Part shown: one piece after another, positions 1 through 64,000 of the stretch
Layout: each line of letters begins with the position of its first letter
How positions within the stretch are numbered: position 1 is the first letter of the stretch
From: a virus
Reading direction: 5' to 3' (one strand)
Length of the DNA: 64,000 nucleotides
Virus record (IMG/VR): IMGVR_UViG_3300045988_141143
Made by a program: the position numbers and the translations under genes
Notes under the pieces: model-generated
What the model saw: only the letters and a program-made list of their open reading frames with translations
Databases searched by the model: none
Told to the model about the DNA's origin: nothing

Positions 1-70
1 ACTAAGCATATACTATATACTTTTAATTTTTTATATACTTTTGCAATACAAAATACTAATATTATACGTT

Positions 71-361
71 ATGAATAGGATAAAGCAAATACTAAAAGAA
101 CGCAATATTACGCAAAAGGAGTTCGCCGCCCTGCTTGGTATCTCTCCAGTCGGTTTATACCAGCAAATTAAAAAGCCATCTTATCCCACGTTAGAAAAGT
201 GGGCGGCCGTGCTTAATATTCCGATGTGGCAACTTTTCGCCAGCCCTGAAGAGGTTGCAGCCAACACGCAGCAGGAGGGGCAAGGCGTGCGCCTTGTGTG
301 TCCTCATTGCGGAAAACCTTTGCACATTGATTTAGCCAAGAGCGAAGTGTACCAAAATTAA
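71..361 (+). CDS. XRE-family HTH transcriptional regulator with C-terminal CxxC zinc-ribbon
   Basis: HTH 'ITQKEFAALLGISPVGLYQQIKK'; C-terminal 'CPHCG'. The ORF table starts at 41; the ATG at 71 (MNRIKQ) is more plausible. Paralog of 367..711 and 2194..2487. Confidence 0.6.
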   Translation: MNRIKQILKERNITQKEFAALLGISPVGLYQQIKKPSYPTLEKWAAVLNIPMWQLFASPEEVAANTQQEGQGVRLVCPHCGKPLHIDLAKSEVYQN

Positions 362-366
362 AAAAG

Positions 367-711
367 ATGAAATCATACATTAAAGATATACTAACCGAAA
401 AGGGCATTACACAAAAAGAACTCGCCCAGCGCCTCGACGTTAGACAAGCGACGATTTCCGCCGTAATCTCGCGGCCATCGTTTCCAACCTTGGAGCGCAT
501 CGCCGCCGCCTTGGATGTAGAGCCGTGGCAGCTCCTCGCCCCTCCTGCAGTTGTGGAGGAGGTGAAGCAAGCCAGGGCGCAGCGCGAAAGCGGTGTAGGT
601 GGTGCCCTGGTTGGTGTCGTGCGTGTCGGCGGTGAGATCTACACAGCCGACACCGTGCAACAGCTCCGCGCCATCGTGGAGAGGCTGGAGAGAGAAGAAG
701 CAAAGAAGTAA
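367..711 (+). CDS. XRE-family HTH transcriptional regulator (paralog 2)
   Basis: HTH 'ITQKELAQRLDVRQATISAVISRPSFPTLERIAAAL' parallels ORF 71..361. GC-rich 3' half. Confidence 0.6.
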   Translation: MKSYIKDILTEKGITQKELAQRLDVRQATISAVISRPSFPTLERIAAALDVEPWQLLAPPAVVEEVKQARAQRESGVGGALVGVVRVGGEIYTADTVQQLRAIVERLEREEAKK

Positions 712-724
712 AAAACAAAAAAAA

Positions 725-752
725 TCCCGACAGGGTGCAAACCTTGTCGGGA
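725..752. terminator. Bidirectional rho-independent terminator hairpin
   Basis: 11-bp stem tcccgacaggg/ccttgtcggga (one G.U) with a 6-nt loop. A-run upstream and T-run on the opposite strand. Sits between convergent genes 367..711(+) and 797..1204(-). Confidence 0.5.
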
Positions 753-796
753 AAACTTCGGCTAATTTCCTAAGCTGTCAAACAAATAAAACTAAC

Positions 797-1204
797 CTAA
801 AGTATAACGGCCGCCGCCAACTCACGGGCAAAACGGTGCAAAGCGTTTATAATTTTCTCTTTCTGTGCCTGTCGCGGTTTCTTGCGTCCGTGCATATAGG
901 CCCATAGTTGTTTTTGATTTATCCCCGTGATACGCTCCATACCTGCAAGAGATATAAAACTACCGTAATAATACAAAAAGCTTTCGGTATCATACCGCCA
1001 TATAATTGTATATTCGCCAGCCTTCAGAGGTTCGGGCCAGTCCTCGCGCGGCATGTTCTTTTTTATTAACTCGATAGCTCGCACGGTGTCGGCCTTGCAT
1101 GCTTCCACGGTGTCACCAGCCGCCCAAATTCCGGGGCAATTCTCAGAGCATGCGCCGAAACTGTCGGCACTTGCAGAAATAAGCATTATAATTTCGTTTG
1201 CCAT
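797..1204 (-). CDS. hicB: HicB-family antitoxin
   Basis: N-terminal HicB-like segment ('YTIIWRYDTESFLYYYG') and C-terminal DNA-binding tail ('QKQLWAYMHGRKKP...'). Lies immediately downstream of a hicA-like gene. Confidence 0.5.
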   Translation of the reverse strand: MANEIIMLISASADSFGACSENCPGIWAAGDTVEACKADTVRAIELIKKNMPREDWPEPLKAGEYTIIWRYDTESFLYYYGSFISLAGMERITGINQKQLWAYMHGRKKPRQAQKEKIINALHRFARELAAAVIL

Positions 1205-1233
1205 ATCCTTATATATATTATTTCGTTTGTTAT

Positions 1234-1267
1234 GAAAGAGGAAAGGGGCGCGCCCCTTTCCTCTTTC
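1234..1267. promoter_or_regulatory. 34-nt perfect palindrome between hicA and hicB
   Basis: gaaagaggaaaggggcgcgcccctttcctctttc is its own reverse complement. It lies between the hicA stop (1273) and the hicB start (1204). Confidence 0.6.
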
Positions 1268-1272
1268 TTCTG

Positions 1273-1451
1273 CTAAATTCCAATCGCTCGCGCTATGCTC
1301 CGCCGTAACGGCTCGGGCACCTCCTTTGCCCCATGAAAGGGGACAGGGGCGAGAGCTTTCCGCCCTTGGTGTAAAAGTAGTGCGAGCCTTCGGCGTGGTC
1401 GAACTTCCAGCCCTTGGCCTTGATTCTTCGGTGAAATTCTGTGTACTTCAT
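1273..1451 (-). pseudogene. hicA: HicA-family toxin interrupted by a 1-nt frameshift
   Basis: N-terminus 'MKYTEFHRRIKAKGWKFDHAEGSHYFYTKG' matches HicA. The conserved C-terminus 'GRKALAPVPFHGAKEVPEPLRRSIARAIGI*' is in the +1 frame, starting at AAGGGCGGAAAG (~1355). Frame 0 gives a non-homologous tail that stops at 1293. Confidence 0.6.
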
Positions 1452-1569
1452 TGCTTTATATGTTTTATTTGTTTGACGTTGCAAAGGTAGTAAAATTTCT
1501 ACCTTTTACCAAATATTTTTGCAATTATTTTTGCTTTCGTCATTATTTTTTTCTTTTCACCTTATTATA

Positions 1570-1800
1570 TAGGCGCACGGCTGCACCTCTGCGCCATCGT
1601 CGAGAGGCTGGAGCAGGGCAGCACACCACCACCGCGGACTACTTCGCCACCGTTCAGGCATCCACAGCAGCCACCGACGAGCAACAGCACACACGACCGC
1701 CACACCCTCGCCCCGTCTGGTATGCCTCACGCCCTGAGCTGCGCACCCTCTCCCCATCCAGGGCGCACCCTCTACCGCCTGAGTGCGTCCGCATATATGA
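1570..1800. other. GC-rich remnant containing a 22/23-nt copy of the 3' end of regulator gene 367..711
   Basis: 1591-1613 'gcgccatcgtcgagaggctggag' versus 668-690 'gcgccatcgtggagaggctggag'. About 65% GC island in an AT-rich non-coding stretch. It translates to '..RLHLCAIVERLE..' without a proper start. Confidence 0.3.
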
Positions 1801-2193
1801 TAAGTTTTAGCTAAATCGGGTGCACGCAAGGCTCTCCAGTGCGGCGGCGCTCTCGCCTGTGAATCGAAGTTGCAAGGGAAGTTTGCAGGATGCGATTGCT
1901 CTAATTATCAATTATTTAGGTGTTCCTCTTGGGATGGCTTTTACAGGAGTGATTTTTAGTTAAGACATTGATTATTAACTATTTATAGGGGTAAAATAAT
2001 AATTCAGATACAACAAAAAAAATAGATAATATGCCTCTATTTTTACAAAAAAATACAAAAGAAAACTCTGCGAACAGATAAAACTATACTCTTTTGAACA
2101 GAAATAAACGTATATAATAATTATTTTTCAGAAAAACTTGCAAAATACAAATATATGTATTAACTTTGCAGCCAAAACAATACTAATATAAAC

Positions 2194-2487
2194 ATGAGAA
2201 CGAAAATAGACATTCGTCGCGCCATAAAAGAGCGCGGTTACACCATTACGTCTTTCTGTCAGAAGTTCGACCTAAAGACGCAGAACATCATTCAGAATTA
2301 CATCAAAGGCAACCCTACAATAAAACGTTTGGAAGACCTTTGCGAGAAACTGGATTGCGACATCACTGATTTGTTCTATCCAATAGGCGATTCGAGCGAT
2401 GCACAGTCTACTATCAACACCACCGCTTTATGTCCTCATTGTGGTGCAAAGGTTCGGGTCGGTGTGGTGCTCCTGCCCGAAGAATAA
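2194..2487 (+). CDS. XRE-family HTH regulator with C-terminal zinc-ribbon (paralog 3)
   Basis: HTH-like 'YTITSFCQKFDLKTQNIIQNYIKG'; C-terminal 'CPHCGAKV' as in ORF 71..361. Confidence 0.55.
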   Translation: MRTKIDIRRAIKERGYTITSFCQKFDLKTQNIIQNYIKGNPTIKRLEDLCEKLDCDITDLFYPIGDSSDAQSTINTTALCPHCGAKVRVGVVLLPEE

Positions 2488-2557
2488 GAAAATCCCACGG
2501 CAAGTCTTTTTGTGCATGCCGTGGGAAATGTTAAGGCTTTTGTGTGCAAGCCAGCCT

Positions 2558-3001
2558 TTAAGACTCCAGCTCGCCGCCAGGTTTCTGACCGCCGCCTTCA
2601 GTGGTGGAGCCGCCGGGCTTCACGCCACCCGTGAGGTCGTTGCCGGCAAGGATGACCTTGAGGTCATCGGTGACGAGGGAGCGCATGTAGCTGTAGGGGT
2701 TGCCGATTTTGTGCTGCGCCTTGTAGGCCTTCATCACGGCGAGGTAAGCCTCCGTGCCCTTGGCCGACGTAGCCGACGGGCGGTTCTGCTTCCACCAAGA
2801 GGAGGCGAACTGCGATTTCTTCGTAAACGAAGATTTCACCGTCTGCTGTTTCTCACTGTTCGGCTGCACGCATCCGTGATAGCCAGCCGAATACATCTTA
2901 CCCGTGCGTTTGTTGACACCAATATAAGTAGTGTCCTTTTTGCACAGTTTGCCACTAATGGAACTAACCAAGTGGCTTGGAACAATCTTTGCCATACGCA
3001 A
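2558..3001 (-). CDS. Hypothetical protein with a Gly-rich C-terminal tail shared with the HU-like protein at 24288..24839
   Basis: C-terminus 'GGSTTEGGGQKPGGELES' versus 'GGGEQKPGGNPPEIES' of ORF 24288..24839. The overlapping plus-strand ORF 2399..3004 has antisense-like composition. Confidence 0.4.
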   Translation of the reverse strand: MRMAKIVPSHLVSSISGKLCKKDTTYIGVNKRTGKMYSAGYHGCVQPNSEKQQTVKSSFTKKSQFASSWWKQNRPSATSAKGTEAYLAVMKAYKAQHKIGNPYSYMRSLVTDDLKVILAGNDLTGGVKPGGSTTEGGGQKPGGELES

Positions 3002-3173
3002 TAAATTTTTCCGTGAAACATTGTCCCTAAAAAGGGGCGTTAATACACTCAGAGCAAGTCTACTGAAAGTCTACTGAAAGTTCACTGACGTTGCTCATAG
3101 TGTAAAGGTACGAAAAACGTGCGTGAAACATCGGACATAAAAAATAATTACTAACTAAAATAACAGATTTATT

Positions 3174-3758
3174 ATGAAGAAAATTTTCAGTTTTTTGCTC
3201 ATGTTAGCCATGATGCTTGCCATGGGCGCGAGTGTAGCGAGCTGTAGCAGTAGCAGTGACGATGAAGGTGGAGAAAAAAATCCTCCAGAAGAAGAGTATG
3301 TCGCAAAAGAAAGCAAGTTTTGCGATGCCTTGAGAAAATTCAAGGTATCAGGGTTTGACTACCATCAATACCAATATGTCAGTAAATTCTCGCTGCATAG
3401 CGAGGCTCGCAGTGGAATAGATGCCACCGACCGATGGGAGATTGGAATGTATATAGCAAACGACCCAGGTCTGGATAAGTGGGACGGCACATACCAGTTA
3501 GACCAACTTTGGGGTACGCTCTACGGCTTTGAAAATGGGTACGAGGTGACAAAGGCATATTTAGGTACGGAAGATACTCTCCCAGTGAAAGGAGCATGGA
3601 TAAAATTCACCTACTTGCACAAAAACGACAAATACGGCAACAAGATATACACCATAGAGCTGCATATCGACGAAATGAAGGAGAAAAACGGCGACTACGC
3701 ACGCGACATCAACATCACATATACTGGTTCGATTAGTGGCGGCATGATAGAATATTAA
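3174..3758 (+). CDS. Lipoprotein (signal peptide + lipobox)
   Basis: N-terminus 'MKKIFSFLLMLAMMLAMGASVASC' followed by a Ser/Asp/Glu-rich linker. Confidence 0.55.
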   Translation: MKKIFSFLLMLAMMLAMGASVASCSSSSDDEGGEKNPPEEEYVAKESKFCDALRKFKVSGFDYHQYQYVSKFSLHSEARSGIDATDRWEIGMYIANDPGLDKWDGTYQLDQLWGTLYGFENGYEVTKAYLGTEDTLPVKGAWIKFTYLHKNDKYGNKIYTIELHIDEMKEKNGDYARDINITYTGSISGGMIEY

Positions 3759-3994
3759 AGATATATGGGTGAAAGTTTGCATGTTTCGCAAACTTTGCTT
3801 ACCTTTGCAGTGCTATAATGTGACTCGAAGTTTCAAATAGAGAGTCATAATCTAAAATTAAAAGTATGGATCCCTGCTATTCGTGAGAATGGCAGGGATT
3901 GTTATATGTTTTTTCTTGAAACGACCAAATTTTTTCGTTTCCAATTATTTCCTAAGAAATAAAAGGAAATAAATGGAAACGAGTTCTGCCCCAA

Positions 3995-4276
3995 TCAACA
4001 GAGCACGACAATATGATTCATCTTCAAGATATAAGCAAAGATGAAATAGTTGATGATGCTTCCCAGGATGATGACGAGGGTGTATCGCACAATATCCTCC
4101 CACTCGAACTTTGCCAAATGATAGTGTTTGTATTGATATACCTCTCTACATATCATTACAGGCAAAGCAAGCGGACCTACAAATATACTGACAAACAGCC
4201 AACAGGCGAGACCGATGAGGTCGCGCTTGTTGAGGGTGATGAGGTTTCGGAGAAATGTCTTCATACGCAGAGCCAA
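3995..4276 (-). CDS. Small membrane protein
   Basis: Two hydrophobic helices. Overlaps the end of the upstream membrane-protein ORF and may be one gene split by a frame change. Confidence 0.3.
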   Translation of the reverse strand: MALRMKTFLRNLITLNKRDLIGLACWLFVSIFVGPLALPVMICREVYQYKHYHLAKFEWEDIVRYTLVIILGSIINYFIFAYILKMNHIVVLC

Positions 4277-4788
4277 TAGGTGAAATATACGTCAATGAAG
4301 CCCGCCATCTCTGCCCAATACCAGGGTTTGTAGAATGATGCCCTGCGGTCGAAGATGTAGAGGCAGAGAAGGTACTCTGCCAGTACGATGAGTGTCATCA
4401 TCCAGCATACGGACAGACTCCAACCTACACATCCTATGGCGGCTACGATGGCTCCTCCCTTATGGACAGGGTAGGCGTCGGCATCGAGATAGTTGGGTGC
4501 CGCACCGACAAAGAGCAGTCCTGCGCAACCTATGAAGGCGAGGCACTGAATGCCCTTGCCCGTGTCGAGCATACATATCATCATGGCGATGGCTGTGAAG
4601 AACATGATAAAGGTGAAGAGAAGTCCATAGTTGTGCTTCGTCTTGTTGCCTATCACCTCGCTGCCCGTGCAGTTTTGCAACTGATAGTAAATGTCGCTTA
4701 TCATGTCGGGTGCTCCGAAGCGCATAAACGACAGAAGAAGGAATCCTCCAAGCAGGAGGAATGAGATAATACTTAATATACACATCAT
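4261..4788 (-). CDS. Multi-pass membrane protein
   Basis: Four to five hydrophobic segments. No recognisable catalytic motif. Confidence 0.45.
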   Translation of the reverse strand: MMCILSIISFLLLGGFLLLSFMRFGAPDMISDIYYQLQNCTGSEVIGNKTKHNYGLLFTFIMFFTAIAMMICMLDTGKGIQCLAFIGCAGLLFVGAAPNYLDADAYPVHKGGAIVAAIGCVGWSLSVCWMMTLIVLAEYLLCLYIFDRRASFYKPWYWAEMAGFIDVYFTYWLCV

Positions 4789-4880
4789 AATCTTTTTATA
4801 TTAATGGGTTTTGGGAATACTGACCATTTTCGTGAGGTCACGAATATGGTTATCATTTTCCCGGCATCAGGAAAATGATA

Positions 4881-5399
4881 TTATACACTCATCTCAAGCA
4901 TCTTCGGGTAGCCTGCCTTGTAGTCGTAGGCTTCCACCTCCTCGATGGTCGTCAGCTGACTGACTGCTTGCTTATGGCTCGCCGTAACGTTAAAACACTC
5001 GTAAGCATAGTTTTCGATGCTTCGCATGAGTACTTCGGCTTGCGCACATGGCATAGTAAAAGATACACCTTTTAGCCATATAGCGATATTTTCCTCGCCA
5101 AGCGCAAACTTGTCAGCAATATTCTGTCGTAAGTCCATGCGCTTTTCGACGTTAGGAGAATTAGTGTCATCCTTGTTCCATGAAATAAGCATACCGTTTA
5201 AAATAAAGCCGTTTACCTTGTCTGAGGTGTCGTAGGCTGTTATCTCTTCCTCCTTCTTTGAGATGGCATAAGCCAATTCTGCCGCCTTTACTCTTTCATC
5301 GAATTTAGCGTAAGCAGCCTTCACCTCGTCCTCATCGAATAGCGATGTCGGGATGCTACATTCATAACACCGATAAGCTCCTATCTCGCTATCCAACAC
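4881..5399 (-). CDS. Tail-fibre assembly/chaperone-like protein (paralog A)
   Basis: C-terminal ~60 aa ('ENYAYECFNVTASHKQAVSQLTTIEEVEAYDYKAGYPKML') is homologous to the C-terminus of ORF 5974..6519. Lies downstream of the tail-fibre gene. Confidence 0.4.
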   Translation of the reverse strand: MLDSEIGAYRCYECSIPTSLFDEDEVKAAYAKFDERVKAAELAYAISKKEEEITAYDTSDKVNGFILNGMLISWNKDDTNSPNVEKRMDLRQNIADKFALGEENIAIWLKGVSFTMPCAQAEVLMRSIENYAYECFNVTASHKQAVSQLTTIEEVEAYDYKAGYPKMLEMSV

Positions 5400-5559
5400 C
5401 TCGCCAAGATGGTAGATGGTGATTGTTTCACTCTTGTCTGAACTACCGATTTCATATTTTTTTTAAAACTGGTCAGCAGGAATAATCGTACTGACAAACG
5501 AAATTGTTTTTTTCATAATTTTACCTTTCTTTTAAAGTTACTTTTTATTCTACTCTCTC

Positions 5560-5961
5560 TCAAAGAGGCAAATAGGTCAGCAAGCGTAGACAGGCAGAAA
5601 ACGAGTAGGCGACGGGCTTTCTGTTGGTGCCAATCTGATACGCGCAGTAAACAACAAACGTGGCACTACCCTGCGTTGAAGTCCATCTAATGGTTTTCTT
5701 AACGAAAGTTTCATAGGCTGTGGCAGTGCTTGCATCAAACAATTCCGTCAGAATTTCCTTGATAGTCTCAAGGTTAGCTACATGTACTAATTCCTGTCCT
5801 ATCGACATAATGAAACCACGCTGTTCTTCACCACCTAACGTAAGAATTGTGTTATATGCGTAGTCAAAGGCTGGCAAGGGGAAAGCCTGCGCTTGTCCCT
5901 CCACCATCTTCATCACTGGTATTCGCAGCGTGAAGTCGTTACCTTTAACGATTTTCTTCAT
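5560..5961 (-). CDS. Hypothetical protein
   Basis: Intact ORF between the two chaperone-like paralogs. Coding-like composition. Confidence 0.4.
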   Translation of the reverse strand: MKKIVKGNDFTLRIPVMKMVEGQAQAFPLPAFDYAYNTILTLGGEEQRGFIMSIGQELVHVANLETIKEILTELFDASTATAYETFVKKTIRWTSTQGSATFVVYCAYQIGTNRKPVAYSFSACLRLLTYLPL

Positions 5962-5973
5962 ATAGCTATAAAA

Positions 5974-6519
5974 TTAAATTGTTAGTCGTACTTTTTCGGG
6001 ATAACCTGCCGTAATATCATAAGCTATCAATGAGTCTATCGTCTGTAACTCCGCAACCTTATCAAGATGGGTCTGCGTAACATTGTAGCAGTCTTTGGCG
6101 TAGACCTCTATCTTGCTGATAAGGTCTTGAGCTGTGTCAATAGGCAGGGTATAACACTCACCGTCGAGCCACAGGGTCGTTTCCGTTCTCCCCATTCGTC
6201 TCAGTCGCTCGTTGCCCTGATACACTCTGTCTCTTGTCTCGAAGTCGAGCCAGTGAGCCTCGTCGTTGAGATAAAACGTATTCACCTCTGCGCTCTTATC
6301 GTACTCCGTTATCTGCTCGATGCACTTGATTCTCAGAGCCTCTGTCAGCTGTTCTTCTGTGGGCACCTCATCGGTATTCATACCGAGCAGCACGCAGTCA
6401 TACAGATACTCACCGTCTTCAGTCTTGCGTTCGTTCACAGCAAGACGCACCTCATTATTTTTCCATGTCGCAACCTTCGTTTCCAAAGGCGTAGCATACA
6501 ATTCCTTATATGTTATCAT
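5974..6519 (-). CDS. Tail-fibre assembly/chaperone-like protein (paralog B)
   Basis: 'EVYAKDCYNVTQTHLDKVAELQTIDSLIAYDITAGYPEKV' parallels paralog A. Starts 7 nt after the tail-fibre stop. Confidence 0.4.
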   Translation of the reverse strand: MITYKELYATPLETKVATWKNNEVRLAVNERKTEDGEYLYDCVLLGMNTDEVPTEEQLTEALRIKCIEQITEYDKSAEVNTFYLNDEAHWLDFETRDRVYQGNERLRRMGRTETTLWLDGECYTLPIDTAQDLISKIEVYAKDCYNVTQTHLDKVAELQTIDSLIAYDITAGYPEKVRLTI

Positions 6520-6525
6520 ATTCGT

Positions 6526-9168
6526 TTAGTAATTATTGTTGCTCATTATTCCTACGTCAAGATTACCGAAAGTGGTTTCTGTCTGTATCGAATAGATTCT
6601 TCCATACCCTGCGAGTGTCATGTACTTAGCGCCGAAGGTGGCTATCTGTACATAGAAGGATGGCCTTGTCACGCTCTGCCCCTTCTTGATGGCAGGCACC
6701 AGCTTTGTGTTGTCGTAGGCCGTGGCATCCCCAGTAAGGAACACGCCATCCGCAAGATTTGTCAGCGCACCATTCTTCACCATTGTGCGGCTCGTAAAAG
6801 TCCTTCCGTCGGCTGCACTCGCAAGGTCGTAAGTACCCAATCCGTTTGCCGAGTCGGCTACTATCTTTCCGTTCACTCTTGGCGCTGAGTAACGATACAG
6901 GGTTGTCGTTTTGCCCGTCGCACCCTTAACGAAAAGAATGTAGTTGTTATCCTTCGTTGCCGTGTACCACGACTTGGTGGTATCAACCCACGGTAGGTCT
7001 ACATTCTCTCCGAGCGGAGTCGTCAGTCCTGCGTCCTCTGCTTTGATATATTGCGCAGAAGTTATCTTCGCGTCGGTCTTGCTTAGCGAGGCGATACCAG
7101 CAGGGCCGAGGTCATAGAGAAAGTTTCCGTTGTCGTCGTAGTACGACAGCACGGCCTGTCCCGAACTGTTCAGACCGAAGCGGATGTTTGCAGTTCCTGC
7201 CTTGCCGTAGATATTGATAAGGCCATCGGCTATCCTTACCATCTGTCCGTTGTGTCCTTGGGATGTAAGCATCTGCGCCAGTATCAGAGCCGCATTGATG
7301 GCTCCGTCTTTAAAGAGAGCGGCTGTCGTTGTCTGACCGGTAGAGAGCGTGTTCTCCACCTTGATTTTCTCGCCATACAGAGTTACTCCTCTCGACGTAA
7401 TCTCAAGTCCTGCCGCCTTTGCTGTGGCTCTGTCGATGAGGTCGGTCTTCCGTTCTGTATAATCAGTAAGTTGTGCGCCTTCCTCCAGTTTCGGCTTTGT
7501 CACCCAAGCCTCAGTATCGCCTGGAACACGTATCAGCACCTTGTCTGGGATTACCTCTGCTCCCTCGCCAGTATAGTCCTCTATTCGCCAATGCACCCAG
7601 TACCGCTTATAGGTCGAGGTGAGTGCGAGCTGTGCGTATCCGTCAGCCCAGCCGTCCGTATATTCGTTTCCTTCGCAGGTTTCTGTATATACATTTGCAT
7701 GAACGCTGTCTCCATAGAGAAAGACGTTGATGTTTCCGCTGCCCTTGGCAACGAAGGAGAACACATAGTCCTGATTCTTTACTATTCTCGCCTGCCCAGA
7801 AAGGGTAGCTGTTGTTGGAAATTTATATTGCAAGACTTCTGTGTACTGAGACTCTGCCGAGTTGTTTTTGTTGTACAATATACCGTAGCAGCCTTCGTAT
7901 TTTCCAAACATAATCAGTCCACTGGCAAGCTGGAGATTGCTTTTGTCAGACGATCTGGTCAGTGTCATCGTGTCCTCCATAAGGTTTCCTCCCACATAGT
8001 CGTAGTCCGTTTCCGCAGGAGTCCAGCCTGTGTACTCGCTTCCTTCTTCAAGCATTGGCATACATATCCATCCGTTGCCCGAGGCAGTATAACCAAAGGT
8101 TCCGTCCACGGTTATGCCATTGTAGACAAAGATATTCACCTCGATAAACTCTGCGTTGCTCGTATTGAAGGTGTAGTTCACCTGCCTCCACTGATTCACC
8201 TCGTTCTCCTTTGTCAGCCCGTACATGTTACCCGAGGTGGCAGTAATTCTGTCCCCTCTATCGCCATTCAGCGCAGCCATTTTGAACACCTCCGATATAA
8301 CCTGTAAGTCCTTCGTGTCGCACTTTATCCATGCCGAGAAAGTGTAGTCTGTATTCTTCTTCACAGCGATGCCGTTGACGGCCTGTCCCCAGAAAAGACC
8401 CTTGTACTGAGGCGTTCCGTTACCCGTCACCGAGAAGCGGATGGCATTATGGCCGTTTACGCCCTGTGTTATCGTAGGCTGGAAGATGCCGTTCATATAA
8501 TATATATCACCCTTCCTCGTCAGTGACGTATCTCGCAGTAGGTTATGCCGTCCTTGCTGGCTCTGAGTCACACTGAGAGTAATCTCCTTTGCTGTCTGCT
8601 TGATAGTAGATGTGTAGGCTTTGAGAACGGTAGGATTGCTTCCTTTGAGGTCGTTCTCCAATGCCTTAAATTGCGACTGATACTGCTTTGCCGTAGCCTT
8701 TACACTACCCATATACTTCGACACGTTCACCGAGAATGGAACTTGCGCAAAATAGAGAACACCAGTGTAAACAAATTGTGCGACCGCATAGCCTGATGTT
8801 GCAGAAACCTGTCCTTGATTTACCCCGTCAACAATTACATCGTTCTTTGCAATATTACTGCCTGATACAGATACTTCGATATATCCATCCTTCTGTGTTG
8901 CACTACATTTGCAATTTACACACAAATCATCCCTTGAGTTAATATTGCTGCATTCATTAGAGATATTCAGGTTACCCTTCATTATCTTTACCTTCGCAAC
9001 CTTTGATATGCTAACAGGTACAATTCCACTATCATCTGTGTCAAAAACGAGCGGAGCGTCTTCGACAATAATAGAAACGGCATCCTTGCCAGGCTTGCCT
9101 TGCGGGCCTGGCGCACCATCCTTTATCGCCGCTATCGTTATCTGGCCCCTCGCCAATAATACTGCCAT
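6526..9168 (-). CDS. Tail fibre / receptor-binding protein (880 aa)
   Basis: N-terminus 'MAVLLARGQITIAAIKDGAPGPQGKPGKDA' carries a collagen-like GxxGxxG segment and an anchor motif shared with ORF 9214..10257. Long Ser/Thr/Asn/Gly-rich beta-rich body. Confidence 0.6.
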   Translation of the reverse strand: MAVLLARGQITIAAIKDGAPGPQGKPGKDAVSIIVEDAPLVFDTDDSGIVPVSISKVAKVKIMKGNLNISNECSNINSRDDLCVNCKCSATQKDGYIEVSVSGSNIAKNDVIVDGVNQGQVSATSGYAVAQFVYTGVLYFAQVPFSVNVSKYMGSVKATAKQYQSQFKALENDLKGSNPTVLKAYTSTIKQTAKEITLSVTQSQQGRHNLLRDTSLTRKGDIYYMNGIFQPTITQGVNGHNAIRFSVTGNGTPQYKGLFWGQAVNGIAVKKNTDYTFSAWIKCDTKDLQVISEVFKMAALNGDRGDRITATSGNMYGLTKENEVNQWRQVNYTFNTSNAEFIEVNIFVYNGITVDGTFGYTASGNGWICMPMLEEGSEYTGWTPAETDYDYVGGNLMEDTMTLTRSSDKSNLQLASGLIMFGKYEGCYGILYNKNNSAESQYTEVLQYKFPTTATLSGQARIVKNQDYVFSFVAKGSGNINVFLYGDSVHANVYTETCEGNEYTDGWADGYAQLALTSTYKRYWVHWRIEDYTGEGAEVIPDKVLIRVPGDTEAWVTKPKLEEGAQLTDYTERKTDLIDRATAKAAGLEITSRGVTLYGEKIKVENTLSTGQTTTAALFKDGAINAALILAQMLTSQGHNGQMVRIADGLINIYGKAGTANIRFGLNSSGQAVLSYYDDNGNFLYDLGPAGIASLSKTDAKITSAQYIKAEDAGLTTPLGENVDLPWVDTTKSWYTATKDNNYILFVKGATGKTTTLYRYSAPRVNGKIVADSANGLGTYDLASAADGRTFTSRTMVKNGALTNLADGVFLTGDATAYDNTKLVPAIKKGQSVTRPSFYVQIATFGAKYMTLAGYGRIYSIQTETTFGNLDVGIMSNNNY

Positions 9169-9213
9169 ACTCTTTCATTTTTTTTATTAATAAAAAATAA
9201 GGGTGAGGTGCCC

Positions 9214-10257
9214 TTATTTAGACACCTCACAAGTAAACGTGCCTCTCACTGCCACGTCAGCGTTGGACACCGTGACGTAAGGCTTGCTCGAAGCATTCAC
9301 CGCACTTGATGTACCGTTCCAGTTCGTGGCTACACCGCTGGCATTGTACTTCGTCCATTTGTAGATGTAGTTCGAGGCATGGTTGCTGTCTGCCTTCACC
9401 GCTGCACCATCCTCCACTACCTTGCCGTCTTTCCAGAGTCGGGCGTAAAGCTCCGTCGACTGCGAACCGTTCACTATCTTGTCGCCGGTCAGCGAATACA
9501 CCTCCACCACGTACGGGTCGCTCGCATCGAAGAACGTGATGATAGCGCTGGCCGTATCAGCACCGTCCTTCACCGTACAGCGGAAAGTCTGGAAGTTAAG
9601 CACGTCATTGGCGCTCACGTTCAGAGTGCTCACGCCGCCCGAAGTGCTCACGTTGCCCGAAGCCACGGCGTCCCATGTTCCTGCACTGATATTCAGCACC
9701 TCCCAAGTCATTGATGTCATGGTGGTGTCCTGCACGTTGCCACGGAAGAACTTGGCTATAGCACGCAGCTTATTGCTGTTGTTGGTCGAGTCGAACGTGT
9801 TGCCGTCGGGAGTCTCAATCTGCACCGTCTGAAGCGCACCGCCACTCTTAGCCAGCGAAATGGTCTTGTAGCCGATACACGTTGTCGTAGCCTTAGTTTC
9901 GGGGTCAGTATATTTGCACGACCACTCGATGTTCTTCACGCTGCCGTTCTTGTCGATGTTGCTGGCGAGGTTAAGCTGATACGACTTGCCGCTCACAGGA
10001 GTGGCAGCCACACCATCCAACTTCCACGACCATCCCGTACAAGCCGAGGTCGGAGCCTGGTCTGTAGCACTGCCCGTCACATATACACGGGCTGTTATCA
10101 CGTTTGGTTCACTCGACGAGTAGTTCGGAGTGTACACACCCGTGTCGGGGGTGTAAATCTGAGTCTCGCCCTTAGAGCATTGTGTAAAACACTGAACGGC
10201 CTTGCCGTCATTGAGGTCAACGATAGTAATCTGACCATTAGCTAATACTTTTGCCAT
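9214..10257 (-). CDS. Second tail fibre-like protein (347 aa) sharing the N-terminal anchor motif
   Basis: 'MAKVLANGQITIVDLNDGKA' versus 'MAVLLARGQITIAAIKDGAP' of the 880-aa fibre. Beta-rich, Ig-like composition. Confidence 0.5.
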   Translation of the reverse strand: MAKVLANGQITIVDLNDGKAVQCFTQCSKGETQIYTPDTGVYTPNYSSSEPNVITARVYVTGSATDQAPTSACTGWSWKLDGVAATPVSGKSYQLNLASNIDKNGSVKNIEWSCKYTDPETKATTTCIGYKTISLAKSGGALQTVQIETPDGNTFDSTNNSNKLRAIAKFFRGNVQDTTMTSMTWEVLNISAGTWDAVASGNVSTSGGVSTLNVSANDVLNFQTFRCTVKDGADTASAIITFFDASDPYVVEVYSLTGDKIVNGSQSTELYARLWKDGKVVEDGAAVKADSNHASNYIYKWTKYNASGVATNWNGTSSAVNASSKPYVTVSNADVAVRGTFTCEVSK

Positions 10258-10281
10258 AATCGTTTGTTTGTTTTAATATTA

Positions 10282-12597
10282 TTATATGTTACTATTAATA
10301 GTCTTTGTATCTGATACGCACACACTACATCCGAATTGTGCCTGTCTGTCTACGTCGTCACGTGTTATAAGACAGTTCCGGCCAATCCCCTCATGCAGCT
10401 TATTCCATACAGCATCATCTTCGGCATCAGCCGATTGTCGCCACCACGACCATGAGCTGTTGCCCACGGTGTCGCTTATGTCCTCGCCATTGCGTAGCAG
10501 CGTTGCCTTCAGCGTCATTTCGCCCGAACCGTTAATCATCACCGTGCCCGTATCGCTCGTTATCATTATCTGATAAGCCACGCCGTCCTCGCCCTTGTCT
10601 CCCTTCTCGCCTTTGCTTCCAGATAGAACTTTTTTCCATTGTGTCGAGCCGTCAGAAGGCTCACCTGTTACGTCCTCCTCTGAATTGGCAACACACACCC
10701 AAACGGCATTATTGTGATTTACTTGGTCGTTCTTATGATAGGTATTTCCTTCTACCCAGTCACCTCTATAATTGATGATATTAATAGTACTGCCGTCATC
10801 CGAAATCAATTCAAAGTGTGAGGAATTGATTTTCGTTCCACCCTTCGGTGAAGTCTCGAATACCGACAGAGATACTTCTTTGTTCTCGCCATTTACGCTT
10901 TTTGTGATAGTATGCTTGTACTCAGAGATATTAGCATAGCAAGCGATACGAGGAGCATAGTCGCCAGTTGTCTCAAGGATAATCACGTTCTGCCTGTCCG
11001 TCTTGTCGTACTCAAGATTGCCATTACGATGTCTGTTGCCGTCCAGCACGATTGTGTCGCCCTCAGCAGGGTCTCCCTTTATCTCAACAGGCGCATTCTT
11101 CTCTGTATATCCGTCTAAGCCTTCGGAATGCTTGCCAACGACAATCCAAGCAAACGCCTGACCATCGTACAATTCCACCTGTTCTTCTCTCGTCTGCTCC
11201 TTACCAGCTTCGTCAAGATAAGTCTCCGTTTTAGTGCCGTATATCTTCTCATTTTGCGTAGATACGCCACCATCAGGAATAGTACGCCAGTAACTCTTAT
11301 TACTTGTATCACTATATGCTCCACCAGCCACAATCTCGCCAATAGTCTGACAGCGCACTTGGTCGCCCTCCTGCCAGTAGTTCATCGTGGCAGTAGTTCC
11401 GTTGTCAGCTAAGAGATAGCATTTCCAGCCAGCGCATTCTGCATCATCCGCAGTTGTTTCTACCCAAGATATAACACCGTCAGCAGATACCGATTCCTTG
11501 ACAGGCACAACTTTGATAAGCTTGCTACCAGCTCCAGATAAATAGATGTTGCCTCCCGAATAAGACAGCTTGCGTACATCTAATTCGTGGAATATCGCCT
11601 TGCCCCAGATGGTGAGGTTCGTAACGAAGGCGTGATATTTTCCGTTATCCTTCTTAACAGCGAAACCCTGCTCTGCTTCGTTGTCGTAGTCGATGGACTG
11701 TAACGACTCAAAGATGGCACGTCCTGCCTCGTCTATCAACGCTCCTCCCTTACCAAAGTAAGCACCTCTGTTCAGCTTTACTAAAGCCTCGCTCACCAGT
11801 CCTTTGATAAAGGTAATCATGCCGTTTACCGTGTCATCATTCTCTTTGGATAAGAAATGGCGTACACCAAACTGCCCAAGGAACTCAGGAGTAACCACTT
11901 TGTTGGCTGACGTATCATCGGTGTTTTCTGTCGCTACGCCAACGATTTTATGTCCATTCAAGAAAAGGGTGGCGATAGTGGCTGTCGCTGCCTTGAGCGT
12001 AGTAAATGCTGCCACAGAGATGGTCTTCAGGAACTTGATGGTGTCGTGTACTGACTCATATCTCCACCACTGACCCTCGCCGCCGGAAGCTATCGCTTCG
12101 TCGGTGGCAAGAGAACCGTATTCCACAGTGAGAGTCCACTCACGATACTTTTCTATGATGTCCTGATCGTTCTCATCCTTACCTACATTTTTGGTCAGGA
12201 CCTCAGAGATTTCTCCTTGCAGATACACATAGTAATAGTCCTCGTTGCCCACCTGCTTGTCCGGAGATGCAATAGACTTACCGTAGATGTCAATGCGCTC
12301 GCTGGGGAATACCACCATTGCCGTACCGTTGACGCCATTGCTGACGCGCGGAATGGCTACGTAAACATACTTAGCCTTTGCATCAGGAAAGAGAGAGGGA
12401 TAAGCCACTAACGGCCAACGCTGATAGTTGTGCCCGGCATCGTAGCCCAGACCCTCAATGTCCTGCATATAGCATAGAATAGAAGCACCACTCGCCACGC
12501 TACACTGGATGTAGTTAGGCTCACCCATTGCGTTGAGTTGGATATAGAGCGCACTGCTCGAAATCCAATAATTCGTAATTTTGACTTCTGTTACCAT
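10282..12597 (-). CDS. Large tail/baseplate structural protein (771 aa)
   Basis: Position directly upstream of the fibres. No enzymatic motifs; Asp/Gly/Thr-rich. Confidence 0.4.
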   Translation of the reverse strand: MVTEVKITNYWISSSALYIQLNAMGEPNYIQCSVASGASILCYMQDIEGLGYDAGHNYQRWPLVAYPSLFPDAKAKYVYVAIPRVSNGVNGTAMVVFPSERIDIYGKSIASPDKQVGNEDYYYVYLQGEISEVLTKNVGKDENDQDIIEKYREWTLTVEYGSLATDEAIASGGEGQWWRYESVHDTIKFLKTISVAAFTTLKAATATIATLFLNGHKIVGVATENTDDTSANKVVTPEFLGQFGVRHFLSKENDDTVNGMITFIKGLVSEALVKLNRGAYFGKGGALIDEAGRAIFESLQSIDYDNEAEQGFAVKKDNGKYHAFVTNLTIWGKAIFHELDVRKLSYSGGNIYLSGAGSKLIKVVPVKESVSADGVISWVETTADDAECAGWKCYLLADNGTTATMNYWQEGDQVRCQTIGEIVAGGAYSDTSNKSYWRTIPDGGVSTQNEKIYGTKTETYLDEAGKEQTREEQVELYDGQAFAWIVVGKHSEGLDGYTEKNAPVEIKGDPAEGDTIVLDGNRHRNGNLEYDKTDRQNVIILETTGDYAPRIACYANISEYKHTITKSVNGENKEVSLSVFETSPKGGTKINSSHFELISDDGSTINIINYRGDWVEGNTYHKNDQVNHNNAVWVCVANSEEDVTGEPSDGSTQWKKVLSGSKGEKGDKGEDGVAYQIMITSDTGTVMINGSGEMTLKATLLRNGEDISDTVGNSSWSWWRQSADAEDDAVWNKLHEGIGRNCLITRDDVDRQAQFGCSVCVSDTKTINSNI

Positions 12598-12763
12598 GAT
12601 GATTTTTGATTATTTATTTTTAGATGTAGCAAAGTTACCGAAAACACTTTTCTTGATAGGGACAAAGCATGACGGGAGGGTGACACTTAGATACAAAAAA
12701 ACGAAGGACACAGCCCTAAAGCCGATGTCCTTTGCCAAACAAACTAAGAAAAAAAGTATTCTA

Positions 12764-13816
12764 TCAGAGTAGAAGTGAACCATTAATATCGATCACTACT
12801 TTAAACGACAAAGCATACATATTGGTGTTAGTGTCATCCTGGATAGTGGTCTCGTCTTCCAAAGTGATGGTGCATGGAATCCAAATGCCGTGCGATAGAA
12901 TCCATGCGTGTTCGCTCATGGCAAACTCGTGCAGATACCAGTCGAGCCAATTCTCGTCGAGTGGGTCAGTAGTGAGATTCCAAGTTTCTTGATCATTCTG
13001 TTTCTTGACCGACGCACGAGAGAAGGAGTTGAACGTCTCCTGCTTTGCCACAATATACGATTCTGTTGTAAGCGCCATCTTACGGCTGTTGGCTTTCGGC
13101 AGACTGACACTCTCAAGTACACCAAACAGATTGATGAAGCGTATGGTGTAACGGTTGCTCGCCTCTGTAGCAGGAAGCGCATAGAGTTGGTGAGTACCGA
13201 TGGTCTGTAGTCCTTCCTGCGTAATCTCCTTAGAGACAGACGTGGGAGGAACCAGGGTCGGACTGTTACTGAGCAGTTGTTCTGTCTCGTATGATGGAGT
13301 ATAAATAAAGGTGTCACCCACAACGACGGGTTGCGGCAATGTGTTCGGCTTTCGGGTAAACGAAACGACTCCCTTGCTGAGTCCAGACAGAAGGCGCACC
13401 ATATCAGAGAAAGCACCCGCTATGCTGCGAAGGTTCGTATTGCCGGTTTCGTCGGGGTTTTGAGGATAAAACACCTCGCCTACATTGGTATGTATCTCAC
13501 CATTGCTATCCATATATTCATCGTAGGCATGGACGTACCAGCTCACGAAAGGATAGGTTGTCGGCTCGGGAGTATATTCGTAGGAGTCGAGTGCCGCACG
13601 GAGAGCTGACGATACATCAAGCGATACATCAGTGCCCTCTTTGGTGACAGGCTCATTGAGTTGTATGACATCATAGCTGCCGTCATTGTCGAACATGACC
13701 TCTACGACGACACGATGAAAAGAAGGTGTATTATCTGGAACTGACGGCGAGATGGTAAAAGTAACCGGGTTGCCAGCAAGGATTGAACCAGATGTAAGTA
13801 AAATATTCTTTGCCAT
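12764..13816 (-). CDS. Hypothetical structural protein (350 aa)
   Basis: Intact ORF inside the structural operon, immediately downstream of the ACP gene. Confidence 0.4.
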   Translation of the reverse strand: MAKNILLTSGSILAGNPVTFTISPSVPDNTPSFHRVVVEVMFDNDGSYDVIQLNEPVTKEGTDVSLDVSSALRAALDSYEYTPEPTTYPFVSWYVHAYDEYMDSNGEIHTNVGEVFYPQNPDETGNTNLRSIAGAFSDMVRLLSGLSKGVVSFTRKPNTLPQPVVVGDTFIYTPSYETEQLLSNSPTLVPPTSVSKEITQEGLQTIGTHQLYALPATEASNRYTIRFINLFGVLESVSLPKANSRKMALTTESYIVAKQETFNSFSRASVKKQNDQETWNLTTDPLDENWLDWYLHEFAMSEHAWILSHGIWIPCTITLEDETTIQDDTNTNMYALSFKVVIDINGSLLL

Positions 13817-13879
13817 ATCTATAGATAAAACAGGAGATGAATGTATGTGCTGAGATTTTTCTTTTGGCTGCGAAAGTCG

Positions 13880-14128
13880 CTAAGACATTTTCTTCTCTAC
13901 GATAGCTGTCACATCAGACACAAGCTGTAAGTCTTTTGCCTCTTCTGGCGAAATCTTGATATGGAACATGGTTTCGGTCTGAAGAACGAGGTCGAGAAAG
14001 TCAATAGACTCAAGAGCAAGATCATCACGCAGGTTAGCGCTGTCGGTCACTTCTGCTGTCGATGCCCAAGGTGTGCGCAGGCCTTCAACGATATTGAACA
14101 CCCGCTGACGTATATCTTCTTTGTTCAT
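13880..14128 (-). CDS. Acyl carrier protein
   Basis: 82 aa, acidic. 'DDLALESIDFLDLV' matches the phosphopantetheine-attachment region (DSL to ESI). Start overlaps the KAS stop (ATGA). Confidence 0.6.
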   Translation of the reverse strand: MNKEDIRQRVFNIVEGLRTPWASTAEVTDSANLRDDLALESIDFLDLVLQTETMFHIKISPEEAKDLQLVSDVTAIVEKKMS

Positions 14129-15339
14129 GATGGTTGATATTTAGAGATGATGAATGATGAGTTGGTGCCTCCGAAGCCAAAGGCATTGCAGAGGATATGG
14201 TGTGCTGAGTACTCGCGTGACTGCATGACGAGATTGAGTTTGGGAAAAGCATTCTCGGCTGTGGTAGCCGCACCGAAGACAGTGTCTGTGTTGAGCATCA
14301 TGGATGCTTGAACGGCCTGCGATACACCAGCCATCCAGCACTCGTGCCCCGTCATGCCCTTGGTGGCTACGATATAAGGGCTCTCGGGGAATACCTTTCC
14401 GATGGCTTCTGCCTCTGCAGCATCGCCCAGCTCTGTACCTGTGGCATGGGCAAGGAGTACATCTATCATTCCTGCATCGAGTCCTGCCGATTCTATGGCC
14501 TTAATCATTGCCACTTCTTCCTGATAAGCATCCGGGGTACAGATGTTGGTGCCGTTGGTGGAGAAGCCGCAGCCGGAAAGTTCTGCCACGGGCGAGACTT
14601 CATAATCCTCGAAACGCAAGCTGTCGGAAGGCTCAAGAATGACACAGGCTGCACCACCCGAAGGAGCAAGACCATTGCGGCCTTTGCCGAAGGGCTGCAC
14701 CTTGTCGGGCGAGAAAACGCCCATGGCATCAAACGACAGCATGGAGAAGGGACCTGTCTCCTGTGCGCCAACGACAATCACCATGTCGGTTTGGCGCGTA
14801 TCAAGAAGCATCTTGGCAAGACCGATGGCATGACCTCCTCCGGCACAAGCCCCGCTGACGGTAAGCGAAAGTCCTTTCAGTCCGTAGATAGAGGCGAGAC
14901 TCATGCTGACGGTGGAATTGAGTGTACGGAACACTGCGCCTGCCCCTAAACGTCGGGTGTCGCGCTGTGTAATGGCAGTTGTCATTGCCTGATAGTTGTC
15001 TCCAGCCGTAGTGTCGTTGCTGACGATGACCGATACATTGTGAGACTGCAAGAACTCGGGAAGAATATTGGCTTCCATCAGAGCCTCGTTGACGGCAGAT
15101 AAGGAATATAGGGTCGGTTCGGAAAGACATTGCCGTTGAGCCCTGGTGAGTTCGGATAGCTTCCAAGGGTTCGGGTCATTTATCTTTCCGCACAGGTCGG
15201 ACTGATAACCTTTCTCGCTACGTGCGGGGTCGTGGTGAAGACCGCACTCTCCATACGCCAGCTTCTGTGCGACGGAAAAGGTATCGTTGCCAAGACAGGA
15301 AACGATACCTGTGCCTGTGATTAATATTTTTCTATCCAT
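14125..15339 (-). CDS. Beta-ketoacyl-ACP synthase (KAS I/II, FabF/FabB-like)
   Basis: Active-site Cys in 'VSGACAGGGHAIG'. His motifs 'LAHATGTELGD' and 'KGMTGHECWMAG'. C-terminal 'FGFGGTNSSFII'. Confidence 0.75.
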   Translation of the reverse strand: MDRKILITGTGIVSCLGNDTFSVAQKLAYGECGLHHDPARSEKGYQSDLCGKINDPNPWKLSELTRAQRQCLSEPTLYSLSAVNEALMEANILPEFLQSHNVSVIVSNDTTAGDNYQAMTTAITQRDTRRLGAGAVFRTLNSTVSMSLASIYGLKGLSLTVSGACAGGGHAIGLAKMLLDTRQTDMVIVVGAQETGPFSMLSFDAMGVFSPDKVQPFGKGRNGLAPSGGAACVILEPSDSLRFEDYEVSPVAELSGCGFSTNGTNICTPDAYQEEVAMIKAIESAGLDAGMIDVLLAHATGTELGDAAEAEAIGKVFPESPYIVATKGMTGHECWMAGVSQAVQASMMLNTDTVFGAATTAENAFPKLNLVMQSREYSAHHILCNAFGFGGTNSSFIISKYQPS

Positions 15340-15368
15340 GATTATGTTTGTTTGATTAAAGAATACTC

Positions 15369-18182
15369 TTACAAAGCATAGACGGTCAGTTCCACCTCTC
15401 CAATGCCTTCCTTAGCCGTGATAGTTGTATTCACCTTGTCGATAAGACATTTCACACCTCCGATGTTCCACCACGTCTTCCAATGGTTAGGTATGTCGGC
15501 TATCTGTGCGACAGAAGCCGAACAGCGGATGATGTACTTCTTGCGGTTAAGCAGAAAATAGGCGTAGGGCAAAATGAAGGTATCAAAAAGACCGCGTGAG
15601 CGTATCTTGGTTATCACGTTGCCTTTGGCATCCACCTCGTCGGGGTCGCAGAGAGAAACATCCTTGTATTCCGGCTTACTGAGCCATGACGGCTCTTTGA
15701 AAGCGCGTATCTTGAGCGAGAAGCGTTCACCTTTGCCTCTGCCTTCCTGCACACCATTGTAGTCGAATACATTGCCCATCATGTCAAGAGAGTCGCAAGC
15801 AAGAGCATACTCGCCTGCTGCCGTGCGCCACTTGGAAGTACCGAAGTGGTCATAGTTATAGTCATAGGGCTCTGTGGTTGCATTCGTACCGCCGCCTCGC
15901 ATCATGGCCAAGGCAAATCCCCATCGTGAATCGTCTTGAAGAGGCGAGTTGCCGTCTTCGGTGTTTGACGGGTCGTAACTCTCGACGAGTTTCAATGACT
16001 GCTGCATATAGAAGTCGCAGAAAGGCGAGGAGATGGTCTGGTTGATGATTTGCTCGACAAACTCATGTTCCATTTCCTCGTCGACATAGGCGCAGAGGAT
16101 GGGCTGTCCTTCCTTGATAACGACACCATAGGTTGTTGTCTTTGAATCATCATAGTACTTTGCCGTATGAGAGCCGTAAGCAGCCTCTATCTCCTTGAAA
16201 TAGTTGACATCGTTGAACGGCACGGGAGTGAAGTCGATGGTGATGTCGTGGATGAAGTCTTCATTCTCCTCGCTGCAATCACCATACTCCACACCCTTGT
16301 ACTGGCCTACCTCGAAAAGTACAGGTTTGAGGTCGGCTGTAGTAGTGGCGTCGCCATTCACCTTCACGCGATAGGCATTGCCCGTCTTGCGGTCGATGTA
16401 GCATCTTTTATCTCCAGAACTTAAATTATGAAAGAAGTCAACGTAATCTCGATCGTAAACCGTTTCGTTGTCTCCACTTCCCGGTTCGGGATAGTCGATA
16501 TAGTCGTAATCGGTGGCATAGCCCATATTTTTATTCTTGCGGCTGTCCTTGACGTTCTGCTGCTGATCCTTGGCATCGCTCTCTTCGGAGTATCGCATAC
16601 GTACACCCGTTATCTTCTCGCTGACGGGAATGATAGAATGAATGTCTGCGCGGAACGTGCGTGCTGGCTGTCCACTCTCGCGAAGCACGTCACGGATGAG
16701 GTAGGCCGTGACTTTCTTTTGCTCATAGTCGTAGGAGAACTTGATGCCGAAGGCGCTTTCCAAGGATGAGATAATCGTGCTGACACTCTCATCGGGGAAG
16801 TTGTCGCTGTTGGCCACCATATAGAGCACGTTGGCCTGCACGTTGAACTTAGAGATTTGCGCCTCGATGCTGATACCAGTCACCTTGCCGCCCTCTTTTG
16901 TCGTCTCTCCCACCTGTATGTGTTCGGAAGTCCCTTCGTTAGTGGTGAGGGTGAGCTCGTTGACCGTCTTGTCCTCTGCCTTTACGATGTTGATTTTTCC
17001 ACCACAACCGCGCGACTCCAACCAGGAGTTGATATGATCTTGCTTCTTGAAATATCCTTCCTTAATCTCGCCTTCCTTCTTTTTCTTGGCGATGACTTCG
17101 GGGTCGTCCTTCTTGTAGTATGTTCCGTGATGTGGATGCTCTTTGGTATCGTAGGCGCAAACGGTGGTGAAGAAACAGAGGTGCTTCATATCCTCTATCT
17201 GCATCAGTGCCGACTTGTCGAAGGTGACACCCAAGTGAGCAAACAGGCAGTCGAGAAAATAGAGTACATAGAAACAAATGCCCGACTGCGGACGGCGTGC
17301 GTCCAACACCCAATAGGGATAAAGATCTTCGTTAGTCCACTTGCAATCCTTTGTGCTGATAATGTCGCTCGATGTGGTGCCATCGTCTGCCAGTCCGTGG
17401 TGCTTGTAGCAGATACGGGCATTGCAATAGGCTGCGGGACGGCCTGCGCCATCAGTCTCGCCATAGGCTGCCGATGTGTTGATATAGTCGCCATTCTTGG
17501 CGATGGCGGGCTCGTTGACTGAATTTCCGTTGGGGTAGGATCGTGACGACTTTCTCTTGGCATCGGCCTTCATGTGTAAAGGATAAAGGATATTGGTGGT
17601 GTACTCCTGGCACGATGCAGGATAGGAGAAGCCAAGAGCCTGCGGTTCGAGCACTTTACTTACACTTACGTGCTCAGCATGAATGGTTCGGGTGACAGTC
17701 TCGTCATCCTTATGCTTTCCTCCCTCCACAAATACACTGACATTTACAACAGGGTCGCTCTCGATGTCTACCATTACATTGCCTATCTTCTCGCCGATGA
17801 TCAGTTCATCCTTGATGGGGATGTCACGACAGTTGAGCGATCCGATGAGGTCGCTGAAACTCTGTCTGCCTGCATTAATACTCATAGAGAGCGAGTCTTT
17901 TATCTCTTCAGCATCCTGCATGACGAGCGTACCGTTGCGGAAGGGCAGTCCGTCGGCATGAATGCGCGTAGGCAAATGCTCCATGTTGACAGCACGAAAC
18001 GATGCCCGCACGTCATCGATGTTCTTTACCAGCCATCGGTTGCCGTCGAGCGGAATGGAAAACGGATAGGCGAACATCTCGTTATCATTGAACACAGGGT
18101 TTTGGTCCTCTATGTCGATAGAGAAATCATCGGGCAGCGACACAGGGCGGTCGTTGATAAGTATGGTGAGATGTGAGTTCAT
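15369..18182 (-). CDS. Large virion/baseplate protein (937 aa)
   Basis: Intact 2.8-kb ORF upstream of KAS. No recognised motif. Coupled (ATGA overlap) to ORF 18179..18847. Confidence 0.4.
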   Translation of the reverse strand: MNSHLTILINDRPVSLPDDFSIDIEDQNPVFNDNEMFAYPFSIPLDGNRWLVKNIDDVRASFRAVNMEHLPTRIHADGLPFRNGTLVMQDAEEIKDSLSMSINAGRQSFSDLIGSLNCRDIPIKDELIIGEKIGNVMVDIESDPVVNVSVFVEGGKHKDDETVTRTIHAEHVSVSKVLEPQALGFSYPASCQEYTTNILYPLHMKADAKRKSSRSYPNGNSVNEPAIAKNGDYINTSAAYGETDGAGRPAAYCNARICYKHHGLADDGTTSSDIISTKDCKWTNEDLYPYWVLDARRPQSGICFYVLYFLDCLFAHLGVTFDKSALMQIEDMKHLCFFTTVCAYDTKEHPHHGTYYKKDDPEVIAKKKKEGEIKEGYFKKQDHINSWLESRGCGGKINIVKAEDKTVNELTLTTNEGTSEHIQVGETTKEGGKVTGISIEAQISKFNVQANVLYMVANSDNFPDESVSTIISSLESAFGIKFSYDYEQKKVTAYLIRDVLRESGQPARTFRADIHSIIPVSEKITGVRMRYSEESDAKDQQQNVKDSRKNKNMGYATDYDYIDYPEPGSGDNETVYDRDYVDFFHNLSSGDKRCYIDRKTGNAYRVKVNGDATTTADLKPVLFEVGQYKGVEYGDCSEENEDFIHDITIDFTPVPFNDVNYFKEIEAAYGSHTAKYYDDSKTTTYGVVIKEGQPILCAYVDEEMEHEFVEQIINQTISSPFCDFYMQQSLKLVESYDPSNTEDGNSPLQDDSRWGFALAMMRGGGTNATTEPYDYNYDHFGTSKWRTAAGEYALACDSLDMMGNVFDYNGVQEGRGKGERFSLKIRAFKEPSWLSKPEYKDVSLCDPDEVDAKGNVITKIRSRGLFDTFILPYAYFLLNRKKYIIRCSASVAQIADIPNHWKTWWNIGGVKCLIDKVNTTITAKEGIGEVELTVYAL

Positions 18183-18847
18183 TGTTTCTTGATATTTACT
18201 TGAGCGTTGTCGTATATAGAGATAAACTGACGGGTGAAGGAGTTGACGACGGCATTACCGAAAGCGTAGACAGCTCTGTGGCCATGGTCGGTGAGTGTGC
18301 CTGCCGTGATGTTGACCACCGACATGTCATAACACTCGGCAGAGGCATTGGTGGTCAGTCGGGACTGGTTGCGTGCCACGGCGTGACCTTCCTTGACGGT
18401 GGCCCGTGAGAAGTCGCGCAACTCTACATGGCAGTCGGGATTCATAACCAGGGCAGAGGCGATGTTGTGCAGCACGACACGGGCGTTGCCCAGGATATAG
18501 GCCGTGTGGGCATGATAGAGGTGGATGGTCTCTGTGCTGTCGCCGATGAGCACATTGCCCGTAGGCGAGTCCTCGTTGTAGAAGATGCCGGCAGCATTTA
18601 TCTCACTCTTATAGTCAGGATAGAAGTCCCGAAAAGCTGCCATGACCTGCTGTGGCACCTCGGTTATCATGCCGTGCCAATACTTGTGCCAGGCCGCGCA
18701 CATCTGCTGTATGCTCTCCGTGCCACGGAAGGCGAGTTGCGACTCCTGGCAGTTGCCGCTCTGGGCAAGAATGGCGATACACAATGCCTTAAACTTTTCG
18801 GACTTCTCCATATTCTGACTCTTCTCTATTATCGAATTTCCAGTCAT
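18179..18847 (-). CDS. Hypothetical phage protein (222 aa)
   Basis: Intact ORF. Its stop overlaps the 937-aa gene start. Confidence 0.4.
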   Translation of the reverse strand: MTGNSIIEKSQNMEKSEKFKALCIAILAQSGNCQESQLAFRGTESIQQMCAAWHKYWHGMITEVPQQVMAAFRDFYPDYKSEINAAGIFYNEDSPTGNVLIGDSTETIHLYHAHTAYILGNARVVLHNIASALVMNPDCHVELRDFSRATVKEGHAVARNQSRLTTNASAECYDMSVVNITAGTLTDHGHRAVYAFGNAVVNSFTRQFISIYDNAQVNIKKQ

Positions 18848-18884
18848 TTCTGACTAAAATAAGCACTAAACACAAAACGACATC

Positions 18885-19961
18885 TTAGACTCCCGCTTCG
18901 GCGATGGTCTTTGTAAGGATGGCCTCGTAGCCAGTGAGTTCGTCTTCGGTTACGATGTCGGCATACTCCTGGCGCAAACGGTCGATACGCTCCTTCAGTC
19001 CCTTAACCCTTGCCTTGGTACTTGGCTTGTCCTTGCGGATAATATACTTGATGATGGCATCAGCTTCGGCCTTGTGCTTGGCTGCCTTGTCGCGTGCGGC
19101 TTTCACCTCGGGGCGGTCGGCTGCGATTTTCTCTGCTATGCTGACAGCAAAGCGAGGATCACGCTCTTGGGCTTTCTCATAGAAGGGCTTGAGCTGAGTA
19201 CGCAGTTCCTGTGGCGACAAACTGAAAGTCTTTTCCACATAAGAGATAAATTCAGGATCGCCGTTGCGCTGATTCAATCGGAGATAGACTTCACCCATTT
19301 CACGGTCCACTGCCATGTAGATGTCGGGCAGGATGTGGCTCTCTATCTCTGTCGCACGGGTGGCGAGCAGCGCTATCTCGGCTTCAGTGTAGAGGATGCC
19401 CTTGTTCTGCTGTTGCGATTTCTCGTTGGCTTCTGCCATTGTCTTGGCTTGCTCGGCCTTGCTCGCCATTTCGTTGCGGAGGTCGCGCACGGTATTGACG
19501 CGCTGTTGAAGGGCGGGACTGAGGAAGGGACGTATCTGTGCGAGGTTGGGCATGGTGGCGGCGATGCTCTCGCCGTTGGGGTTGGCCACGATGCCGCCAT
19601 AGGTGAGTAGCTGTACGGCTACGTTGGGCTTCACCTCGGGGAAGAGCGACTGGCGGGCTTCGTCGAGGGCTTTCTGCTTCTGCTGTTCGTTGTATCGTGC
19701 CTGTTCCTCCTTGGTGGGTCTGCCCACGTGGCGCTTGGCTTCGGCAGCCTCGGGGATGGGGATAATCTGCAGGCTGGTGATCAACTGACGCACACGGCGG
19801 TGGTAGTCGCGAAAACGATGCGAGTCGCGCACGAAAGCCTGTGCGCTGGGCACGCTTTCGAGCAGTGTCAGTCCCTGCTCGAAGGCTTCTTTCTGTTCGG
19901 CAGTCAGCATTCGGGTGTTGAGTGCCGGCGTGAGTATCTGAATGATTTGCTCTTTGTTCAT
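18885..19961 (-). CDS. Hypothetical phage protein (358 aa)
   Basis: Intact ORF; helical, Lys/Glu-rich. Confidence 0.4.
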   Translation of the reverse strand: MNKEQIIQILTPALNTRMLTAEQKEAFEQGLTLLESVPSAQAFVRDSHRFRDYHRRVRQLITSLQIIPIPEAAEAKRHVGRPTKEEQARYNEQQKQKALDEARQSLFPEVKPNVAVQLLTYGGIVANPNGESIAATMPNLAQIRPFLSPALQQRVNTVRDLRNEMASKAEQAKTMAEANEKSQQQNKGILYTEAEIALLATRATEIESHILPDIYMAVDREMGEVYLRLNQRNGDPEFISYVEKTFSLSPQELRTQLKPFYEKAQERDPRFAVSIAEKIAADRPEVKAARDKAAKHKAEADAIIKYIIRKDKPSTKARVKGLKERIDRLRQEYADIVTEDELTGYEAILTKTIAEAGV

Positions 19962-19991
19962 ATTGTTGTGTCTTTTATTGTTGTCGGGGTT

Positions 19992-21101
19992 TTAGAACAT
20001 GAGTGGTGTGACGAATATCTTGCCGCCCTCCTGGTTATTCTCGTAGCTGCCGGATTTGTCTGCAGCGGATGATGAGGAAGCGGAGGACGTGGTGGAAGTG
20101 GAGGAGGAAGCGTTGCCTGCGGCGGCTTCCTGAGCCTGCTTCTCGTCCTTGAGGAGGCGATAGACGGAATCGCGGAGCGAGATGGACTCGTTGTGCGCCA
20201 GCAGACGGGTAGCCTTGTCGAAGGCGATGACGGTGGTTCGCTCCACGAGGTAGGCGGTCATCAGTCGGCGCACCTTGCGGAGGAGTTTGTCGCGGTCGTC
20301 AGCGTGCTGAAGACGGTCGATGAGCTCGTCGCCGAATACGTCGGCTATGTATTCGTCCTGCACGTAGCGGAGGTCGGGCAGCAAACGGATGAACTTGTCG
20401 CGGTTGTCGTAAATGTCGAGGTACTGCTGAAGGATGCTGCACGTAGGGATGAGGAGGTCGTGGTGCAGGTAGTAGTACTTACTCTCCTGCCACAACAGCA
20501 CTATTTCCTCGATAGCTGCGAGGCGCTCGGTACTTTCGTCCTGTGGTATGTCGGATTTTCCGTCGTCAGGTACTTCTGTACTTTCGCCCTTTGGTACTTC
20601 GGTACTTGCGCTGCCGTCTTTCGGGGCGGCTGTTTCGGCTGGCGTGTTGATGCTGACTGCCCAGTTTTCGAGAAGTATGAGGAGGTTGTTGAGTGACACC
20701 ATGGCCTCCTTTTTATATCCCGCAACTCCCTTGTCGAGGAGTTTCTCTGTAGCGGGGTCGTAGTCGGTAGAGGAGGCGATGTTGACGCCTGCGCCGTTAA
20801 CCGAAAGGATTTGCTGGTAGGCGTATCGCGCCATGGCATCGTTGACCACCATACGCTGTGCGAGGACGAGGAGGACGCTCCATGGCTTCATGACATAGGT
20901 GCCGTCGGTCATCTGCTGATAGAAGCCGTCGCCGCCCAGGGTGGTATAGTATTCGCAAAGCCGTGTGTAGAGCGGCTTGCCCAATTTGTCCTGCAGGAAG
21001 TCCTTCTCGCTGTTGTCGAGCACGCCCTGCAGGTTGGCTATCTCGTCCACGGCATTGCTGGGCAGGATAAGCCGAAGTTCTTGATTGGTGGAAAGTATCA
21101 T
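19992..21101 (-). CDS. Hypothetical phage protein (369 aa) with acidic internal repeat
   Basis: 'STEVPKGESTEVPDDGKSD', encoded by a tandem ~24-nt DNA repeat near 20548-20600. Confidence 0.4.
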   Translation of the reverse strand: MILSTNQELRLILPSNAVDEIANLQGVLDNSEKDFLQDKLGKPLYTRLCEYYTTLGGDGFYQQMTDGTYVMKPWSVLLVLAQRMVVNDAMARYAYQQILSVNGAGVNIASSTDYDPATEKLLDKGVAGYKKEAMVSLNNLLILLENWAVSINTPAETAAPKDGSASTEVPKGESTEVPDDGKSDIPQDESTERLAAIEEIVLLWQESKYYYLHHDLLIPTCSILQQYLDIYDNRDKFIRLLPDLRYVQDEYIADVFGDELIDRLQHADDRDKLLRKVRRLMTAYLVERTTVIAFDKATRLLAHNESISLRDSVYRLLKDEKQAQEAAAGNASSSTSTTSSASSSSAADKSGSYENNQEGGKIFVTPLMF

Positions 21102-21173
21102 GATGTGTTGTGCTGTTATGTGCTGAGTGAAAAAAATGTTGTTGTCGGGACGGAAGTCAGGGAGGGGGGAGGG

Positions 21174-22967
21174 TTACTCCTGTTCCTGCTTCTTGACGCC
21201 TGTCTTCGAGTTGTCGAGGGTGGTGAGCACCTCACGGTCTATCTGCCATTCGAGGTGTGTGTCCCATTCATTGACATCGTCGATTACCTCCAAGGCGCGG
21301 AGCATGAGCTGCTGCAATGGGGCAAACTGTATCTGCTTGACGAGGAAACGCTCACGGAGGTCGGTGCCGCCCGATGAGGTTGCGTCGCCAGGGGTGTTGC
21401 CGATGAGCTTGGAGTCGAGACCCATGGCGAAGAAGATGATGCTCGTAATCTCCTGCAGCTCGGTCTTCTCGGCTTGCGCTTGCGAGTTGGCCTTGCTCTC
21501 TATCTCCACAATCTCCCATGCCTTGTGCTCCTTGCCGTCGGCGCCGGTGAACACGGCAGAGATGAGCGCCTGACCTGCATTGTCGGGATTGGAGAGCCAC
21601 GTGTTGATGTCGCTGAACACTTCCTGCTGAAGCTGCGCCATGGTCTTGGTCTTCTTGTCGCCCTGCTGGGTGTAGAGGTTCTTGAGATATTCCTGGTGAA
21701 TGTAGATGACGCGACCGATGATGTTGGAGTTGCGCTTACGGGTGAGTCGGTCGTCGACAATGGTGAAGGCATACTCGTAGATGCTTCCGGCAAAGATGGA
21801 ATGCCAGAGGGCATCGGCATAGTAGGGACCGCCATAGTCGCGTGGCGACATGATGAAGCGGGTGGGGCGGTCCTTGCGGCTTACCCGCTGCTGACGGGCA
21901 CGGCGCACGGCTGCCTGGAGGTCTTTCACTGCCGACACGGTGGGAAGATAGGGCACGGCGGCGATGCTCTTGTCGAGGTCGGCGAACTGGGCGGTGCGGT
22001 CTTGCGTGGGGTCGAGCCACTGGTTCGACACGTAGGCATAATTGATGCGATAGTTGGTGTCCTGTCGCTCCAGTCGGGTGGTGAAGATGCTGCGGTGTTT
22101 CAGTCCTACGACCTTGGGGGTCCACTGGCTGGTGGGTACCGGCTTGCCATCGTCGGAGAGTTGCCGCTGGTTGAGTTGCAGCTCGACGAAGCACTGCGAC
22201 ATGAGCGACATGTCGCCCGCCATGTTGAGGAAGGTCTGCATCAGGTCGTTGTCCTTCATGAATTTCTGCACCTCGCGGTTGGTCTGTTCCCACTTGGCGA
22301 GGGCATCCTTCAGTGCTTTCATCTCATCGCTGTCCTTTGGCTGGCCTTCGGTCTGCTGACTGACGGAATGCAGAGGGTCGTCGGGGTCGCCGCTGACGCC
22401 GTTCTGTTGTTGTGCCTGACGTTCTGCTGCCTCCTGTGCCTTGAGGTCGGCTATCTGTCCGCGGAGCAGTGTGCCAGCCGATGCGTAGGGGATGTATTTC
22501 TCGGTGATGTTGCCGCCTACGTACTGGGTGTAGTGGTATTTGGGCGAGGGTCCGTGGCCTACGAGTATCTTCTTGATGAAGTCGACGCCGGCAGCGGTGA
22601 AGGGCGACATCCGTGAGAGAATCCAGACGAGGTTGGGCAGTCGGTTGCCCACGCCCCATTCCATGTAGCCCAGTCCGGGTGTTCCCACGCCGTTGGGCTT
22701 GGCCTTGTTCTCGCCGCCGCTGGAGGCGAAGATGGTGGAAATCTGTCGTCGTGCTCCCGATGAGGTAGTCGAGCTGCCCTGCGCTGTCATGCCGGCTGTC
22801 TCGAAGAGCATGGAGCGGACGTAATCGTTCCATGAGAAGACTTGTGCGCCGCTGTTGGGATTGATGAAAGCAGAGGGCGACACGGCCACATATCCATCGC
22901 GCTTCAGCTCCTCACTACGATCTTGGAACTGCTGTAAGTTGGTAACTCTGTTCTTGTTGCGTGACAT
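21174..22967 (-). CDS. Large hypothetical structural protein (597 aa)
   Basis: Intact ORF preceded by a duplicated promoter element. No motif identified. Confidence 0.35.
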   Translation of the reverse strand: MSRNKNRVTNLQQFQDRSEELKRDGYVAVSPSAFINPNSGAQVFSWNDYVRSMLFETAGMTAQGSSTTSSGARRQISTIFASSGGENKAKPNGVGTPGLGYMEWGVGNRLPNLVWILSRMSPFTAAGVDFIKKILVGHGPSPKYHYTQYVGGNITEKYIPYASAGTLLRGQIADLKAQEAAERQAQQQNGVSGDPDDPLHSVSQQTEGQPKDSDEMKALKDALAKWEQTNREVQKFMKDNDLMQTFLNMAGDMSLMSQCFVELQLNQRQLSDDGKPVPTSQWTPKVVGLKHRSIFTTRLERQDTNYRINYAYVSNQWLDPTQDRTAQFADLDKSIAAVPYLPTVSAVKDLQAAVRRARQQRVSRKDRPTRFIMSPRDYGGPYYADALWHSIFAGSIYEYAFTIVDDRLTRKRNSNIIGRVIYIHQEYLKNLYTQQGDKKTKTMAQLQQEVFSDINTWLSNPDNAGQALISAVFTGADGKEHKAWEIVEIESKANSQAQAEKTELQEITSIIFFAMGLDSKLIGNTPGDATSSGGTDLRERFLVKQIQFAPLQQLMLRALEVIDDVNEWDTHLEWQIDREVLTTLDNSKTGVKKQEQE

Positions 22968-23007
22968 ATTCTGTTATCCTGTTTTTAGGGGTTGATGTAT
23001 GTTGTTG

Positions 23008-23085
23008 TTGCTTTTTTCGACTACAAATGTACTAAGAATTGTCTTAGTGGTACGGACATGAGTCAGAACTGCGAGAGCTGCACGG
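23008..23085. repeat. Copy A of a ~75-nt duplicated element (Bacteroides -7 box + relic of an MTase 3' end)
   Basis: 'ttgcttttttcgactacaaatgta' is identical at 23008-23031 and 24969-24992. Downstream ~45 nt are about 80% identical. Minus-strand reading gives TACATTTG (TAnnTTTG). Confidence 0.55.
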
Positions 23086-23326
23086 TGCGGTTGCCTCATT
23101 CGGCGCACCGCGTATGAGCGAAAAAACTGCGGTCCCGTCGGTTCTCCCTTCCCTTTTCCGTCCACTTCATAGAATTGGAAAGTTCGAGAGTGTTGGTAGT
23201 CTTCGGGAATGAAGCCGTGCGAGCCGCAGTTAATCTAACAATATGTTTCACGTTTTTGCATTATGGCCTATATTATGTTGTTGTCGGGGTGTTGTGTTGC
23301 GTCCGCCTACATATCGTAGTCGTACA

Positions 23327-24145
23327 TTATCGTTTGATATTCCACATGTGCTCTGCCGGACCAACGAGCACGTCGATGTTTGCGCCCTGCTTCAGGGCCA
23401 CCGTCTCCACCCATTTAAGTTGAATAAACTGCTGTGGGTTAAGATTCATCTCGTTCATATACGCCTTGTCTGCCACAGCCTTTTGGCGTTCAGCCTTCTC
23501 GCGTGCCAACTGCACCTCATATTCACGTTCCTGCGTCTGCTTGGCCTGTACCATCTTTGCCGTGCGGTTCATTTCGGCAAGCTGTTCCTTGTTTGGGGTT
23601 GCCTTGCCGATGATAACGTCCTTGATGATGACGGGCATCGGCTTGTGCTTTGAGAGGGCAGCCACGTAATCCTGCATCTGCTTCAGAATCTTCTTGTCGA
23701 TGGTGCTCAATACCTGTCGGTTAGACATCAAATCGAATGGACTGTACTGCGAGATATGGTCTCTGATAAGATTGCAGAAATAGTTGTAGAGGTTGGTGTC
23801 AAACCAGTCGCGTCCATAGTTCTGCAACAGTATGGGAGACTTGCCTTGCTCCACCTGAGTGACTATGACAGAATGGAAGTCGAGTGGCGTGTTATCGTCG
23901 GAGAAGATGTCGTCAAGAACAACCTCGTGGCGTACAGGCACAATCTTGAATGTTTCAGAATGAGTACTCAGGGCACACCATGTCAAGCCACTCTGAACTG
24001 GGTCGTTGTCAACACCTCCGTGTCCGAAGAACCATGGTTTCTTTACCAACACGGTTTCCTCGTCAGCATCGGGCGACACAAAACAGCACGAGGATAACAT
24101 CACTACTGCGATAAGCGCAAAAAGAATTGAAAATAATTTTTTCAT
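23327..24145 (-). CDS. SPFH/band-7-like lipoprotein
   Basis: Signal peptide plus lipobox 'MKKLFSILFALIAVVMLSSC' (start chosen at 24145). C-terminal 'QLAREKAERQKAVADKAYMNEMNL' resembles SPFH/prohibitin repeats. Confidence 0.45.
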   Translation of the reverse strand: MKKLFSILFALIAVVMLSSCCFVSPDADEETVLVKKPWFFGHGGVDNDPVQSGLTWCALSTHSETFKIVPVRHEVVLDDIFSDDNTPLDFHSVIVTQVEQGKSPILLQNYGRDWFDTNLYNYFCNLIRDHISQYSPFDLMSNRQVLSTIDKKILKQMQDYVAALSKHKPMPVIIKDVIIGKATPNKEQLAEMNRTAKMVQAKQTQEREYEVQLAREKAERQKAVADKAYMNEMNLNPQQFIQLKWVETVALKQGANIDVLVGPAEHMWNIKR

Positions 24146-24287
24146 AATTGTTTTTTGTTTATATTGATTCATTAAAATCCTTATATATGACAATCGTACA
24201 TTGTCAATAGAGTGTCTGTAGGTATTCCAGTTCTTTCCAATTCTTTCAAAACTGGAAAGAACGGGAATGGCTATACACCCGCTGCCT

Positions 24288-24839
24288 TTACGACTCAATC
24301 TCGGGAGGGTTGCCACCAGGTTTCTGCTCGCCGCCTCCAGTGGTGCCGGAATCGCCCGTGCCGGGAGTTGCTGGAGCATCCGTTGCAGCATCGCCCACTC
24401 GCTTGAACGAGCCGTGCTGTGCGAAGGCGGCGGTGAACTTCTTGGAGAAGTCGATGGCTACGCCTGCGGTGAGGTCCTTTGTGGTGAGGTCGGCGGCGGT
24501 AATCTCTCGGTTCACGTCAACGTCCTCGCCTGCTGCCTTACGTGCTTCGAGCTTCGCCTTGAGCTGGCTCTGAGTGAGCGAACCGCTGACGGTAGGACGT
24601 ACCGTCATGCCCTCGGCAGACACCTGTACCTTGGTGCCCAGTGCCAACAGAAGCGGCAGCTTTTTCTCCAACTGCGTCATCACGGCCATTACGTCCGCTG
24701 CGCCTACTGTAGAGTCCTGCGCCATGTAGTCGCAAAATTCAGGGAATGACATCTGCTGCAAGTCAACGATCTGTGCGCTTGCAACCTTTTCTTTCGTGAA
24801 ATTATTCACACGAACTGCAATTCTTGTTTTGATTGCCAT
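24288..24839 (-). CDS. HU-family (Bacteroidales HU-like) DNA-binding protein
   Basis: 'MAIKTRIAVRVNNFT...VDLQQMSFPEFCDYMAQDSTVGAADVMAVMTQLEKKL' plus Gly-rich tail 'GGGEQKPGG'. Confidence 0.55.
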   Translation of the reverse strand: MAIKTRIAVRVNNFTKEKVASAQIVDLQQMSFPEFCDYMAQDSTVGAADVMAVMTQLEKKLPLLLALGTKVQVSAEGMTVRPTVSGSLTQSQLKAKLEARKAAGEDVDVNREITAADLTTKDLTAGVAIDFSKKFTAAFAQHGSFKRVGDAATDAPATPGTGDSGTTGGGEQKPGGNPPEIES

Positions 24840-24910
24840 AGGTTATTTTTTGTTTGGGCGTTAATACTTCCCTCTCTGTTTTTACCCGATTCCACAAAGA
24901 GGTTTTTTGC

Positions 24911-24967
24911 AATGTGCCGACACTTTTTATCGAATGTGCCGACACTTTTTGTCAAATGTGCCGACAC
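24911..24967. promoter_or_regulatory. Three direct repeats of AATGTGCCGACAC at exact 22-nt spacing (operator-like)
   Basis: Copies at 24911, 24933 and 24955. The core GTGCCGACAC is an imperfect palindrome. Lies between the -7 box (24985-24992) and the HU start (24839). Confidence 0.55.
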
Positions 24968-25045
24968 ATTGCTTTTTTCGACTACAAATGTAGGGAGAAA
25001 ATTTTGAGCGGTGCGGACATAAATTCAGAACAGCGTGAGCTGTGC
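24968..25045. repeat. Copy B of the ~75-nt duplicated element (overlaps the MTase 3' end)
   Basis: See copy A. This copy contains the real stop region of MTase 25025..25795. Confidence 0.55.
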
Positions 25046-25795
25046 TTGCTCCAACTTGATGCGCTTGCAAGCCTTGTCGTAATACTCCTTGTTGAGCTCA
25101 AAGCCGATGAAGTTGCGCTTCTCTTTTATACAAGCAATGGCGGTGGTGCCGCTGCCCATGCAGTTGTCTAATATGGTGTCGCCCTCGTTGGAGTAAGTAC
25201 GGATGAGGTACTGGATGAGAGCGACAGGCTTTTGAGTGGGGTGGAAGCTGTTGTGAATATCCCTCTGAAATAAGACAATATCGGTTGGATATTTTTCGTC
25301 GGTTATCATATCCTTCACTTTGCCATAATTTCCGTAACATCTGTTGGTTTGCTCTTTCTCTTGCTTTCCTCTGCTGTGATTGCGTTCATGTGGAAGACAT
25401 TTGCGCATTTGTGGATGATAGGTTGGCTGTCCGTCGTAGAAAACGGAAATCATCTCCGTTTGCTTTAGAGGCATCTTCTTTGTGTTCAAAAAGCCAGTTG
25501 TACGGCATTTATCCCACGTGATATTATAGCGCCACATCTTTTCATTGCTCATCATCAGTTTTGCCGTGAACATACCCTGTCCGAACAATATTATAGCCGC
25601 ATTGGGCTTACTGATACGAAGATATTGCTTCCATAAAGAATCAAGTGGAATAATACTATCCCATCCTCCTCCTTCGCTCTGCTTATTGAGGACACCATAC
25701 GGCAAATCGCACACAATGCAATCCACGCTTCCGTCTGGAATCCTTTTCATTCCTTCGAGGCAGTCTTCATTATATATTTTGTTCAGTTCTATCAT
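25025..25795 (-). CDS. DNA methyltransferase, beta-class N6-adenine/N4-cytosine type
   Basis: Motif IV 'CDLPYG' is N-terminal to the AdoMet motif 'DNCMGSGTTAIAC'. 'HPTQKPVAL' block present. Confidence 0.7.
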   Translation of the reverse strand: MIELNKIYNEDCLEGMKRIPDGSVDCIVCDLPYGVLNKQSEGGGWDSIIPLDSLWKQYLRISKPNAAIILFGQGMFTAKLMMSNEKMWRYNITWDKCRTTGFLNTKKMPLKQTEMISVFYDGQPTYHPQMRKCLPHERNHSRGKQEKEQTNRCYGNYGKVKDMITDEKYPTDIVLFQRDIHNSFHPTQKPVALIQYLIRTYSNEGDTILDNCMGSGTTAIACIKEKRNFIGFELNKEYYDKACKRIKLEQAQLTLF

Positions 25796-25802
25796 TGTCT
25801 TT

Positions 25803-26837
25803 TTACTTTTTCCTTATCTTTTCCATTTCCTCATTCTCCACCGTCAGGCGTTCCAGGTGCTCCAGCACGAGGGAATAGCTTTGGTTGTTCACCTGGTCCT
25901 CCGTCAGTCCGGCATACTTCTGCATGGTGGCGGTGGTGGCAGTGTAAATCTCCAAGGGCGTGGTGGGCTTCTGCGACTTGAGGGGCTGCACCTTGAACAC
26001 ATGACGATAACGATGAGCGAGGGTGTGCATCACGCCCGTCCACCAAAAGAGTATCACCTGCCATGCCGTTTCGGGAAAATCGCGGAAATAGGACTGGTTC
26101 GTCTCCCACTGGTTCAACTCGTAGTGGAAGTCGTGCTTCACCATGCCCGTGTTACTGTCCACATAGTCGGTCGTGCCGTTGAAGATGGTGGCGAGAAACA
26201 TCGTCCGGGCAGAACTCACGTTCTCCATCTGCCGCTGCATCTGCTCGTCGGTGAAAGTGCCGCGCTGCTGCATCTTCAAGAGGCTGTTGCTAAGTCGGGT
26301 GTAGGTCTGCATCATGTCGGAGGCGAAGCGATACTGCGCCCACGAGAATCCGTCGAGGTCGTTGGCAGGACCGCTGAACACCTTCTTGCGTCGCCACCAC
26401 GCGCGGCGTCGCCGGATGACAGGGTAGGGAAAACGGGTGAGGAAAGCACCGTTCTCGTTATCAAGCCAGTCGAGCAAGCCTGCTCCCTGAGCGATATACT
26501 CTGCCGACTTTCGGGCGTCGGTCTTTGCCTTGGGCGTCAGCCAATAGTTGATTTGCCACAGATACAGCGGAAAGGTGCCGCTGTCCTCGTCGTCCTGCAT
26601 ACGGCAGAGGTAATACTGCTCGCTGAGGTCGAGGCGAGTGTCGGGCGCTGCCACTATCTCCAAGCCCGACAGGGCAAAGAAGATCGCCACCTTCACATTG
26701 CGCATGTCGAAGGGGTGGTATCTGTCCTGCCGTTCCACCTGCTCACGTATCACGTCGGCTATCAGCTCCAACTGTTTCGTAGAGCAGAGGTTCCAGTGGC
26801 GGGGAAGATGTAAGTCTATTTTTTTTGGATTGTTCAT
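25803..26837 (-). CDS. Hypothetical phage protein (344 aa)
   Basis: Intact ORF. Arg/Trp-rich segment 'RRRRAWWRRKK'. Confidence 0.4.
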   Translation of the reverse strand: MNNPKKIDLHLPRHWNLCSTKQLELIADVIREQVERQDRYHPFDMRNVKVAIFFALSGLEIVAAPDTRLDLSEQYYLCRMQDDEDSGTFPLYLWQINYWLTPKAKTDARKSAEYIAQGAGLLDWLDNENGAFLTRFPYPVIRRRRAWWRRKKVFSGPANDLDGFSWAQYRFASDMMQTYTRLSNSLLKMQQRGTFTDEQMQRQMENVSSARTMFLATIFNGTTDYVDSNTGMVKHDFHYELNQWETNQSYFRDFPETAWQVILFWWTGVMHTLAHRYRHVFKVQPLKSQKPTTPLEIYTATTATMQKYAGLTEDQVNNQSYSLVLEHLERLTVENEEMEKIRKK

Positions 26838-26993
26838 TTTTACAGAATCCTAAGTTTTTATCCCAAAAATGCCAAAATTGGATTATTTTAGTCCAGAAAA
26901 ATCCAAAAATGGACGAATTTAATCCCAAAAATCCAAAAGCTGGACCAGATTTATCCAGAAAAATCCAAAAATGGATGGGAAAGTTATCAAAAA

Positions 26994-27548
26994 CTACCAG
27001 GTGATTTCCATTCCTCGGTTGTCGACGAGCGAGCCGTATCGGATGCCGTCGAGTCGACGAAGCCATCCGTCGAGGAACCGCCTCTGCGAAGGTTTGCTCT
27101 TCACCAACCGCTCATAGTACAACTTGCGGCGAGCCTTGAGGCGCGAGAAGAAAGTTTCGGGGTTCTGTCGGTTCAGGGCGGCGAGGGTGTTCTTGCCCAT
27201 GATGCCGTCGGCTTTCACACCCAGTAAGGCTTGGGTGAGGGTGACGGCAGGCGTACCGCTGATCCACAGCCAGTCCACAAGTAGGTTGGCGATGCTCTGG
27301 TCTTTGATTTCATCGGCACGGCATCGGCGCCAGTAGCATCGGCGCAGGATTTCCGTAGCATCAGTATCTGAGATAAGTCGGAGGTCGCGCACGTCTATCC
27401 GTCCGTCGCCGTTCTTGTCGTACCCCTGCTGCCGCCATGTGCCGATGGTCACGCCCTTGTTTGTAGCACCGCCACGGTCTTTCGGGTCGTTCACGAAACC
27501 GCCCTCAAACGAGAGAATGAATTTAGCTAAAGGTTCAATCTTTACCAT
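26994..27548 (-). CDS. Endolysin: GH108-type lysozyme with C-terminal peptidoglycan-binding domain
   Basis: 'SFEGGFVNDPKDRGGATNKGVTIGTW' (GH108 signature). The C-terminal half resembles PG_binding_3. Confidence 0.7.
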   Translation of the reverse strand: MVKIEPLAKFILSFEGGFVNDPKDRGGATNKGVTIGTWRQQGYDKNGDGRIDVRDLRLISDTDATEILRRCYWRRCRADEIKDQSIANLLVDWLWISGTPAVTLTQALLGVKADGIMGKNTLAALNRQNPETFFSRLKARRKLYYERLVKSKPSQRRFLDGWLRRLDGIRYGSLVDNRGMEITW

Positions 27549-27847
27549 AGTTTATCGTTTTCTTGTTCTGTTATGTATAAATGTAGGGCAAAGATACAAA
27601 AAAGTCATCCATCGTGCGGGACAAAAATATCCCAGATACTTTGCATGGCAGACTGCGCACCGTGGTCGGCGCAGCCGGAAAACAATGGAAGCCGCAATGC
27701 TGCACTCTTCGTGGAGCAAAGCGGCTTCTGAAACGAAATATTATCCTGAAAAGGAAAGATTACCATTTTGCTGACGCCAGCAAAATGATATTCGGCTCTT
27801 TTTACCTTTTTACTTTTTTGTCTTAGAAATCAGCAAGAAAGCTCTTT

Positions 27848-28375
27848 TTACCTTTTTACCTTTTTACTTTTCAAACATGGCCTCATGTATTCCCATATTT
27901 TCGTACAGTCGAGTACATCTGTGTCCTTCCAGTCGGCATCACAGAAGTAGAACAAGTATGCGGCCTTGATAATCTCCTCTTCGCTCATCTCGGCGCAGAG
28001 GTCAGCATACATGGCATTGAAGGCTACATACTTGTCCCAACAATTCACCTTGCTTGGGAAGTCGAAGTCCTTGGTGGCTTGCTCAATCTCCGATTTAGTC
28101 CAGTGAGCGCCCCTGCCCATAGGCACACCCTCATCGTCCAACTTGCTGTAGAGAAGTCGGTCGACATCATGATGGGCAAACATCTCGCTGTAGTGGCGGT
28201 CGTAGAGCACGGCATGCTGGTGACGGATAATCTTCCAGTAAAGTTCAGGATTCTCATTCTCCACCTTCATCAGGTCGCACGACAACTGCTCCAAGGCAGC
28301 ATTGAGTTTTTTGTCTGTCATCTGTCCGTCAACACGGGCCTGGTTGATTAATTGATTGTACTTCATGATTTTCAT
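27848..28375 (-). CDS. Hypothetical phage protein (175 aa)
   Basis: Intact ORF upstream of the lysin; soluble. Confidence 0.4.
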   Translation of the reverse strand: MKIMKYNQLINQARVDGQMTDKKLNAALEQLSCDLMKVENENPELYWKIIRHQHAVLYDRHYSEMFAHHDVDRLLYSKLDDEGVPMGRGAHWTKSEIEQATKDFDFPSKVNCWDKYVAFNAMYADLCAEMSEEEIIKAAYLFYFCDADWKDTDVLDCTKIWEYMRPCLKSKKVKR

Positions 28376-28522
28376 TTATTTTTTTAAGAATTAATGGTCT
28401 AACAATTGGGGCAAGCGCCACGGAAATGTGGAATGACGGGAAGCGCCGTCGCCTGTCCCGAATCGGGAAGAAAGAAAGAAACTTGCTCTAACTTTCTTTC
28501 TTTCTTATTTTCTCTTAGGTCA

Positions 28523-28852
28523 TCACTCGATGGTTCTGTCAGAGCCTCGGGCATGACCTTCACTTTCTTTTCTTTCATAATCGTATAGTCTTGTGAATAA
28601 TCTCTGCAGCCAAAGCAGCAAAAGCAAAAGCCAGTTGGAACAATAAGCTGCAAGAATGGACAACAGCGCAGCCCCGACGGGAGGACAACGCATACAAACA
28701 AGTACGGCAAGCACGCTCCAGAACGTAAGGCACTGAGGGCATGATGCTACCTTGTTCAACACCTGGGCTACGGCTTCAGCCAATCCCAGATGCTGAATGA
28801 GCGTCGCGGCCGTCAGGACTGCGAGGGTTACTAACAGGTACTCCGTCATCAT
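28523..28852 (-). CDS. Small membrane protein, holin-like candidate
   Basis: 109 aa with 2-3 predicted transmembrane helices, in the lysis neighbourhood. Confidence 0.35.
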   Translation of the reverse strand: MMTEYLLVTLAVLTAATLIQHLGLAEAVAQVLNKVASCPQCLTFWSVLAVLVCMRCPPVGAALLSILAAYCSNWLLLLLLWLQRLFTRLYDYERKESEGHARGSDRTIE

Positions 28853-28861
28853 CGTCAGAGT

Positions 28862-29293
28862 TTAAGCGGTCGCTGTGATGGTGAGGGTGAGAGGCGCATC
28901 GCACACAAAGGTCTTACTGCAGCTGCAACAAGCCACACGGGCTATGCCGTTCTGAATCGCACCTACCGAAGCAGACACGGCTGTAATTGCTGTAGCACTG
29001 AACACGGGAATGGTGAAGTCCTGACTCACCACCTGGGAGCGGGTGCAGCACGTGCCGCAGTTGCAGGGCACGTAGTTGATGACACCCTCGGCGTGCATCA
29101 CCACGAGATACTGCGAAGTGCCTACCTTGACAATATTCTTCACCGAAAACTGGGGCACGAACACGGGTGTCTCGTCCACACAGGCAGGTGTGCAGAGCTG
29201 CTGCGTGATGTTCACATCATAATAAGGGGCAGTGGCTGTCGCACCTACTGCCAGAGTAGCCGTAATGACGGCTGGAATGGTTCTTTTGTTCAT
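28862..29293 (-). CDS. Secreted cysteine-rich protein (143 aa)
   Basis: Signal peptide 'MNKRTIPAVITATLAVGATATA' (start taken at the internal ATG at 29293). About 12 Cys, including 'CNCGTCC' and 'ACCSCS'. Confidence 0.4.
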   Translation of the reverse strand: MNKRTIPAVITATLAVGATATAPYYDVNITQQLCTPACVDETPVFVPQFSVKNIVKVGTSQYLVVMHAEGVINYVPCNCGTCCTRSQVVSQDFTIPVFSATAITAVSASVGAIQNGIARVACCSCSKTFVCDAPLTLTITATA

Positions 29294-29401
29294 AATCTTT
29301 TTCTTTTTTAATAAAGCGACGAAACTTGCCGCCGCATTCTTTTTAATTGATAAATAGTGCAGGACGTATCTCCTACTGTCAGAGAAAAGGCGAGGCACAC
29401 G

Positions 29402-29824
29402 TTAATGTTTCACCTGATAGCCTGTCGATGACTCCACAGGGAGGTTCTTCTGCAGAAGGTCTGCCAGCTCGTCGAGGTCATCCTCGTCGAAGGTGATCAT
29501 GCCCTCAAGGATAGAGAGCGACCCCTTGAAGCGCAACTGGTCCACCACGTCGTGAGCCATCTGCGGAATGCTCTCGTCGGGAATGTTACCGAAGTACTTG
29601 CATAGCATCGGCGTGACGAGCGCATTCACTATGGGCTGAATCATGGGTTCCATGTCGGCCTGCAGCGAGTAGTTGCCGCTCACCAGTCCCATGCTGCCGA
29701 TGGTGGCTTGCAACGACTGGAGCATGGGCAGACGCATCAGGTTGCTGGCAGCAATCTGCGAAATGGCTGGCCGTGCCCACTCGGACACGACCGCCGCCAA
29801 AATCTGAGAATTGGTGTAATCCAT
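29402..29824 (-). CDS. Hypothetical phage protein (140 aa)
   Basis: Intact ORF, acidic. Confidence 0.4.
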   Translation of the reverse strand: MDYTNSQILAAVVSEWARPAISQIAASNLMRLPMLQSLQATIGSMGLVSGNYSLQADMEPMIQPIVNALVTPMLCKYFGNIPDESIPQMAHDVVDQLRFKGSLSILEGMITFDEDDLDELADLLQKNLPVESSTGYQVKH

Positions 29825-29836
29825 ATCTCACGCCGA

Positions 29837-30355
29837 TTACTGGTTACAGCCACAACCACAACCGCAGCCGGTCTGGCATACGTTGGAGGAAGGGATAAAC
29901 ACCTTGGTGACACTCGCAAGAGATGCCACCTGCGACTTCAGCACGTCGATGTTGGCATTGGCAGCAGCATTGTATGCCACCTGCTGTGCGTTGATCGCCT
30001 GCTGTGCGTCCTTGTTGGCATCCACCTTGTCTTCCACACGGCGCAACTTCGTGTCGAGATACTGGGTTACCTCCACCAACTTCTTGTCGGTGTAGTTCTC
30101 GCTCTTCTGGATGGCGAGCTCAGTCTTGAGTGTAGAGTTCTCCTGAATGAGGTTGGTCTCACTCTTGGTGACAAAACGTGCATCGGGGTCGGAAGGGTTG
30201 GCAGTAGCCGGACCGCCGTTTCTCGTCATGCCCAACAGCGAAGCGCCACCGCCCAAAAGGCTGGTAGCCAATCCCGCAATACCAAGGCCAAGGGCTGTGT
30301 TACCTAAGCCTTTGCTGGCAACATCATAGTTGCCGTCATTAGTTTTTACTTGCAT
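29837..30355 (-). CDS. Spanin-like protein: glycine-zipper TM helix, coiled coil and C-terminal CGCGCGC
   Basis: 'LGNTALGLGIAGLATSLLGGGASLLG' (glycine zipper). Heptad-rich middle. C-terminus 'CQTGCGCGCGCNQ'. Confidence 0.35.
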   Translation of the reverse strand: MQVKTNDGNYDVASKGLGNTALGLGIAGLATSLLGGGASLLGMTRNGGPATANPSDPDARFVTKSETNLIQENSTLKTELAIQKSENYTDKKLVEVTQYLDTKLRRVEDKVDANKDAQQAINAQQVAYNAAANANIDVLKSQVASLASVTKVFIPSSNVCQTGCGCGCGCNQ

Positions 30356-30530
30356 AATGATTGATATTTAAAAAAATTCTTCCAATATCGGAATCATCTG
30401 CAAAAGTAAAGGGAAACAGACAAAAAGAAAAGGGAAGTTTATGAAGTATTCTTACAGGAAAACCACGAAACAGAAATGCTTATGAAAACATAAACAGGCA
30501 CTATATATAAAGGTATAATAAGAATATCTT

Positions 30531-31439
30531 TTATCGCATGGCTTCCTCAAGAGTTCTAATATAAGGTATGGCTTCGTTGCGCACAATGTCGAGAAAAAGT
30601 TGTGCTGACCGCTTCATCGGCACGTCCTTCATCCAGTGGGCATTGCTCATCAGGTCGTGCTCAAGCCCAGCGATGGGACGGACGGTAAGGGTGGGGTGAC
30701 TCTTCAGATAAAGTTTAGGCATGAAAGTAACACAATGGGTTTCTTCCACGATGGCAAGGTCTTCGTTGGGGTCGCTCACAATACATTTTACATTCAGTTT
30801 CATCAAGTCGTATCTCAGATATTGCTGGAAGGTATTGAACACCCTTTCGCCTACATCGGGCATAATCACGTTGTGCCTTAACAAATCCTCGTATGACACC
30901 TTTTCCAGTCGGGCCAAAGGATGGGTGTCCCGCATCATCGCATAGATACGGAAAGGAATACAGGGTTCTGACTTGATACCCTCATTCTTGTAGGCAGAGT
31001 TCAGAGTGAAGGCGAGGTCAATGGAGTGGCTTCTCAACAGGTGGTTCAAGTTCGCTGCCTTGGCAAACTCGGCGTTGATTCTCACATTCGGGTATCGCTC
31101 CATGAAGATAAGTGCAGCCATCCGAATGTAAGGTGCGATAAAAGAGCCTACACCTATCCTCAGCTCGCCCACAAGGCAGTTGTTGAGCGCATTGATTTGC
31201 TCCTTGCAGTCATCCGTCTGCTTCAGTATCTCCTTGGCGCGAGGCAAAAGCGCCTCGCCGCTCTCGGTGAGCATGATGCTGTGCGAGGTGCGGATAAGCA
31301 GCTTGCACCTCAGTTCATCCTCAAGAGCCTTGATGTGCTGACTGATGGCGGACTGAGTGACACAACAGCGCGTGGCTGCAATGCTGAAAGATAAAGTTTC
31401 AGCGACATATACAAATGAGCGCAAATGACGAAGTTCCAT
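30531..31439 (-). CDS. LysR-family transcriptional regulator
   Basis: N-terminal wHTH 'MELRHLRSFVYVAETLSFSIAATRCCVTQSAISQHIKALEDEL' followed by a substrate-binding-like domain. AT-rich flanks. Confidence 0.75.
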   Translation of the reverse strand: MELRHLRSFVYVAETLSFSIAATRCCVTQSAISQHIKALEDELRCKLLIRTSHSIMLTESGEALLPRAKEILKQTDDCKEQINALNNCLVGELRIGVGSFIAPYIRMAALIFMERYPNVRINAEFAKAANLNHLLRSHSIDLAFTLNSAYKNEGIKSEPCIPFRIYAMMRDTHPLARLEKVSYEDLLRHNVIMPDVGERVFNTFQQYLRYDLMKLNVKCIVSDPNEDLAIVEETHCVTFMPKLYLKSHPTLTVRPIAGLEHDLMSNAHWMKDVPMKRSAQLFLDIVRNEAIPYIRTLEEAMR

Positions 31440-31812
31440 AATAGTTAAATGTTAATAGACCAATAATAAATTCATGCCGCAAATTTACACAAAATATTTA
31501 AAGATAACAGAAACCTCGCATTAAAATTGCTAATATTATAATAACAAAAAACCCGGTATCATAGACTTATTAGCCAAGATACCGAGTCTTTGAAAGTATA
31601 AATTTTAAAATCGTAAATGTTATGCCTTACAATTTAGAGCGATCAATCATCATCAATCAATGTACTGGCGGTGCTTGTCGGAGTTGTACTTGCGTCTGTC
31701 GGCTTCACACTTGCAGAGCTCGTCCTTCCCGCAGTCGCTCTCGCAGCCGCTTTCTTTGCTGCTGATGTTCCTGGGTCGGCGGAATCAGTCTCGCCCTTAT
31801 CAGTTCCGCCCG

Positions 31813-32379
31813 TTATCCCCCCACTGCCTTGGAAGCAAGGAGTGAATCCCATCCTTCCGTTGCAGGATCGGTCACGTAGAGGTTAGGATAAAGCACACCG
31901 GACAATTTTGCCTCGTAGGTGGTTTTACGCTCGTCGCCGATTTTTGCGCCAGTGTCCGTTTTAATTCCACCATTGTCGAACTTCACCTTGATGTTAGGAT
32001 CGTACATGATCTGCGTCTTGTCGTTTCCCTTACCTGTTACAATGATGAAAATATCCAGGTTGTTGGCGGCGCGGGCAAGCTTGCCGGCGACCTCGTTCAC
32101 AGCGGCGACAGCAAAGTTAGAGGTGATCTCGAAGCCACCTTTATAACCAGCCGAAGAACCCTGAATCTGCTGTGTGTCATCGCTGGCTTCAACCTTGTAA
32201 AGTCCCTTACCGCTCTTGAAGGTAGGAGTAGAATAAGTGCTGCCGGTGAGAGTCAGTGGCGCAGCCAAATCACTCTTCAGACCGATATACACATTATTGC
32301 CCATACCTGCGATATTCTCCAAGCACTCGTTTTCGTTCAGTACATCCACGAGCTCAGGACATGTTGCTTTTTCTGCCAT
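31813..32379 (-). CDS. Hypothetical structural protein downstream of the capsid gene (188 aa)
   Basis: Position only. Beta-rich, Gly/Thr-rich. Confidence 0.4.
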   Translation of the reverse strand: MAEKATCPELVDVLNENECLENIAGMGNNVYIGLKSDLAAPLTLTGSTYSTPTFKSGKGLYKVEASDDTQQIQGSSAGYKGGFEITSNFAVAAVNEVAGKLARAANNLDIFIIVTGKGNDKTQIMYDPNIKVKFDNGGIKTDTGAKIGDERKTTYEAKLSGVLYPNLYVTDPATEGWDSLLASKAVGG

Positions 32380-32490
32380 AGTCGTATCTTGTTTTAATGG
32401 TTTAATAAGAAAAGGCGGCGACCGACATTTTCCGTCAGGTCAGCCGACCGCCGCCCGTGAATTTATTATTATGAGCAGTCGTGCCGATGA

Positions 32491-33777
32491 TTACTCACTT
32501 GCCTTGAAGAAGGCAGTAAGACCCATACTCATACCAGTAGCGGTGATGGTGATGGACTTCTCCTTGCTGCCGTTGCTCCAATGTGAGAACTTATCCTTTG
32601 TACCGTCCTTTGCCTCAAGAGTCAGGATCTGGTTAGGAGTGGTTTCTACGGCCTTGTCGTATTTAGTACCGTTGACGGTTACTGAAGCGTCGGTAATCTC
32701 CTTGCCTTCAGTTTCTGCGATAGTCACTACAAGGTTAGAGTTGGTATAGTCGCCAGATACGAAGTCAGTGCAGCGCAGCTCACCATCCGTAACAGCCAAA
32801 GCCCATGAGAATGGATTTTCGATACCGTAGCCCTGAATACTCTGACACTGGAACTGCAGGTCACGTGTATCGTTGTCAGAGCCGAGGCGTACATCGACGA
32901 AAGTCTGATTACCCTCTGAATCAACAGCGAACACGAGGTTGCCGGCAACAGAGAAGATGATGCGGTCGCCTTCACCCATACCGTCTACAGGAGCGATAGT
33001 TACCTTTGGCAACTCAGGAATCTTGTAGTTACCGTCTGCTACTACGTCGAGCTTGTGAGTACCGTATGACTGGAGAGCATAAGCATCAGAGATATTGATA
33101 GCAGTCTCTGTAGTCATGTAAGCGAAAATCTGCTGACGACGAAGACGTGGATCAAGCTTCATGTAAGCTTCACGGAAGTTCTTGTAAGCAGAACTATCTG
33201 TGGAAGACGTAGGAGCTGAGATGGCTTCACAATGAATGAGGTTATGGTTAGCCTCACTGATCAAGCCGTCCTCGATGTCATGGTTGATACAGGTAATCCA
33301 GCCATCAGCCAAGCCCATAGCCTTCTCCTCTTCGGTAGCGCCCTCGTGATCGTTGTCGATGTCACCCCACCAGGCGTTATTGTAGATGTCATCTGCATGG
33401 GTTTTGATTACGGCCTCTACAGCAACAGTAGAAAGAGGATAAGCACCCTGCGCGTCTGTACCATGGATTGTCTCGCAATATCTGTCGATATTATCAGAAC
33501 CATGGAACCAAGCGAGCTTGGCAGTAAGTACGCGCTCTTTCAGGAAGCCCACCTCGCTGTTCATCTTAGGATTGACATCCTTTCGGCGAGTGGTGCCACC
33601 TTTACGCAAGAAGATGTTAGTTGTACGCTGATACTGGATGCCACTGATAACTTTTACTCCAAGACGCTGCATATCTTCAGGAGCTGCATACTGTGGTCCC
33701 ATCACGACGCTTTTAAAAACTTGGTTAGCTACCTGCTGAAGGACATCAATACCAATAAAGTTTTTAGGTGTATTCAT
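32491..33777 (-). CDS. Major capsid protein candidate (428 aa)
   Basis: Immediately downstream of the S49 protease/scaffold gene. Size and composition fit HK97-like MCPs. No diagnostic motif visible by eye. Confidence 0.45.
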   Translation of the reverse strand: MNTPKNFIGIDVLQQVANQVFKSVVMGPQYAAPEDMQRLGVKVISGIQYQRTTNIFLRKGGTTRRKDVNPKMNSEVGFLKERVLTAKLAWFHGSDNIDRYCETIHGTDAQGAYPLSTVAVEAVIKTHADDIYNNAWWGDIDNDHEGATEEEKAMGLADGWITCINHDIEDGLISEANHNLIHCEAISAPTSSTDSSAYKNFREAYMKLDPRLRRQQIFAYMTTETAINISDAYALQSYGTHKLDVVADGNYKIPELPKVTIAPVDGMGEGDRIIFSVAGNLVFAVDSEGNQTFVDVRLGSDNDTRDLQFQCQSIQGYGIENPFSWALAVTDGELRCTDFVSGDYTNSNLVVTIAETEGKEITDASVTVNGTKYDKAVETTPNQILTLEAKDGTKDKFSHWSNGSKEKSITITATGMSMGLTAFFKASE

Positions 33778-33830
33778 AATACTTTACTTTTTAAAAATGT
33801 GAATGAAAGTTTGAAAAAATAGAAATGATG

Positions 33831-35552
33831 TTAGAGAAGACCATTATCACGTTTATACTTCTCGATAGCCTTCTTTGAGCCAACAGGATCTGAAGGGTTC
33901 CAAGTGGGGTAGGCTGTATGAGGTTCGGTTACCTGTGCGCCTTCTCCGTTGTTACCTGGTGCAGTTCCTGCCGCAGGTTCCTTGCCAGCCTCTTCGGTAA
34001 GGGCGGCTATCTGGGCGTCCTTGTCGGCAATGGTCTGCTCGGCTGTAGCGAGCGATTCCTTTGCGCCTTTCAGTTCCTCTTCGACCTTGGCTTTGTCGGT
34101 TGTCAGGGCAGCTATCTCCTCATCCTTCTTGGTTGTCAGGGCAGCTATCTCCTCGTCCTTCTTGGCAGTAAGAGTTGTCAGTTCCTCGTTCTTCTTGGCG
34201 AGAGTTGCAGCCGTTTCATCAGAAAGAGTCTTAGCTGCATCGTGTTCTTTCTGAAGAGCATCAAACTTAGCCTGAAGGTCGGCGAGCTTTTGCTCTGCTG
34301 TAGTGGCTTTCTGCTTGGCATCGGCCACAGCCTGCTCGTTGGTGTTCAACTTGGTTTCGAGAGAGTCGAGCAATGGAGCATTCATGAATGTGCCTTCTGC
34401 ATTGACTTCAATCTCGCCTTCCTTGATACCACAAGCAGCGCTAATCAATGGGTAATTTTTCATATCAATATGAGTTTGGTTAAAATTGTTGTTGTTATCC
34501 TTTTTTGAAGATGGAGCGGTTGTTGGCTCTTGTGCTGAACTGGCTACTGTAGCTGAGGTAGAGGCGTTCTTAGGCTCTTTTTCTGTGCCTTCGGTATCAG
34601 TACCTTGGTCATCAGTGGTGATTTCTCTCTCGATAGGCTTTGCTGTACCATTGTAGAGATCGAAGCAGCGGTGGATGCAGTCAAGGAAAGTAGATTGACC
34701 ATCCACCAAAATGCCCTTTGCCTCTTCGGCTGTGAATATCTTTCCATGGAGATGCTCCTTTTTAGCTTTCGGGCAAGCCTTCTTTACATCTCTGCGGAAC
34801 TCGACGCCCAGTTCAGCCAACTCTGCCACGAACTTCTTCGTATTGCCGTCGTTGGCAATATCACGGAACTCGCGATTCTTGTCATAAGACTCCGGATCGT
34901 AAATCTCGTGATAAGTCTTGTTGGTGAACTTGTTGGTACTGCCGTCGGCCTCAGTATAAAAAGCACCCATCACACCGATGCAGCCTACACCGTCCTTCGG
35001 GTGCATGTAATATCGCTCATCGCAGAGAGAGGCGAGATACATACCGGCAGAATAGCAGTCGCCATCGATAAAACACAGAACTGGCTGGCCAAGTGAACGT
35101 GCGTAATTGATGGCCTGTTCATAATCATTCTTAGCCCATGCTGTACCGCCAGGTGTGTCAATAATAAAGATATGACCACGACACAAAGGATGATTGGCTG
35201 CATTAATCATTATGTTACGATGATCGACGGAACCATACGAGCAACCGCCGCCATTGCGGGTGATAGGACCATCAACTGTAAGGACAGAGACAAAAGGAAA
35301 ATTTTGTGCATCATCATCTTTGAGAGCCCACTGACTTCTCACCTGATTACCATCCTCTGAGATCTGATATTCCTCGGGATAGTAGACGCATCCGTTCTCG
35401 TCTATAGCAGTGACAAAACCGCAAGTCTTCTGAGGCTTCTCGAAAGCAGCATGAGTGTTCAGGTTCTGCTCTAAGGCCTTACGTATTCCGTGTACGAACT
35501 CGGGGTTGATCATCCACTCCTTGTTGGTCATAATTTCAAAAAGACCTTTCAT
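33831..35552 (-). CDS. Prohead protease (S49/SppA family) fused to a coiled-coil scaffolding domain
   Basis: 'TVDGPITRNGG', 'IDTPGGTA' and 'GDCYSAGMYLASLCDERY' (S49 Ser region). C-terminal 200 aa form an Ala/Glu/Lys coiled coil with a tandem 11-aa repeat. Confidence 0.65.
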   Translation of the reverse strand: MKGLFEIMTNKEWMINPEFVHGIRKALEQNLNTHAAFEKPQKTCGFVTAIDENGCVYYPEEYQISEDGNQVRSQWALKDDDAQNFPFVSVLTVDGPITRNGGGCSYGSVDHRNIMINAANHPLCRGHIFIIDTPGGTAWAKNDYEQAINYARSLGQPVLCFIDGDCYSAGMYLASLCDERYYMHPKDGVGCIGVMGAFYTEADGSTNKFTNKTYHEIYDPESYDKNREFRDIANDGNTKKFVAELAELGVEFRRDVKKACPKAKKEHLHGKIFTAEEAKGILVDGQSTFLDCIHRCFDLYNGTAKPIEREITTDDQGTDTEGTEKEPKNASTSATVASSAQEPTTAPSSKKDNNNNFNQTHIDMKNYPLISAACGIKEGEIEVNAEGTFMNAPLLDSLETKLNTNEQAVADAKQKATTAEQKLADLQAKFDALQKEHDAAKTLSDETAATLAKKNEELTTLTAKKDEEIAALTTKKDEEIAALTTDKAKVEEELKGAKESLATAEQTIADKDAQIAALTEEAGKEPAAGTAPGNNGEGAQVTEPHTAYPTWNPSDPVGSKKAIEKYKRDNGLL

Positions 35553-35757
35553 ACGGGTTTAAAAATTAAGATTGTGAATGTAAGTTATCCTGTAAACAAT
35601 TCTTTTTACCAAAGAATGTACTATGTCAAATGTTTCTGTTTGCAAAGGTAATAGATTGAAGGTAGGCAAAAAGGACAAAAAAACGCCGCTATCCTCACGG
35701 ACAACGACGTTGACAACTAAATACTATTTCTGATATTTAACGAATATATTATAAAAT

Positions 35758-36246
35758 TTATTCCAACTGAATAGGAATAAAATCGGACATTGCTTTACAA
35801 GTGGCTGTTATGGTTCTCGACTCCGAACTGTTTGTAGCAGTCGAAGATGTGGCAAGTCGGAAAGTATGAGCAAGCGTATAACAGAGCCAAAACGATTCGT
35901 CTCGCCTACGAAGTACTATATAATAGTCCTTACCCTTCATTAGTTTAGACGCTTCGCATACAAGATTACCACCAGTCAACACATTTACACTCACCTCAAA
36001 GGTATAAACAGTTCCGTTTCCACCTTGCGATGGAGTTTCTTTTGCTGTAATGCTGCTTGCCAATACCGTATGTTCTCCTTCAGACATGGCGATATGCAGC
36101 GCTGGCTCGGAAAAATTGCAGTTGTTTATCTGCATAATCTGAGCGACAAATGGCGGAACAGGGATAGAGGAATGTTCCACATCATGAAAGTAAACGTCGG
36201 TTACGCCATCGAGAAACGTCTCCCTACAATTATCTGGTACAAACAT
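35758..36246 (-). CDS. Hypothetical phage protein (162 aa)
   Basis: Intact ORF upstream of the protease. Confidence 0.35.
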   Translation of the reverse strand: MFVPDNCRETFLDGVTDVYFHDVEHSSIPVPPFVAQIMQINNCNFSEPALHIAMSEGEHTVLASSITAKETPSQGGNGTVYTFEVSVNVLTGGNLVCEASKLMKGKDYYIVLRRRDESFWLCYTLAHTFRLATSSTATNSSESRTITATCKAMSDFIPIQLE

Positions 36247-36318
36247 ATATATCGAATATTATAATTAAACTTTTAACTTATTTTACTTTTCTTATTAACA
36301 CATTTTTAAAGGCGGTAT

Positions 36319-37050
36319 TTATAGCCATTGTATCTCGTCAATGTGCATACAGCTTTCTTTTGCGTCGCCATACTGCATATCGAAACACGAAAACGACTTA
36401 TAATTGGCGTGTTCGGTACTCAACCAGCGGTTGACGATGCGGCGAAGATTATCCTTTTCTTCGGTTGTCGGTTCTATGCCATATCTCATTAAGTATCGCT
36501 CCAGCGCAGCAGCCCTGGAACGAGCTATCAGACGGCCTTTTGACGTGCAATAATCGAAAGTAGAAAGCGACCACTCCACAATGCTTCGCTTGAAGTCATT
36601 GTTTATGGATGTAAGCAGGCGACGCACACCATGGGTATCAATCGTCCAGGAAGGAGTAACCGACTTGACTACATCTACCATCTCCACCTCATTCGGAAGT
36701 TTAATGCAAAGATAATCTTCATTGTTGGTTTTAGCGTAATCAAGTTTACCGTTCAAGTATTGAACTTCGCCATAAGAAAGATATTGGTGAACATCTCTCT
36801 TGATGACAATACTTCCACCTAAAGGATGTCTGCCTTGCATCATGTTTCGCCACTGCTGTTGCGAAAAACAAGTCATATTGATTTGCTTACAATTAGCCAC
36901 AGCCGGGGTCAGTGAATTGCGCAGAATGAAATGCTCCGGCATATAACTGTTAAAGACCAGAGGATCACACTCGGACAATACGTGGTTAGGGTCTCGATTC
37001 CTGATAAACTGGCACCGACTCAACGGAAGCCGAAGATAGATATTTGGCAT
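36319..37050 (-). CDS. Hypothetical phage protein (243 aa)
   Basis: Intact ORF. Confidence 0.4.
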   Translation of the reverse strand: MPNIYLRLPLSRCQFIRNRDPNHVLSECDPLVFNSYMPEHFILRNSLTPAVANCKQINMTCFSQQQWRNMMQGRHPLGGSIVIKRDVHQYLSYGEVQYLNGKLDYAKTNNEDYLCIKLPNEVEMVDVVKSVTPSWTIDTHGVRRLLTSINNDFKRSIVEWSLSTFDYCTSKGRLIARSRAAALERYLMRYGIEPTTEEKDNLRRIVNRWLSTEHANYKSFSCFDMQYGDAKESCMHIDEIQWL

Positions 37051-37099
37051 CTTAAAAAATGTTTACTTTTTACATTCAGATTGGCAAGAGGGTCTTTTT

Positions 37100-38077
37100 T
37101 TACCTTTTTACTTTTTTACCTTTACTTCTATGGTAGTACAACAGGATAATATCTGTTACTCTAAAGCAATAGTTGGCTGGATCTTTATCCGCTGTGACAG
37201 TACATCCCGCCTCTTTCATCACCTTGTCGAGCCTTTCTGTCTGACTGGGCGATAAAACTTTGACGAGCGATAAAGCATCTATATACGTTCCTCCACTTTC
37301 CGTATGCTTGATAAATTCCTTATCAAAATGGGTTTCATTGTAAAAAAACAGGTTAATGGCTTCTACCATCTGCTCTGCAGTATAAACTGGCAACATGGGT
37401 GTCAGTTTACGAAGCTTCTTGCTGTAGGTAGTCAAACGTTTGCTGAGGTAATCGTCGATACTGTCAGAATATTCAAAATACAGCTGTGCTTTAGGAGTGT
37501 TGTCATCCTTACCAATAACAGACTGATAAAAGCCACGAAGTTGCTGTATCATTTTGATAACACCGTCGAACTGATGGAACTCAGTAGTATTGCCGAAGAC
37601 TGCATACATATTCGACCTGACATCCTTCACGACGCATTCCAGCATGTCGGAAAGAAACGCTACCTTATCAAGGTTGAGTGACAATGTATCTACCTTCTCT
37701 TGCATACCATCCTGAGAATAATCTACAAAATATCTCAGTAGAGTACCGAAGGAGAAAAAGTCGAAGGTAACGTTGGAACGAACATTCGCCAACACAACGG
37801 AGGAATACATCGTATAAGCCAGCTCTAAATCGCGCTTCTGTATCTGCTTCACCAGATTTTGAATTTCCGATGAACCTTGCTTCAACCGACTTGCCACCTT
37901 CGCGAGGTTGTTGCGTCTCGTCATCAACTCATTAAAGTCAGGATCACGAAAGAGTAGGTCAAGCGACTCGGTATATTTCTCCAAAGGTACGTCTTTGAAG
38001 TTAATGGAATAAATGGTAGGCTGCGCATAGATGGCATCTATGCGCTTTGCCTCTTGTTGCTTTTTGCTTTTGCCCAT
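37100..38077 (-). CDS. Hypothetical phage protein (325 aa)
   Basis: Intact ORF. Confidence 0.4.
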   Translation of the reverse strand: MGKSKKQQEAKRIDAIYAQPTIYSINFKDVPLEKYTESLDLLFRDPDFNELMTRRNNLAKVASRLKQGSSEIQNLVKQIQKRDLELAYTMYSSVVLANVRSNVTFDFFSFGTLLRYFVDYSQDGMQEKVDTLSLNLDKVAFLSDMLECVVKDVRSNMYAVFGNTTEFHQFDGVIKMIQQLRGFYQSVIGKDDNTPKAQLYFEYSDSIDDYLSKRLTTYSKKLRKLTPMLPVYTAEQMVEAINLFFYNETHFDKEFIKHTESGGTYIDALSLVKVLSPSQTERLDKVMKEAGCTVTADKDPANYCFRVTDIILLYYHRSKGKKVKR

Positions 38078-38156
38078 ATTAAAATCTACTATTTATCATA
38101 ACGTCCATTAATGACCAAACGGAAAACGCATCTTTAGCCATGATTATCAAATACGA

Positions 38157-38546
38157 TTATCTCTCGTCACCATCGCCGGCAATGACATTTCGCTGCTTGC
38201 GAGAGGCAAGTTTAGCCAGGTTTTCCTCAGCCACTTCTTCGAGCGTAACACCCATCACTTTTGCCAGTCCTGCTGTCTGCCAAAGAATGTCGCCGATTTT
38301 AGAAAGCATCAGATGGCGTTCCTCGTCACTGACGTTCCACACCTGTGTATGCAGGATCTTGCCTTCCTCGTCGCGCTGGGTAGTGGTGATATGCAGCTTG
38401 CCTTTGCGCATGTGCTTACCGGCTTTGCTTGCAAACTCACCAACCTCGCCAACGAGATTGGCAAGCATATAGAAGAGGTTGTCACTCTCAGGAAGACAAG
38501 TACTCATTGCCTTGTCCTGATATTCGTTTAATGTTAAATTTGCCAT
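38157..38546 (-). CDS. MazG-like nucleoside-triphosphate pyrophosphohydrolase
   Basis: 'LTLNEYQDKAMSTCLP...LANLVGEVGEFASKAGKHMR' (EEVGE-type MazG motif). Start taken at the internal ATG at 38546. Confidence 0.55.
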   Translation of the reverse strand: MANLTLNEYQDKAMSTCLPESDNLFYMLANLVGEVGEFASKAGKHMRKGKLHITTTQRDEEGKILHTQVWNVSDEERHLMLSKIGDILWQTAGLAKVMGVTLEEVAEENLAKLASRKQRNVIAGDGDER

Positions 38547-38571
38547 GATATATATATGTTTATATTGATGA

Positions 38572-39468
38572 TTATATGTCAAACTCATCACAATACTGGC
38601 GCATACGCTCGATGATGATGTTGCGTATCTTCTCACCAATAATCTTGGCATTGGGATGCGGTGTGCCCGTCTTGCCATGATAGCGAAGGTCGAGAATATG
38701 GCTCCAGTCGGAAAGCGTATAGGTATATGCCACAACGGTATAGGTATCGAGAGGCAGAACACCTCGTGCGTCCTGCGGCTTCAAGCCGGACTTCAGAAGT
38801 CGGTTGTAGCCCCACTCGCATACTCGGCATACAAGGCCATAGACCATGCGCTGCCAACGACTGCCTTCTACGTGCCAATGCGGACGTGCTATCTGTACGC
38901 CTCCCTTCTTCTCTAAATAGCAATAGCGTGTGCTCTGTTCGGCGATGCTGTTGGGCGACGTGCGGTTGAGCTCACGCGAGGTACTTATCTGCGTGGTTAC
39001 TACCAGCGTCATGCGGATAATAGAGAATGCCTCCTCGCACTCGTACTTCAGTGCCTTCTCGATAAACTCGTCTTCGCTGACACCATACTGACTAAGCGTA
39101 TTCATTATGTCCTCGTGCTCAAGCGCAAACTGAGTATTGGTACTGAACCATACCTTATGATTCTTGGTGGCATAGTTGATGTAAGGCGATGCCTCCAGAT
39201 ATGCCCAGATGTGGTTAGGAAGACCCCTTTCGTTGGGCATAAAGAAATAGACTGTGCCGTGGCGAAACATCGAGCGATGTCCGCTTTCCCAGAAGCCTTT
39301 GCAGCGTTCCTCGTCACGCTTCTGGATGAAAGTTTTCTCTTCCTCTTCGGTCATTCCTTCTTCGGGCTGCTTGCCCTTTGCCTTGTAGCATATTCTGCCC
39401 ACTCTTGCTATATGTTGTGCAAGAGTAGTCTGCTGCCACCATTCTACTTGTGGTTCGATGAATTTCAT
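38572..39468 (-). CDS. thyX: FAD-dependent thymidylate synthase ThyX-like
   Basis: 'TSRELNRTSPNSIAEQSTRY' resembles the ThyX RHR...S.RY signature. C-terminal 'ARGVLPLDTYT...LDLRYH' block. Confidence 0.5.
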   Translation of the reverse strand: MKFIEPQVEWWQQTTLAQHIARVGRICYKAKGKQPEEGMTEEEEKTFIQKRDEERCKGFWESGHRSMFRHGTVYFFMPNERGLPNHIWAYLEASPYINYATKNHKVWFSTNTQFALEHEDIMNTLSQYGVSEDEFIEKALKYECEEAFSIIRMTLVVTTQISTSRELNRTSPNSIAEQSTRYCYLEKKGGVQIARPHWHVEGSRWQRMVYGLVCRVCEWGYNRLLKSGLKPQDARGVLPLDTYTVVAYTYTLSDWSHILDLRYHGKTGTPHPNAKIIGEKIRNIIIERMRQYCDEFDI

Positions 39469-39509
39469 TATGGATGAATTTTAATTTGTTATTAAAAGAT
39501 AGTGCATTC

Positions 39510-40016
39510 TCATATTTTCCGAAGTTTACTCAATACTCGTCGCTGCACCTTGTCACACAGACTTTCGAGCGAGCCGTTATTGAAGATTACTGCATCGTAG
39601 AAGAACAAGGACAGAAGATTGCGCTGTTGGTCGCGGTCTAAGCGTTCCTGCGACACCCCTCGGCGCAGTCGAGTTGCTTCCCATGCCGTCACACAAATCT
39701 TGAATAGCTCGATGTCGGGGAATTTCTCGCACAAGGCTTTCAGTCCGTCCTCGTCAATGACGTAAATAGCCTTGTCCGTCACCTGGTCGATGGTGGTCCA
39801 ATACTCATAGCCGCCATACTGGGTGTATGCCAACATCTTGTCGTGCGGTACGTCGCACTTCTCTACAAAATAATGCTGCCAACCGTCAATTTCGCCTTCA
39901 CGCTTCGGACGAGTGGTATAAGAACATATCACTTTATAGCCGCCCATGTCGGACAGCATCTGAGCCACAGTGTCCTTTCCTGCACCACTCGGACCAGTAA
40001 TTGTTATCAGTTTCAT
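39510..40016 (-). CDS. Guanylate-kinase-like dNMP kinase
   Basis: P-loop 'ITGPSGAGKDT'. 'TTRPKREGEIDGWQHYFV' matches the Gmk 'TTRPPRPGEVDGVDYHFV' block. Confidence 0.6.
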   Translation of the reverse strand: MKLITITGPSGAGKDTVAQMLSDMGGYKVICSYTTRPKREGEIDGWQHYFVEKCDVPHDKMLAYTQYGGYEYWTTIDQVTDKAIYVIDEDGLKALCEKFPDIELFKICVTAWEATRLRRGVSQERLDRDQQRNLLSLFFYDAVIFNNGSLESLCDKVQRRVLSKLRKI

Positions 40017-40194
40017 ATATTTTTTGTTTGAATTTTAACATTTGAGCAATCAGTAAACAATCAGTAAACAATCAGTAGACATGAAGTAAATACGCATAGG
40101 CTTCACTCTTTGCGAAAATCGGGGCTTTTTTTGCCGTTTTTCGAGTTTTTGATTTAACACTTGTGAAAAAGTGTTTTTATGTGATTACGACCCT

Positions 40195-41280
40195 TTAGCC
40201 ATAGATTTCCTGCATATCCTCCCTCGAAAGTGTTACCTTGGCTCTTTTGCAAAACATGAAAAAAGTATTTGCTCTTACTCTTTCGTATTTTCCGAATGAC
40301 TTCCAAGGAGCCACAAAGTCTGATTCACGGTGTCCGTGGTTGGCATCAAAGGGACGGAAACGAGAAACTCGCTTCCACATATCATAGCCTTCATTCGGAT
40401 CGATACTGTATAAAGACATTCCGCATTTAACCCAGTCATCATAGTTTTCCATAATGTCAACAGCATTCTGCTCTACCTTACGTACAAGGACACGCGCTTT
40501 GCGCAAGATGATGTCGGGTGTATCATTTTCCCAATCACCAGTATAACCCGACCTCTGACCTGACGACGTATTTTCGTAATGCGTAGCAACTTTAGTTACA
40601 GGAATTAGCGATGGCAACACAGCCATATCTTCCAGTCCCTTATACGGCACCACATTTTCATTGATATATATATGTTCGGGATCGTCCCAGGAGGCGAAGC
40701 GCACACGACCGATGTTGCTGCAAGCCTTGTCGAGCATGATGCCGATAGCGGCATATTCTTTGAGCAGAGCTTTGAACTGGTCTTTGTGTCTTTCGGGATA
40801 GGCCAGACGAACCAGACCGAAATAACCAGTACCAGAGCAAGACCGCATCATTAATCCTATCTCAGGACGAAAACGGGCAAGCTTAAATATACTTTCAAAA
40901 TCAGTTATCTGAAGATTGTCCTGCAGATCAATGTCGATGGCGAGCCAGCCCGTGTGCTGTTTCAGGTGGCTCTCTCGTCGGCTCACCATGACACGCTGCC
41001 CTGGATGCGTCAGACTGTCATCTTCATAGAGAGCGAACAAGCCGCTAAGAGTGGCACCAGGTAACATCTTCTTGGTATTGATGTACTCAGGCATTTTCTT
41101 TGCCTTGCTGCCAAATTCCTGACGCATAGCACGAAGACGCTGCACATACGGCTTCCATCTATCCGTAAGACAGAACTCGCGGATGGTCATCTGCTGAATG
41201 CACTCACCCGTCTCGCGGTCTACGAAACGGCCATAAGCATCTTGGGCAGACTCATAAATAGAGCAAACTTCGTCAAACAT
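40195..41280 (-). CDS. Prim-Pol (AEP-superfamily) primase-like replication protein with PriCT-like C-terminus
   Basis: AEP motif I 'LAIDIDL', motif II-like 'SCSGTGYFGLV', 'RVRFAS'. C-terminal 'YDDWVKCGMSLYS'. Confidence 0.5.
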   Translation of the reverse strand: MFDEVCSIYESAQDAYGRFVDRETGECIQQMTIREFCLTDRWKPYVQRLRAMRQEFGSKAKKMPEYINTKKMLPGATLSGLFALYEDDSLTHPGQRVMVSRRESHLKQHTGWLAIDIDLQDNLQITDFESIFKLARFRPEIGLMMRSCSGTGYFGLVRLAYPERHKDQFKALLKEYAAIGIMLDKACSNIGRVRFASWDDPEHIYINENVVPYKGLEDMAVLPSLIPVTKVATHYENTSSGQRSGYTGDWENDTPDIILRKARVLVRKVEQNAVDIMENYDDWVKCGMSLYSIDPNEGYDMWKRVSRFRPFDANHGHRESDFVAPWKSFGKYERVRANTFFMFCKRAKVTLSREDMQEIYG

Positions 41281-42199
41281 ATCTTAGTTATTATACTTAA
41301 TACTTTCACTGCAAAATTAAGAAATAAAACCTAAATAACAAAATATCTGGGGTATTTTCTTGTGTATTTAAGATATATTAAAAGAAATTTAATCGAAATA
41401 TCCCAGTTGTTTCACGTAATGATAGGTATTTTTGAGTGATGAGAAGGAGCATAAAATAAAATGAGACCAAAAAGAAGACTCTGGTCTCATTTCTGTATCA
41501 AAAAGTCCCATTTTTCAAAAATGAACCAAAAAGCAAAAGTCCACTCATCCTATTTTTCTCCTTTTTAGTCCCATGATTGTCTCACGATTATCACCCTGTT
41601 GCCCACTTATTTCTTGCTGTTACTTGCTTACTAATTAGCTTTTTATATTATTTTGGTCTCAAAATGATTATTTTTTTTATAAACTAATATGCGCATAAGA
41701 AATAAAATATTTATCTAAAAGATATAAAATACAGCAAAATTGGCTCAAATCCATCTTATACTTTGCTCCATTTCAATCTTGTAAGTAACTTATTGTCTGA
41801 TGTTTACGGCAAAGCCGTTAATGCTACTAACTTCTAAATTGAGGTTAGGGGCTTTTGATTTTAGGAGAATAAAAAAATTACCCAAAATTCTGATATAGTA
41901 TGCTTAGGATTCATGAAAAATGCGACCAAAACCCTGAAATGAGACCAAAAATGCGAATAAAGTCCCAATAAATGAGACTGTTACACCACTACTCTACCCT
42001 GTCACATTCATATTTGCGAAATGCGACCAGATTATTCGGATTCCATATTGACTATCGTTTTATAGCCGTTCACACCTCACAGCGAAAGAGAAAAACACTG
42101 CGTTTCACAACGAAAAAAGACCACCACGTTTCACAACGGAGCGGTCTCATCAGAAAATACTAACTAATAAATAAGATAAAGAAAATAAAATTCGTAAAC
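41281..42199. repeat. 0.9-kb AT-rich non-coding region with iteron-like repeats (candidate replication origin)
   Basis: At least 8 copies of AATG(A/C)GACCA(A)AA in both orientations (41458, 41482 inverted, 41518, 41651 reverse, 41915, 41937, 41969, 42017). 'AAGTCCCA' occurs 3 times. Inverted repeat AAATGAGACCA-N13-TGGTCTCATTT at 41458-41492. Confidence 0.45.
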
Positions 42200-45100
42200 T
42201 TAGCCCTTGCCTTTCATAAACTGGTTGGCTTTTGTCATGCTGTCATAAAGATTACCACGGCCATACATGTCTATCTTTGCGTAGATAGGTTCATTCAGTC
42301 GGTCGAGGAGGGTCTTGACGGCTTGCATGAGAGCGGCTTGGCTGGCTGTGTTGTTAGCGATTACATTGTTGGCCGCTGGTGCGCCCAACAGAAGATTACC
42401 ATTTTCTGCTGTAAAGCCCGCTGCTGCGTCCCCCATTGCGCTCGCAAGCTCGCCGACATTACCATTGTCAAATGCGCGTCTTGCTGCACGTCTGCCTGAA
42501 TAGTTGCTGTCGTAGTTGACGAGAGCCTTGAGGAGTGCCGGATTGTTCATCATCATGGCGTGTGTCGTCTCACGACCGATTACTATCTCGGGTCCATTCT
42601 CTGCTACAAGAGAAGGCTGGCCATTGATGGTAGTAGCCCTTGGAGTAGTTATCATTTGCACGCCAGTTTTTTGCCTGCCGTCATCCTCTGTTGCCCAATA
42701 AATATCACCATTGTCGGCTACAAATGGCTTCAGGTCTTGCACGTTACCGCTGTCATACGTAAGCATACCTGAAACGAGCTTCGTGTTTTTAGATACAGAA
42801 GAAGATTTCTTACTGCTGCTGCTGAAAGCCGAATTAAGTGCCCACTGAAGCAAGCCCATCAGAGTAGCCATCACTCCTGCTGCAGCAATAGGACCAGCAA
42901 TAGGACCTAAGAACTCAAAACACTTCGCCATTGCTCCCGCGATAGAGAATGTCACCTCTTGGTCGGTGCGGGCCGCGTCCGAGTTTGCCACATCCTGATT
43001 GTTCTGTTCTTTAGCTGCAAGATTGGTGGTCATAGCCGTCTGGGTCATATCAAGAATGGCATTCTGCGCTATCTCCGTACTCTTACTTTGCTCTTTATTG
43101 CCGGCATCGGTGATGTCAGTTATATTCTTGACACCTTGATGGGTTTCTTTCTCTCTATCCTTAGCTCCCTTTTTAACCTCTTTGCTGAGTTCTTTTTGAT
43201 GCTTCCTTTCTTTCTTGAGCTGCTTGGCTTTTTCCTTGTCGTCTCCAGTTTTCTTTGAAGAACCGCCAAGAGTGAAATTGGTATTCATCAAGTCACCCAC
43301 AAGGCTGCCTCCGATACCGGCTACGGCATCGGACAGAGTAGTACCACCTGTAATAGCACCAGCAACGGCTGTTCCCGCTTGAGAGGCTGTATCAATACCG
43401 TAAGTCTCCTTGTTATAATCATGGATAGTACCGTTTGGATGACGTTTCTTCCATGCAGCAGGAGGCTCAGTATTTGCAAGATTGTTGCCGTTGGCATCAA
43501 TATACTGACCTCCTACGACACGTACCCACATCGGGTTTTCAGCCGTGCCCAGGTTACGCCAATCCATATCAATGGTAGTAGCATTAGCATTAGCATTGGC
43601 TCTCGCTGCATCAATGCCAGGCTGTGCGTTTTTCTTGCCTTGTTTCGCTCCGGCATCATTGATGGCTTTCCACATTTGGGTGTTCACGTCATTTAGCGCC
43701 ATATTAGCCCACGACTCAATCATAGACTTCAGGGCATTCTTGATGCTCTCCTGTGCGCTTGATACGTCAGACTCCATCATGGCGAAAGCCTTGCCTACCT
43801 CTGCACCGAAGGTTTCAATAGGCTGTACGAGCTGCTGCATCTGCGAAAGGCGGTTCTTCATCGCCGTCGCCATTTGGTTGGCATAAGCAAGTTCGGCCTC
43901 CTGGCGAGCCTTATCCGCCTCGTCTACCAACTGCTTGTTACGAGAGTTCTTCAGACAGAAGGCATAGTAATCTTCTGCCAGCTGCATCTTCAGCTTCAGT
44001 AGTTCTACCTCTGGGTCAGCGGTAAGGTCGGCAAGACCGAGGTTGGAAAGAAGGTTGGTCCGCTTGCCGAAGAGAGAACTTTCCTGCTGCATCTTGCGCA
44101 GCTTTGCCTGCTGATCGAGATTGCGTTTGTTGTTTTTCCAAAGAAAATCAGAAATCTTCTTGGCTTCATCGTATTCTTTTTTCTGTGCAGCTGTATATTC
44201 ATCAACATATTGGATAAGCTTGTGATAGAATAGCTTTACATTCTGCTCAGTCTCGCCCATCAACGCAAGAAAGACAGAAGGCATCTGCATATAGTCTTTT
44301 CCAAATAAGAACTGAAGCAGCTTCTGCTTCTCCCCGTTTGTCTCAAAAAGTGCCGCCATTTGTGTGCGAGCCTTTTCCAAAACTTTTATAACATCAGCCC
44401 TATCTTTATTTAGCGTTTCAAGCGAAACGTCTGCAAAACGAGAATTTATTAATCCCAAGAAAGAATTTTGTTGAACTATGCCTGTGTAATCATGTTCAAG
44501 TAGCTCCTTCCGACGTTGCTCTATGCGTTTTTGAATCACATTGCTTGAATCGTTCTCTTTTGATGAAGCATTCAGCCACATTCGGTCAAGATAAGCACGG
44601 TCGCGTTCATCTGATTTATATCCGACAACTTGCCCTTTCTTAATTTTAGGCATTTGCTTTAATAAATCAGAACGAAGTTGTGCTACATTAGTATTCAATA
44701 TGGCATCCTCAAGCATACGAGACTGAGATTGTCCAAACTCATCGTCTTTTTCCTTGCGATATTTGTCTATTGATTTTTTAAATTTATCCCAAGTTTTATT
44801 TCCAAAGACAATAGACTGCTGCGCAGCTGCAAGGGCAGCATCCATTTGTATTTGAATGTCATTAACTGCCTGTTCTTGTAATTCTTTCTCTACACCCTTC
44901 TTTGAAAGATCCTCAACAGTAGCTGTCATTTGGCGCTTATAGAAATTCTTTATCTTCGTAATAAACTCAGATATGTTGTTGCGAGCATCATCTTCAGGAG
45001 TAGTTGTGTTACCTCCACCACCGTTGCCGCCATAAACTTTTTGACCTACAGCCATTCCATCTCCTACATCAAGTTTAGCCCCAAACTTTTTCCGTAAGGC

Positions 45101-48100
45101 TTCTTCTTGTGCGTTTATTTCATCCAGTCTTGACTGAGCCTTATCTCGCTCGCGTTTCGCAGCCGCACGTTGTCCTGCCTGTCCGATTGCACCCTGTGCC
45201 TGCCCTGGCATCATAGCACCACCAGAGGTCTGAATATATCTTCCATTAGGAGCGTTCACGTGTGTATTTGCATACGCATCTTCTTTTTTCTGCAAATCAA
45301 GAATAGCATCCACTTTCTCACGACCCAATTCTGCCAACTTAGAACGAGCGCCCTCAAGTTCGTAGTAATCTTGTAGACGTTGAAAGTTTTTCTCCCATGC
45401 CTTAGTGTTTTCCTTAACAACACCCGTCTCTGTGTTAATTTTAGCGTTGAGGTTAGGAATAGCGCCATTCAATTTATTCATAGCTTCGAGGCGAAGATTC
45501 ATTGACGCAGAAGTATCGTGCATAACATTATGCAGACGCTTCAACGATTCTTGTTCCTCCATAGCCTTACGCTTACCTTCTTCTTGTACTTCGTTAAGCA
45601 CGCGCTGTCCTGCGGATAAACCGTTCAAAGAGGAAGAATATTCGGCAAGTTTTACGACCAATATACCCAATAATCCAATTAATCCTCCCATAATACCCGC
45701 CTGCTTGGCAAACGACAAGCCATTAAATGCAGCTTTAGTTTTGGCAACAACAGCCCCCAGAGACAACATACCTCCCTCTAATCCCTGAACATAAGTAAGC
45801 AGTTTTGCAAAGCCACCCGCTAATCCTGCCATACTAATCATGGTGATCAACGTAGGAAGTATGCTCAGTAGCATCTTTATAGAGGCAAAGAGCAGCGCTA
45901 ACGCTACACGAACCTCTGTCATAAAACTCATACTGGTTGTAAGTTCCTTTACAACTTCAAACCAAGCTTTTGCTATATCACGAATAGGTCCCGAAGCCGC
46001 ACTTGAAGAAACAAACTGTTTTTCAAGAAGGTTGTTAGCCCTCTCCATATACGCGGCTGCAGTTTCCTGCTGCATATTATACTCAACCGTAACAGCAGAA
46101 CCTTCATTAAAAGCTTTATTAGACTCCTTTACCGCTTTAGTAAGCATACCATTCTTGGCAGCCATTGTTACCATAGTTTTTACCAAACGAGCGCCATCTG
46201 AGCCTAAGTCCTTAAATAAGCCATCAAGAGCAAAAAGGTTTTTAGTTTCGCCCATTCTGCGGAAAATGGTTAAGATTGCATCCATACCTCTTCCACTCTC
46301 GATCATCTTCTTCAAAGAACCAGAAGCTATACCGAGTGATTTTTCAATAGGGCTTGTACCTTTACGAAGCTCTACAACCAACTTTCCAAAAGCTGTTGCT
46401 GCAACTTCTGGCTCAAGGGCCATTGAGTCAACAGCCGCACCAAGAGCCAAAATATCTGGGGTTGTTAAAGCCGCCTGTTCGCCCAATGCAAGCATACGAT
46501 TAGAGAAATCCACAATCTTTCCGCTTGTCGCTGTAGATGTAGATGCCAGTCGGAAAATCGCAGAGCCTGTTTTCAGCATAGCCTGCTCCACTCCATATTT
46601 ATCCGCAAGACCCATCACCTCAGTAATCTTAGCAAGAGCCGTCAACGCTTCATCGCCCAAATCCTCTTTCAATGCGACGTTCACCTGGTCTGCGGCACGG
46701 ACGAAGCCAGCTAAATTTTGAGTTGTAACACCAAGTTTAGCTCCCGCATAGGCCAAGTTGTTCAGTTCTTCTATGCTTGTACGGGTATCGATTTTAGCAA
46801 GTTCCTTTGATAAATTTGCTACTTCGTCAGTTGTAGATAAAGCGACCTTACGAATATTAGTAAGCTGTTCGCTATACTTCATATTAAGACGAAACAAATC
46901 CATAAAGTACGTTTTAAGCTGATTGAACATCGCAAACAATCCGACATAAGCCGTGAGGTTCTTCAGTGCTGTCTGCCATGCGCTGCCATGCTTGTTGGCC
47001 GCACCCGTCGCCTCGTCGATGTTCTTCTTCAGCTCCTTCATCGACTTCTGCTTGTCGGCAAACTCCTTACTCTTGGTATTGATTTGGTTCAGTTCCTCTT
47101 CGAGTTGCTTGTAGGCACGGCGCAGTTCGTCGAGGGAGGCCTTACCCTGCTTGCTACGGGCGAGAATGTCGTTAAGGGCACTCTGCGACATACGGGTCCC
47201 CTTGAGGGTCTGTTCGAGCATGGAGTATTGGCGACGGAGGTCGGCCACATACTTGCTGCCAGCAGGGAGTTGCTGAATCTTCTGCTGTATCACTTCCATC
47301 GTGCGCTTGATGTCTTCGCCCGAAGCCTTGTTAGGTTCAGCCAATACCTGCTTCATCTGCTTCCAGCTCATTGATGCTTTCTGAGTCTTACCCGACACAG
47401 CCTCCAGCCGCTTCTCTATCTCCTGGAGCTCGCTGTTGTATTTTGCAATATCAGCCGAATTGCCTGTAGGTGTGTTGTCGCGAGCCTCAGTAAGCGTAGA
47501 CTTGGCTCGGCGCAAATCAGATGCTGAAGCGTTTTGACTGGTTACAGTCTGATGTGCCTCTGCCACGCCCATTTTGCCCTTGCGTCTGTCCTCCTCGGCT
47601 TCAAGTTGCTTCAATGTGGCGAGATTCTGCTGATAGGACGCATCCGATTTTTGCAGCGAACCTACGAGGTCACGCTGTTGTTTGATGGCCTTGTCGAGCC
47701 ATTGATCGGATTGGTTCTTTACATTATTCAAGCCATCGGCTATCTTGACATACTGACCTTCAATAAGGCGCATTTGATCGCCCACTTGCTTCATCTCGCT
47801 TCGTATCTGCTCTGCCTTCTTCAGGTCGGCATCCGAGCCGGTGAGCTTAGCAAGAGCCGACTTGCCCGAACCCATAGCACGACGCAGGTCACGAAGCTTA
47901 GTGTTGGTGAGGTCTTGCACCACCTCGCTCAATCGCTTCGTGTCCTCGATATTGTCACGCTGCACTTGCGACAACGCCTTCAATGTGCTCTCTGCCCTCT
48001 TACACTCAGCAGTGTTAGCCTGTCCTGCGGCAGTCATCTTCTGGATGTCGGCAGTATATTTCTGCACAAGATTGTCAATCTCTTCCAACACCTTCTTGGC

Positions 48101-48151
48101 TGTAGAGGCATTGGCCGTGATTACTACTTTTGCTAATTTTTGTGTTGCCAT
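42200..48151 (-). CDS. Tail tape measure protein (1983 aa)
   Basis: Long coiled coils. Core 'TSIEELNNLAYAGAKLGVTTQNLAGFVRAADQVNVALKEDLGDEALTALAKITEVMGL' resembles the TP901-type TMP domain. Hydrophobic segments and Gly-rich C-terminus. Confidence 0.65.
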   Translation of the reverse strand: MATQKLAKVVITANASTAKKVLEEIDNLVQKYTADIQKMTAAGQANTAECKRAESTLKALSQVQRDNIEDTKRLSEVVQDLTNTKLRDLRRAMGSGKSALAKLTGSDADLKKAEQIRSEMKQVGDQMRLIEGQYVKIADGLNNVKNQSDQWLDKAIKQQRDLVGSLQKSDASYQQNLATLKQLEAEEDRRKGKMGVAEAHQTVTSQNASASDLRRAKSTLTEARDNTPTGNSADIAKYNSELQEIEKRLEAVSGKTQKASMSWKQMKQVLAEPNKASGEDIKRTMEVIQQKIQQLPAGSKYVADLRRQYSMLEQTLKGTRMSQSALNDILARSKQGKASLDELRRAYKQLEEELNQINTKSKEFADKQKSMKELKKNIDEATGAANKHGSAWQTALKNLTAYVGLFAMFNQLKTYFMDLFRLNMKYSEQLTNIRKVALSTTDEVANLSKELAKIDTRTSIEELNNLAYAGAKLGVTTQNLAGFVRAADQVNVALKEDLGDEALTALAKITEVMGLADKYGVEQAMLKTGSAIFRLASTSTATSGKIVDFSNRMLALGEQAALTTPDILALGAAVDSMALEPEVAATAFGKLVVELRKGTSPIEKSLGIASGSLKKMIESGRGMDAILTIFRRMGETKNLFALDGLFKDLGSDGARLVKTMVTMAAKNGMLTKAVKESNKAFNEGSAVTVEYNMQQETAAAYMERANNLLEKQFVSSSAASGPIRDIAKAWFEVVKELTTSMSFMTEVRVALALLFASIKMLLSILPTLITMISMAGLAGGFAKLLTYVQGLEGGMLSLGAVVAKTKAAFNGLSFAKQAGIMGGLIGLLGILVVKLAEYSSSLNGLSAGQRVLNEVQEEGKRKAMEEQESLKRLHNVMHDTSASMNLRLEAMNKLNGAIPNLNAKINTETGVVKENTKAWEKNFQRLQDYYELEGARSKLAELGREKVDAILDLQKKEDAYANTHVNAPNGRYIQTSGGAMMPGQAQGAIGQAGQRAAAKRERDKAQSRLDEINAQEEALRKKFGAKLDVGDGMAVGQKVYGGNGGGGNTTTPEDDARNNISEFITKIKNFYKRQMTATVEDLSKKGVEKELQEQAVNDIQIQMDAALAAAQQSIVFGNKTWDKFKKSIDKYRKEKDDEFGQSQSRMLEDAILNTNVAQLRSDLLKQMPKIKKGQVVGYKSDERDRAYLDRMWLNASSKENDSSNVIQKRIEQRRKELLEHDYTGIVQQNSFLGLINSRFADVSLETLNKDRADVIKVLEKARTQMAALFETNGEKQKLLQFLFGKDYMQMPSVFLALMGETEQNVKLFYHKLIQYVDEYTAAQKKEYDEAKKISDFLWKNNKRNLDQQAKLRKMQQESSLFGKRTNLLSNLGLADLTADPEVELLKLKMQLAEDYYAFCLKNSRNKQLVDEADKARQEAELAYANQMATAMKNRLSQMQQLVQPIETFGAEVGKAFAMMESDVSSAQESIKNALKSMIESWANMALNDVNTQMWKAINDAGAKQGKKNAQPGIDAARANANANATTIDMDWRNLGTAENPMWVRVVGGQYIDANGNNLANTEPPAAWKKRHPNGTIHDYNKETYGIDTASQAGTAVAGAITGGTTLSDAVAGIGGSLVGDLMNTNFTLGGSSKKTGDDKEKAKQLKKERKHQKELSKEVKKGAKDREKETHQGVKNITDITDAGNKEQSKSTEIAQNAILDMTQTAMTTNLAAKEQNNQDVANSDAARTDQEVTFSIAGAMAKCFEFLGPIAGPIAAAGVMATLMGLLQWALNSAFSSSSKKSSSVSKNTKLVSGMLTYDSGNVQDLKPFVADNGDIYWATEDDGRQKTGVQMITTPRATTINGQPSLVAENGPEIVIGRETTHAMMMNNPALLKALVNYDSNYSGRRAARRAFDNGNVGELASAMGDAAAGFTAENGNLLLGAPAANNVIANNTASQAALMQAVKTLLDRLNEPIYAKIDMYGRGNLYDSMTKANQFMKGKG

Positions 48152-48171
48152 TGTTTTCTGTTTTTGTGTTG

Positions 48172-48699
48172 TTAGAGAGTGATATGGATGTCATAATCCT
48201 CGAAAGCCTTAATTATCTGTGCTTCGCCCTGGAATCCGTAGAAATCTACGAGATATTTTTGCATACGCGTTTGCAGGTGTCGAAGCTCCATCATAATGGC
48301 AGGACGCTGAGAGCGACCCGCTCCGTAGCGTTTCCAAGAACGGACATAGCGGCGAGAATAGTTGGCCTTTCGTGCGCTATCCACATCGTTGTACTTAGTA
48401 CCGAGACCTACACCCATATCCACAAAGCGCATATAGTCGTTGTAGGTAAATTCGTAGGTCCAGCCTTCGGGAGTATCGTTCACAATCCTGCCTTGGAAAG
48501 AGTTTACGCCCACTCCCTCGGCGTGCCATTGTCCGCGTGCTCCACGGGCATCGTTTATAGCCCGAAAGCCGCTGTAAATCTCCTTCGGGAAGATGCACTG
48601 CGTCTCGGTGTTTATCTTGAGCTGACGCAATACGTCGCCAAGATACCATCGTGCGGTGTCCTTGAAATCAAAGGCCGGGGCTTGTATTGGTTTTGGCAT
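48172..48699 (-). CDS. Hypothetical protein in the tail-assembly-chaperone position
   Basis: Immediately upstream of the TMP start. No motif. Confidence 0.3.
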   Translation of the reverse strand: MPKPIQAPAFDFKDTARWYLGDVLRQLKINTETQCIFPKEIYSGFRAINDARGARGQWHAEGVGVNSFQGRIVNDTPEGWTYEFTYNDYMRFVDMGVGLGTKYNDVDSARKANYSRRYVRSWKRYGAGRSQRPAIMMELRHLQTRMQKYLVDFYGFQGEAQIIKAFEDYDIHITL

Positions 48700-48705
48700 G
48701 ATGTT

Positions 48706-49311
48706 TTACTTTTTTTTATCATCCGAGTTTTCATCTTTCGGCACGATATACTTTCCGTTGCTGCCACACGCGAAGTTGTATAGCGGTTGCAGGCTCTTCC
48801 AGTCCATGCCCACCACGAGCCATTGTCCGGCATAGATGTCGCCCACCATGCCGAAGGAGATGGAGCTGGTGTCGATGCTTTGCAACTCTGCCATCATTAC
48901 GGCATCATCGGCGAAGCTGCGCTTTGTGACGGGACAGCGGCCTGTGCGCTTCACCTCGATAAGCCAGGCTATGAGGTCCTTGCAGTAGTCGGTGAGGTCG
49001 TTGGCCGTGCGTTCTATCTTGTTGCCGTCGTAACGGCCAAGGGTCTGCGGCGTGTCCTTCACCTTAGCGAGAAACCACACCTGGTGAGAGACCGATGCCT
49101 TCTTTGCGTCAACGAGTTCGCCGGTGGTGAGTACGCTGTATAGCATACACGGTGAGTGAACGACGTTGGCGTTTCGGGAGAAAATGTTCTCAAGGTCGAT
49201 GTAGCGGATGCGGAAGAAGCTCTGGTCTTCGAGGCGCTTGCTCTCGGGGTTGTGAGACAGGGGCTTGTAGATGGAAGCCCAATGCTCAAGAATGTTGCTT
49301 ATTGTTGCCAT
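48706..49311 (-). CDS. Hypothetical protein in the tail-tube position
   Basis: Position two genes upstream of the TMP. 201 aa. Confidence 0.3.
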   Translation of the reverse strand: MATISNILEHWASIYKPLSHNPESKRLEDQSFFRIRYIDLENIFSRNANVVHSPCMLYSVLTTGELVDAKKASVSHQVWFLAKVKDTPQTLGRYDGNKIERTANDLTDYCKDLIAWLIEVKRTGRCPVTKRSFADDAVMMAELQSIDTSSISFGMVGDIYAGQWLVVGMDWKSLQPLYNFACGSNGKYIVPKDENSDDKKK

Positions 49312-49367
49312 ACTCTTTTCACTTTATTAGGGTTGCCGGGCGGCGAACCGCCCATGCTGCTATATGA

Positions 49368-49898
49368 CTATTCGGGGTCGGGGGATTTTTCTTTATTCAT
49401 CTCCTCATCATCCCGCATGAGTTCCTTCAACTTGATATTGAAATGTCGCTCGGTCTTGTCGGCTACTATCTTCTGCATCACTCTCGCCCATCCTGCTCCG
49501 TTGCAGGTGCTTTCGTTCTCAAGGATGCTGACGAACTGGACTCCGCAGTAAAGGGCGGCGAGATAGTTGGCGAGGTGGAGCGGATTCATATAGTCGAGTA
49601 CGATGGTGTCGATGGCGGTGGCGAGGAAAATGGCGAGGATGAGGACGGAGAAGTCCTGCACCATCTTGGTCATCTTCTTGGATTTCAGTTTGCCGTCCAT
49701 CTGGCATTTGGGGTTCTTCTTGATGGCCTCACGATACCGGCTGTAGATACGGCGGTTGAGCCGCCATGCCGTGTAGCAATCCAGTAGAAGGGCGAAGAAG
49801 CATACACCGATGTAGTTGAGTGAGGGTTCGATGTAGCACCACAGCAGACCTATTGCGGCTGCTATGAATCGGGTAATGTTGGGTAAGATCGTTTGCAT
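49368..49898 (-). CDS. Holin (phage holin 4_1/LL-H-like family)
   Basis: 3-4 TM helices. 'YLAALYCGVQFVSILENES' resembles the conserved '...EGLSILENA' holin block. Confidence 0.5.
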   Translation of the reverse strand: MQTILPNITRFIAAAIGLLWCYIEPSLNYIGVCFFALLLDCYTAWRLNRRIYSRYREAIKKNPKCQMDGKLKSKKMTKMVQDFSVLILAIFLATAIDTIVLDYMNPLHLANYLAALYCGVQFVSILENESTCNGAGWARVMQKIVADKTERHFNIKLKELMRDDEEMNKEKSPDPE

Positions 49899-50096
49899 TG
49901 TTGTGTTTGATTTTTAATGTGTGAAGTAAATGTGAAGTGTTATCCTGTTTTGATTAAGATACGATGCAAAGGTAACGAAAGGCGAAAAAACGGGTGGGAC
50001 ATATTATTTCGCCATGGGGACGGGCAGCGAGGCTTGTCCCAATCGTTTTGGGACGATTTCGTAACTTTGCCGACGTAACAAACAACATAAACAAAG

Positions 50097-50900
50097 ATGA
50101 GTCAGATAACACAAGGCACATTGGCACGCATCGACAAATGGTTGGCGCAAGGCATCAGTATCGAGACGATGTTCCCGAACCTGGAGCAGCGCTATCGTAT
50201 GCAACTCTGTGCGGAATATTACAAGAGGTGGGTGCAGAACAAGGACATTGACCCTCGTACCACCTGTCGCAACATTGCCAGACGCGACTACGAGTTGTTT
50301 ATCAACCAGGCCGCGCAGGGCAACAAGGAGGCTGTGGCGATGATTCAGGCGCTGGGCATCACGGTGGATGACGAGGGCAATGTGAGAAATCGCACCATCA
50401 CGGAACTCAACAACGACGTGGCGGTGTGCAATCACATCATCCGCTTCTTCACCACCGACGAGAGTCCGCGCCACAAAGCCATGTACCTCAATTCGGCAGA
50501 ATGGTTGATACGCACGGGCAAGCAGCAGAACAACGACCGTGCCGTGGATAAGGGTATGCAGGCCTTGGCCAACATATACAGCAACTTCATCGAGGAGAAG
50601 GACGCTACGGACGAGATGCCGGACATGAGCCGCATTGCCATCACGCAGGACGTGAGCATCGTGAAGCGCGACCGCATCAACTACACCGAGGAGGAGAAGC
50701 TTCGTCTGGCCCGCAAGTATGGTCTTACGGCAAAGGATATGCGGGATATAGCCGAAGAGGAATCCCTGCAGGCTGTAGGCAAAGAGAATGAGCCCGACTA
50801 CTTCGAGTACATGGAGAAGAAAGACGAGGAGGAGGACGTGATTAGACACGGGTACATGAAAGAAAGCGAAATGACGGATTCCGAAACGACGGATGAGTGA
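50097..50900 (+). CDS. Hypothetical early protein (267 aa) with acidic C-terminus
   Basis: Coding-like composition. The opposite-strand ORF 50004..51011 is Leu/His-rich antisense-like. Confidence 0.4.
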   Translation: MSQITQGTLARIDKWLAQGISIETMFPNLEQRYRMQLCAEYYKRWVQNKDIDPRTTCRNIARRDYELFINQAAQGNKEAVAMIQALGITVDDEGNVRNRTITELNNDVAVCNHIIRFFTTDESPRHKAMYLNSAEWLIRTGKQQNNDRAVDKGMQALANIYSNFIEEKDATDEMPDMSRIAITQDVSIVKRDRINYTEEEKLRLARKYGLTAKDMRDIAEEESLQAVGKENEPDYFEYMEKKDEEEDVIRHGYMKESEMTDSETTDE

Positions 50901-50978
50901 AAACGAAACAGAAGTATCTGTTTGATGCAAACATAAGTATCTGTTTGATATAAACAATGGGCATCGTTTGAAAAACAA

Positions 50979-51080
50979 CTTGCCGACACTTTTCATCGAA
51001 TGTGCCGACACATTAAAACGAAGGTGTTAGCACTTTTTGCCAAAAGTGTTAGCACATTTTACCAAAAGTGTTAGCACATC
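50979..51080. promoter_or_regulatory. Five operator-like sites at strict 22-nt spacing (two GCCGACAC-type, three GTGTTAGCAC-type)
   Basis: 'gccgacac' at 50982 and 51004; 'gtgttagcac' at 51024, 51046 and 51068. Same motif family and orientation as the 24911-24967 array. Confidence 0.55.
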
Positions 51081-51193
51081 AAAAAAACGGAGGTTCAGTT
51101 GATTTCATCAAAAGAGTCGGCTGATTTCGCCAAAAGAGTCGAACCTCGGCAAATATATAGTGCATAAATGCGCTATAAAAACACTATAAAAAT

Positions 51194-52044
51194 ATGTTAA
51201 ACGAACAACTGCAGAAAAAGGTAAAACAGTCGATAAAACTCCTGCAGAGTGTGCAGAAGCGATACGACGGCGAGATAGAGATAGCCTACTCGGGCGGTAA
51301 GGACTCCGACGTGATCCTTCAGCTGGCGAAAGAGGCAGGCATCAAGTATCGGGCCATATACAAGAATACGACCATCGACCCGCCAGGCACGTTGGGGCAC
51401 GTCAGAGAAATGGGAGTGGAGATACTGCGGGCCAAGACATCCTTCTTTCATCTCGTGGCACAGAAAGGATTTCCATCTCGCTTTACTCGTTTCTGTTGTG
51501 AAGAACTGAAGGAATACAAGGTGCTCAACAAAAGTATTATCGGCGTGCGCAAGGCTGAGAGCCGGAAACGAAACGAAAGATACAACGAGCCGACAGAGTG
51601 CCGATACTTCGGAAAGAAGAAAGAGGAAAATCACGTAGAACAGATTTATCCTATTCTGGAATGGACCGATGAGGACGTGCGTGACTTCATCATAGACAGA
51701 AAGTTGAAACTCGCACCCATTTATTACAATTCGGGGGGCAAATCGACGTGTCGAAACGTCTTGGCTGTATGTGCTGTCCTCTTGCCTCAAGGCGCAAGCG
51801 CATTATCGAGTTTCAGAAATATCCCAAGATAGCAAAGGCTTATCTCCGTGCGGGGCAACGATTTATGGAAACGCATCCTGACAGCAAGGCGTGCCAGAGG
51901 TACGACAATGTTTACGAATGGTTCGTTCGCGACGTATTTTACAGCTCCAATGCAGATTGGAGCAAGGTAAGCACAGGGCTGTTCGGTAAGCCGGACTTCA
52001 AGAAATTCTTGGAGGACAAGTTCGGTATTGACTTGACATTATAA
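51194..52044 (+). CDS. PAPS-reductase-family (PP-loop) protein split by a 1-nt frameshift in a G6 tract
   Basis: 'IAYSGGKDSDVIL' PP-loop, 'RFCCEELK', 'IIGVRKAESRKRNE'. Conserved C-terminal 'RLGCMCCPL' continues in frame +2 after GGGGGG at 51733-51738. Reported ORFs 51194..51832 and 51748..52044. Confidence 0.55.
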
Positions 52045-52065
52045 ACAACACAAAACAATAACGAT

Positions 52066-52395
52066 ATGGCAAAGATTATTTATTTCGGGACAGAAGGCAA
52101 CGGGCGAGCAGGACACTACCCTATGGGTATCGACAAATACCTTACCCTCGAAGAATGCAAAATATGGACTGAATGTGACAACGAGACGTGGATCAATAAC
52201 ATCTACAAGAATCCCGGTCGTCACTTGATAAAACATCACGGTGTTGTATATACCAACTATGCCGTGCCGTTCTCCGTAGATGATGAAAGGGGTGGGTCGC
52301 ATACTGAAGTATTTTGGGAAGGAATACACTCCGAGGAGGAAATGATAGAGCTTATTAAAAGCAACACTTTCTTGAAAAAACAATTCAAAATGTAA
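52066..52395 (+). CDS. Hypothetical protein (109 aa)
   Basis: Intact ORF with coding composition. Confidence 0.4.
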   Translation: MAKIIYFGTEGNGRAGHYPMGIDKYLTLEECKIWTECDNETWINNIYKNPGRHLIKHHGVVYTNYAVPFSVDDERGGSHTEVFWEGIHSEEEMIELIKSNTFLKKQFKM

Positions 52396-52401
52396 GCGAC
52401 A

Positions 52402-52683
52402 ATGATAACAATAAAAATCAAAACATGGAAGGACTGGAAGAAGGACTTCATCGATTGGGTAAAGGAGCCGCGGCGCAAGACGTGCAAGGAGTATGTGGAC
52501 TATATGGAGGCTTTACAAAAAAATACTCTCTACCAAATAATAGAGGACACTTGTGATAAATACAACAATATGCGTGAGGATCAAATCAAAGACATCACAG
52601 AAGCAGTAGAAAAATGCGTGGCTGCTTGTGCTGAAGAAGCTCGCAAGTTAATCGATGAAAGTCAGCCCGTAAAATTCTTCTAA
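52402..52683 (+). CDS. Hypothetical protein (93 aa)
   Basis: Intact ORF. Confidence 0.35.
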   Translation: MITIKIKTWKDWKKDFIDWVKEPRRKTCKEYVDYMEALQKNTLYQIIEDTCDKYNNMREDQIKDITEAVEKCVAACAEEARKLIDESQPVKFF

Positions 52684-52724
52684 GACTGGAACTTTCATTA
52701 TAAGCAACAAAAACTCTACACAAC

Positions 52725-53333
52725 ATGAATAACAACATAAAAAGAAAGGACTGGGTAGGCGGCTCGGCTGCTGTATTCAAGACGTTGGGCGCGAGCAACC
52801 ATACGAATGCGGATAGACAGCGTGAGGATTACTATGCCACTGAGCCGAAGGCTACGGAATGGCTGTGCAAGCTGGAGAGGTTTGAGGGCAGGATTCTTGA
52901 GCCTTCGTGTGGCGAGGGCCACATGAGTAGAGTATTGGAGGCAGCAGGGTATGAGGTGGTGAGCCGCGATCTTGTGGATAGAGGGTACGGCGAAGTTGCC
53001 GACTTTCTCTCTATTGACAATATGGAGTGGGATGGCAATATCGTGACTAATCCACCCTACAAATACGCACAGGAATTTGTGGAGAAGGCTCTAAGCATCA
53101 TTCCCGAAGGAAAGAAGGTGGCGATGTTTCTAAAGCTGACTTTCCTCGAAGGCAAGGGTCGACGCGCTCTCTTCCGTTCTACTCCCCCCATTCGTGTTTG
53201 GGTAAGTTCATCACGACTGAAATGCGCCATGAATGGCGACTTCGAGGCTTACGGCAGCAGCGCCGCGGCTTACGCATGGTTCGTGTGGGAGAAAGGATAT
53301 AAAGGCGAGACAACTGTAAAATGGTTTAACTGA
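52725..53333 (+). CDS. Small N6-adenine DNA methyltransferase (phage Dam-like)
   Basis: AdoMet motif 'ILEPSCGEGHM' followed by 'IVTNPPYKYAQEF' (NPPY). Confidence 0.6.
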   Translation: MNNNIKRKDWVGGSAAVFKTLGASNHTNADRQREDYYATEPKATEWLCKLERFEGRILEPSCGEGHMSRVLEAAGYEVVSRDLVDRGYGEVADFLSIDNMEWDGNIVTNPPYKYAQEFVEKALSIIPEGKKVAMFLKLTFLEGKGRRALFRSTPPIRVWVSSSRLKCAMNGDFEAYGSSAAAYAWFVWEKGYKGETTVKWFN

Positions 53334-53372
53334 CGGAAAATAGAACAACTAACAACAACACAAAAACAACAC

Positions 53373-53603
53373 ATGAGTAACAACCGACACAAATACTTCA
53401 ACAAGGTACCGCCGTTCAAGCCGGACCCTGAACACTACACTCGCAAGCAACACTCTTGGAAAGCGAAGGAGGCCTACGAGACGGAAGATGATGCTTGGGA
53501 ATATCTCAATCAGAACCCGAAGCTGCGGGCGCAGGGCATGACGGCGTACCGATGCAGGACGTGCAACAAATGGCACATAGGACATAAGACGCACAGCGAA
53601 TAA
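53373..53603 (+). CDS. Small zinc-ribbon protein
   Basis: 'YRCRTCNKWHIGH', 76 aa, directly upstream of TerL. Confidence 0.4.
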   Translation: MSNNRHKYFNKVPPFKPDPEHYTRKQHSWKAKEAYETEDDAWEYLNQNPKLRAQGMTAYRCRTCNKWHIGHKTHSE

Positions 53604-53632
53604 GCTACACAACACAAAATCAGGATAACACA

Positions 53633-55627
53633 ATGCAGCAAGCACACAACATATACTTAACCAAATTCCAGCAGCAGTCACTATACATGGGAGCCAAGGA
53701 TGAGCGAGTGATTGCTGCCCGCCGTGTGGGTAAGACCGACGGACTTGTGGCTCCTTACGTCTGGACGGCAAGCAACTCCATGCCTGGTATGCTCGGCGCA
53801 TGGGTGGCTGTGTCACGTCAGCAGGGCTTCGGCAAGACCATACCGAGTACGATGGCGGCCATGGAACGTATGTTCGGATTTACGCAGGGCATTCACTTCG
53901 GTTGGGGTCGCCCACCGAAGCACGCTCGCGAGAGTATCTTCAAGCCTAAGAACTACGACAACTACATTTGGTTGGCCAATGGTGCGGGATGGGTTCTTAT
54001 CTCCCTCTCGCAGACCGCCTCTGCCAACTCCTACACGTTCTCTGCGATGGTGGGCGACGAGGCGAGATTCTTTCCCTATAAGAAAGTGACCGACGAGCTG
54101 ATGCCGGCGCTTTCAGGACAGACGCACCCCTTGGGCGACATCAACTTCTCTGACCACAACCCGATGTATAAAAGTACGCGCTTTCTCTCGGATGCCTCGC
54201 TCACAGCCAAAGGTTCGTGGTTGGAGAAGGAGGAGGAGAAGTTGGATATGACGGTGGAGACGGGTCCATTCAAGGGCAAGACCTACCGATGGGTACAGGA
54301 GCAGCTGGAGGATTATGCCGACAAGGTGATACGCTACAACGACCTGTTGTATAACGCCAAGAAGACCGGTCACGGGGTGCATGTGGTGCCGAAGGAACTG
54401 CGCACGATGATACGCGCCGTGGCGCTGAAGATGATGAAACATGAGGGGCAGTTCCGCATCATGCCCAACCATGGCCAACACGTCACGAAGGGCATGGTGG
54501 AGATGGCTGTCAACTACAAACTCATTCCGCAGGAGGATGCCGAACTGATTTACGATTACGAATACCTTATCACGCCGGAAGAGGATTTCGAGATGCAGAT
54601 GTTTCTGCGGTCGAAGAAATTCTCTGAAAACTATCTGCGTGAGCTGCGCCGTGTGGCTTTCTGCGTGCGCCGTGCGTCATCGCTCGACAATGTGGATATT
54701 CTGGGTGAAGACTATATTCGCCAGATGAAACGAGATTTGCCTCCGATGACCTTCGCTATTTCAATCCTCAACATCAAAGTAAAGAAGTCAAACGACGGAT
54801 TTTACTCCAACCTCGACATCGATCATGTTCACGGATATATCCCCGACGAGATAGACCCCTTATCGTCTGCCAAATTTTCCACGCAAAAGGTATCGGGCAT
54901 CATCGGTGGCAAGAAAGTCACGAGCGAGAGTTATCAGCCCGACTTCAAGGAGTTGGGCGAGCGCAACGACTCGCGCCAGGACTCCGACTGCATCAACTCC
55001 CTTCCTTTATATATAGCCCTCGATTACAATGCCAATATCAATACGTTGGTGGTCGGGCAGATGTACGAGCGCGACGGCATGGAATGTCTGAACGTCATCA
55101 AGAGTTTCTATGTAAAGAACGAGCGCAAGTTGCGTGAAGTGATAGCCGATTTTTCCGACTATTACGCACCGAAGCGAGCCATCAACCGTGACGTGACGTA
55201 TTTCTATGATGCTACGGCAAAGCAGGGAGCATCCTATGCTTCGTCGGACGAGCGATTCTATATGACCGTGATTGCTGAATTGGAGAAGCACGGCTGGAAC
55301 GTGACGGCCATTGATATGGGCGCACCAGAGAAGCACGAGGTGAAGCACAAGATTATCAACGACGGACTGGCTCACCTCTCCTACCCTGCCATCCGCATTA
55401 ACCAGGTGAACAATCCCGACCTTATCATCGCCATGCAGCTGTGTGAGGTGCAGATTTCGTACAAGGGATTCCACAAAGACAAGAGTCAGGAGAAGAAGCC
55501 CGAAAGCGAGGACACGCTGCCCCTGCAGCAACGTACCGACTTCACGGATGCCTTCGATACGCTGTACTTAGGTTGCAAGTTCTTCCGTGTCGGTGGCGGT
55601 TGGTTTGTGCTGCCGAGTGGAAGATAG
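53633..55627 (+). CDS. terL: Terminase large subunit
   Basis: Walker A 'AARRVGKTDG'. Walker B 'AMVGDEARF'. C-terminal nuclease-like acidic residues. 664 aa. Confidence 0.7.
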   Translation: MQQAHNIYLTKFQQQSLYMGAKDERVIAARRVGKTDGLVAPYVWTASNSMPGMLGAWVAVSRQQGFGKTIPSTMAAMERMFGFTQGIHFGWGRPPKHARESIFKPKNYDNYIWLANGAGWVLISLSQTASANSYTFSAMVGDEARFFPYKKVTDELMPALSGQTHPLGDINFSDHNPMYKSTRFLSDASLTAKGSWLEKEEEKLDMTVETGPFKGKTYRWVQEQLEDYADKVIRYNDLLYNAKKTGHGVHVVPKELRTMIRAVALKMMKHEGQFRIMPNHGQHVTKGMVEMAVNYKLIPQEDAELIYDYEYLITPEEDFEMQMFLRSKKFSENYLRELRRVAFCVRRASSLDNVDILGEDYIRQMKRDLPPMTFAISILNIKVKKSNDGFYSNLDIDHVHGYIPDEIDPLSSAKFSTQKVSGIIGGKKVTSESYQPDFKELGERNDSRQDSDCINSLPLYIALDYNANINTLVVGQMYERDGMECLNVIKSFYVKNERKLREVIADFSDYYAPKRAINRDVTYFYDATAKQGASYASSDERFYMTVIAELEKHGWNVTAIDMGAPEKHEVKHKIINDGLAHLSYPAIRINQVNNPDLIIAMQLCEVQISYKGFHKDKSQEKKPESEDTLPLQQRTDFTDAFDTLYLGCKFFRVGGGWFVLPSGR

Positions 55628-55663
55628 GGGATTTTTTGAGTTTTGATATTAGAATAGAAAGGC

Positions 55664-55701
55664 GAAGGGCAGACGTTATCACAACGGCTGCCCTTCTTTT
55701 T
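55664..55701. terminator. Bidirectional rho-independent terminator between convergent terL and the minus-strand block
   Basis: 9-bp stem gaagggcag/ctgcccttc with a 15-nt loop, followed by ttttt. A T-run sits on the opposite side as well. Confidence 0.6.
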
Positions 55702-55750
55702 GTAAAATAATGAATAAATGTGCAATCTTTTGATATGATATGATTAGATA

Positions 55751-56395
55751 TTACTTATTTCTTTGTTTACCATGACGATATTTGTGCGTCTTAAAAAGAG
55801 GACGAGTAAGTCTTGCGGAGACTGAGTAATAAGACGGAGTATTGAATACCTCTGCTTTAAATCTTACCGTATAGCCCACCTTCTTTATATAACCGTTGAT
55901 GTGCTTCACATCCTCCATCGTGAGGGTAGCCATTTTGTATGTCTCCCGTAGACGCAAAGACGCATGCCTGCCAATAAGATTACAGAAACCCATCGAATAG
56001 TCACTATATGGTATCGACAAAGTATCGTCTGCCACATAGAGAGTATCAATGTTATTCGACTCGTGTACCAAAAAAGCGTAACACATGACCGTCTTCCCTT
56101 TCTCACAGGGACTTTTCAAAATGGCAATAATATACGTCCCAGGATGTTCGGAATCTAAAAACTTGTAATATATGCCGTTAGCAGCATCATAACGGTCGCG
56201 ATCTCCGAGGGCAGCACTCCCCATACTAAACTCTATATGCTTGTTCCTCTCAACACCACTGCCCTTTGCGGACAACTGACTTATGCGCTGTTCCAGCTCT
56301 TTAATGCTCTTAGCGTGCTCGTCGAGCGTATCTATTACAGACCCCATATTGTCCATCAATGCCTGCAATAGTTTTTCTTTTAATTGTTTACACAT
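55751..56395 (-). CDS. Hypothetical phage protein (214 aa)
   Basis: Intact ORF. Confidence 0.4.
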   Translation of the reverse strand: MCKQLKEKLLQALMDNMGSVIDTLDEHAKSIKELEQRISQLSAKGSGVERNKHIEFSMGSAALGDRDRYDAANGIYYKFLDSEHPGTYIIAILKSPCEKGKTVMCYAFLVHESNNIDTLYVADDTLSIPYSDYSMGFCNLIGRHASLRLRETYKMATLTMEDVKHINGYIKKVGYTVRFKAEVFNTPSYYSVSARLTRPLFKTHKYRHGKQRNK

Positions 56396-56470
56396 GTCTT
56401 TTATGTTTAAAATTCACTCTTTTTCTTCCTTCAGCATTACAAATTGCTTTGTGGGTGGGGATGGTTATCA

Positions 56471-57142
56471 TTACAAGAACACTGGCAGTCTGCGCCACAC
56501 GCCTCCGTTCGGCTGAAACTCCTCATGCCATTCCCGATATTCCACTTCAAACTTTGCACCATAATAAGCCAAACCTTTGAGAGGTAGGCTCTTGATATAT
56601 TTCTCCTGCTCCTCACGAGTCATAAAGTCGTTAGGCATGAGAATGATGCGATTGCTACGGACATGAATAAAGAACTCTATCGCAAAATTACTATTCGTCA
56701 GCATTCTCTTAATCGCGTCATAGTCCCACTTGCCTTTAGGCGAAAAGTTTATGCCATCCACATAAGGGTAAAAACGTTCGGGAAAGTTGTTTATATCCAC
56801 GTTGGCAAACATCCATCTACCAGAAGTGTAGATATAGAGCTGCTTGATGTTAGGATAATCATGGCGCAGGTGTGAGCATATATCTATGATACCAGTCACA
56901 TAGAATGGGTCTCCACCAGTAAGCATAACAGTATGTGCTGCCTTCAACTCCTCTACAGTTGCCACAGGCACCGTATCGAGGTCGTACTGCTTGTTGCAGT
57001 ACACGGGACAGGAGTTAGTACATGTACGGTTAATAATCAAGTGTATGGCTTCCTTATCGGAGCCCGGCTCGTCAGCATATTTACGTTTTGTTTCCATTAA
57101 CTTTTTCATATCTATATGTATTAGTTTTATTACTTCTAACAA
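56471..57142 (-). CDS. Radical-SAM-like 4Fe-4S protein of the NrdG/QueE activase type (atypical CxxxCxxxC)
   Basis: 'LIINRTCTNSCPVYCNKQ' versus the NrdG 'SGCVHECPGCYNKST' block. 'VMLTGGDPF' versus the 'SLSGGDPL' SAM-binding block. Confidence 0.45.
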   Translation of the reverse strand: MLEVIKLIHIDMKKLMETKRKYADEPGSDKEAIHLIINRTCTNSCPVYCNKQYDLDTVPVATVEELKAAHTVMLTGGDPFYVTGIIDICSHLRHDYPNIKQLYIYTSGRWMFANVDINNFPERFYPYVDGINFSPKGKWDYDAIKRMLTNSNFAIEFFIHVRSNRIILMPNDFMTREEQEKYIKSLPLKGLAYYGAKFEVEYREWHEEFQPNGGVWRRLPVFL

Positions 57143-57259
57143 TATATAAGGCTTTTGCCCTTACAGGGCGCATTACCAATTGCCATTACACCCAGTGCGA
57201 TGCCCTGGGCTAAGAGCTTCTGCCCCCTTCAGGGCGTGCTGATTATATGACCTTTGCCT

Positions 57260-58291
57260 TCAGGGTGTGGTGACTCTGGAGCTGCCCGATGGGTTGTCAG
57301 ATACTTCTTGGCTCTTCTGCTGTTCCTTTACCGCACTGGACGCAGGCTTCTCATAAATATCGAACTTGCGTGTGGTTGGACACCAACTGATTCCGGCGGC
57401 GTGCAGCGCATTGTCTATTGTGATTTCAGTCGCAAGATCGGCTGGAATGATAGACAGAGGAACGCCACCTTGATAGAGGTGGTCGAGATAGATACACGGT
57501 CCAAAGTATATGCCGTTATTAAAACCAATAAAGGTCATGCTGTAATCTAAACCCCTAATGTCTTTGTTTTTCTTTACCATGGAATGCAGGTGGATGGTTC
57601 TGCTCTCCACATCGTAGCAGTTGAAGATAGCTGCATAAGAAGCCAGTCCGCAGCCAGGCCTTGCGTAGGTAAGCTCTACGTACTGACCAGTCTTGAATGC
57701 CGGAAGGAGCTTATAACCTTTACGACTGGAGAAAAGACGACCCGTAAACTTTTCTATTTTACGGTAAAGCTCTCGGGTGTCTTCTTCGTTGAGCTTGCTG
57801 TAGCTATTGACGGAAATCTTACACTTTTCGCCATCCGAGGTCTTGGGGCATTCCTCTATACTCTGAATTTCTGAATATCTGTCCTCAAATACTTCCACCA
57901 GCGGAGTAAAGGTGTTATAATCATCATTGTTTACCTTATCGACAATAAAGAATGGGCCGTCGTATTCGTAAGGACGTCTCACTACCGTGCCCTTGCGCCA
58001 TGTAAGCACGTCCCATTTCGCTTTACTTGGATTGGGATGTATCACGCAGTCGGAACCTAAAAGGTCTGAGATTTCGATGTTTCCTACCTTGAGTTTCAGA
58101 CAGCCCTCCTTATTGAACGTAAGGTAGGCGGTCTTTGGGTCGGCTTTTTTATCGGCGATGGCACAGAAAATCTCGTCATCCGTCACGTCTATCAACGTCA
58201 TCCAACCGCACAGGTCGCACCACACTTGCATTCCTACCCTGCCGTATTGAAACAGAACCTCCTTCACGTTCTCTAAATTTCTCTGGCTCAT
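57260..58291 (-). CDS. Hypothetical phage protein (343 aa)
   Basis: Start taken at the internal ATG at 58291 (MSQRNLENV). Confidence 0.4.
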   Translation of the reverse strand: MSQRNLENVKEVLFQYGRVGMQVWCDLCGWMTLIDVTDDEIFCAIADKKADPKTAYLTFNKEGCLKLKVGNIEISDLLGSDCVIHPNPSKAKWDVLTWRKGTVVRRPYEYDGPFFIVDKVNNDDYNTFTPLVEVFEDRYSEIQSIEECPKTSDGEKCKISVNSYSKLNEEDTRELYRKIEKFTGRLFSSRKGYKLLPAFKTGQYVELTYARPGCGLASYAAIFNCYDVESRTIHLHSMVKKNKDIRGLDYSMTFIGFNNGIYFGPCIYLDHLYQGGVPLSIIPADLATEITIDNALHAAGISWCPTTRKFDIYEKPASSAVKEQQKSQEVSDNPSGSSRVTTP

Positions 58292-58409
58292 AATATATAC
58301 ATTTAATAAATTGATTAAACATGCTGTTCTCTTTACTGGTCGCTGTCCGAACATCAACGCCAATCCACGAGCCGCTACATGGCGTTCATCTCATCCCACT
58401 TCTTCTTCA

Positions 58410-59048
58410 TCACTCATCGGCGGGAAAGCTGATCTTTGCATCTGCCAGTCTTTTCTTGCAGATCACACCAAGGCCTTCAATGACACCCAAACATGAGCTA
58501 CAATCCAAACAGTAAGCATAGCCAATCATGGCGCTAACGGTATTGTATGGGCATTTCTCCCCCTTTATCGCATAAAGGTGTTTGTCCTCCATAAAGGCGT
58601 GGATTTCTTTTTTTAACCCATTCAGTATTTTGTTCTCTCTTTCCAGCTCGTCGCAATGGTCGCGCATCTGCTGCATCTCAACAAGCGACTGCCTTGACTC
58701 GCGCTCCTCCTTACTGCCCAACTGGTGAGCGACATCGTTGTAATCATCCGTGAGCTTATGCACAAGCTGCTCAAGTTCTCCGTTCTTTCTTTCCAGCTCA
58801 TCACAATGGTCGCGCATCTTCATCATCTCGCCAAGCGTCTGCTTGGAAGAGTTTTCATCCTTGCGTGCCTCCAGTCCATGCTGTTGGCGCACGGCATCGT
58901 TGTAATCGTCCATGAGCTGATGCACACGTTGCGTCATCTCAATGTTCTCTGCCTTCAAGTCGGCTACGATATAGGAAAGAGCCAACATACGTTTGTTTTC
59001 TTCTGTTGTCATTGTTTCTTGGGTTTTATGTTTGTTATTCATATTCAT
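58410..59048 (-). CDS. Coiled-coil protein with ~49-aa tandem repeat and C-terminal Cys-rich zinc-finger-like tail
   Basis: 'QLMDDYNDAVRQQHG...MRDHCDELERKNGELEQL' repeated as 'KLTDDYNDVAHQLG...MRDHCDELERENKIL'. C-terminus 'CPYNTVSAMIGYAYCLDCSSC'. Confidence 0.4.
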   Translation of the reverse strand: MNMNNKHKTQETMTTEENKRMLALSYIVADLKAENIEMTQRVHQLMDDYNDAVRQQHGLEARKDENSSKQTLGEMMKMRDHCDELERKNGELEQLVHKLTDDYNDVAHQLGSKEERESRQSLVEMQQMRDHCDELERENKILNGLKKEIHAFMEDKHLYAIKGEKCPYNTVSAMIGYAYCLDCSSCLGVIEGLGVICKKRLADAKISFPADE

Positions 59049-59206
59049 ATACTATATGCGATGTGGTATTGCCCAGTCCGTCGCGAGGGTCGGTAATACC
59101 TATCCCGACCATTGTCGTCACGGCATTGGCTATCTGCTTGCGCGGTCGACTCTTTACGAGGCCCTTGCCGTCCTTGCCGCTGCGTACCCAACCGATGTAA
59201 TACTTG

Positions 59207-60019
59207 TCAATCATCGGTCTGTGGTATGGTCAGATACATTCGTTCATTAGCCTTGCACGACTCCCCTTGCATTCTACCTGCCTCTAACCCTGCTTTCTTT
59301 AGAGCTTCGTCACGCTCATGCTCCAGTTTTATGCAATATTCAGTCAGGCGATTATATTCTTTCTGCAAGGCGTTGAAATCCTCGCGCAGTTGCTCGGGAG
59401 TGTGAGTTTCTGAATCTAATGGCACAAGACGCTGCTTTCTCTTGTCCCATATTTTCCCGATTCTCTCCACGGCATTGTTGAGAAGTTTTTCTTCCGTAGG
59501 CGTGGCGTATCTCAGTTCGATGCTTACTTCTTCTGCGCATGTACCGAGAAGATCAAGATGGACGTTAGGAGTAAGTTCGTCGCTGTTTTTGCACAAGCAG
59601 GCGTATGTTCTTATCTTGGGATAAGAATCTATAAAATCCACTTCATTGAAAATCACAATGTAGGTCAGGATGTTGCCATCTTTATTTTTAATATCCATTG
59701 CCACGATGTCGCCGGGCTGGAAGTTGAGCACATTCCAATGCCGGTAAAGATGCGAGAGAAACAGCATACACTCTCCTTTTTCAAAGTTCGCTAAACGCCC
59801 ATTGCAACGAAAAAGAATGTAGTGTGCTTCATCCTCGTCAGGAATGGAGGGACCCACCAAAATACCCGAAGCGTTTGTTTCTTTCACATTCAGATAGCCA
59901 AACAAAGGTGAGTAAAGCGTGTCACCTTCAGTCAAGCCGTAGAGGAAGGCTGCCATTTTTTCAATCTCGAATAATTTAGCTTTTATCTCAGGGATGCTTC
60001 TTGTTGCTTTTTGTTTCAT
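59207..60019 (-). CDS. Hypothetical phage protein (270 aa)
   Basis: Intact ORF preceded by the conserved ~40-nt upstream element. Confidence 0.4.
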   Translation of the reverse strand: MKQKATRSIPEIKAKLFEIEKMAAFLYGLTEGDTLYSPLFGYLNVKETNASGILVGPSIPDEDEAHYILFRCNGRLANFEKGECMLFLSHLYRHWNVLNFQPGDIVAMDIKNKDGNILTYIVIFNEVDFIDSYPKIRTYACLCKNSDELTPNVHLDLLGTCAEEVSIELRYATPTEEKLLNNAVERIGKIWDKRKQRLVPLDSETHTPEQLREDFNALQKEYNRLTEYCIKLEHERDEALKKAGLEAGRMQGESCKANERMYLTIPQTDD

Positions 60020-60060
60020 AATGTCTCTATTTTAAATTATCACTCATATTCTATCTTGTG
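60017..60060. promoter_or_regulatory. Conserved ~40-nt upstream/junction element (copy 1)
   Basis: Minus-strand 'aagatagaatatgagtgataatttaaaatagagacattATG' versus copy 2 'ttgatagaatatgagtaacaatttaaaatagagaattATG'. Confidence 0.5.
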
Positions 60061-60072
60061 ATGTTATTCATA

Positions 60073-60363
60073 TTACCCTTTTTCTACTAATTCCCAGGTC
60101 TTTTCATCGTGAGAGGAATAGACGGTATAGGTAAGTTCACAACAGTTCTTGGCTGTCCTCACTTCATGCAACATTTCTCTCGTATAGAAGCAACGCTCCA
60201 TAAGGTACGCCAATGCCTTAAACTGGTCTTGAGTAAGAAAGACCTCCTGCTCGCCGCAAGTGATACCAACATTATCAGTAATGGTAGAATAGAAGAGCTT
60301 TACGTCCTCTTCCTTCCCTGTGTCCTCGTTCTTTACGATTATCTTTTCTGTATTGAAACTCAT
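60073..60363 (-). CDS. Hypothetical protein (96 aa)
   Basis: Intact ORF. Confidence 0.35.
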   Translation of the reverse strand: MSFNTEKIIVKNEDTGKEEDVKLFYSTITDNVGITCGEQEVFLTQDQFKALAYLMERCFYTREMLHEVRTAKNCCELTYTVYSSHDEKTWELVEKG

Positions 60364-60503
60364 AATTTATTTCTCCTTTTATAATTCAACAAACACGCAA
60401 ATTCCACCACTTGCAGCGATCAGTGCGTTTACAAGCTTACTCCCATCCTCGCCATTCGAGCCGATGGCTAACGGGATGCACGGAAATGTAGATGTGGGTC
60501 ATG

Positions 60504-60965
60504 TTACTCTTGAAGATACTCGCCGTATAGTTTCCACTCCTTATCATGGATGTTGCCGACAACCTCAAAGCTCTTCATCTTCTCTTGCAAGAGATCATCT
60601 GGGATGCCGTCTTCAAGACCACCTACGTCAGAGTAGGGATTTTTTACCGTAACGATACCAAAGCAAGCTTTCTTCTCACAATAATACACTACGGCATAGT
60701 AGTCGTCGCAAGTATTGTATTCGATTCTGCTATACGGATATTCGTTCGATCGCAATACGTCGCCTTCATAAATCTCCTTGCCGTTCTTGTCGGTGAAGCC
60801 AGTGAACTGGCATACAGTAGAGGGGTCAACAGCAAACGTAAAAACAGGCCGTCCATCACTGACTGGATTATTTTTTACGAGAGTCTGGTCACCCACATGG
60901 GACAAATCGCCGTAATTCCACTTCCCGTCCTCTATACTCTTAGCCTTAAACTTAATTGTTCTCAT
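60504..60965 (-). CDS. YopX-family phage protein
   Basis: 'MRTIKFKAKSIEDGKW', 'GFTDKNGKEIYEGDVL', 'EVVGNIHDKEW' match the YopX consensus blocks. Confidence 0.65.
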   Translation of the reverse strand: MRTIKFKAKSIEDGKWNYGDLSHVGDQTLVKNNPVSDGRPVFTFAVDPSTVCQFTGFTDKNGKEIYEGDVLRSNEYPYSRIEYNTCDDYYAVVYYCEKKACFGIVTVKNPYSDVGGLEDGIPDDLLQEKMKSFEVVGNIHDKEWKLYGEYLQE

Positions 60966-61006
60966 AATTCTCTATTTTAAATTGTTACTCATATTCTATC
61001 AATACA
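60963..61006. promoter_or_regulatory. Conserved ~40-nt upstream/junction element (copy 2)
   Basis: See copy 1. Includes the ...LIEYE* stop of a 19-aa mini-ORF and the YopX ATG. Confidence 0.5.
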
Positions 61007-61125
61007 ATGGTGTGCTGTCCGTGCTCGTCGTAGAGTCCTGCCATCCGTCGTAGCGGGCGGACAATGCCGTGGAATACCCCCGACGAGGGCAAAGCTGGGA
61101 TGTGCGTAACACGAAAGGAATTTGG

Positions 61126-61296
61126 TTACACATAATCGGGATTGAAAAATATGCCATTTACACCTTCAATATCGATGGTGTTTCTGTTACAGTCAAAATC
61201 AGCATCACAAAACTCGTCGCCATTGACTGTTACTTCCAATTCGCCATGTTCTTTACGCAAAAGTTCAAGGCGGTTTATAAGTTCGCTTATATTCAT
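61126..61296 (-). CDS. Small ORF (56 aa), translationally coupled to an upstream TRD-like mini-ORF
   Basis: 'MNISELINRLELLRKEHGELEVTVNGDEFCDADFDCNRNTIDIEGVNGIFFNPDYV'. Below the ORF-table cutoff; coding-like composition. Confidence 0.25.
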   Translation of the reverse strand: MNISELINRLELLRKEHGELEVTVNGDEFCDADFDCNRNTIDIEGVNGIFFNPDYV

Positions 61297-61306
61297 ATTA
61301 TTTTCT

Positions 61307-62100
61307 TTACAAATATTCTATCAATGCCATATTATCCTTGCCTACTGACGTAAGGGTGTTGGTTGTACTTCCCCCGTTTATCTCCATTCGCTGACAGAAG
61401 CGTCCGTTGGAGGGATGCTTGCGGTCGGACGGATTGTCGGGGTCACGGCCTCGGAAGGCTGCTATGCGAAAGTGTAGCATAGGAGGTTGTCTTTTGTTAC
61501 TGTTGTTATCGAATTGCTCCACGCCCACGGACTTGGGCGGTGATACTTGTCGCTGTATTTGCACCCTCCCCGGTCGCCATGTTCACGACGGAAGGTTTTG
61601 GCTTCCTCGGTGCGGTAGTGGACGAGGACGGAACGATTAATCATACTCTATCAATATTTTCGGTTTATCCACGTCGTGACCTTTACCTCCCCCGGCTATG
61701 CACAAGGCTATGCCGCGCGGCGACACGATGATGCCGTTCTGCGAGGGGCTGTAGGAGCCGAGGATGATGGGGCGAGGGTTGTTATTCATATATTACAATT
61801 ACGCCAGTGGCTTTGAAATTTGCTCCTTGGGTTGAAACGTCAAGAACATCGTATGCACCCTTCTTGAAATAATTGGCTTTGATAGTGCGTGATGTGCCAT
61901 CGGATTCGGTGTTGAAAGGGAATGTCATAATTCTACTGCTACAAAGAACACGTCGCTGCAATCGGTGCGCGACATGATAGTTACTGCTATACCGTGAAAT
62001 GCTCCGTTGAAGCGTTCTGCGCTGAACATCGAGGCAGGGCAGGTGAGCAAACTACCCCCCAATCATATCAGCTATGATACGGATTACACGGTCGGGTGGA
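61307..62100 (-). pseudogene. Array of out-of-frame C5-methyltransferase target-recognition-domain (TRD)-like fragments/mini-ORFs
   Basis: 'FRGRDPDNPSDRKHPSNGRFCQRMEINGGSTTNTLTSVGKDNMALIEYL', 'RREHGDRGGCKYSDKYHRPSPWAWSNSITTVTKDNLL', 'SPRGIALCIAGGGKGHDVDKPKILIEYD' and 'ESDGTSRTIKANYFKKGAY...GVIVIYE' sit in different frames separated by stops. Each resembles the conserved TRD blocks of multispecific m5C-MTases. Confidence 0.4.
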
Positions 62101-62103
62101 TTA

Positions 62104-63306
62104 TCAGTTCTCATTCTTCCTCTCCATATTCTCCTTGAACATTTCTCCGAAACCATCCCAATAATGAGCGTCCATCCATTCGGGCGAGGATAAAAACTGC
62201 TCATACATCATTGTCGCAGGTATCGTCCGTAGGTATTTCTCGCAAGCCTTAACGTCTTTGTCCCACAAATCCATCCGCTCCATTTCTATCTGAAAATACG
62301 TCTTGAGGAACATTGCCGCCTCATGTGTCGGTGGCAGGTCGAATTGAAGGAATAAGGCATTGTCGGAGTCGTTTGCCTTGAGGAACTTGCTCACGGCATC
62401 GTCCTTGAGGAAATAGCGGTCAGACACTTCCTCTTCGAGCACGTCTTCCAATCGGGTAAGCAGCTCGAAAGGTTCTGGGAACTGATAGTCGAATGCCACG
62501 TCTCGGCGCATGGAGAGGCAGAACACACGGTCGCGGTTTTGTGGCACACCGTAGTTCTTGGCGTTGAGTCGCGTCCAACGGCTCACATAGCCGAGCGACG
62601 AGAGTTTGTCGAGCCACTTCTGAAAGTCTGGCAAGAACTTCTGGCTTACCAGTGCCGCCACGTTCTCCTGCAAGAGATACTTCGGGCGAAGCACCTCCAC
62701 AGCATCCGCCACACGCCAAAGCAGTGCGCTTCGGGTGTCGCTGCCCTCCTGCAAGCCCATTTGCTTGCCCGCCTGACTGATGTCCTGGCAAGGCGAGGAA
62801 TAGGTGAAGAGGTCTACTTCGCGGCCTTCGAGCGAGCTTTCCACCTCGTGCCAGTCAATCTTGGTGATGTCGCCCAGGGCGCAGTCGGCAAACTGAGGGA
62901 AGACGAGGTTGTGCATCTGACAGGCGTATTTGTCGATGTCGCTCCATCCTATACATGTCCATCGGAAGTCGGGATGCCACTCGCGGAGCACATCGGCTGC
63001 CATAAGCTGCGAGTCGTAGCCGAAGAACGTGGTAAGGAATATCTTCTCCTCGTTCTTGTTGGCTGCGGTGGGCGGCAGGGCGGGTAATGTGTCTTCGAGG
63101 TCGTCGAAGAGCGAGAGTTGCTTTTGCTTACGAGGTTTGGGCGTAGGATAGAAAAGTTGCTCGTAGATGTGGGCCAACACGTCCACCACGATGCTGTTTC
63201 CGGCTTGCTTGTACTGCTGTGAGGCAGATATAGCCATGTCTTCGGGCTTGCCCTTGCCTTTCCAGTCGGGCAGACGTTCGGCTGCTTGAGCATTGCTGCT
63301 CTGCAT
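62104..63306 (-). CDS. C5-cytosine DNA methyltransferase core with non-canonical (circularly permuted) motif order
   Basis: Motif X 'QYKQAGNSIVVDVL' lies near the N-terminus. Then 'GWSDIDKYACQMHNLVFPQ...GDITKI' (II/III), 'SSPCQDIS' (IV), 'LLQENV' (VI), 'QNRDRVF' (VIII) and a TRD-start-like 'LEDVLEEEVSDRYFLKDDAVSKFLK'. Motif I is not clearly recognisable. The ORF table lists 62104..63348 from a GTG. Confidence 0.55.
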   Translation of the reverse strand: MQSSNAQAAERLPDWKGKGKPEDMAISASQQYKQAGNSIVVDVLAHIYEQLFYPTPKPRKQKQLSLFDDLEDTLPALPPTAANKNEEKIFLTTFFGYDSQLMAADVLREWHPDFRWTCIGWSDIDKYACQMHNLVFPQFADCALGDITKIDWHEVESSLEGREVDLFTYSSPCQDISQAGKQMGLQEGSDTRSALLWRVADAVEVLRPKYLLQENVAALVSQKFLPDFQKWLDKLSSLGYVSRWTRLNAKNYGVPQNRDRVFCLSMRRDVAFDYQFPEPFELLTRLEDVLEEEVSDRYFLKDDAVSKFLKANDSDNALFLQFDLPPTHEAAMFLKTYFQIEMERMDLWDKDVKACEKYLRTIPATMMYEQFLSSPEWMDAHYWDGFGEMFKENMERKNEN

Positions 63307-63314
63307 CGTGCCGA

Positions 63315-63419
63315 TTACATTGTCACGAACGCCATCAGACGAAAACACTCCTTGGGTGTGAGCTTGCGGATGGCATAGCTCTTGATGGTGCGGTCGGTGA
63401 AATTGAGTTTTGTAATCAT
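63315..63419 (-). CDS. 34-aa mini-ORF carrying a C5-MTase motif-IX-like peptide, out of frame with the MTase core
   Basis: 'MITKLNFTDRTIKSYAIRKLTPKECFRLMAFVTM*'. 'RKLTPKECFRLM(G)F' is the motif-IX consensus. The core continues in the +1 frame a few nt downstream. Confidence 0.4.
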   Translation of the reverse strand: MITKLNFTDRTIKSYAIRKLTPKECFRLMAFVTM

Positions 63420-63436
63420 ATTGTTGCTGTTATTAT

Positions 63437-63584
63437 TCGTATTCTATTAAAATTCCTGGAGCATGATTATCTGCCTTGACGCATCTATTTATTCCTTCTA
63501 ACGGAGGTCTTTTATAGTCAGGCGAAACATTCCAATAAATGCTCGATATTGCATGAGCGTGATAGTCTATTGTGATGTTATTCA
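63437..63584 (-). CDS. 49-aa mini-ORF ending in ...ILIEYE, translationally coupled
   Basis: 'MNNITIDYHAHAISSIYWNVSPDYKRPPLEGINRCVKADNHAPGILIEYE*'. Its start overlaps the stop of the upstream mini-ORF within 'GAATATGAATAA'. Confidence 0.3.
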
Positions 63585-63709
63585 TATTCTTCAATCAAAA
63601 ATACATTTTGCTGCCACGAGTTGATTGTTACGGTCGGGCAAACGTCTGTACCTAATCGACCTCCATCGTTATTGCCACGAGGATATTGGTAGAAGTCAAG
63701 ATTAATCAT
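63578..63709 (-). CDS. 43-aa mini-ORF with C5-MTase 'TLTA-block'-like sequence
   Basis: 'MINLDFYQYPRGNNDGGRLGTDVCPTVTINSWQQNVFLIEEYE*' resembles '..G.SPTLTA....G..LI.E' preceding motif IX in m5C-MTases. Confidence 0.35.
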   Translation of the reverse strand: MINLDFYQYPRGNNDGGRLGTDVCPTVTINSWQQNVFLIEEYE

Positions 63710-63718
63710 ATTCTTCAA

Positions 63719-63976
63719 TCAAAAGAACGCTTCAGATTGCAAGTCGCCAATATAACAATAACGCTGCACTTCGTATTCGCTGATAAACATTCGCCAATTC
63801 TGTTCGTCATGATCGAAATGTTCATGTACGAAGCATGTACCACCGAGTCGCCAACAGAGAAGCGATCCTATGCAATGCGGTTGTTCTCTGGCTGGATGCC
63901 ATAACTGAACGATATTACGATATTCGGCTCTTTTATCCGTTTCTACATCGTCAGACAAGGAATCCTTAAAGCTCAC
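63719..63976 (-). CDS. Hypothetical protein (85 aa)
   Basis: Intact ORF. Its stop lies 7 nt before the next mini-ORF start. Confidence 0.3.
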   Translation of the reverse strand: MSFKDSLSDDVETDKRAEYRNIVQLWHPAREQPHCIGSLLCWRLGGTCFVHEHFDHDEQNWRMFISEYEVQRYCYIGDLQSEAFF

Positions 63977-64000
63977 GCCTTTTTTATCGGAATCGACAAA

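Follow-up and report, generated by a model that had tools for sequence, protein, structure and literature searches.

A phage hicAB operon with a decayed toxin gene, a hairpin after hicA and predicted complementary mRNA ends

HicA toxins act by cleaving mRNA and are neutralised by the HicB antitoxin. The hicAB locus described here raises two questions: whether its toxin gene, readable only in two frames, is truly broken, and what role is played by a perfect 34-nt palindrome lying between the toxin and antitoxin genes. The locus is found in the window, our term for the whole 64,000-nucleotide stretch of IMG/VR virus record IMGVR_UViG_3300045988_141143 that was analysed. The carrier is a tailed phage of gut Prevotella-type Bacteroidales, and a megablast search of INPHARED phages with window positions 1-8000 gave no match. 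Positions 713-1513 of the minus strand read as a toxin-first hicAB type II toxin-antitoxin operon with hicB directly downstream of hicA, the arrangement in 72/74 loci ascertained through hicA. Its features are:

1273..1451, minus strand: hicA pseudogene; codons 1-35 in the ATG frame, remaining HicA homology (VPFHGAKEVPEPLRRSIARAIGI, then stop) in the -1 frame
1293..1451, minus strand: hicA ORF as written, 52 aa (HicA residues 1-35 plus a 17-residue out-of-frame tail)
1346..1349, minus strand: hicA lesion site; C4 on the coding strand (G4 on the plus strand), C5 in intact relatives
1234..1267, minus strand: 34-nt perfect palindrome, predicted RNA hairpin
797..1204, minus strand: hicB antitoxin gene, 135 aa, intact
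1482..1489, minus strand: -7 promoter box of Bacteroidetes type, TACCTTTG, read from sequence
1510-1513, minus strand: -33 TTTG of the hicAB promoter, likewise read
1483..1506, no strand: inverted repeat AAAGGTAG-N8-CTACCTTT over the -7 box, candidate HicB operator
1462..1477, minus strand: 5' arm GTCAAACAAATAAAAC of a long-range inverted repeat
777..792, minus strand: 3' arm GTTTTATTTGTTTGAC of the same repeat
713..752, minus strand: operon-end terminator region, common to the convergent HTH gene 367-711

We think it reasonably probable that these parts combine as a toxin pseudogene, a hairpin terminator, an operator on the -7 box and a pairing of the mRNA ends, with functions that are suggested by comparison. 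The frameshift and the hairpin would be mostly ordinary, as known biology accounts for both: toxin decay for the former, and for the latter the internal hicA terminator reported in 2025.

Read from the ATG at 1451, the minus strand encodes MKYTEFHRRIKAKGWKFDHAEGSHYFYTKGGKLSP followed by a tail ending at a stop at 1295-1293, 52 aa in all, while the alternative frame reads VPFHGAKEVPEPLRRSIARAIGI up to 1275-1273, the true hicA stop. The gene as written leaves the HicA frame after Pro35, and recovery needs either a -1 ribosomal shift or a 1-nt insertion in the DNA. With the Pfam HicA_toxin model (PF07927, gathering score 27 bits), the ORF as written scores 20.4 bits over profile positions 3-30 only and the C-terminal piece alone 18.9 bits, whereas the repaired protein scores 43.9 bits over positions 3-58 of 58, the whole domain; an NCBIfam search found nothing for HicA. 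The repaired protein is 95% identical to P0001, a PF07927 carrier. Because the gene as written lacks residues 36-59 and reaches just 20.4 bits, it is a genuine pseudogene of the HicA family. The first-pass annotation had called hicA frameshifted with a non-homologous frame-0 tail, and both points are borne out, the profile alignment placing the genuine HicA C-terminus in the other frame. It had put the change at about 1355; the frame change is real and lies 6-9 nt away, at 1349-1346 of the minus strand, where alignment with intact relatives (TCG CCC CCT GTC CCC TTT CAT) reveals the homopolymer deletion C5 to C4. Replication slippage would be the simplest way to lose a single C from such a run. 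The truncated product would be without the last strand and the C-terminal helix, and the toxicity of the window hicA has probably been lost. The residues E21 G22 S23 H24, invariant in the HicA family alignment, lie in the in-frame part and are present in the window product; the histidine of this G-S-H motif, His24, we take to be the catalytic residue.

A 1-nt length change in a C/G run is a classic spot for error, and C5 is the form seen in each of the 13 other exact-context matches from IMG/VR and the metagenome collection and in one contig (L113) that encodes an identical HicB. Could the real phage hicA then be intact, and the frameshift a homopolymer error of sequencing or assembly, as the first-pass annotation had allowed? 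We consider this very unlikely. The same C4 occurs in ENA ERZ1743998 NODE_346 (L114; SPAdes, cov 28), which is 99.78% identical to the window with 3 mismatches and 3 gaps, and in Logan SRR3993002 (L003), 99.93% identical with 1 gap, where the exact 52-aa product is also encoded. These are consensus assemblies, one of which might share the window's sample, and both differ from the window elsewhere. Short-read consensus is not error-prone at a run of 4-5 bases, and the nonsense mutations and large hicA deletions seen in relatives are not products of such error. Its recurrence in two other, non-identical assemblies therefore marks C4 as a circulating allele, and the 13 C5 matches mark it as the allele of a minority lineage. 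Toxin decay with antitoxin retention is thus supported.

The allele could in principle be an attenuated toxin rather than a null, if -1 ribosomal slippage partly bypassed the frameshift. At 1341-1335 the shifted frame contains the heptamer C_CCU_UUC, which has the canonical X_XXY_YYZ form and is correctly phased. The C-run lies 4 nt before this heptamer, which puts the deleted base 4-8 nt upstream of it, and a slip on the heptamer would restore a full-length HicA altered only by P36L and V37S. The heptamer is followed by a small GGGCA/UGCCC hairpin, and an independent C-run deletion in another lineage creates the same heptamer arrangement. The heptamer is nevertheless made of conserved Pro-Phe codons (CCC TTT C) of intact hicA genes and was therefore not selected for slippage. 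A search for conservation of a programmed -1 frameshift among relatives found none: these are in frame, and only deletion alleles need the shift. The structure after the heptamer is weak and nearer than the usual 5-9 nt, and -1 frameshifting on such motifs without a stimulator is of low efficiency, as would be expected here. We regard bypass as scarcely credible.

The antitoxin gene, described at the outset as intact, is indeed an uninterrupted ORF of 135 codons (1204-797), and the identical protein is encoded on 6 public contigs. Since HicB has no Pfam, NCBIfam or PDB sequence match above threshold, fold comparison was used; it indicates an N-terminal HicB/UPF0150-type fold, with a putative C-terminal helix-turn-helix. 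The fold similarity, of moderate Z, suggests HicB family membership, and the protein is presumably still a DNA-binding antitoxin.

The self-complementary sequence reported at 1234-1267 is confirmed as a perfect 17+17 inverted repeat with no spacer, starting 5 nt past the true hicA stop and ending 29 nt ahead of the hicB ATG, its GC core GGGGCGCGCCCC flanked by A-rich and U-rich arms. It is the longest perfect hairpin-forming repeat in the 64 kb (the runner-up has arms of 11 nt), and it occurs once there, while 100 shuffles, searched with up to 3 mismatches, gave 0 matches; a dispersed REP-like repeat was rejected on this uniqueness. As RNA it would fold with -29 kcal/mol (z = -4.6; stem estimates -27 to -29 kcal/mol), and it is flagged terminator-like on both strands. 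In Rfam, searched at E up to 1, the palindrome has only sub-threshold microRNA-like hairpin matches and the operon terminator (717-765) a sub-threshold NsiR1-like match (E 0.048), so that no known RNA family fits. A similarity of 17/19 between one arm and the lesion region had raised an alternative-pairing attenuator or a duplication; this was rejected, as the similarity is absent in relatives, where the arm ends CCATC, and it is treated as chance in C/T-rich sequence.

The spacer between hicA and hicB had been described as usually short, which does not hold in this family, where it ranges from 2 to 85 nt (68 nt in the window). A hairpin is the strongest local structure of the operon in 40 of the 70 loci whose spacer is at least 25 nt (chance 12%). 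Where the spacer is 25-60 nt long, the hicA stop codon sits in the loop of a perfect stem of 6 bp or more in 32/50 loci; control codons give 3.4 bp. Close relatives differ by compensatory variants of the core (GGGGCGCGCCCC, GGGGGCGCCCCC, GGGGCATGCCCC and GGGCTAGCCC), and the hairpin sequence drifts while the structure is kept even among loci with HicB 92-99% identical. In other clades the 5' arm consists of the last hicA codons, with the stop codon within the loop, and in many relatives the hairpin is followed by 3-5 T. Only the C4 lineage has the perfect palindrome at its full 34 nt; relatives have 26 nt. MAFFT with RNAalifold predicted only 3 pairs among 26 stop-codon hairpins, whose loop lengths differ and whose 3' arms fall out of register, and register-free statistics were used for these hairpins instead. 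The hairpin is, by these comparisons, conserved in shape and not in sequence, at or just after the hicA stop across the family wherever the spacer reaches 25 nt, so that seeking the palindrome at other hicAB pairs, as had been proposed, recovers a hairpin of the same shape and different sequence. Compensatory changes, sequence drift and a stop codon in the loop together argue for an RNA hairpin.

Perfect two-fold symmetry without a loop would also suit a DNA element, whether an operator for HicB or another dimeric regulator, a cruciform or a recombination site; several relatives keep a palindromic centre (CGCG, GCGC, CATG, CTAG), and one hicA deletion (L033) has its breakpoint at the palindrome centre. 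Both arms, however, change among those loci with HicB 92-99% identical; some relatives (L007, L011, L012, L019, L025) have non-palindromic loops of 2-7 nt; and an arm that is coding sequence, around a stop codon in the loop, is hard to square with an operator. The palindrome moreover lies about 210 nt downstream of the promoter, while the palindrome found family-wide sits on the -7 box. A DNA element is thus quite improbable, and of the two roles first offered for the palindrome, HicB operator and attenuator hairpin, it is the second that stands.

A better candidate for the operator is found at the promoter. The motif TAnnTTTG, the -7 promoter consensus of Bacteroidetes as quoted in PMC7366714, precedes hicA in nearly all relatives, and a related palindrome, (A)ATAGAAAnnTTTCTAT, overlaps it family-wide and is often duplicated, making 1483-1506 more likely than 1234-1267 to be the site bound by HicB. 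Reading of the window sequence found no second TAnnTTTG-type promoter before hicB or within hicA; with no promoter for hicB only, the antitoxin:toxin balance would be set by RNA structure. This departs from E. coli K-12 hicAB, which has two promoters, of which P2 is repressed by HicB (as summarised in PMC11878559); the hicA-then-hicB order and the promoter palindrome suited to autoregulation are alike in both, and the putative DNA-binding C-terminus of the window HicB would be a further likeness.

How such RNA structure might set the balance is suggested by HicA^T^B, a subfamily on IncI2 mcr-1 plasmids (Lin et al., Nucleic Acids Res 2025; PMC11878559). It has a hicA-specific internal terminator, a G/C-rich hairpin with a short U tract (UUU), and about 10-fold more hicA than hicB mRNA (PMC11878559). 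The window spacer likewise holds a G/C-rich hairpin with a short U tract, and by this analogy the palindrome is most likely a leaky hicA-specific intrinsic terminator or attenuator, which would lower hicB transcription relative to hicA as measured for the plasmid system. The U-rich stretch past the GC core is taken up by the long stem, whose 3' arm it forms. No 7-8 U in a row are thus left free, and termination may be weak or may not occur. As the hicA stop codon is usually in the hairpin loop, hicA translation may be coupled to read-through into hicB.

In other operons it is established that a hairpin between two cistrons can stabilise the one upstream. The long stable stem, which has no free U tract and throughout the family sits exactly where hicA ends, could similarly block 3'-to-5' decay without terminating and let a hicA-only fragment outlast the hicB part, or could be a processing site. 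This seems possible though doubtful: the sole experimental hicAB precedent assigns termination to such a hairpin (PMC11878559), and the 3-5 T that follow it in many relatives favour termination as well. The two roles are not mutually exclusive.

With termination as the preferred role, the parallels with HicA^T^B (PMC11878559) extend to the order of parts: toxin gene first, G/C hairpin and short U tract between the genes, and a final terminator with a long U run, here a hairpin at 725-752 followed by a T-run in canonical form (likewise in relatives), present in both MFE and centroid folds of the whole predicted transcript. Even the sister subtype of HicA^T^B, with overlapping or abutting ORFs and no hairpin, has its counterpart in our loci with spacers below 25 nt, where the hairpin is the strongest local structure in 0/17. 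The differences are several. The spacer is 68 nt in the window and 24 nt in the plasmid system; the hairpin encloses the hicA stop codon in most of the relatives here; the host phylum has TAnnTTTG promoters and makes no use of Shine-Dalgarno sequences; and in the window the toxin is dead and termination is predicted from shape. The proteins, too, are only distantly related: tblastn of HicA against 72,556 plasmids gave 12 matches, the best 47.5% identical and in Pseudomonas. All 12 are on predicted non-mobilizable plasmids and therefore none is of the conjugative IncI2 type; no IncI2 plasmid was recognised among them, as judged by predicted mobility. The window locus would, on this analogy, work like HicA^T^B without being a member of that clade. 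The internal hairpin would then be no peculiarity of enterobacterial plasmids, since it is found, covarying and family-wide, in hicAB of gut and rumen Bacteroidales and their phages. The chromosomal locus L200, from another lineage whose hicA is dead, has an eroded hairpin where the window has a lengthened one, so any link between hairpin and toxin status is not simple.

A separate observation is that the two mRNA ends of the hicAB operon are unexpectedly complementary. The arms of a 16-nt inverted repeat (1462-1477 and 777-792) would allow the predicted mRNA 5' end, its first 16 nt, to pair with 16 nt just past the hicB stop. The 5' arm begins 5 nt after the TTTG of the -7 box, where the mRNA is predicted to start, and 10 nt separate its end from the hicA ATG; the 3' arm lies 4 nt past the hicB stop and upstream of the operon terminator, and is likewise between the two in relatives. 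The duplex appears in both MFE and centroid folds of the whole predicted transcript. The arms are the best partners among all control windows in 48/93 loci, in 40 distinct loci the distance from TTTG to the start of the helix is exactly 5 nt, and the pairing covaries in 38. An alignment registered on the longest complementary seed, a procedure biased towards pairing, has 93.8% of its cells paired, compared with 36-48% when the arms are slid; all 16 pairs vary on both sides, and 0/500 shuffles reach the observed values. Complementary mRNA ends are thus found, by sequence comparison, to be conserved and covarying, in about half of the hicAB family.

Segments bordered by short inverted repeats and able to invert are common in Bacteroidales, and the arms, almost perfectly complementary yet clade-specific, look as if homogenised by recombination. 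Among 483 pairs there are 3 G-U, 1 A-C and 3 transversion mismatches; an excess of G-U over A-C would separate RNA pairing from DNA symmetry, and 3 against 1 is too few for power. Such near-perfect Watson-Crick arms would also suit a DNA-level repeat that recombination keeps uniform, and hence recombination sites of an invertible or mobile cassette rather than an RNA duplex. As in the invertons of Bacteroidales, a promoter-adjacent segment has short inverted repeats on either side; unlike in these, the promoter is outside the repeats, no recombinase is adjacent (none is called within 1.5-3 kb in the window clade) and a single orientation relative to the promoter is seen in all ~105 loci. A search for the inverted junction in IMG/VR and the metagenome collection, where the clade is present, gave 0 matches. 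The fixed 5-nt offset from the -7 box and the position of the 3' arm, always ahead of the terminator, place both arms inside the transcript. A transposon-like cassette bounded by the 16-nt repeats was also rejected: with the promoter outside the repeats in every locus, they do not bound a mobile unit. Recombination sites are therefore unlikely, and we prefer pairing in the RNA.

Such pairing may protect the 5' end or mask the A-rich leader of hicA. In the type I toxin mRNAs of hok/sok, 5'-3' pairing brings about fold-back inhibition. Here too a toxin mRNA has complementary 5' and 3' ends, which covary and whose pairing covers the toxin translation leader; this conserved long-range pairing is one found by computation between predicted transcript ends. 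The analogy is functional only, since this is a type II operon with a protein antitoxin and no antisense RNA known, and the plasmid HicA^T^B system has no such pairing of mRNA ends reported. Tentatively, the hicAB mRNA might be gated by structure as in hok-type toxins. The end duplex of the full-length transcript would mask the A-rich leader, so that mainly HicB is made; once transcription stopped, degradation from the 3' end would remove the duplex and halt at the hicA-stop hairpin, leaving a stable, translatable hicA-only mRNA. Were this doubtful reading true, a type II system could activate its toxin without antitoxin proteolysis. If the mRNA ends do act in RNA, they bear on how HicA is released despite a stable HicB, a question posed in PMC11878559.

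The window is one of many loci in which hicA has decayed. At least a dozen independent hicA lesions are found in relatives with intact hicB: among loci ascertained through hicB, hicA is nonsense-mutated, frameshifted, truncated or deleted in 17/~106, whereas of the 74 viral loci ascertained through hicA, 72 have full hicB and at most 2 are without it. Protein database clusters agree, with ~10/75 disrupted for HicA and ~3/120 for HicB. In this family loss falls heavily on the toxin and has happened repeatedly, even within one and the same base run; with C4 present in three assemblies, this sustains the earlier proposal of toxin decay with the antitoxin kept. The retention of an antitoxin without an active toxin is known as anti-addiction, and a Klebsiella survey reportedly found toxin pseudogenes and orphan antitoxins in type II systems. 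The present case is alike in that the toxin is inactivated and the cognate antitoxin kept; it differs from earlier cases of orphan antitoxins in that the bias is quantified within one family (17/~106 versus at most 2/74) and that the C-run lost the same base in two lineages. Such biased, recurrent loss is a prediction of a toxin-heavy design, and a leaky terminator of that kind would explain frequent selection of toxin-killing mutations. The second loss from the C-run, in L200, was independent, and both L034 and L053 have Trp15 of hicA changed to a stop codon.

The hicAB operon of the window is read toxin first, and its toxin gene is split between two frames; hicB, which the first-pass annotation had called intact, is indeed uninterrupted.

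1451 (ATG) to 1295-1293 (stop), minus strand: hicA as written, 52 aa, MKYTEFHRRIKAKGWKFDHAEGSHYFYTKGGKLSP and then a non-homologous tail
To 1275-1273 (stop), minus strand: remaining HicA homology in the -1 frame, ..VPFHGAKEVPEPLRRSIARAIGI
1204-797, minus strand: hicB, an open frame of 135 codons
1483-1506: palindrome AAAGGTAG-N8-CTACCTTT, also given as GGTAG-N8-CTACC, over the -7 promoter box

Against the Pfam HicA_toxin model (cut-off, 27 bits), the written hicA frame scores 20.4 bits over the first half of the domain only and the C-terminal piece by itself 18.9 bits; only the joined frames, as had been anticipated, match the whole domain (43.9 bits). The closest intact relatives (HicA cluster P0001, 64 member sequences, 95% identical to the joined HicA; ..GGKLSPPVPFHGAKEV..) locate the lesion, since DNA alignment leaves one consequential difference, TCGCCCCCTG in the relatives versus TCGCCCCTG in the window: one C lost from a run of five (C5) at 1349-1346, minus strand. 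The frameshift reported at ~1355 is thus real but was placed 6-9 nt off. Recovery of the frame would take a -1 ribosomal shift. The deletion also sets the conserved Pro-Phe codons in register C_CCU_UUC, a canonical -1 slippery heptamer (1335-1341, minus strand), where a -1 slip would give full-length HicA again with two substitutions.

All exact-context matches (4 IMG/VR and 9 metagenome contigs) have C5, and locus L113 encodes a HicB identical to that of the window beside C5 and an intact hicA. The four-C run (C4) might then be taken for an artefact, but this is very improbable, the deletion being found in at least three assemblies that are not identical. A Logan contig (L003, SRR3993002), one gap apart from the window, encodes precisely the same 52-aa product. 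Six public contigs carry the exact HicB protein, and one of them (ERZ1743998 NODE_346; 41.7 kb, coverage 28) has the C4 run and the 34-nt palindrome of the window, from which it departs at 3 mismatches and 3 gaps over 2.7 kb. Because C4 contigs stand against C5 relatives, we take the deletion to mark a young sub-lineage.

Decay of the toxin with retention of the antitoxin, proposed at first for this locus, is supported as a recurrent and one-sided feature of the hicAB family. Loci gathered through hicB (25 viral and 80 genomic) come from Prevotella, Bacteroides, Alloprevotella and Muribaculaceae, the nearest from uncultured Prevotella; among these 105 and the window (~106), 17 have a damaged hicA beside a whole hicB. 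Sequencing errors do not account for nonsense mutations and deletions, so the pattern stands.

Damaged or fused hicA genes, by lesion
Nonsense mutation: L034 and L053 (both Trp15), L058, L104
Frameshift: window, L049, L076, L103, L111
Internal deletion or removal: L027, L033, L052, L062, L065, L077, L079, L088
Additional disrupted or fused HicA: P0024, P0031, P0041, P0047, P0053, P0056, P0058, P0067, P0076, P0078

In the reverse test, hicB was full-length in 72 of 74 viral loci ascertained through hicA, and in the protein database ~10 of 75 HicA clusters are disrupted versus ~3 of 120 HicB clusters. That database adds further frameshifted HicA forms and two natural HicA-HicB fusions: in P0076 HicA residues 1-49 continue in frame into HicB by way of the translated palindrome region, and in P0078 the junction comes after an early frameshift. 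The TGA at Trp15 occurs in two distantly related loci. P0047 belongs to a chromosomal hicAB (L200:1201-1371; also L201) flanked by the genes for arginine decarboxylase and PNPase, on four contigs from at least two samples; there the same C5 run was shortened by one C in an event separate from that in the window lineage, and the intergenic hairpin is eroded. In L033 (uncultured Prevotella UMGS287; 1440-1500) hicA has gone together with its promoter and the 5' half of the hairpin, and unrelated DNA stands in their place; the break falls at the palindrome centre, and what is left is hicB (93% identical) and an unpartnered 3' arm.

The palindrome noticed earlier between the two genes (1234-1267) is a perfect 17+17 inverted repeat with no second copy in the window, and the 64 kb hold no longer perfect hairpin-forming repeat. 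It is read as an RNA hairpin (predicted fold -29 kcal/mol, z = -4.6) whose shape is conserved across the family. Close relatives with HicB 92-99% identical form it from differing sequences (GAGGAAAGGGGCGCGCCCCTTTCCTC, ..GGGGGCGCCCCC.., AGGAAAGGGGCATGCCCCTTTCCT, AGAGGGAAGGGCTAGCCCTTCCCTCT, or with 2-7 nt loops); in distant clades the final four or five codons of hicA pair with a complement just past the stop, and the loop holds the stop codon (e.g. GAAAGTACGGAGTgTAAgaACTCCGTACTTT). By 44-nt sliding fold, where the spacer is 25 nt or longer, the hicA stop is the site of the strongest structure of the whole operon in 40 of 70 loci (chance, 12%); with shorter spacers it is so in 0 of 17. Among 50 loci whose spacer measures 25-60 nt, 32 have the stop codon enclosed by a perfect stem of 6 bp or more (control codons, 3.4 bp).

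Of the two roles first suggested, attenuator and operator, the former fits: an A-rich arm, GC core and U-rich arm make the hairpin terminator-like on both strands in a scan. An operator role is unlikely, since a different palindrome already occupies the TAnnTTTG -7 box family-wide; relatives have (A)ATAGAAAnnTTTCTAT there, often twice, and its counterpart at 1483-1506 is the likely candidate HicB operator. Action as an RNA decay barrier, though less probable, is a live alternative. In the plasmid subfamily HicA^T^B (Lin et al., PMC11878559) a G/C-rich spacer hairpin followed by UUU terminates transcription, leaving hicA mRNA ~10-fold above hicB mRNA; in a second subfamily the ORFs overlap and the hairpin is absent, a dichotomy that the loci here share. 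The proteins are distant (best plasmid HicA, 47.5% identical), and a plasmid search found no conjugative plasmids among the HicA matches. As the hairpins are alike and the proteins distant, we infer that the hairpin terminates transcription and that the locus works like HicA^T^B from outside that clade.

The lesion and the palindrome themselves belong to known kinds of things; the parts meriting experiment are the family-wide stop-codon hairpin and a covarying pairing of the mRNA ends. GTCAAACAAATAAAAC (1477-1462) matches base for base, as complement, the 16 nt at 792-777, 4 nt past the hicB stop, so that a perfect inverted repeat flanks the whole operon; it covaries in 38-40 distinct loci, with clade-specific arms (e.g. 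GTGTCAAATCAATAAC, CGTCTTAATTAAT, GTTCTAATAAACAAGAGA, GTGTTCTGATAAAACC). The helix appears in both MFE and centroid structures of the predicted transcript, and 48 of 93 loci have a 3' window that outranks every control window of the locus as partner of the 5' leader. The helix begins exactly 5 nt past the TTTG of the -7 box in 40 distinct loci, with Watson-Crick pairing of 98-100% at positions 5-16 versus 15-45% at positions 1-4. When 38 distinct loci are aligned without gaps, in a register fixed by the longest seed, a choice that favours pairing, 93.8% of cells are paired versus 36-48% when slid; each of the 16 pairs varies in both partners, and none of 500 shuffles reached the observed values. 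The 3' arm lies 0-25 nt past the hicB stop and, in 24 of 44 distinct loci, ~20 nt upstream of a canonical terminator by a simple scan that missed the imperfect stem of the window clade, seen in the whole-transcript fold.

Such flanking repeats could instead serve a DNA inversion switch, the main rival, but none of the loci is flipped, no recombinase is adjacent, and searches of IMG/VR and the metagenome collection for the inverted junction came up empty. Shine-Dalgarno sequences are absent from Bacteroidetes mRNAs, which rely on A residues between -11 and -15 (PMC7366714); because these fall within the 5' arm, we favour an RNA duplex, which would shield the 5' end and/or mask the hicA leader.

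The window belongs to a tailed phage (1983-aa tape-measure protein with PhageMin_Tail, C5 methylase, many ORFans) with no tRNA genes in the window and no relative in INPHARED. A beta-ketoacyl synthase gene (14125-15339, minus strand; PF00109 E 8e-26, PF02801 E 6e-20) is an unusual phage cargo gene. Small Xre-type regulator genes neighbour hicAB near the contig end, with 71-361, 367-711 and 2194-2487 forming a cluster around it; the HTH proteins of 71-361 and 2194-2487 end in CPHCG..-type motifs, possibly a fused zinc ribbon. GC-rich non-coding DNA upstream of the hicA promoter (1584-1613) is 90% identical over 30 nt to 661-690, the 3' end of the HTH gene 367-711 (..AIVERLE..), and looks like a paralogue remnant. 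The window (1-70) and the independent NODE_346 (L114) end a few tens of bases apart, upstream of a 96-aa HTH gene, at what may be a genome terminus or an assembly-breaking repeat.

Follow-up and report, generated by a model that had tools for sequence, protein, structure and literature searches.

A ketosynthase and acyl carrier protein gene pair between late genes in a family of uncultured ~100 kb phages

The gene pair and its neighbours

The window analyzed here is a 64,000-nucleotide stretch of viral DNA in which a beta-ketoacyl-ACP synthase (KAS) gene and an acyl carrier protein (ACP) gene follow one another on the minus strand. The sequence-only reading had described them as a condensing enzyme and its carrier embedded in a tail and baseplate operon, and the open reading frame coordinates it gave for the two genes proved exact, with Pfam domains present in both. 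The flanking reading frames lie, as it had also stated, on the same strand and within 70 nt of the pair, the gaps being 29 nt to the 937-aa frame and 63 nt to the 350-aa frame. The features of the locus are listed below in the order in which the minus strand is read.

15369..18182, minus strand: g937, encoding a 937-aa conserved late protein, the left flank of the insertion site; also found in clades without KS/ACP
15340..15368, minus strand: upstream junction, a spacer of 29 nt from the stop of the 937-aa gene to the KAS start, with nothing that resembles a promoter or terminator
14125..15339, minus strand: KAS, a beta-ketoacyl-ACP synthase of 404 aa with the KAS I/II fold, assigned to a virus-associated clade by PF00109 and PF02801, alignment to FabB structures, and phylogeny
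13880..14128, minus strand: ACP, an acyl carrier protein of 82 aa, assigned by PF00550, phrog_5934, and a carrier serine motif
13817..13879, minus strand: downstream junction, a spacer of 63 nt from the ACP stop to the g350 start, in which no terminator is convincing
12764..13816, minus strand: g350, encoding a 350-aa conserved all-beta protein, the right flank of the insertion site; found only in this phage group

Profile searches for KS and ACP domains, fixed beforehand as a refuting test of the identification, found both. In the KAS, PF00109 (ketoacyl-synt N) matches at 7.7e-26 (91.7 bits against a cut-off of 20.8) and PF02801 (ketoacyl-synt C) at 5.8e-20 (71.9 bits, likewise against 20.8). 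The motifs from which a Cys-His-His triad had been claimed, SGACAGG (residues 162-168), HATGT (298-302), and GHECW (331-335), are present, and the active-site Cys and His residues are retained upon realignment, with Cys165, His298, Lys327, and His332 falling on the catalytic positions of the FabB structures 4xox and 7pps. These four residues are unchanged in 56 family members, the GFGG loop is likewise invariant across the family, and dN/dS for the gene is 0.12. Judged from its sequence, the KAS is a complete condensing enzyme that is maintained by selection.

The assignment to a FabF/FabB type stood in part, as the protein is a KAS I/II-type condensing enzyme, but it reaches none of the NCBIfam equivalog cut-offs and misses all of them widely (191.2 bits against 630 for the FabB equivalog NF005935, and 180.2 bits against 493.75 for the FabF equivalog TIGR03150), and its nearest cellular kin are ketosynthases (KSs) of the aryl-polyene (APE) type. 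The phage KS has in common with FabB and FabF the fold, the length, the Cys-His-His(+Lys) set, and the C-terminal GFGG loop, and FabB provides its best match both in the PDB (4xox, 169 bits) and in NCBIfam (PRK07967, 191 bits). However, it is only ~28-30% identical to FabB/FabF, and it differs from them in having a private ACP and in lacking fabG-acpP-fabF neighbours.

The ACP is more divergent by profile. The PF00550 PP-binding match is marginal (1.1e-4, 22.8 bits against a cut-off of 20.8), the PHROG ACP family phrog_5934 is matched at 5.5e-8, and the NCBIfam ACP models match at 1e-12, every one of them under its cut-off. The phosphopantetheinylation-type site reported earlier is there: the carrier serine is Ser41, within LESIDFLDL, and the motif region at residues 35-47 reads DDLALESIDFLDL. 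The residue preceding Ser41 is Glu, where canonical ACPs have Asp, and this Glu-Ser in place of Asp-Ser may affect recognition by host AcpS. ESID(F/M)LD is invariant across the family, while the Leu before it is replaced by Phe in one copy, and dN/dS for the ACP is 0.17.

The ACP start overlaps the KAS stop in the ATGA previously described, and neither a sigma-70-like or Bacteroidota -7 promoter nor a terminator was found by motif scan at either window junction. The Bacteroidota TAnnTTTG motif is absent from the 150 nt 5' of the KAS in 55/55 loci, and many relatives have a hairpin and an AT-rich spacer upstream of the KAS. Given the gaps of only 29 and 63 nt and the lack of terminator or promoter motifs, the two genes appear to be co-transcribed with the late genes by read-through, in keeping with the co-expression proposed originally.

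The flanking genes, labelled virion-like and structural by the sequence-only reading, are at most putative virion genes. Neither g937, the most conserved gene of the block (dN/dS 0.05), nor g350 matches a family in Pfam or PHROG, and profiles of g937, g350, and g222, the gene just upstream of g937, gave nothing significant against PDB sequences. The predicted structure of g350 yields only generic FN3/Ig-like matches. Directly downstream of the block are recognisable tail-fibre and tail genes, g771 and g347, the latter matching phrog_3267 at 2e-59. Between the clades with and without the KAS, g222 is 24-31% identical, compared with 43-75% for g369, g358, g937, and g350. The repeat-like sequence of g222 had raised the suspicion of a left-handed beta-helix acyltransferase, for which neither a Hexapep nor any other match appeared in Pfam or PDB profile searches. 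An SPFH/Band_7 gene was also considered as a conserved partner of the cassette and was rejected because it is confined to the closest subclade of the window.

The pair had been described as a minimal unit without partner enzymes in the window, and this extends to nearly the whole phage genome. A Pfam scan of the 57 window reading frames and of 52 further ones from the rest of the genome, reached by walking contig 151591 and together covering all but ~780 bp of 100.6 kb, found no PPTase, acyltransferase (AT), KR, DH, TE, or acyl ligase in any of them. Nor did Pfam reveal an ammonia-lyase, a KS/CLF pair, ApeI/ApeP-type dehydratases, or LolA/MMPL export genes, either within the window or in the remaining genome. 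As no PPTase was detected in the phage, phosphopantetheinylation of the ACP would require host AcpS. Many of the phage reading frames are unannotated, and divergent partners invisible to Pfam may exist among them.

Distribution and relatives of the pair

The pair occupies the same g937-g350 junction in at least 60 related viral contigs of ~85-110 kb. By KAS scan, it is at the shared locus in 57/59 loci, by g937 scan it is present in 60/80, and KS identities within the family go down to 58%. The sister clade, whose g937 is 45-53% identical, retains the order g369-g358-g222-g937-g350-fibre and lacks the pair, which accounts for the remaining 20/80 g937-bearing loci. In 16 of these 20, tblastn coordinates place g350 ~10-90 nt after g937, and in the other 4 the junction is filled by other reading frames (for example, L213). 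No KS was found elsewhere in the sister-clade loci, for which genome coverage is partial.

Related pairs also occur in other phages and at other places. The distantly related phage L398 carries an ACP-KS pair in its replication module, with a DNA methylase on one side and a primase on the other, and in L066, an apparently viral contig, a more distant KR-KS-ACP cassette adjoins a lysin gene. Each of the viral KSs of L063, L066, L396, and L398 is accompanied by an ACP. The KS lineage appears to circulate among several phage groups. Strict retention of the pair at one position in the late operon across the KAS-bearing clade would also be expected under a late or virion-linked role.

The pair is represented by hundreds of protein clusters in public metagenomes, and some family copies carry the label Prevotella sp. 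or Candidatus Segatella in public databases; from these labels, the host of the ~100 kb phage family is probably Prevotella/Segatella. Searches of INPHARED by megablast of the region and by tblastn of the KAS, g937, and a 1226-aa replicative protein returned no relatives other than one 6.8 kb fragment of faecal origin, which carries a KS of 40% identity; the FabB/F-like matches there at ~25% are mostly in records resembling host contamination. The element is absent from PLSDB, which holds only cellular cluster KSs and FabB, and GTDB species representatives contain no close KS copy, the cellular maximum being 42% identity.

In a neighbor-joining tree of KSs with bootstrap, in which the deep nodes are weak, the phage KS family is recovered with 100% support and is sister (88%) to a clade with other virus-associated pairs (96.5%). 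The cellular APE-type KSs form a clade of their own (85.5%) with the phage KSs outside it, and the virus-associated and APE-type KSs together split from proteobacterial FabB at 99.5-100% bootstrap. By sequence phylogeny, the phage KS belongs to a virus-associated clade that stands apart from FabB/FabF and has as its sister group the KSs found in flexirubin/aryl-polyene-type clusters of Bacteroidota. The nearest cellular KSs are 35-42% identical to it, and since the phage KS shares only ~40% identity with the KSs of the cellular clusters and is not nested among them, its substrate may have changed.

The loci of these cellular relatives are KR-KS-ACP...DH...TE/LolA/MMPL clusters; the annotation of the Persicobacter cluster, for instance, comprises an ammonia-lyase, FabG, KS, ACP, a lipid-A-type acyltransferase, a methyltransferase, TE, KS/CLF, and LolA. 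The phage pair has the same KS-then-ACP order as the KR-KS-ACP core of APE/flexirubin clusters (Persicobacter psychrovividus pPP6 WP_338399314/WP_338399313, B. fragilis L346, and metagenomic L064), and a second apparent phage, L066, has the KR-KS-ACP form itself. The signatures GHECWM and RxGL(A/V)PSGG are common to the phage KS, in which the second reads RxGLAPSGG, and to the APE-type cellular KSs, and are missing from FabB/FabF. At other signature positions the two groups differ, the phage KS having ACAGGGHA and GHECWMAGVSQ where the cellular enzymes have ACASGSHA and WMAGASE, and the phage ACP having ESID in contrast to the DSL of APE-type cellular ACPs. Compared with the clusters, the phage also lacks the ammonia-lyase/ligase, KS/CLF, ApeI/ApeP, thioesterase, LolA/MMPL, and acyltransferases.

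Possible roles of the pair

In tailed phages, morons are cargo genes, such as lom and bor of lambda, that lie between conserved late or tail genes, and classical morons often carry a promoter and terminator of their own. The KS/ACP pair resembles them in its variable presence between conserved late genes, in being dispensable to relatives with the same structural genes, and in occupying a junction that holds other reading frames in another lineage. It differs from classical morons in that no promoter or terminator was detected and in being an enzymatic cassette of two genes that an entire clade retains. Because the same structural genes occur without the pair, and because related pairs lie outside structural modules, we regard it as mobile cargo. 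As is expected of AMG cargo, it is homologous to cellular metabolic genes and the remaining pathway is absent from the phage, while the co-inheritance with neighbouring structural genes that is expected of a structural module was not found. The explanation that we favor, with modest confidence, is that the pair is an accessory cassette of the moron/AMG type in the late operon rather than a component of the tail, and that it performs a host-dependent chain extension on envelope lipid or polyene-lipid synthesis.

The mechanism that we infer for such a cassette, including its product, its primer substrate, and its host partners, would begin with read-through of the KS and ACP genes along with the late genes. 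The apo-ACP would be phosphopantetheinylated by host AcpS, and host FabD would load malonate onto the phage carrier. The KS would be acylated at Cys165 from an acyl (or aryl-polyenoyl) thioester and would then catalyze a decarboxylative Claisen condensation, leaving a 3-oxoacyl-ACP on the phage carrier that host KR, DH, and ER, from either the FAS II or an APE-type pathway, could process. The net effect would be an extension step under phage control that raises or redirects flux into fatty-acyl or polyene lipids in the envelope of a cell that is infected (or in the carrier state).

It is also conceivable, although we hold this only tentatively, that the virus-specific lineage of KS and ACP synthesizes a lipid that is specified by the phage and new to the host, which would be installed in the Bacteroidales outer membrane or joined to a protein of the late genes or the virion. 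One example would be a polyene or a beta-keto/hydroxy-acyl group, assembled on the private ACP of ESID type while KR and DH are borrowed from the host. In the outer membrane, such a lipid would alter how receptors are exposed, how infected or carrier cells tolerate oxidative stress, or whether they are immune to superinfection. The pair would then represent a pathway module for a specialised lipid, encoded by a phage, rather than a plain increase in housekeeping fatty-acid synthesis.

A related alternative, doubtful at present to a similar degree, is that the pair is dedicated, with host enzymes, to a small molecule (a polyene, a beta-keto acid, an alkyl-resorcinol-like compound, or a signal), diffusible or membrane-bound, that would serve competition, superinfection exclusion, or communication rather than bulk lipid. 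That the nearest cellular kin sit in specialised flexirubin/aryl-polyene clusters and not in housekeeping FAS is consistent with this, as are the private ACP with its divergent ESID motif, the addition of a KR in a second phage lineage, and the long persistence of the KS as a virus-specific clade. However, the phage has by Pfam no starter-unit enzyme (ammonia-lyase or ligase), CLF, DH, TE, or exporter, a matching pathway would have to be present in the host, and the top scores of the KS are to FabB models, which fits ordinary acyl elongation.

From the position of the pair, a tail- or virion-related function had been suggested, and the comparison among relatives goes against it. In its most explicit form, the pair would build an acyl chain for g937, g350, or the fibre, aiding outer-membrane engagement or penetration, and the fixed site between conserved late genes and upstream of the tail-fibre genes in every KAS-bearing genome, the apparent co-transcription with late genes, and the unusually fast divergence of g222 between clades with and without the KAS would all agree with this. 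Yet the sister clade has g937, g350, and fibres without the pair, and related viral KS/ACP genes lie in a replication module or beside a lysin gene. Moreover, the genome encodes no Pfam acyltransferase of any family, a lone KS is unable to finish a fatty acid, and nothing ties the ACP to a protein acceptor, and we consider lipidation of the virion quite improbable. The same strength of doubt, or slightly greater, attaches to a non-catalytic role, in which the ACP and KS would act as decoys that titrate host AcpS, FabD, and acyltransferases, or would moonlight, and so stop or re-time host lipid synthesis. Purifying selection has kept the four catalytic residues of the KS, its GFGG loop, and the serine of the ACP invariant, none of which a pure decoy needs, and viral KS and ACP are always kept together; what would fit a decoy is the strong divergence of the ACP, under all NCBIfam ACP cut-offs and with its unusual Glu-Ser motif, and the absence by Pfam of partner enzymes from the phage. 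Finally, the KAS has a GC content of 0.53, slightly above the window average of 0.48, as might be seen if the gene had recently been inserted from a host, if a host fragment had been mis-binned, or if the assembly were chimeric. These possibilities can be ruled out for practical purposes, given that the same junction and order recur across many samples, in no fewer than 60 independent viral contigs, that no cellular copy exceeds 42% identity, and that the KS forms its own clade.

Implications for phage and host biology

The sequence-only reading knew of no described role for such a pair in a phage, and this can be upheld for the present lineage and location only, as fabG-acpP-fabF sets in predicted prophages of Rhodobacteraceae have been reported as predicted AMGs (PMC8224337). 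The Alteromonas phage R22Y carries a lone ACP, which was read as a modifier of host metabolism (PMC11705849). Like the pair described here, these are FAS-type genes without the remaining pathway. However, the Rhodobacteraceae sets have the host order fabG-acpP-fabF and housekeeping names, whereas the pair is arranged KS-then-ACP inside a late operon, and they lie in predicted prophages, whereas the pair belongs to a long-diverged virus-specific lineage in many ~100 kb viral contigs. Literature searches covering KS/ACP pairs of phages, phages of Segatella, and aryl-polyene genes in phages turned up no description of this family. Phage-borne FAS-type genes have therefore already been reported, and what is new here is the virus-specific KS/ACP lineage and its location.

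Widely sampled uncultured phages of ~100 kb maintain the condensing enzyme and its private carrier throughout a clade, with 59 loci on viral contigs in the KAS scan and 80 in the g937 scan. To our knowledge, few phage genes bear on lipid synthesis, and hardly any of them have been characterised. The location of the pair within the tail operon is no evidence for a tail function, and the sister clades with and without the KAS provide a natural experiment on the role of the cassette. The KS lineage has relatives among the enzymes of outer-membrane aryl-polyene/flexirubin lipid synthesis, and APEs in E. coli have known effects on oxidative-stress tolerance and biofilm (PMC8253772). If the KS and ACP are active, these phages would reprogramme an envelope-lipid step in their probable Prevotella/Segatella host, and receptor display, oxidative-stress tolerance, or biofilm behaviour could change as a result.

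The ketosynthase and ACP genes

Both genes of the pair, a ketosynthase (KAS) and an acyl carrier protein (ACP), lie exactly where the sequence-only reading had placed them:

13880..14128 (-), ACP, 82 aa; Pfam PP-binding at 22.8 bits, marginally above the threshold of 20.8
14125..15339 (-), KAS, 404 aa; Pfam ketoacyl-synthase domains at 7.7e-26 and 5.8e-20

The motifs it quoted for the two proteins are correct, as are the ATGA overlap of stop and start and the spacing to the neighboring genes (29 and 63 nt), and the domain search it proposed recovers both KS domains and PP-binding above threshold. The ACP belongs to the phage ACP family phrog_5934 (PHROGs, 5.5e-8), and alignment places the catalytic positions of solved FabB structures at Cys165, His298, Lys327, and His332 of the KAS. 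Across 56 KS sequences of the family, the ~85-110 kb viral contigs carrying the pair, neither these residues nor the motif GHECWMAGVSQ varies, and the active site has therefore not been lost. The ACP carrier motif ESID(F/M)LD is likewise invariant in the family, with Glu preceding the serine where canonical ACPs have Asp. Median pairwise dN/dS is 0.12 for KAS, 0.17 for ACP, and 0.12 and 0.05 for the neighboring genes g350 and g937 (named by protein length). KAS and ACP are under purifying selection and, judged from these sequence comparisons, appear to be functional. The Glu-Ser-Ile-Asp carrier site of the family (window 13880-14128 (-)) is shared with another viral ACP (L063 378-635); the other viral ACPs (L398, L396, L066) and the cellular cluster ACPs keep Asp-Ser.

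Location among late genes

The window is phage-like: for lysis it encodes a GH108 endolysin and a holin, and for the tail a tape-measure-like protein of 1983 aa, a tail protein matching phrog_3267 (2e-59), and a fiber protein. It also encodes DNA methylases, a primase, ThyX, guanylate kinase, and PAPS reductase. Upstream of the pair is g937, itself preceded by g222, and downstream is g350; searches of Pfam, PHROGs, and PDB sequences found no relatives of these three. Structure prediction failed for g937 (pLDDT 27.5), and the model of g350 (pLDDT 61) consists entirely of beta structure, with generic FN3/Ig-like sandwiches as its sole matches. Because the flanking genes lie between the endolysin and recognizable fiber genes and are strongly conserved, we infer that they encode virion proteins.

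A KAS scan of viral contigs returned 59 loci, on contigs mostly of 85-110 kb, and the order g597-g369-g358-g222-g937-KAS-ACP-g350-fiber is held in 57 of them, at KS identities down to 58%, which argues against a recent, unconserved insertion. The corresponding scan for g937 gave 80 loci, with the pair present in 60 (g937 identity at least 69%) and absent from 20 (45-53%). In 16 of the pair-less loci, g350 follows g937 by ~10-90 nt (tblastn coordinates), and in the other four, 372-aa and 611-aa ORFs occupy the junction instead of KS-ACP (L213 8671-11800; also L214, L216, L217). The pair-less loci keep g937 and g350, showing that these structural genes also occur where the cassette is missing; the junction repeatedly takes insertions. 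The most striking inference of the sequence-only reading, a tail-linked function, is left unsupported by the 20 pair-less loci and by related pairs in other contexts, and the tail location is incidental.

Several observations concern the surroundings of the pair. Between the clade with the pair and its sister clade without it, g222 (18179-18847 (-)) is 24-31% identical, against 43-75% for g369, g358, g937, and g350, and so changes far more quickly than its neighbors in the block; by eye, the sequence of its C-terminal half resembles repeats or a beta-helix. At 19000-23000 (g358, g369, g597), GC skew is positive and GC content lies at 0.56-0.58, against 0.48 for the window overall. In most relatives (L005, L007, L011, and others), the stretch from the g937 stop to the KAS start contains a GC hairpin (GCCCT-GTA-AGGGC) followed by an AT-rich spacer, ~70-100 nt upstream of the KAS (locus position ~9900-10000); the window's subclade has only the 29-nt spacer, without hairpin, and the cassette may be regulated differently from one subclade to another. 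The fiber region is hypervariable among otherwise syntenic genomes, and downstream of g350, relatives carry bAvd, an accessory protein of DGRs, and fiber genes of the Phage_tail_C type (L062 21014-21224; L060 16233-17051). An SPFH/Band_7 membrane-microdomain scaffold gene ~8 kb upstream of the KS (23327-24391 (-)) is confined to the closest subclade (L001, L003, L004, L043); on the unrelated phage contig L066, a Band_7 gene (15496-16281) lies ~4 kb from a KR-KS-ACP cassette. A full-length LysR-type regulator (30531-31439 (-); HTH_1 2e-20, LysR_substrate 2e-28), placed in the late region with putative head genes on one side and the endolysin on the other, looks like a further piece of cargo. 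Overall, the genes are arranged unusually, with the tape measure ahead of the putative head genes, and a BT4734_N/PriCT_2 primase-like gene (40195-41280 (-)) lies directly downstream of the tape-measure-like gene (42200-48151 (-)), so that replication-type and structural-type genes are interleaved. For a 414-aa C5 DNA methylase (62104-63348 (-)), many viral contigs show 80-89% identity even though their g937 reaches only ~46% (e.g., 111107, 120470, 143054), a contrast suggesting that the two clades exchange modules.

Viral and cellular relatives

Outside the family, matches in an exhaustive search of protein representatives dropped off steeply, leaving a handful of standalone KSs (37-45% identity), including:

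P0127 (42%), ACP-then-KS in a distant phage relative, where the pair lies within the replication module, flanked by C5 methylase and primase genes
P0125 (40%), KR-KS-ACP cassette with a lysin gene next to it; the contig, of 55 kb, looks viral
P0122 (44%), ACP-KS pair on a short contig
P0128 (45%), ACP-KS pair on a short contig

The P0127 phage matches that of the window in a 1220-aa replicative protein (36%), the primase (47%), and PAPS reductase (57%). In an NJ tree (200 bootstraps), the family is monophyletic (100%), its sister (88%) is a clade holding the ACP-KS pairs (96.5%), a separate clade unites the cellular relatives (85.5%), and all three stand apart from FabB (99.5-100%). By tree and differing contexts, the pair is thus placed in a virus-associated KS/ACP lineage whose members sit in one genome module or another depending on the phage.

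A genome scan of GTDB species representatives found no close copy of the KS (top identity, 42%). The nearest cellular KSs are all from Bacteroidota (Chryseobacterium, Flavobacterium, Dyadobacter, Chitinophagaceae, Alistipes, Prevotella MAGs, and B. fragilis) and sit in a conserved KR-KS-ACP...ApeP-like DH...4HBT thioesterase cluster, often with an ApeI-like DH, MMPL, LolA, and an FAD oxidoreductase. An annotated Persicobacter plasmid encodes a KS 40% identical to that of the phage, in a cluster with an aromatic amino-acid ammonia-lyase, FabG, ACP, lipid-A-type acyltransferase, methyltransferase, thioesterase, second ACP, KS/chain-length-factor pair, and LolA; this cluster is of the flexirubin/aryl-polyene (APE) type. 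Phage and cellular-cluster KSs share GHECWM and RxGL(A/V)PSGG, whereas FabB/FabF have GH(S/L)LGAAG and RDGF in their place. The earlier description of the KAS as FabF/FabB-type thus holds only in part: FabB is the best NCBIfam model, yet scores 191 against a cut-off of 630, and all equivalog cut-offs are widely missed. Flexirubin/aryl-polyene clusters produce polyene lipids anchored in the outer membrane. In E. coli, aryl-polyene-type lipids protect from oxidative stress and promote biofilm formation (PMC8253772).

Proposed role and significance

The near-identical contig IMGVR_UViG_3300045988_151591 (100,631 bp, 97-99% identity to the window) was walked in both directions, and a Pfam scan of 57 window ORFs and 52 further ORFs found no PPTase, acyltransferase, ketoreductase, dehydratase, enoyl reductase, thioesterase, or acyl-ACP ligase. 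This bears out the earlier remark that partner enzymes are missing from the window and extends it, for the PPTase sought elsewhere in the phage, to the further ORFs; the pair must accordingly depend on enzymes of the host. The remaining genome encodes ParA, an NAD-dependent ligase, the Pol III beta clamp, HTH regulators, and YopX, and Pfam detected no integrase in it; the genome may be that of a phage-plasmid. The ParA-type ATPase (AAA_31, 1e-34) lies at L295 918-1790 on the walked contig, and CI-like HTH repressors are encoded (window 367-711 (+)).

Since neither junction of the pair shows a terminator or promoter signal, transcription of the late genes probably continues through it. Host AcpS would convert apo-ACP to holo-ACP and host FabD would load malonate onto it; an acyl or aryl-polyenoyl primer would be transferred to Cys165 of the KS and condensed with malonyl-ACP, and host KR, DH, and ER enzymes would complete the cycle. 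The likely outcome would be envelope lipid or polyene-lipid synthesis raised or redirected under phage control.

We somewhat favor this reading of the pair as an accessory cassette. That it makes a dedicated specialized metabolite is unlikely though worth weighing, given its kinship to flexirubin/APE-cluster enzymes on one side and the missing partner enzymes on the other. Lipidation of a virion protein, which would suit the position beside g937 and g350, is improbable, and the pair-less loci keep those genes; slightly less probable still is a non-catalytic decoy, with the catalytic residues invariant. An artefact or recent capture is scarcely credible at the conservation found. The accessory-cassette reading has precedent: morons, cargo genes within late operons, are a classical phenomenon. 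Earlier reports describe phage ACPs and fabG-acpP-fabF sets, as predicted AMGs (PMC8224337, PMC11705849), and the kind is therefore already known. Our searches found no relatives of the phage clade in INPHARED or PLSDB and no description of the KS/ACP lineage in the literature. What is new is a long-diverged, virus-specific KS with a private ACP, kin to flexirubin/APE-cluster enzymes, in a lineage conserved throughout an entire clade of ~100 kb uncultured phages and found in several arrangements across phage groups, and the biology of the pair is testable.

Follow-up and report, generated by a model that had tools for sequence, protein, structure and literature searches.

A repeated methylase-end and promoter junction in a mosaic accessory region upstream of the portal gene of a Bacteroidota gut phage

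The window analysed here is the whole 64,000-nt stretch of DNA from IMG/VR record IMGVR_UViG_3300045988_141143, and is part of a tailed gut phage of about 100 kb with a Bacteroidota host, probably Prevotella. Among the named phage genomes in INPHARED, we found only distant matches to its methylase and no relatives. The genes considered below lie on the minus strand and are given in their direction of reading. An orphan DNA methyltransferase of the N6_N4 (beta-class) type (25025..25795) matches Pfam PF01555 (3.7e-33), PHROG 67, and the PADLOC model MTase_II. It is followed by a gene for a 183-aa DNA-binding protein of the HU-HIG family (24288..24839), whose match to PF18291 (2e-8; 34.7 bits) exceeds the family cutoff of 26.2 bits; its match to TIGR01201 falls under the cutoff. 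The glycine-rich C-terminal tail of this protein agrees with the “G” subclade of a published survey, which inferred that the HU-HIG clade is unlikely to act as sequence-specific factors (PMC5499826). A PDB sequence search with the protein returned nothing, and an AlphaFold2 model based on a shallow alignment of 40 sequences had a pLDDT of 35.

The next gene (23327..24148) encodes a 273-aa SPFH/Band_7 lipoprotein with the lipobox LSSC, as indicated by matches to PF01145 (2.5e-13; 50.9 bits against a cutoff of 23.6) and PHROG 200 (“lipoprotein”), and by a weak match to a prohibitin structure in the PDB sequence search. Beyond it lies a core gene (21174..22967) for a probable portal protein of 597 aa, conserved in 139 viral contigs; among the named phage genomes its sole match was the protein annotated as portal in Polaribacter phage Leef_1 (tblastn, 29% identity, E = 3e-13). 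PADLOC found no defence-system match for the HU-like, SPFH, or 344-aa proteins, and NCBIfam no match for the SPFH, portal, or 344-aa proteins. The 344-aa gene (25803-26837) and the portal gene enclose a hypervariable region of accessory genes. GC3 is 0.55-0.65 in the cargo genes versus 0.74-0.77 in the flanking core genes (0.62 for SPFH, against 0.77 for both the portal and the 344-aa gene).

The HU-like and SPFH genes are bracketed by two direct copies of one sequence, here called copy A (with the portal gene as the first gene downstream) and copy B (between the methylase and HU-like genes). Their shared core, TACATTTGTAGTCGAAAAAAGCAA on the minus strand, consists of a -7 box and the first 16 nt downstream; it occurs exactly twice in the window, at 23008..23031 (copy A) and 24969..24992 (copy B), with a start-to-start distance of 1961 nt. 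Across 100 shuffles, even with up to three mismatches allowed, this 24-mer was matched 0 times. A repeat search extended the pair to 52 nt at 81% identity, and with one 1-nt indel it reaches ~23080 and ~25042, with 59 of 74 positions identical (80%). These results confirm the direct repeat of ~75 nt, 1.96 kb apart, in a preliminary description of this locus. That description’s reading of copy B as the true 3′ end of the methylase plus a promoter agrees with the methylase stop codon adjoining copy B, and its view of the pair as two homologous “methylase 3′ end plus promoter” junctions is supported by sequence comparison. Profile matches likewise bear out its assignment of HU-like and SPFH lipoprotein genes to the intervening segment, and low GC3 and variable presence across relatives their accessory nature.

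Both copies contain TACATTTG, a Bacteroidota-type -7 box (TAnnTTTG) as first described, and both fit a strict promoter class, TGTCC[C/G]-N21-TAnnTTTG. The copy B core, TGTCCG-N21-TACATTTG (24985..25019), begins 5 nt past the methylase stop codon; the copy A core has the same form (23024..23058). This class has seven intergenic matches in the window, and in 1.37 Mb of related loci we counted 150 matches on the gene strand and 0 on the other, with a spacer of 21 only and ~0 expected. Each copy thus carries the -7 box of the Bacteroidota sigma-A type on the coding strand upstream of a gene; a -33 TTTG element was found in neither, TGTCC[C/G] standing instead 21 nt upstream of the -7 box. Promoter and terminator activity at the locus are predictions from motifs and folding. 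At the motif level, copy B is the predicted native promoter of the HU module: the HU promoter, including a near-identical 24-mer, accompanies HU behind unrelated upstream genes in several genomes (L020, L036, L224-L227, and L230), which marks copy A as the derived copy.

Between the copy B -7 box and the HU start codon lie three repeats with a 22-nt period (24911..24970, minus strand) and a near-palindromic core, GTGTCGGCAC, which are putative operator or iteron sites and are absent from copy A. HU residues 5-23 are hypervariable, and the repeat cores covary with them; core types other than GTGTCGGCAC include GTGTTAGCAC and GG..CC. When cores were predicted blind from the HU segments, only one of four predictions was right as stated, and the refined modular rule is post hoc. 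A compound array at 50906-51141 holds a larger set of related sites, with nearly every specificity class. We also considered the cores as methylase target sites and rejected this idea, since identical cores occur beside different methylase alleles.

The HU-like gene is followed by a strong hairpin (24209..24283, minus strand; an inverted repeat with -32.6 kcal/mol, z = -5.6) that has no U tract. Its homologues in L033, L040, L045, and L020 mark a shared module boundary, which lies upstream of SPFH in other clades; Rfam, run on 22-26 kb, gave a spurious miRNA match to this hairpin on both strands and nothing else. From the hairpin (24209) to the SPFH start codon (24148) we found neither TGTCC-N21-TAnnTTTG nor a clear TAnnTTTG box, and a sigma-70 scan is uninformative for this host. 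Past the SPFH gene, a long stem (23121..23231, minus strand; -36.1 kcal/mol, z = -2.2, with 3 of 200 shuffles as good) closes directly before a U6 run (23121-23126), and the two together form a probable intrinsic terminator of the SPFH insert. This terminator-like segment is the sole unusually structured part of the 220-nt spacer, which is unremarkable as a whole (z = -0.86).

The methylase slot holds the N6_N4 allele in the window and a D12/Dam-like gene in sister genomes. In copy B, the left part consists of the last five codons and stop of the window’s methylase (CAGCTCACGCTGTTCTGA, encoding QLTLF*; 25025..25042), and the same terminal 18 nt close the unrelated Dam-like alleles. This joint is common to all the methylase/HU combinations that we observed: N6_N4 with HU1, Dam-like with HU1 (L133, L231), Dam-like with HU2 (L001, L003), and Dam-like with another HU promoter (L239). 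The sequence after the Dam gene in L001 and L003 was considered as a deleted derivative of copy B and rejected; it is instead a class promoter, TGTCCC-N21-TAACTTTG, of the HU2 module. The C-terminal QLTLF* of the N6_N4 methylase and QL[ST]LF* of the Dam-like alleles match in sequence the beta-clamp-binding consensus QL(S/D)LF (PMC9690074). Clamp-binding-like QLxLF motifs are present in three unrelated phage methylase families, at the C-terminus in two of them, and 90 of 120 homologues have a QxxLF-type tail, while others have hexapeptide-like ends (QLKLQL or QPKLDL).

A 42-nt fossil of a D12/Dam-like methylase 3′ end (23063..23104, minus strand), which reads AE*GNRTVQLSQF*, forms the left part of copy A. 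It had previously been taken for a degenerate C-terminus of the resident methylase in the frame “PHRAALAVLT”; that frame is off by one, with the methylase-aligned frame giving E*GNRTVQLSQF*, and the match is instead to the Dam-like alleles of sister genomes L001, L003, and L069 (93% over 43 nt, ERGNRTVQLTLF*). Over a 98-nt span, copy A is 84-86% identical to a Dam-type copy B (that of L133), versus 71% to the window’s own copy B. Across 10 sister sequences the fossil is the most variable segment (12 of 42 columns, against 23 of 225 in the spacer; Fisher p = 0.004), with lesions that differ from genome to genome: the fossil is decaying. Dam-like genes occur before HU, immediately after the portal gene, or at other positions; at none of 44 loci does a full Dam-like gene sit immediately before the portal gene.

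In two sister genomes, L231 and L232, the methylase, promoter, and HU are present and SPFH and copy A are absent; the order there is HU-hairpin-portal, and the portal region is 96-97% identical in nucleotides to that of the window. Their homology to the window stops at 24311 and resumes at 23006; copy A and the portal leader meet at a recombination junction no more than 2 nt from the copy A 3′ end (23008). This natural indel comprises the HU tail and hairpin, SPFH, the terminator, the fossil, and copy A, with HU itself kept; it is a replacement involving a different HU C-tail and hairpin rather than a clean insertion. SPFH is 91-92% identical in nucleotides between clades whose portal genes are 77% identical, and the homology stops at its stop codon; it is an ORF-bounded module exchanged between clades. 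A point that could have told against the preliminary description, namely that relatives always carry the cassette with a single promoter copy, holds in part: L001, L003, and L239 have both genes and, of this sequence, only copy A, but L231 and L232 are without SPFH and copy A.

From the homology relationships, junction positions, promoter-motif statistics, and presence/absence variants observed here, we infer an order of events, and a compensatory rationale that also draws on motifs and folding. We consider it likely that copy A is an ectopic copy of a Dam-like methylase end plus HU promoter that arrived with SPFH and re-supplies a promoter to the portal gene, and that the methylase was swapped later. 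In this region, single-gene modules (methylase, HU-like, and SPFH lipoprotein) are swapped by recombination at gene boundaries. Copy A would be a partial copy of ~98 nt (23008-23104) of a Dam-like methylase/HU-promoter junction, of the kind still present in L133, that was fused to the portal leader at 23007/23008 without carrying the repeats along, and SPFH with its terminator would have come in at the same time. L231 and L232, which are without SPFH, have no promoter of the class in the stretch from HU to the portal gene, whose transcription there presumably starts at the HU promoter. In the window, this promoter would be parted from the portal gene by SPFH and its terminator, and copy A would restore a promoter for the portal and later genes. 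After the copying, the resident methylase would have changed from Dam-like to N6_N4 by crossing over within the 18-nt QLTLF* tail that both alleles share. Because the HU hairpin has no U tract, read-through into SPFH and the portal gene may occur, in which case copy A would be less necessary than proposed. Our searches turned up no donor genome in which SPFH immediately precedes a full Dam-like gene plus this promoter, nor one in which a methylase immediately precedes the portal gene.

Two accessory genes of deviant composition, flanked by direct repeats that are perfectly identical over 24 nt, would also be expected if the 3′ end and promoter of the resident methylase had been duplicated locally, bracketing an HU plus SPFH moron inserted or looped out between the copies. 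We hold this account to be unlikely: the fossil is Dam-type and the resident methylase N6_N4, HU and SPFH differ in distribution and boundaries, and the natural indel takes SPFH and copy A and leaves HU. The preliminary description’s single two-gene moron accordingly gives way to HU, SPFH, and methylase genes that are exchanged independently. The loop-out variants it envisaged were also not seen: a pattern search of IMG/VR (2.9 M viral contigs) for a methylase-promoter-portal junction gave 0 matches, and a metagenome scan for the 24-mer gave seven loci, none recombinant.

Quite unlikely, in our judgement, is the notion that ongoing gene conversion or selection keeps the two promoters identical for a common factor, for instance through an initial-transcribed-sequence or regulator site in TAGTCGAAAAAAGCAA, with a scar origin being secondary. 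It would fit with the 16 nt after the -7 box being invariant in 10 distinct sister copy-A sequences whose flanks vary, and with copy-A haplotypes being mosaic relative to copy B, hapA1 having copy B’s -7 box and hapA2 its spacer. However, HU promoters of other clades tolerate changes in the 16-nt stretch (TAGTCGGAAAAAGCA, TAGCCGAAAAAATCA, and TACTCAAAAATTGCA), and L001, L003, and L239 retain copy A unchanged although they hold no homologous copy B as a partner.

With so common a promoter class, the two copies could in principle be independent promoters that resemble each other through shared consensus and chance, and the 13 specified consensus positions do account for part of their similarity. 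We judge this very improbable, given that the identity is 24 of 24 and includes 16 nt past the -7 box found in no other class promoter of the window, and that the 42 nt upstream match a methylase 3′ end at 93%; moreover, the portal genes of other clades have the same promoter architecture and class motif upstream but other spacer and leader sequences. Misassembly can create repeats, yet the chance that an assembly artefact or chimeric contig produced this one is negligible, with nothing specific in its favor and the two-copy layout recurring with sequence polymorphisms in more than 10 independent assemblies from different projects (IMG/VR, ENA, and Logan; among them L002, L004, L082, L130, L131/L132, and L134).

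In kind, the locus resembles the PeSLs of T4-type phages or lambdoid morons: it is an accessory hot spot of mosaic structure where promoter junctions are shuffled. In T4-type phages, PeSL (promoter-early stem-loop) regulatory cassettes place conserved short promoter/terminator sequences along the edges of the non-essential genes found in hyperplastic regions, where they serve as exchange points between otherwise unrelated sequences and bound indels and replacements among close relatives (Arbiol et al, 2010, PMC2839356; Comeau et al, 2014, PMC4122927). In likeness to PeSLs, the tail/promoter joint is where methylase and HU alleles have been swapped, one border of the SPFH indel falls no more than 2 nt from the 3′ end of copy A, and a hairpin is common to module borders. 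The differences are that the promoter here is of a Bacteroidota-type bipartite form (TGTCC-N21-TAnnTTTG) rather than sigma-70 early, that hairpin and promoter are separate rather than one composite, that the class promoter is repeated (seven in the window) but shows extended identity in two copies only, that one joint lies within a coding tail (QLTLF*), and that no loop-outs were seen in IMG/VR or the metagenome 24-mer matches.

Lambdoid morons are extra genes with their own transcription signals and deviant base composition, located between genes that lie side by side in relatives (Juhala et al, 2000; Hendrix et al, 2000), and can be expressed outside the phage programme, for instance from a prophage. 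SPFH is similar in that it sits between HU and portal genes that are adjacent in L231 and L232, has its own predicted factor-independent terminator (at the motif level), and deviates in base composition from neighboring core genes. Unlike a moron, SPFH lacks a recognizable upstream promoter of its own, with the promoter predicted at its downstream edge serving the next core gene. Module exchange in lambdoid phages, following the modular theory of Susskind and Botstein, has crossovers marked by short conserved boundary or “linker” sequences. Here, too, a short gene-boundary sequence common to non-homologous alleles marks a crossover, but it consists of the final 18 nt of two unrelated methylase genes, a tail that may be conserved for protein function (a clamp-binding-like motif) and not as a dedicated linker. 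In plasmids, autoregulated initiator or repressor genes of the Rep/iteron type carry iterons or operators in their own promoters. Three near-palindromic sites spaced by 22 nt between the promoter and a DNA-binding-protein gene, and the larger related array at 50906-51141, recall this arrangement; in contrast, the protein here belongs to HU-HIG, a clade deemed unlikely to be sequence-specific (PMC5499826), and the sites are putative.

A broader joint reading of the HU repeats and methylase tails can be offered tentatively, and we put it at somewhat less than an even chance. The HU-HIG protein would be a sequence-specific, autoregulating binder whose residues 5-23 read the core of the 22-nt repeats past its own promoter, and the repeats and the N-terminal segment would be swapped as a matched specificity cassette. 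Copy A would then be the same promoter released from HU control, and the array at 50906-51141 would be a second HU target, for example an origin or control region. Through their QLxLF motifs, the methylases would be tethered to the sliding clamp of the host in a bacterial counterpart of DNMT1-PCNA, and the same tail would also supply microhomology for allele exchange.

Overall, the repeat is a clear natural example of accessory gene shuffling, ordinary but well documented, with crossovers at a promoter and at the final 18 nt of a gene. It seems that a copy of the promoter travelled with the insertion of a terminator-bearing gene and kept the essential portal gene expressed. The promoter class of these phages is now defined, which is of use for annotation and engineering. 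If confirmed, a putative recognition code of the HU-HIG protein, whose clade was thought to be non-sequence-specific, and clamp-binding-like tails on phage orphan methylases could matter more than the repeat itself. For the repeat, our findings extend the PeSL and moron picture to an uncharacterized group of ~100-kb gut Bacteroidota phages.

On the minus strand, which carries all genes of the window from ~50 kb down to ~4 kb, p344 (a 344-aa gene; 25803-26837) is followed by an N6_N4 DNA methyltransferase (25025-25795; Pfam PF01555, 3.7e-33), a 185-nt intergenic stretch (24840-25024), an HU-HIG protein (24288-24839; PF18291, above threshold), a hairpin with 34-bp arms (24209-24283), an SPFH/Band_7 protein with a signal peptide and the lipobox LSSC (23327-24148; PF01145, 2.5e-13; PHROG 200 'lipoprotein'), a 359-nt spacer (22968-23326), and the 597-aa gene p597 (21174-22967). 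The product of p597 is 29% identical to the annotated portal of Polaribacter phage Leef_1 (tblastn, E = 3e-13) and is probably the portal. GC3 is lower in the cargo genes (0.55-0.65) than in the flanking core genes (0.74-0.77). Elsewhere on this strand, the phage structural region includes a gene for a beta-ketoacyl synthase (14125-15339; Pfam ketoacyl-synt, 7.7e-26, and the C-terminal domain), which is unusual as an auxiliary metabolic gene. A 1983-aa ORF (42200-48151) encodes the tape-measure protein (PhageMin_Tail); the phage, ~100 kb in size, is therefore long-tailed and is no crAss-like podovirus.

The 24-mer TACATTTGTAGTCGAAAAAAGCAA has exactly two exact occurrences in the window, one before the portal gene (copy A, 23008-23031) and one before the HU gene (copy B, 24969-24992); shuffled sequence gave zero matches, even allowing three mismatches. 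The pair reaches 52 nt at 81% identity and ~74-78 nt at 80% with one indel, bearing out the ~75-nt direct repeat of the preliminary description. The two-copy arrangement is seen again in more than 10 independent assemblies and is therefore not an artefact.

Bacteroidota promoters have the -7 consensus TAnnTTTG and, usually, the -33 element TTTG. The -7 box of both copies fits this consensus, as had been proposed. Both copies also match a bipartite motif, TGTCC[C/G]-N21-TAnnTTT[G/A], whose -7 half agrees with TAnnTTTG and whose upstream half differs from the usual -33 TTTG. The window contains seven instances, on the minus strand at 50001, 27623, 25019, 23058, 12664, and 3137 and on the plus strand at 50035, all intergenic and each pointing into a gene; promoters of this class precede holin-like, endolysin, HU, portal, and other genes. 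Across 1.37 Mb of related loci, where the spacer is 21 nt only, we counted 150 instances on the gene strand and 0 on the opposite strand against ~0 expected, with the counts not independent because the loci are related. Other clades show the same promoter architecture before portal genes, with different spacer and leader sequences. Since both copies fit the class motif, their similarity is partly promoter consensus. Beyond the consensus, they share an upstream coding-like segment and 16 nt past the -7 box that are absent from the other five class promoters of the window.

The preliminary description read the coding-like segment of copy A as a degenerate C-terminus of the resident methylase, in a frame that proved to be off by one. 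In the frame that lines up with the methylase stop, copy A translates as …AE*GNRTVQLSQF*, which differs from the resident N6_N4 tail, …KRIKLEQAQLTLF*. In the related loci L001 and L003, a D12/Dam-like methylase (PF02086) with the tail …ERGNRTVQLTLF* fills the slot between p344 and HU, and copy A is 93% identical to this tail over 43 nt. Moreover, copy A matches the Dam-type copy B of metagenome contig L133, which combines Dam with the same promoter and the same HU, at 84-86% over 98 nt, versus 71% for the window's own copy B over the same span. The 42-nt remnant (23063-23104, minus strand) thus corresponds to a D12/Dam-like methylase 3' end. Among ten distinct sister sequences, this fossil is the most variable segment (12/42 columns vs 23/225 in the spacer; Fisher p = 0.004), and the 16 nt past the -7 box of copy A show no variation. 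The lesions of the fossil differ by genome: the window has an internal TGA, and L132 has lost the stop codon. In sisters L003, L082, L130, and L133, AGA instead of this TGA leaves a ~65-codon open frame (window 23096-23251, minus strand) that spans the SPFH terminator and ends …ERGNRAVQLSLF*, which would give it a clamp-motif tail. The window version, with a GTG start, is interrupted. This frame is probably non-coding.

Comparison with relatives shows extensive module shuffling at this locus. Among 80 related viral contigs, p344 and the portal are separated by as little as ~220 nt and as much as 4.6 kb, with varied cargo that includes C5 methylase, RtcB-like, LemA-like, and other genes; in another clade the methylase lies directly downstream of the portal. 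In other clades, SPFH is 91-92% identical at the nucleotide level where the portal is only 77% identical, and homology ends exactly at the ORF ends. N6_N4 and Dam-like methylases end in an identical 18 nt, CAGCTCACGCTGTTCTGA, and the sequence right after the stop codon varies with the downstream module. Among the close-clade genomes (portal identity of at least 95%), the window, L002, L004, L082, L130, and L134 share the order N6_N4, promoter with repeats, HU1, hairpin, SPFH, terminator, fossil plus promoter, and portal; L133 has this order with Dam as the methylase. Dam is joined to a different promoter and repeats and the HU2 allele in L001 and L003, and to another promoter and repeats and an HU with another N-terminus in L239, in each case with SPFH and the fossil plus promoter before the portal. 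L231 and L232 comprise methylase, promoter with repeats, HU, a hairpin of another form, and portal, without SPFH and without copy A. Between the window and these two genomes homology stops at 24311 and restarts at 23006, at most 2 nt from the 3' end of copy A. The presence/absence unit is therefore SPFH, terminator, fossil, and copy A, and also includes a variant HU tail and hairpin. Thus, the variable presence expected of a cassette holds, and the proposed two-gene HU and SPFH moron does not, as HU is kept in L231 and L232.

Downstream of SPFH, a long stem closes immediately ahead of a U6 run (23121-23126; folding energy -36 kcal/mol, z = -2.2) and is a plausible terminator. Copy A lies directly after it and places the core promoter that it shares with copy B, minus the three repeats, before the portal. 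In L231-type genomes, the interval from HU to portal contains no class promoter, and the portal is presumably read from the HU promoter through a U-less hairpin. Because of this absence, and because the predicted terminator precedes copy A, we propose that copy A is a predicted promoter that came in with the SPFH insertion and would keep essential downstream genes expressed. The fossil would be a recombination scar of the junction between Dam and the HU promoter, and the resident methylase would later have been swapped for the N6_N4 allele. We infer the insertion, scar, methylase swap, and event order from comparative anatomy; promoter and terminator activities are predicted.

Sequence comparison identifies copy A as the derived one of the two. 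In other clades (L020, L036, L224-L227, and L230), a promoter with a near-identical 24-mer, repeats, and leader accompanies HU behind unrelated upstream genes, so the HU module is the native setting of the promoter. At 23008, its end, copy A is joined directly to a portal leader (…CAGGATAACAGAAT-ATG) that other clades also carry. Some loci carry HU pseudogene scars: promoter, three repeats, and leader run straight into the HU-terminator hairpin in L020 (5339-5595) and are joined to HU codon ~104 in L226 and L227, so the HU ORF can vanish with its regulatory shell kept. Homologous recombination across the 24 identical bases could delete HU and SPFH. The suggested loop-out variants did not appear: a pattern search of IMG/VR did not find the predicted methylase-promoter-portal junction, 0/7 metagenome loci carrying the 24-mer were recombinant, and a Dam-like gene directly upstream of the portal occurred in 0 of 44 loci.

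The methylase tails, including that of the window (25025-25042), fit the beta-clamp-binding consensus QL(S/D)LF (PMC9690074). The tail is QL[ST]LF* in Dam-like alleles (L001, L003, L069, and L087-L129) and QLELF* or QLKLF* in distant ones. QxxLF-type tails are found in 90/120 N6_N4 homologues, and some of the rest have the hexapeptide-like QLKLQL or QPKLDL. In the window's C5 methylase ORF (62104-63306, minus strand), KQLSLFDD lies past a motif-X-like segment, at residue 63. Three unrelated methylase families, N6_N4, D12/Dam-like, and C5, have QL[ST]LF at or close to the enzyme's C-terminal end; our literature search found no report of a link between the sliding clamp and methylases of bacteria or phages. 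Taken as 62104-63348 (minus strand), the C5 ORF has the motif-X-like segment and QLSLF ahead of motif I and looks like a fusion or permutation. The window's N6_N4 allele (25025-25795) and those of L033-L080, there downstream of the portal, have ~33 N-terminal and ~75 C-terminal residues in common around middles that are unrelated (overall identity 39-74%), a pattern that resembles target-recognition-domain swapping. L054 carries two N6_N4-type genes in tandem.

Three repeats of period 22 with the near-palindromic core GTGTCGGCAC follow copy B (24911-24970). Variability of HU peaks at residues 5-23 (codons at 24771-24827), with a mean entropy of 0.65 bits vs 0.10 for residues 24-150 (120 homologues, 80-98% identical). 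Every HU N-terminal variant has its own repeat core, one-to-one, in 7-8 classes (~20 loci; L130, L133, L219-L225, and L228-L238). From the window to L130, CG changes to TA in all three cores, and the HU gene carries 10 substitutions in 22 nt of codons 12-19 and two more in the next 320 nt. This covariation suggests sequence-specific autoregulation, with physical linkage as a caveat. Blind prediction of repeat cores from HU segments was correct in only 1/4 cases; all classes fit a modular rule devised post hoc, which pairs NF/SI at residues 13-14 with a central TCGG/TCGA and HL with nTAG, and residue 23 Q with an outer GTG..CAC, N with GG..CC, and A/T/S with GAG..CTG. Burroughs et al. (PMC5499826) inferred that members of the HU-HIG group probably do not act as sequence-specific factors. 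A compound array (50906-51141), intergenic between a 267-aa gene (50097-50900, plus strand) and a PAPS-reductase-like gene (51194-51832, plus strand), contains 22-23-nt units with nearly every core type found upstream of different HU alleles (two AGTATCTGTTTGAT, AACAATGGGCATCGTT, two TGCCGACAC, three GTGTTAGCAC, GAGTCGGCTGA, and GAGTCGAACC). The array is alike in genomes with differing HU alleles, and could be an origin or control region.

Lambdoid phages offer analogues in their morons and boundary sequences. In T4-type phages, PeSL promoter/stem-loop cassettes border indels and replacements in hyperplastic regions (PMC2839356, PMC4122927). These are the nearest analogues, in that exchange likewise occurs at junctions of regulatory sequence, the cargo is accessory, and its composition deviates. 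In contrast to them, the window's promoter class is Bacteroidota-type, its promoter and hairpin are separate rather than one composite, extended identity is limited to two copies, one joint lies inside a coding tail, SPFH has an outward-facing promoter and none of its own, and no minicircles or deletions were seen for the repeat. Overall, the observation is confirmed, and its earlier interpretation is supported in part. The repeat is an ordinary outcome of modular phage recombination, resolved unusually well here, and the leads to pursue are the HU-repeat covariation and the clamp-motif methylase tails.
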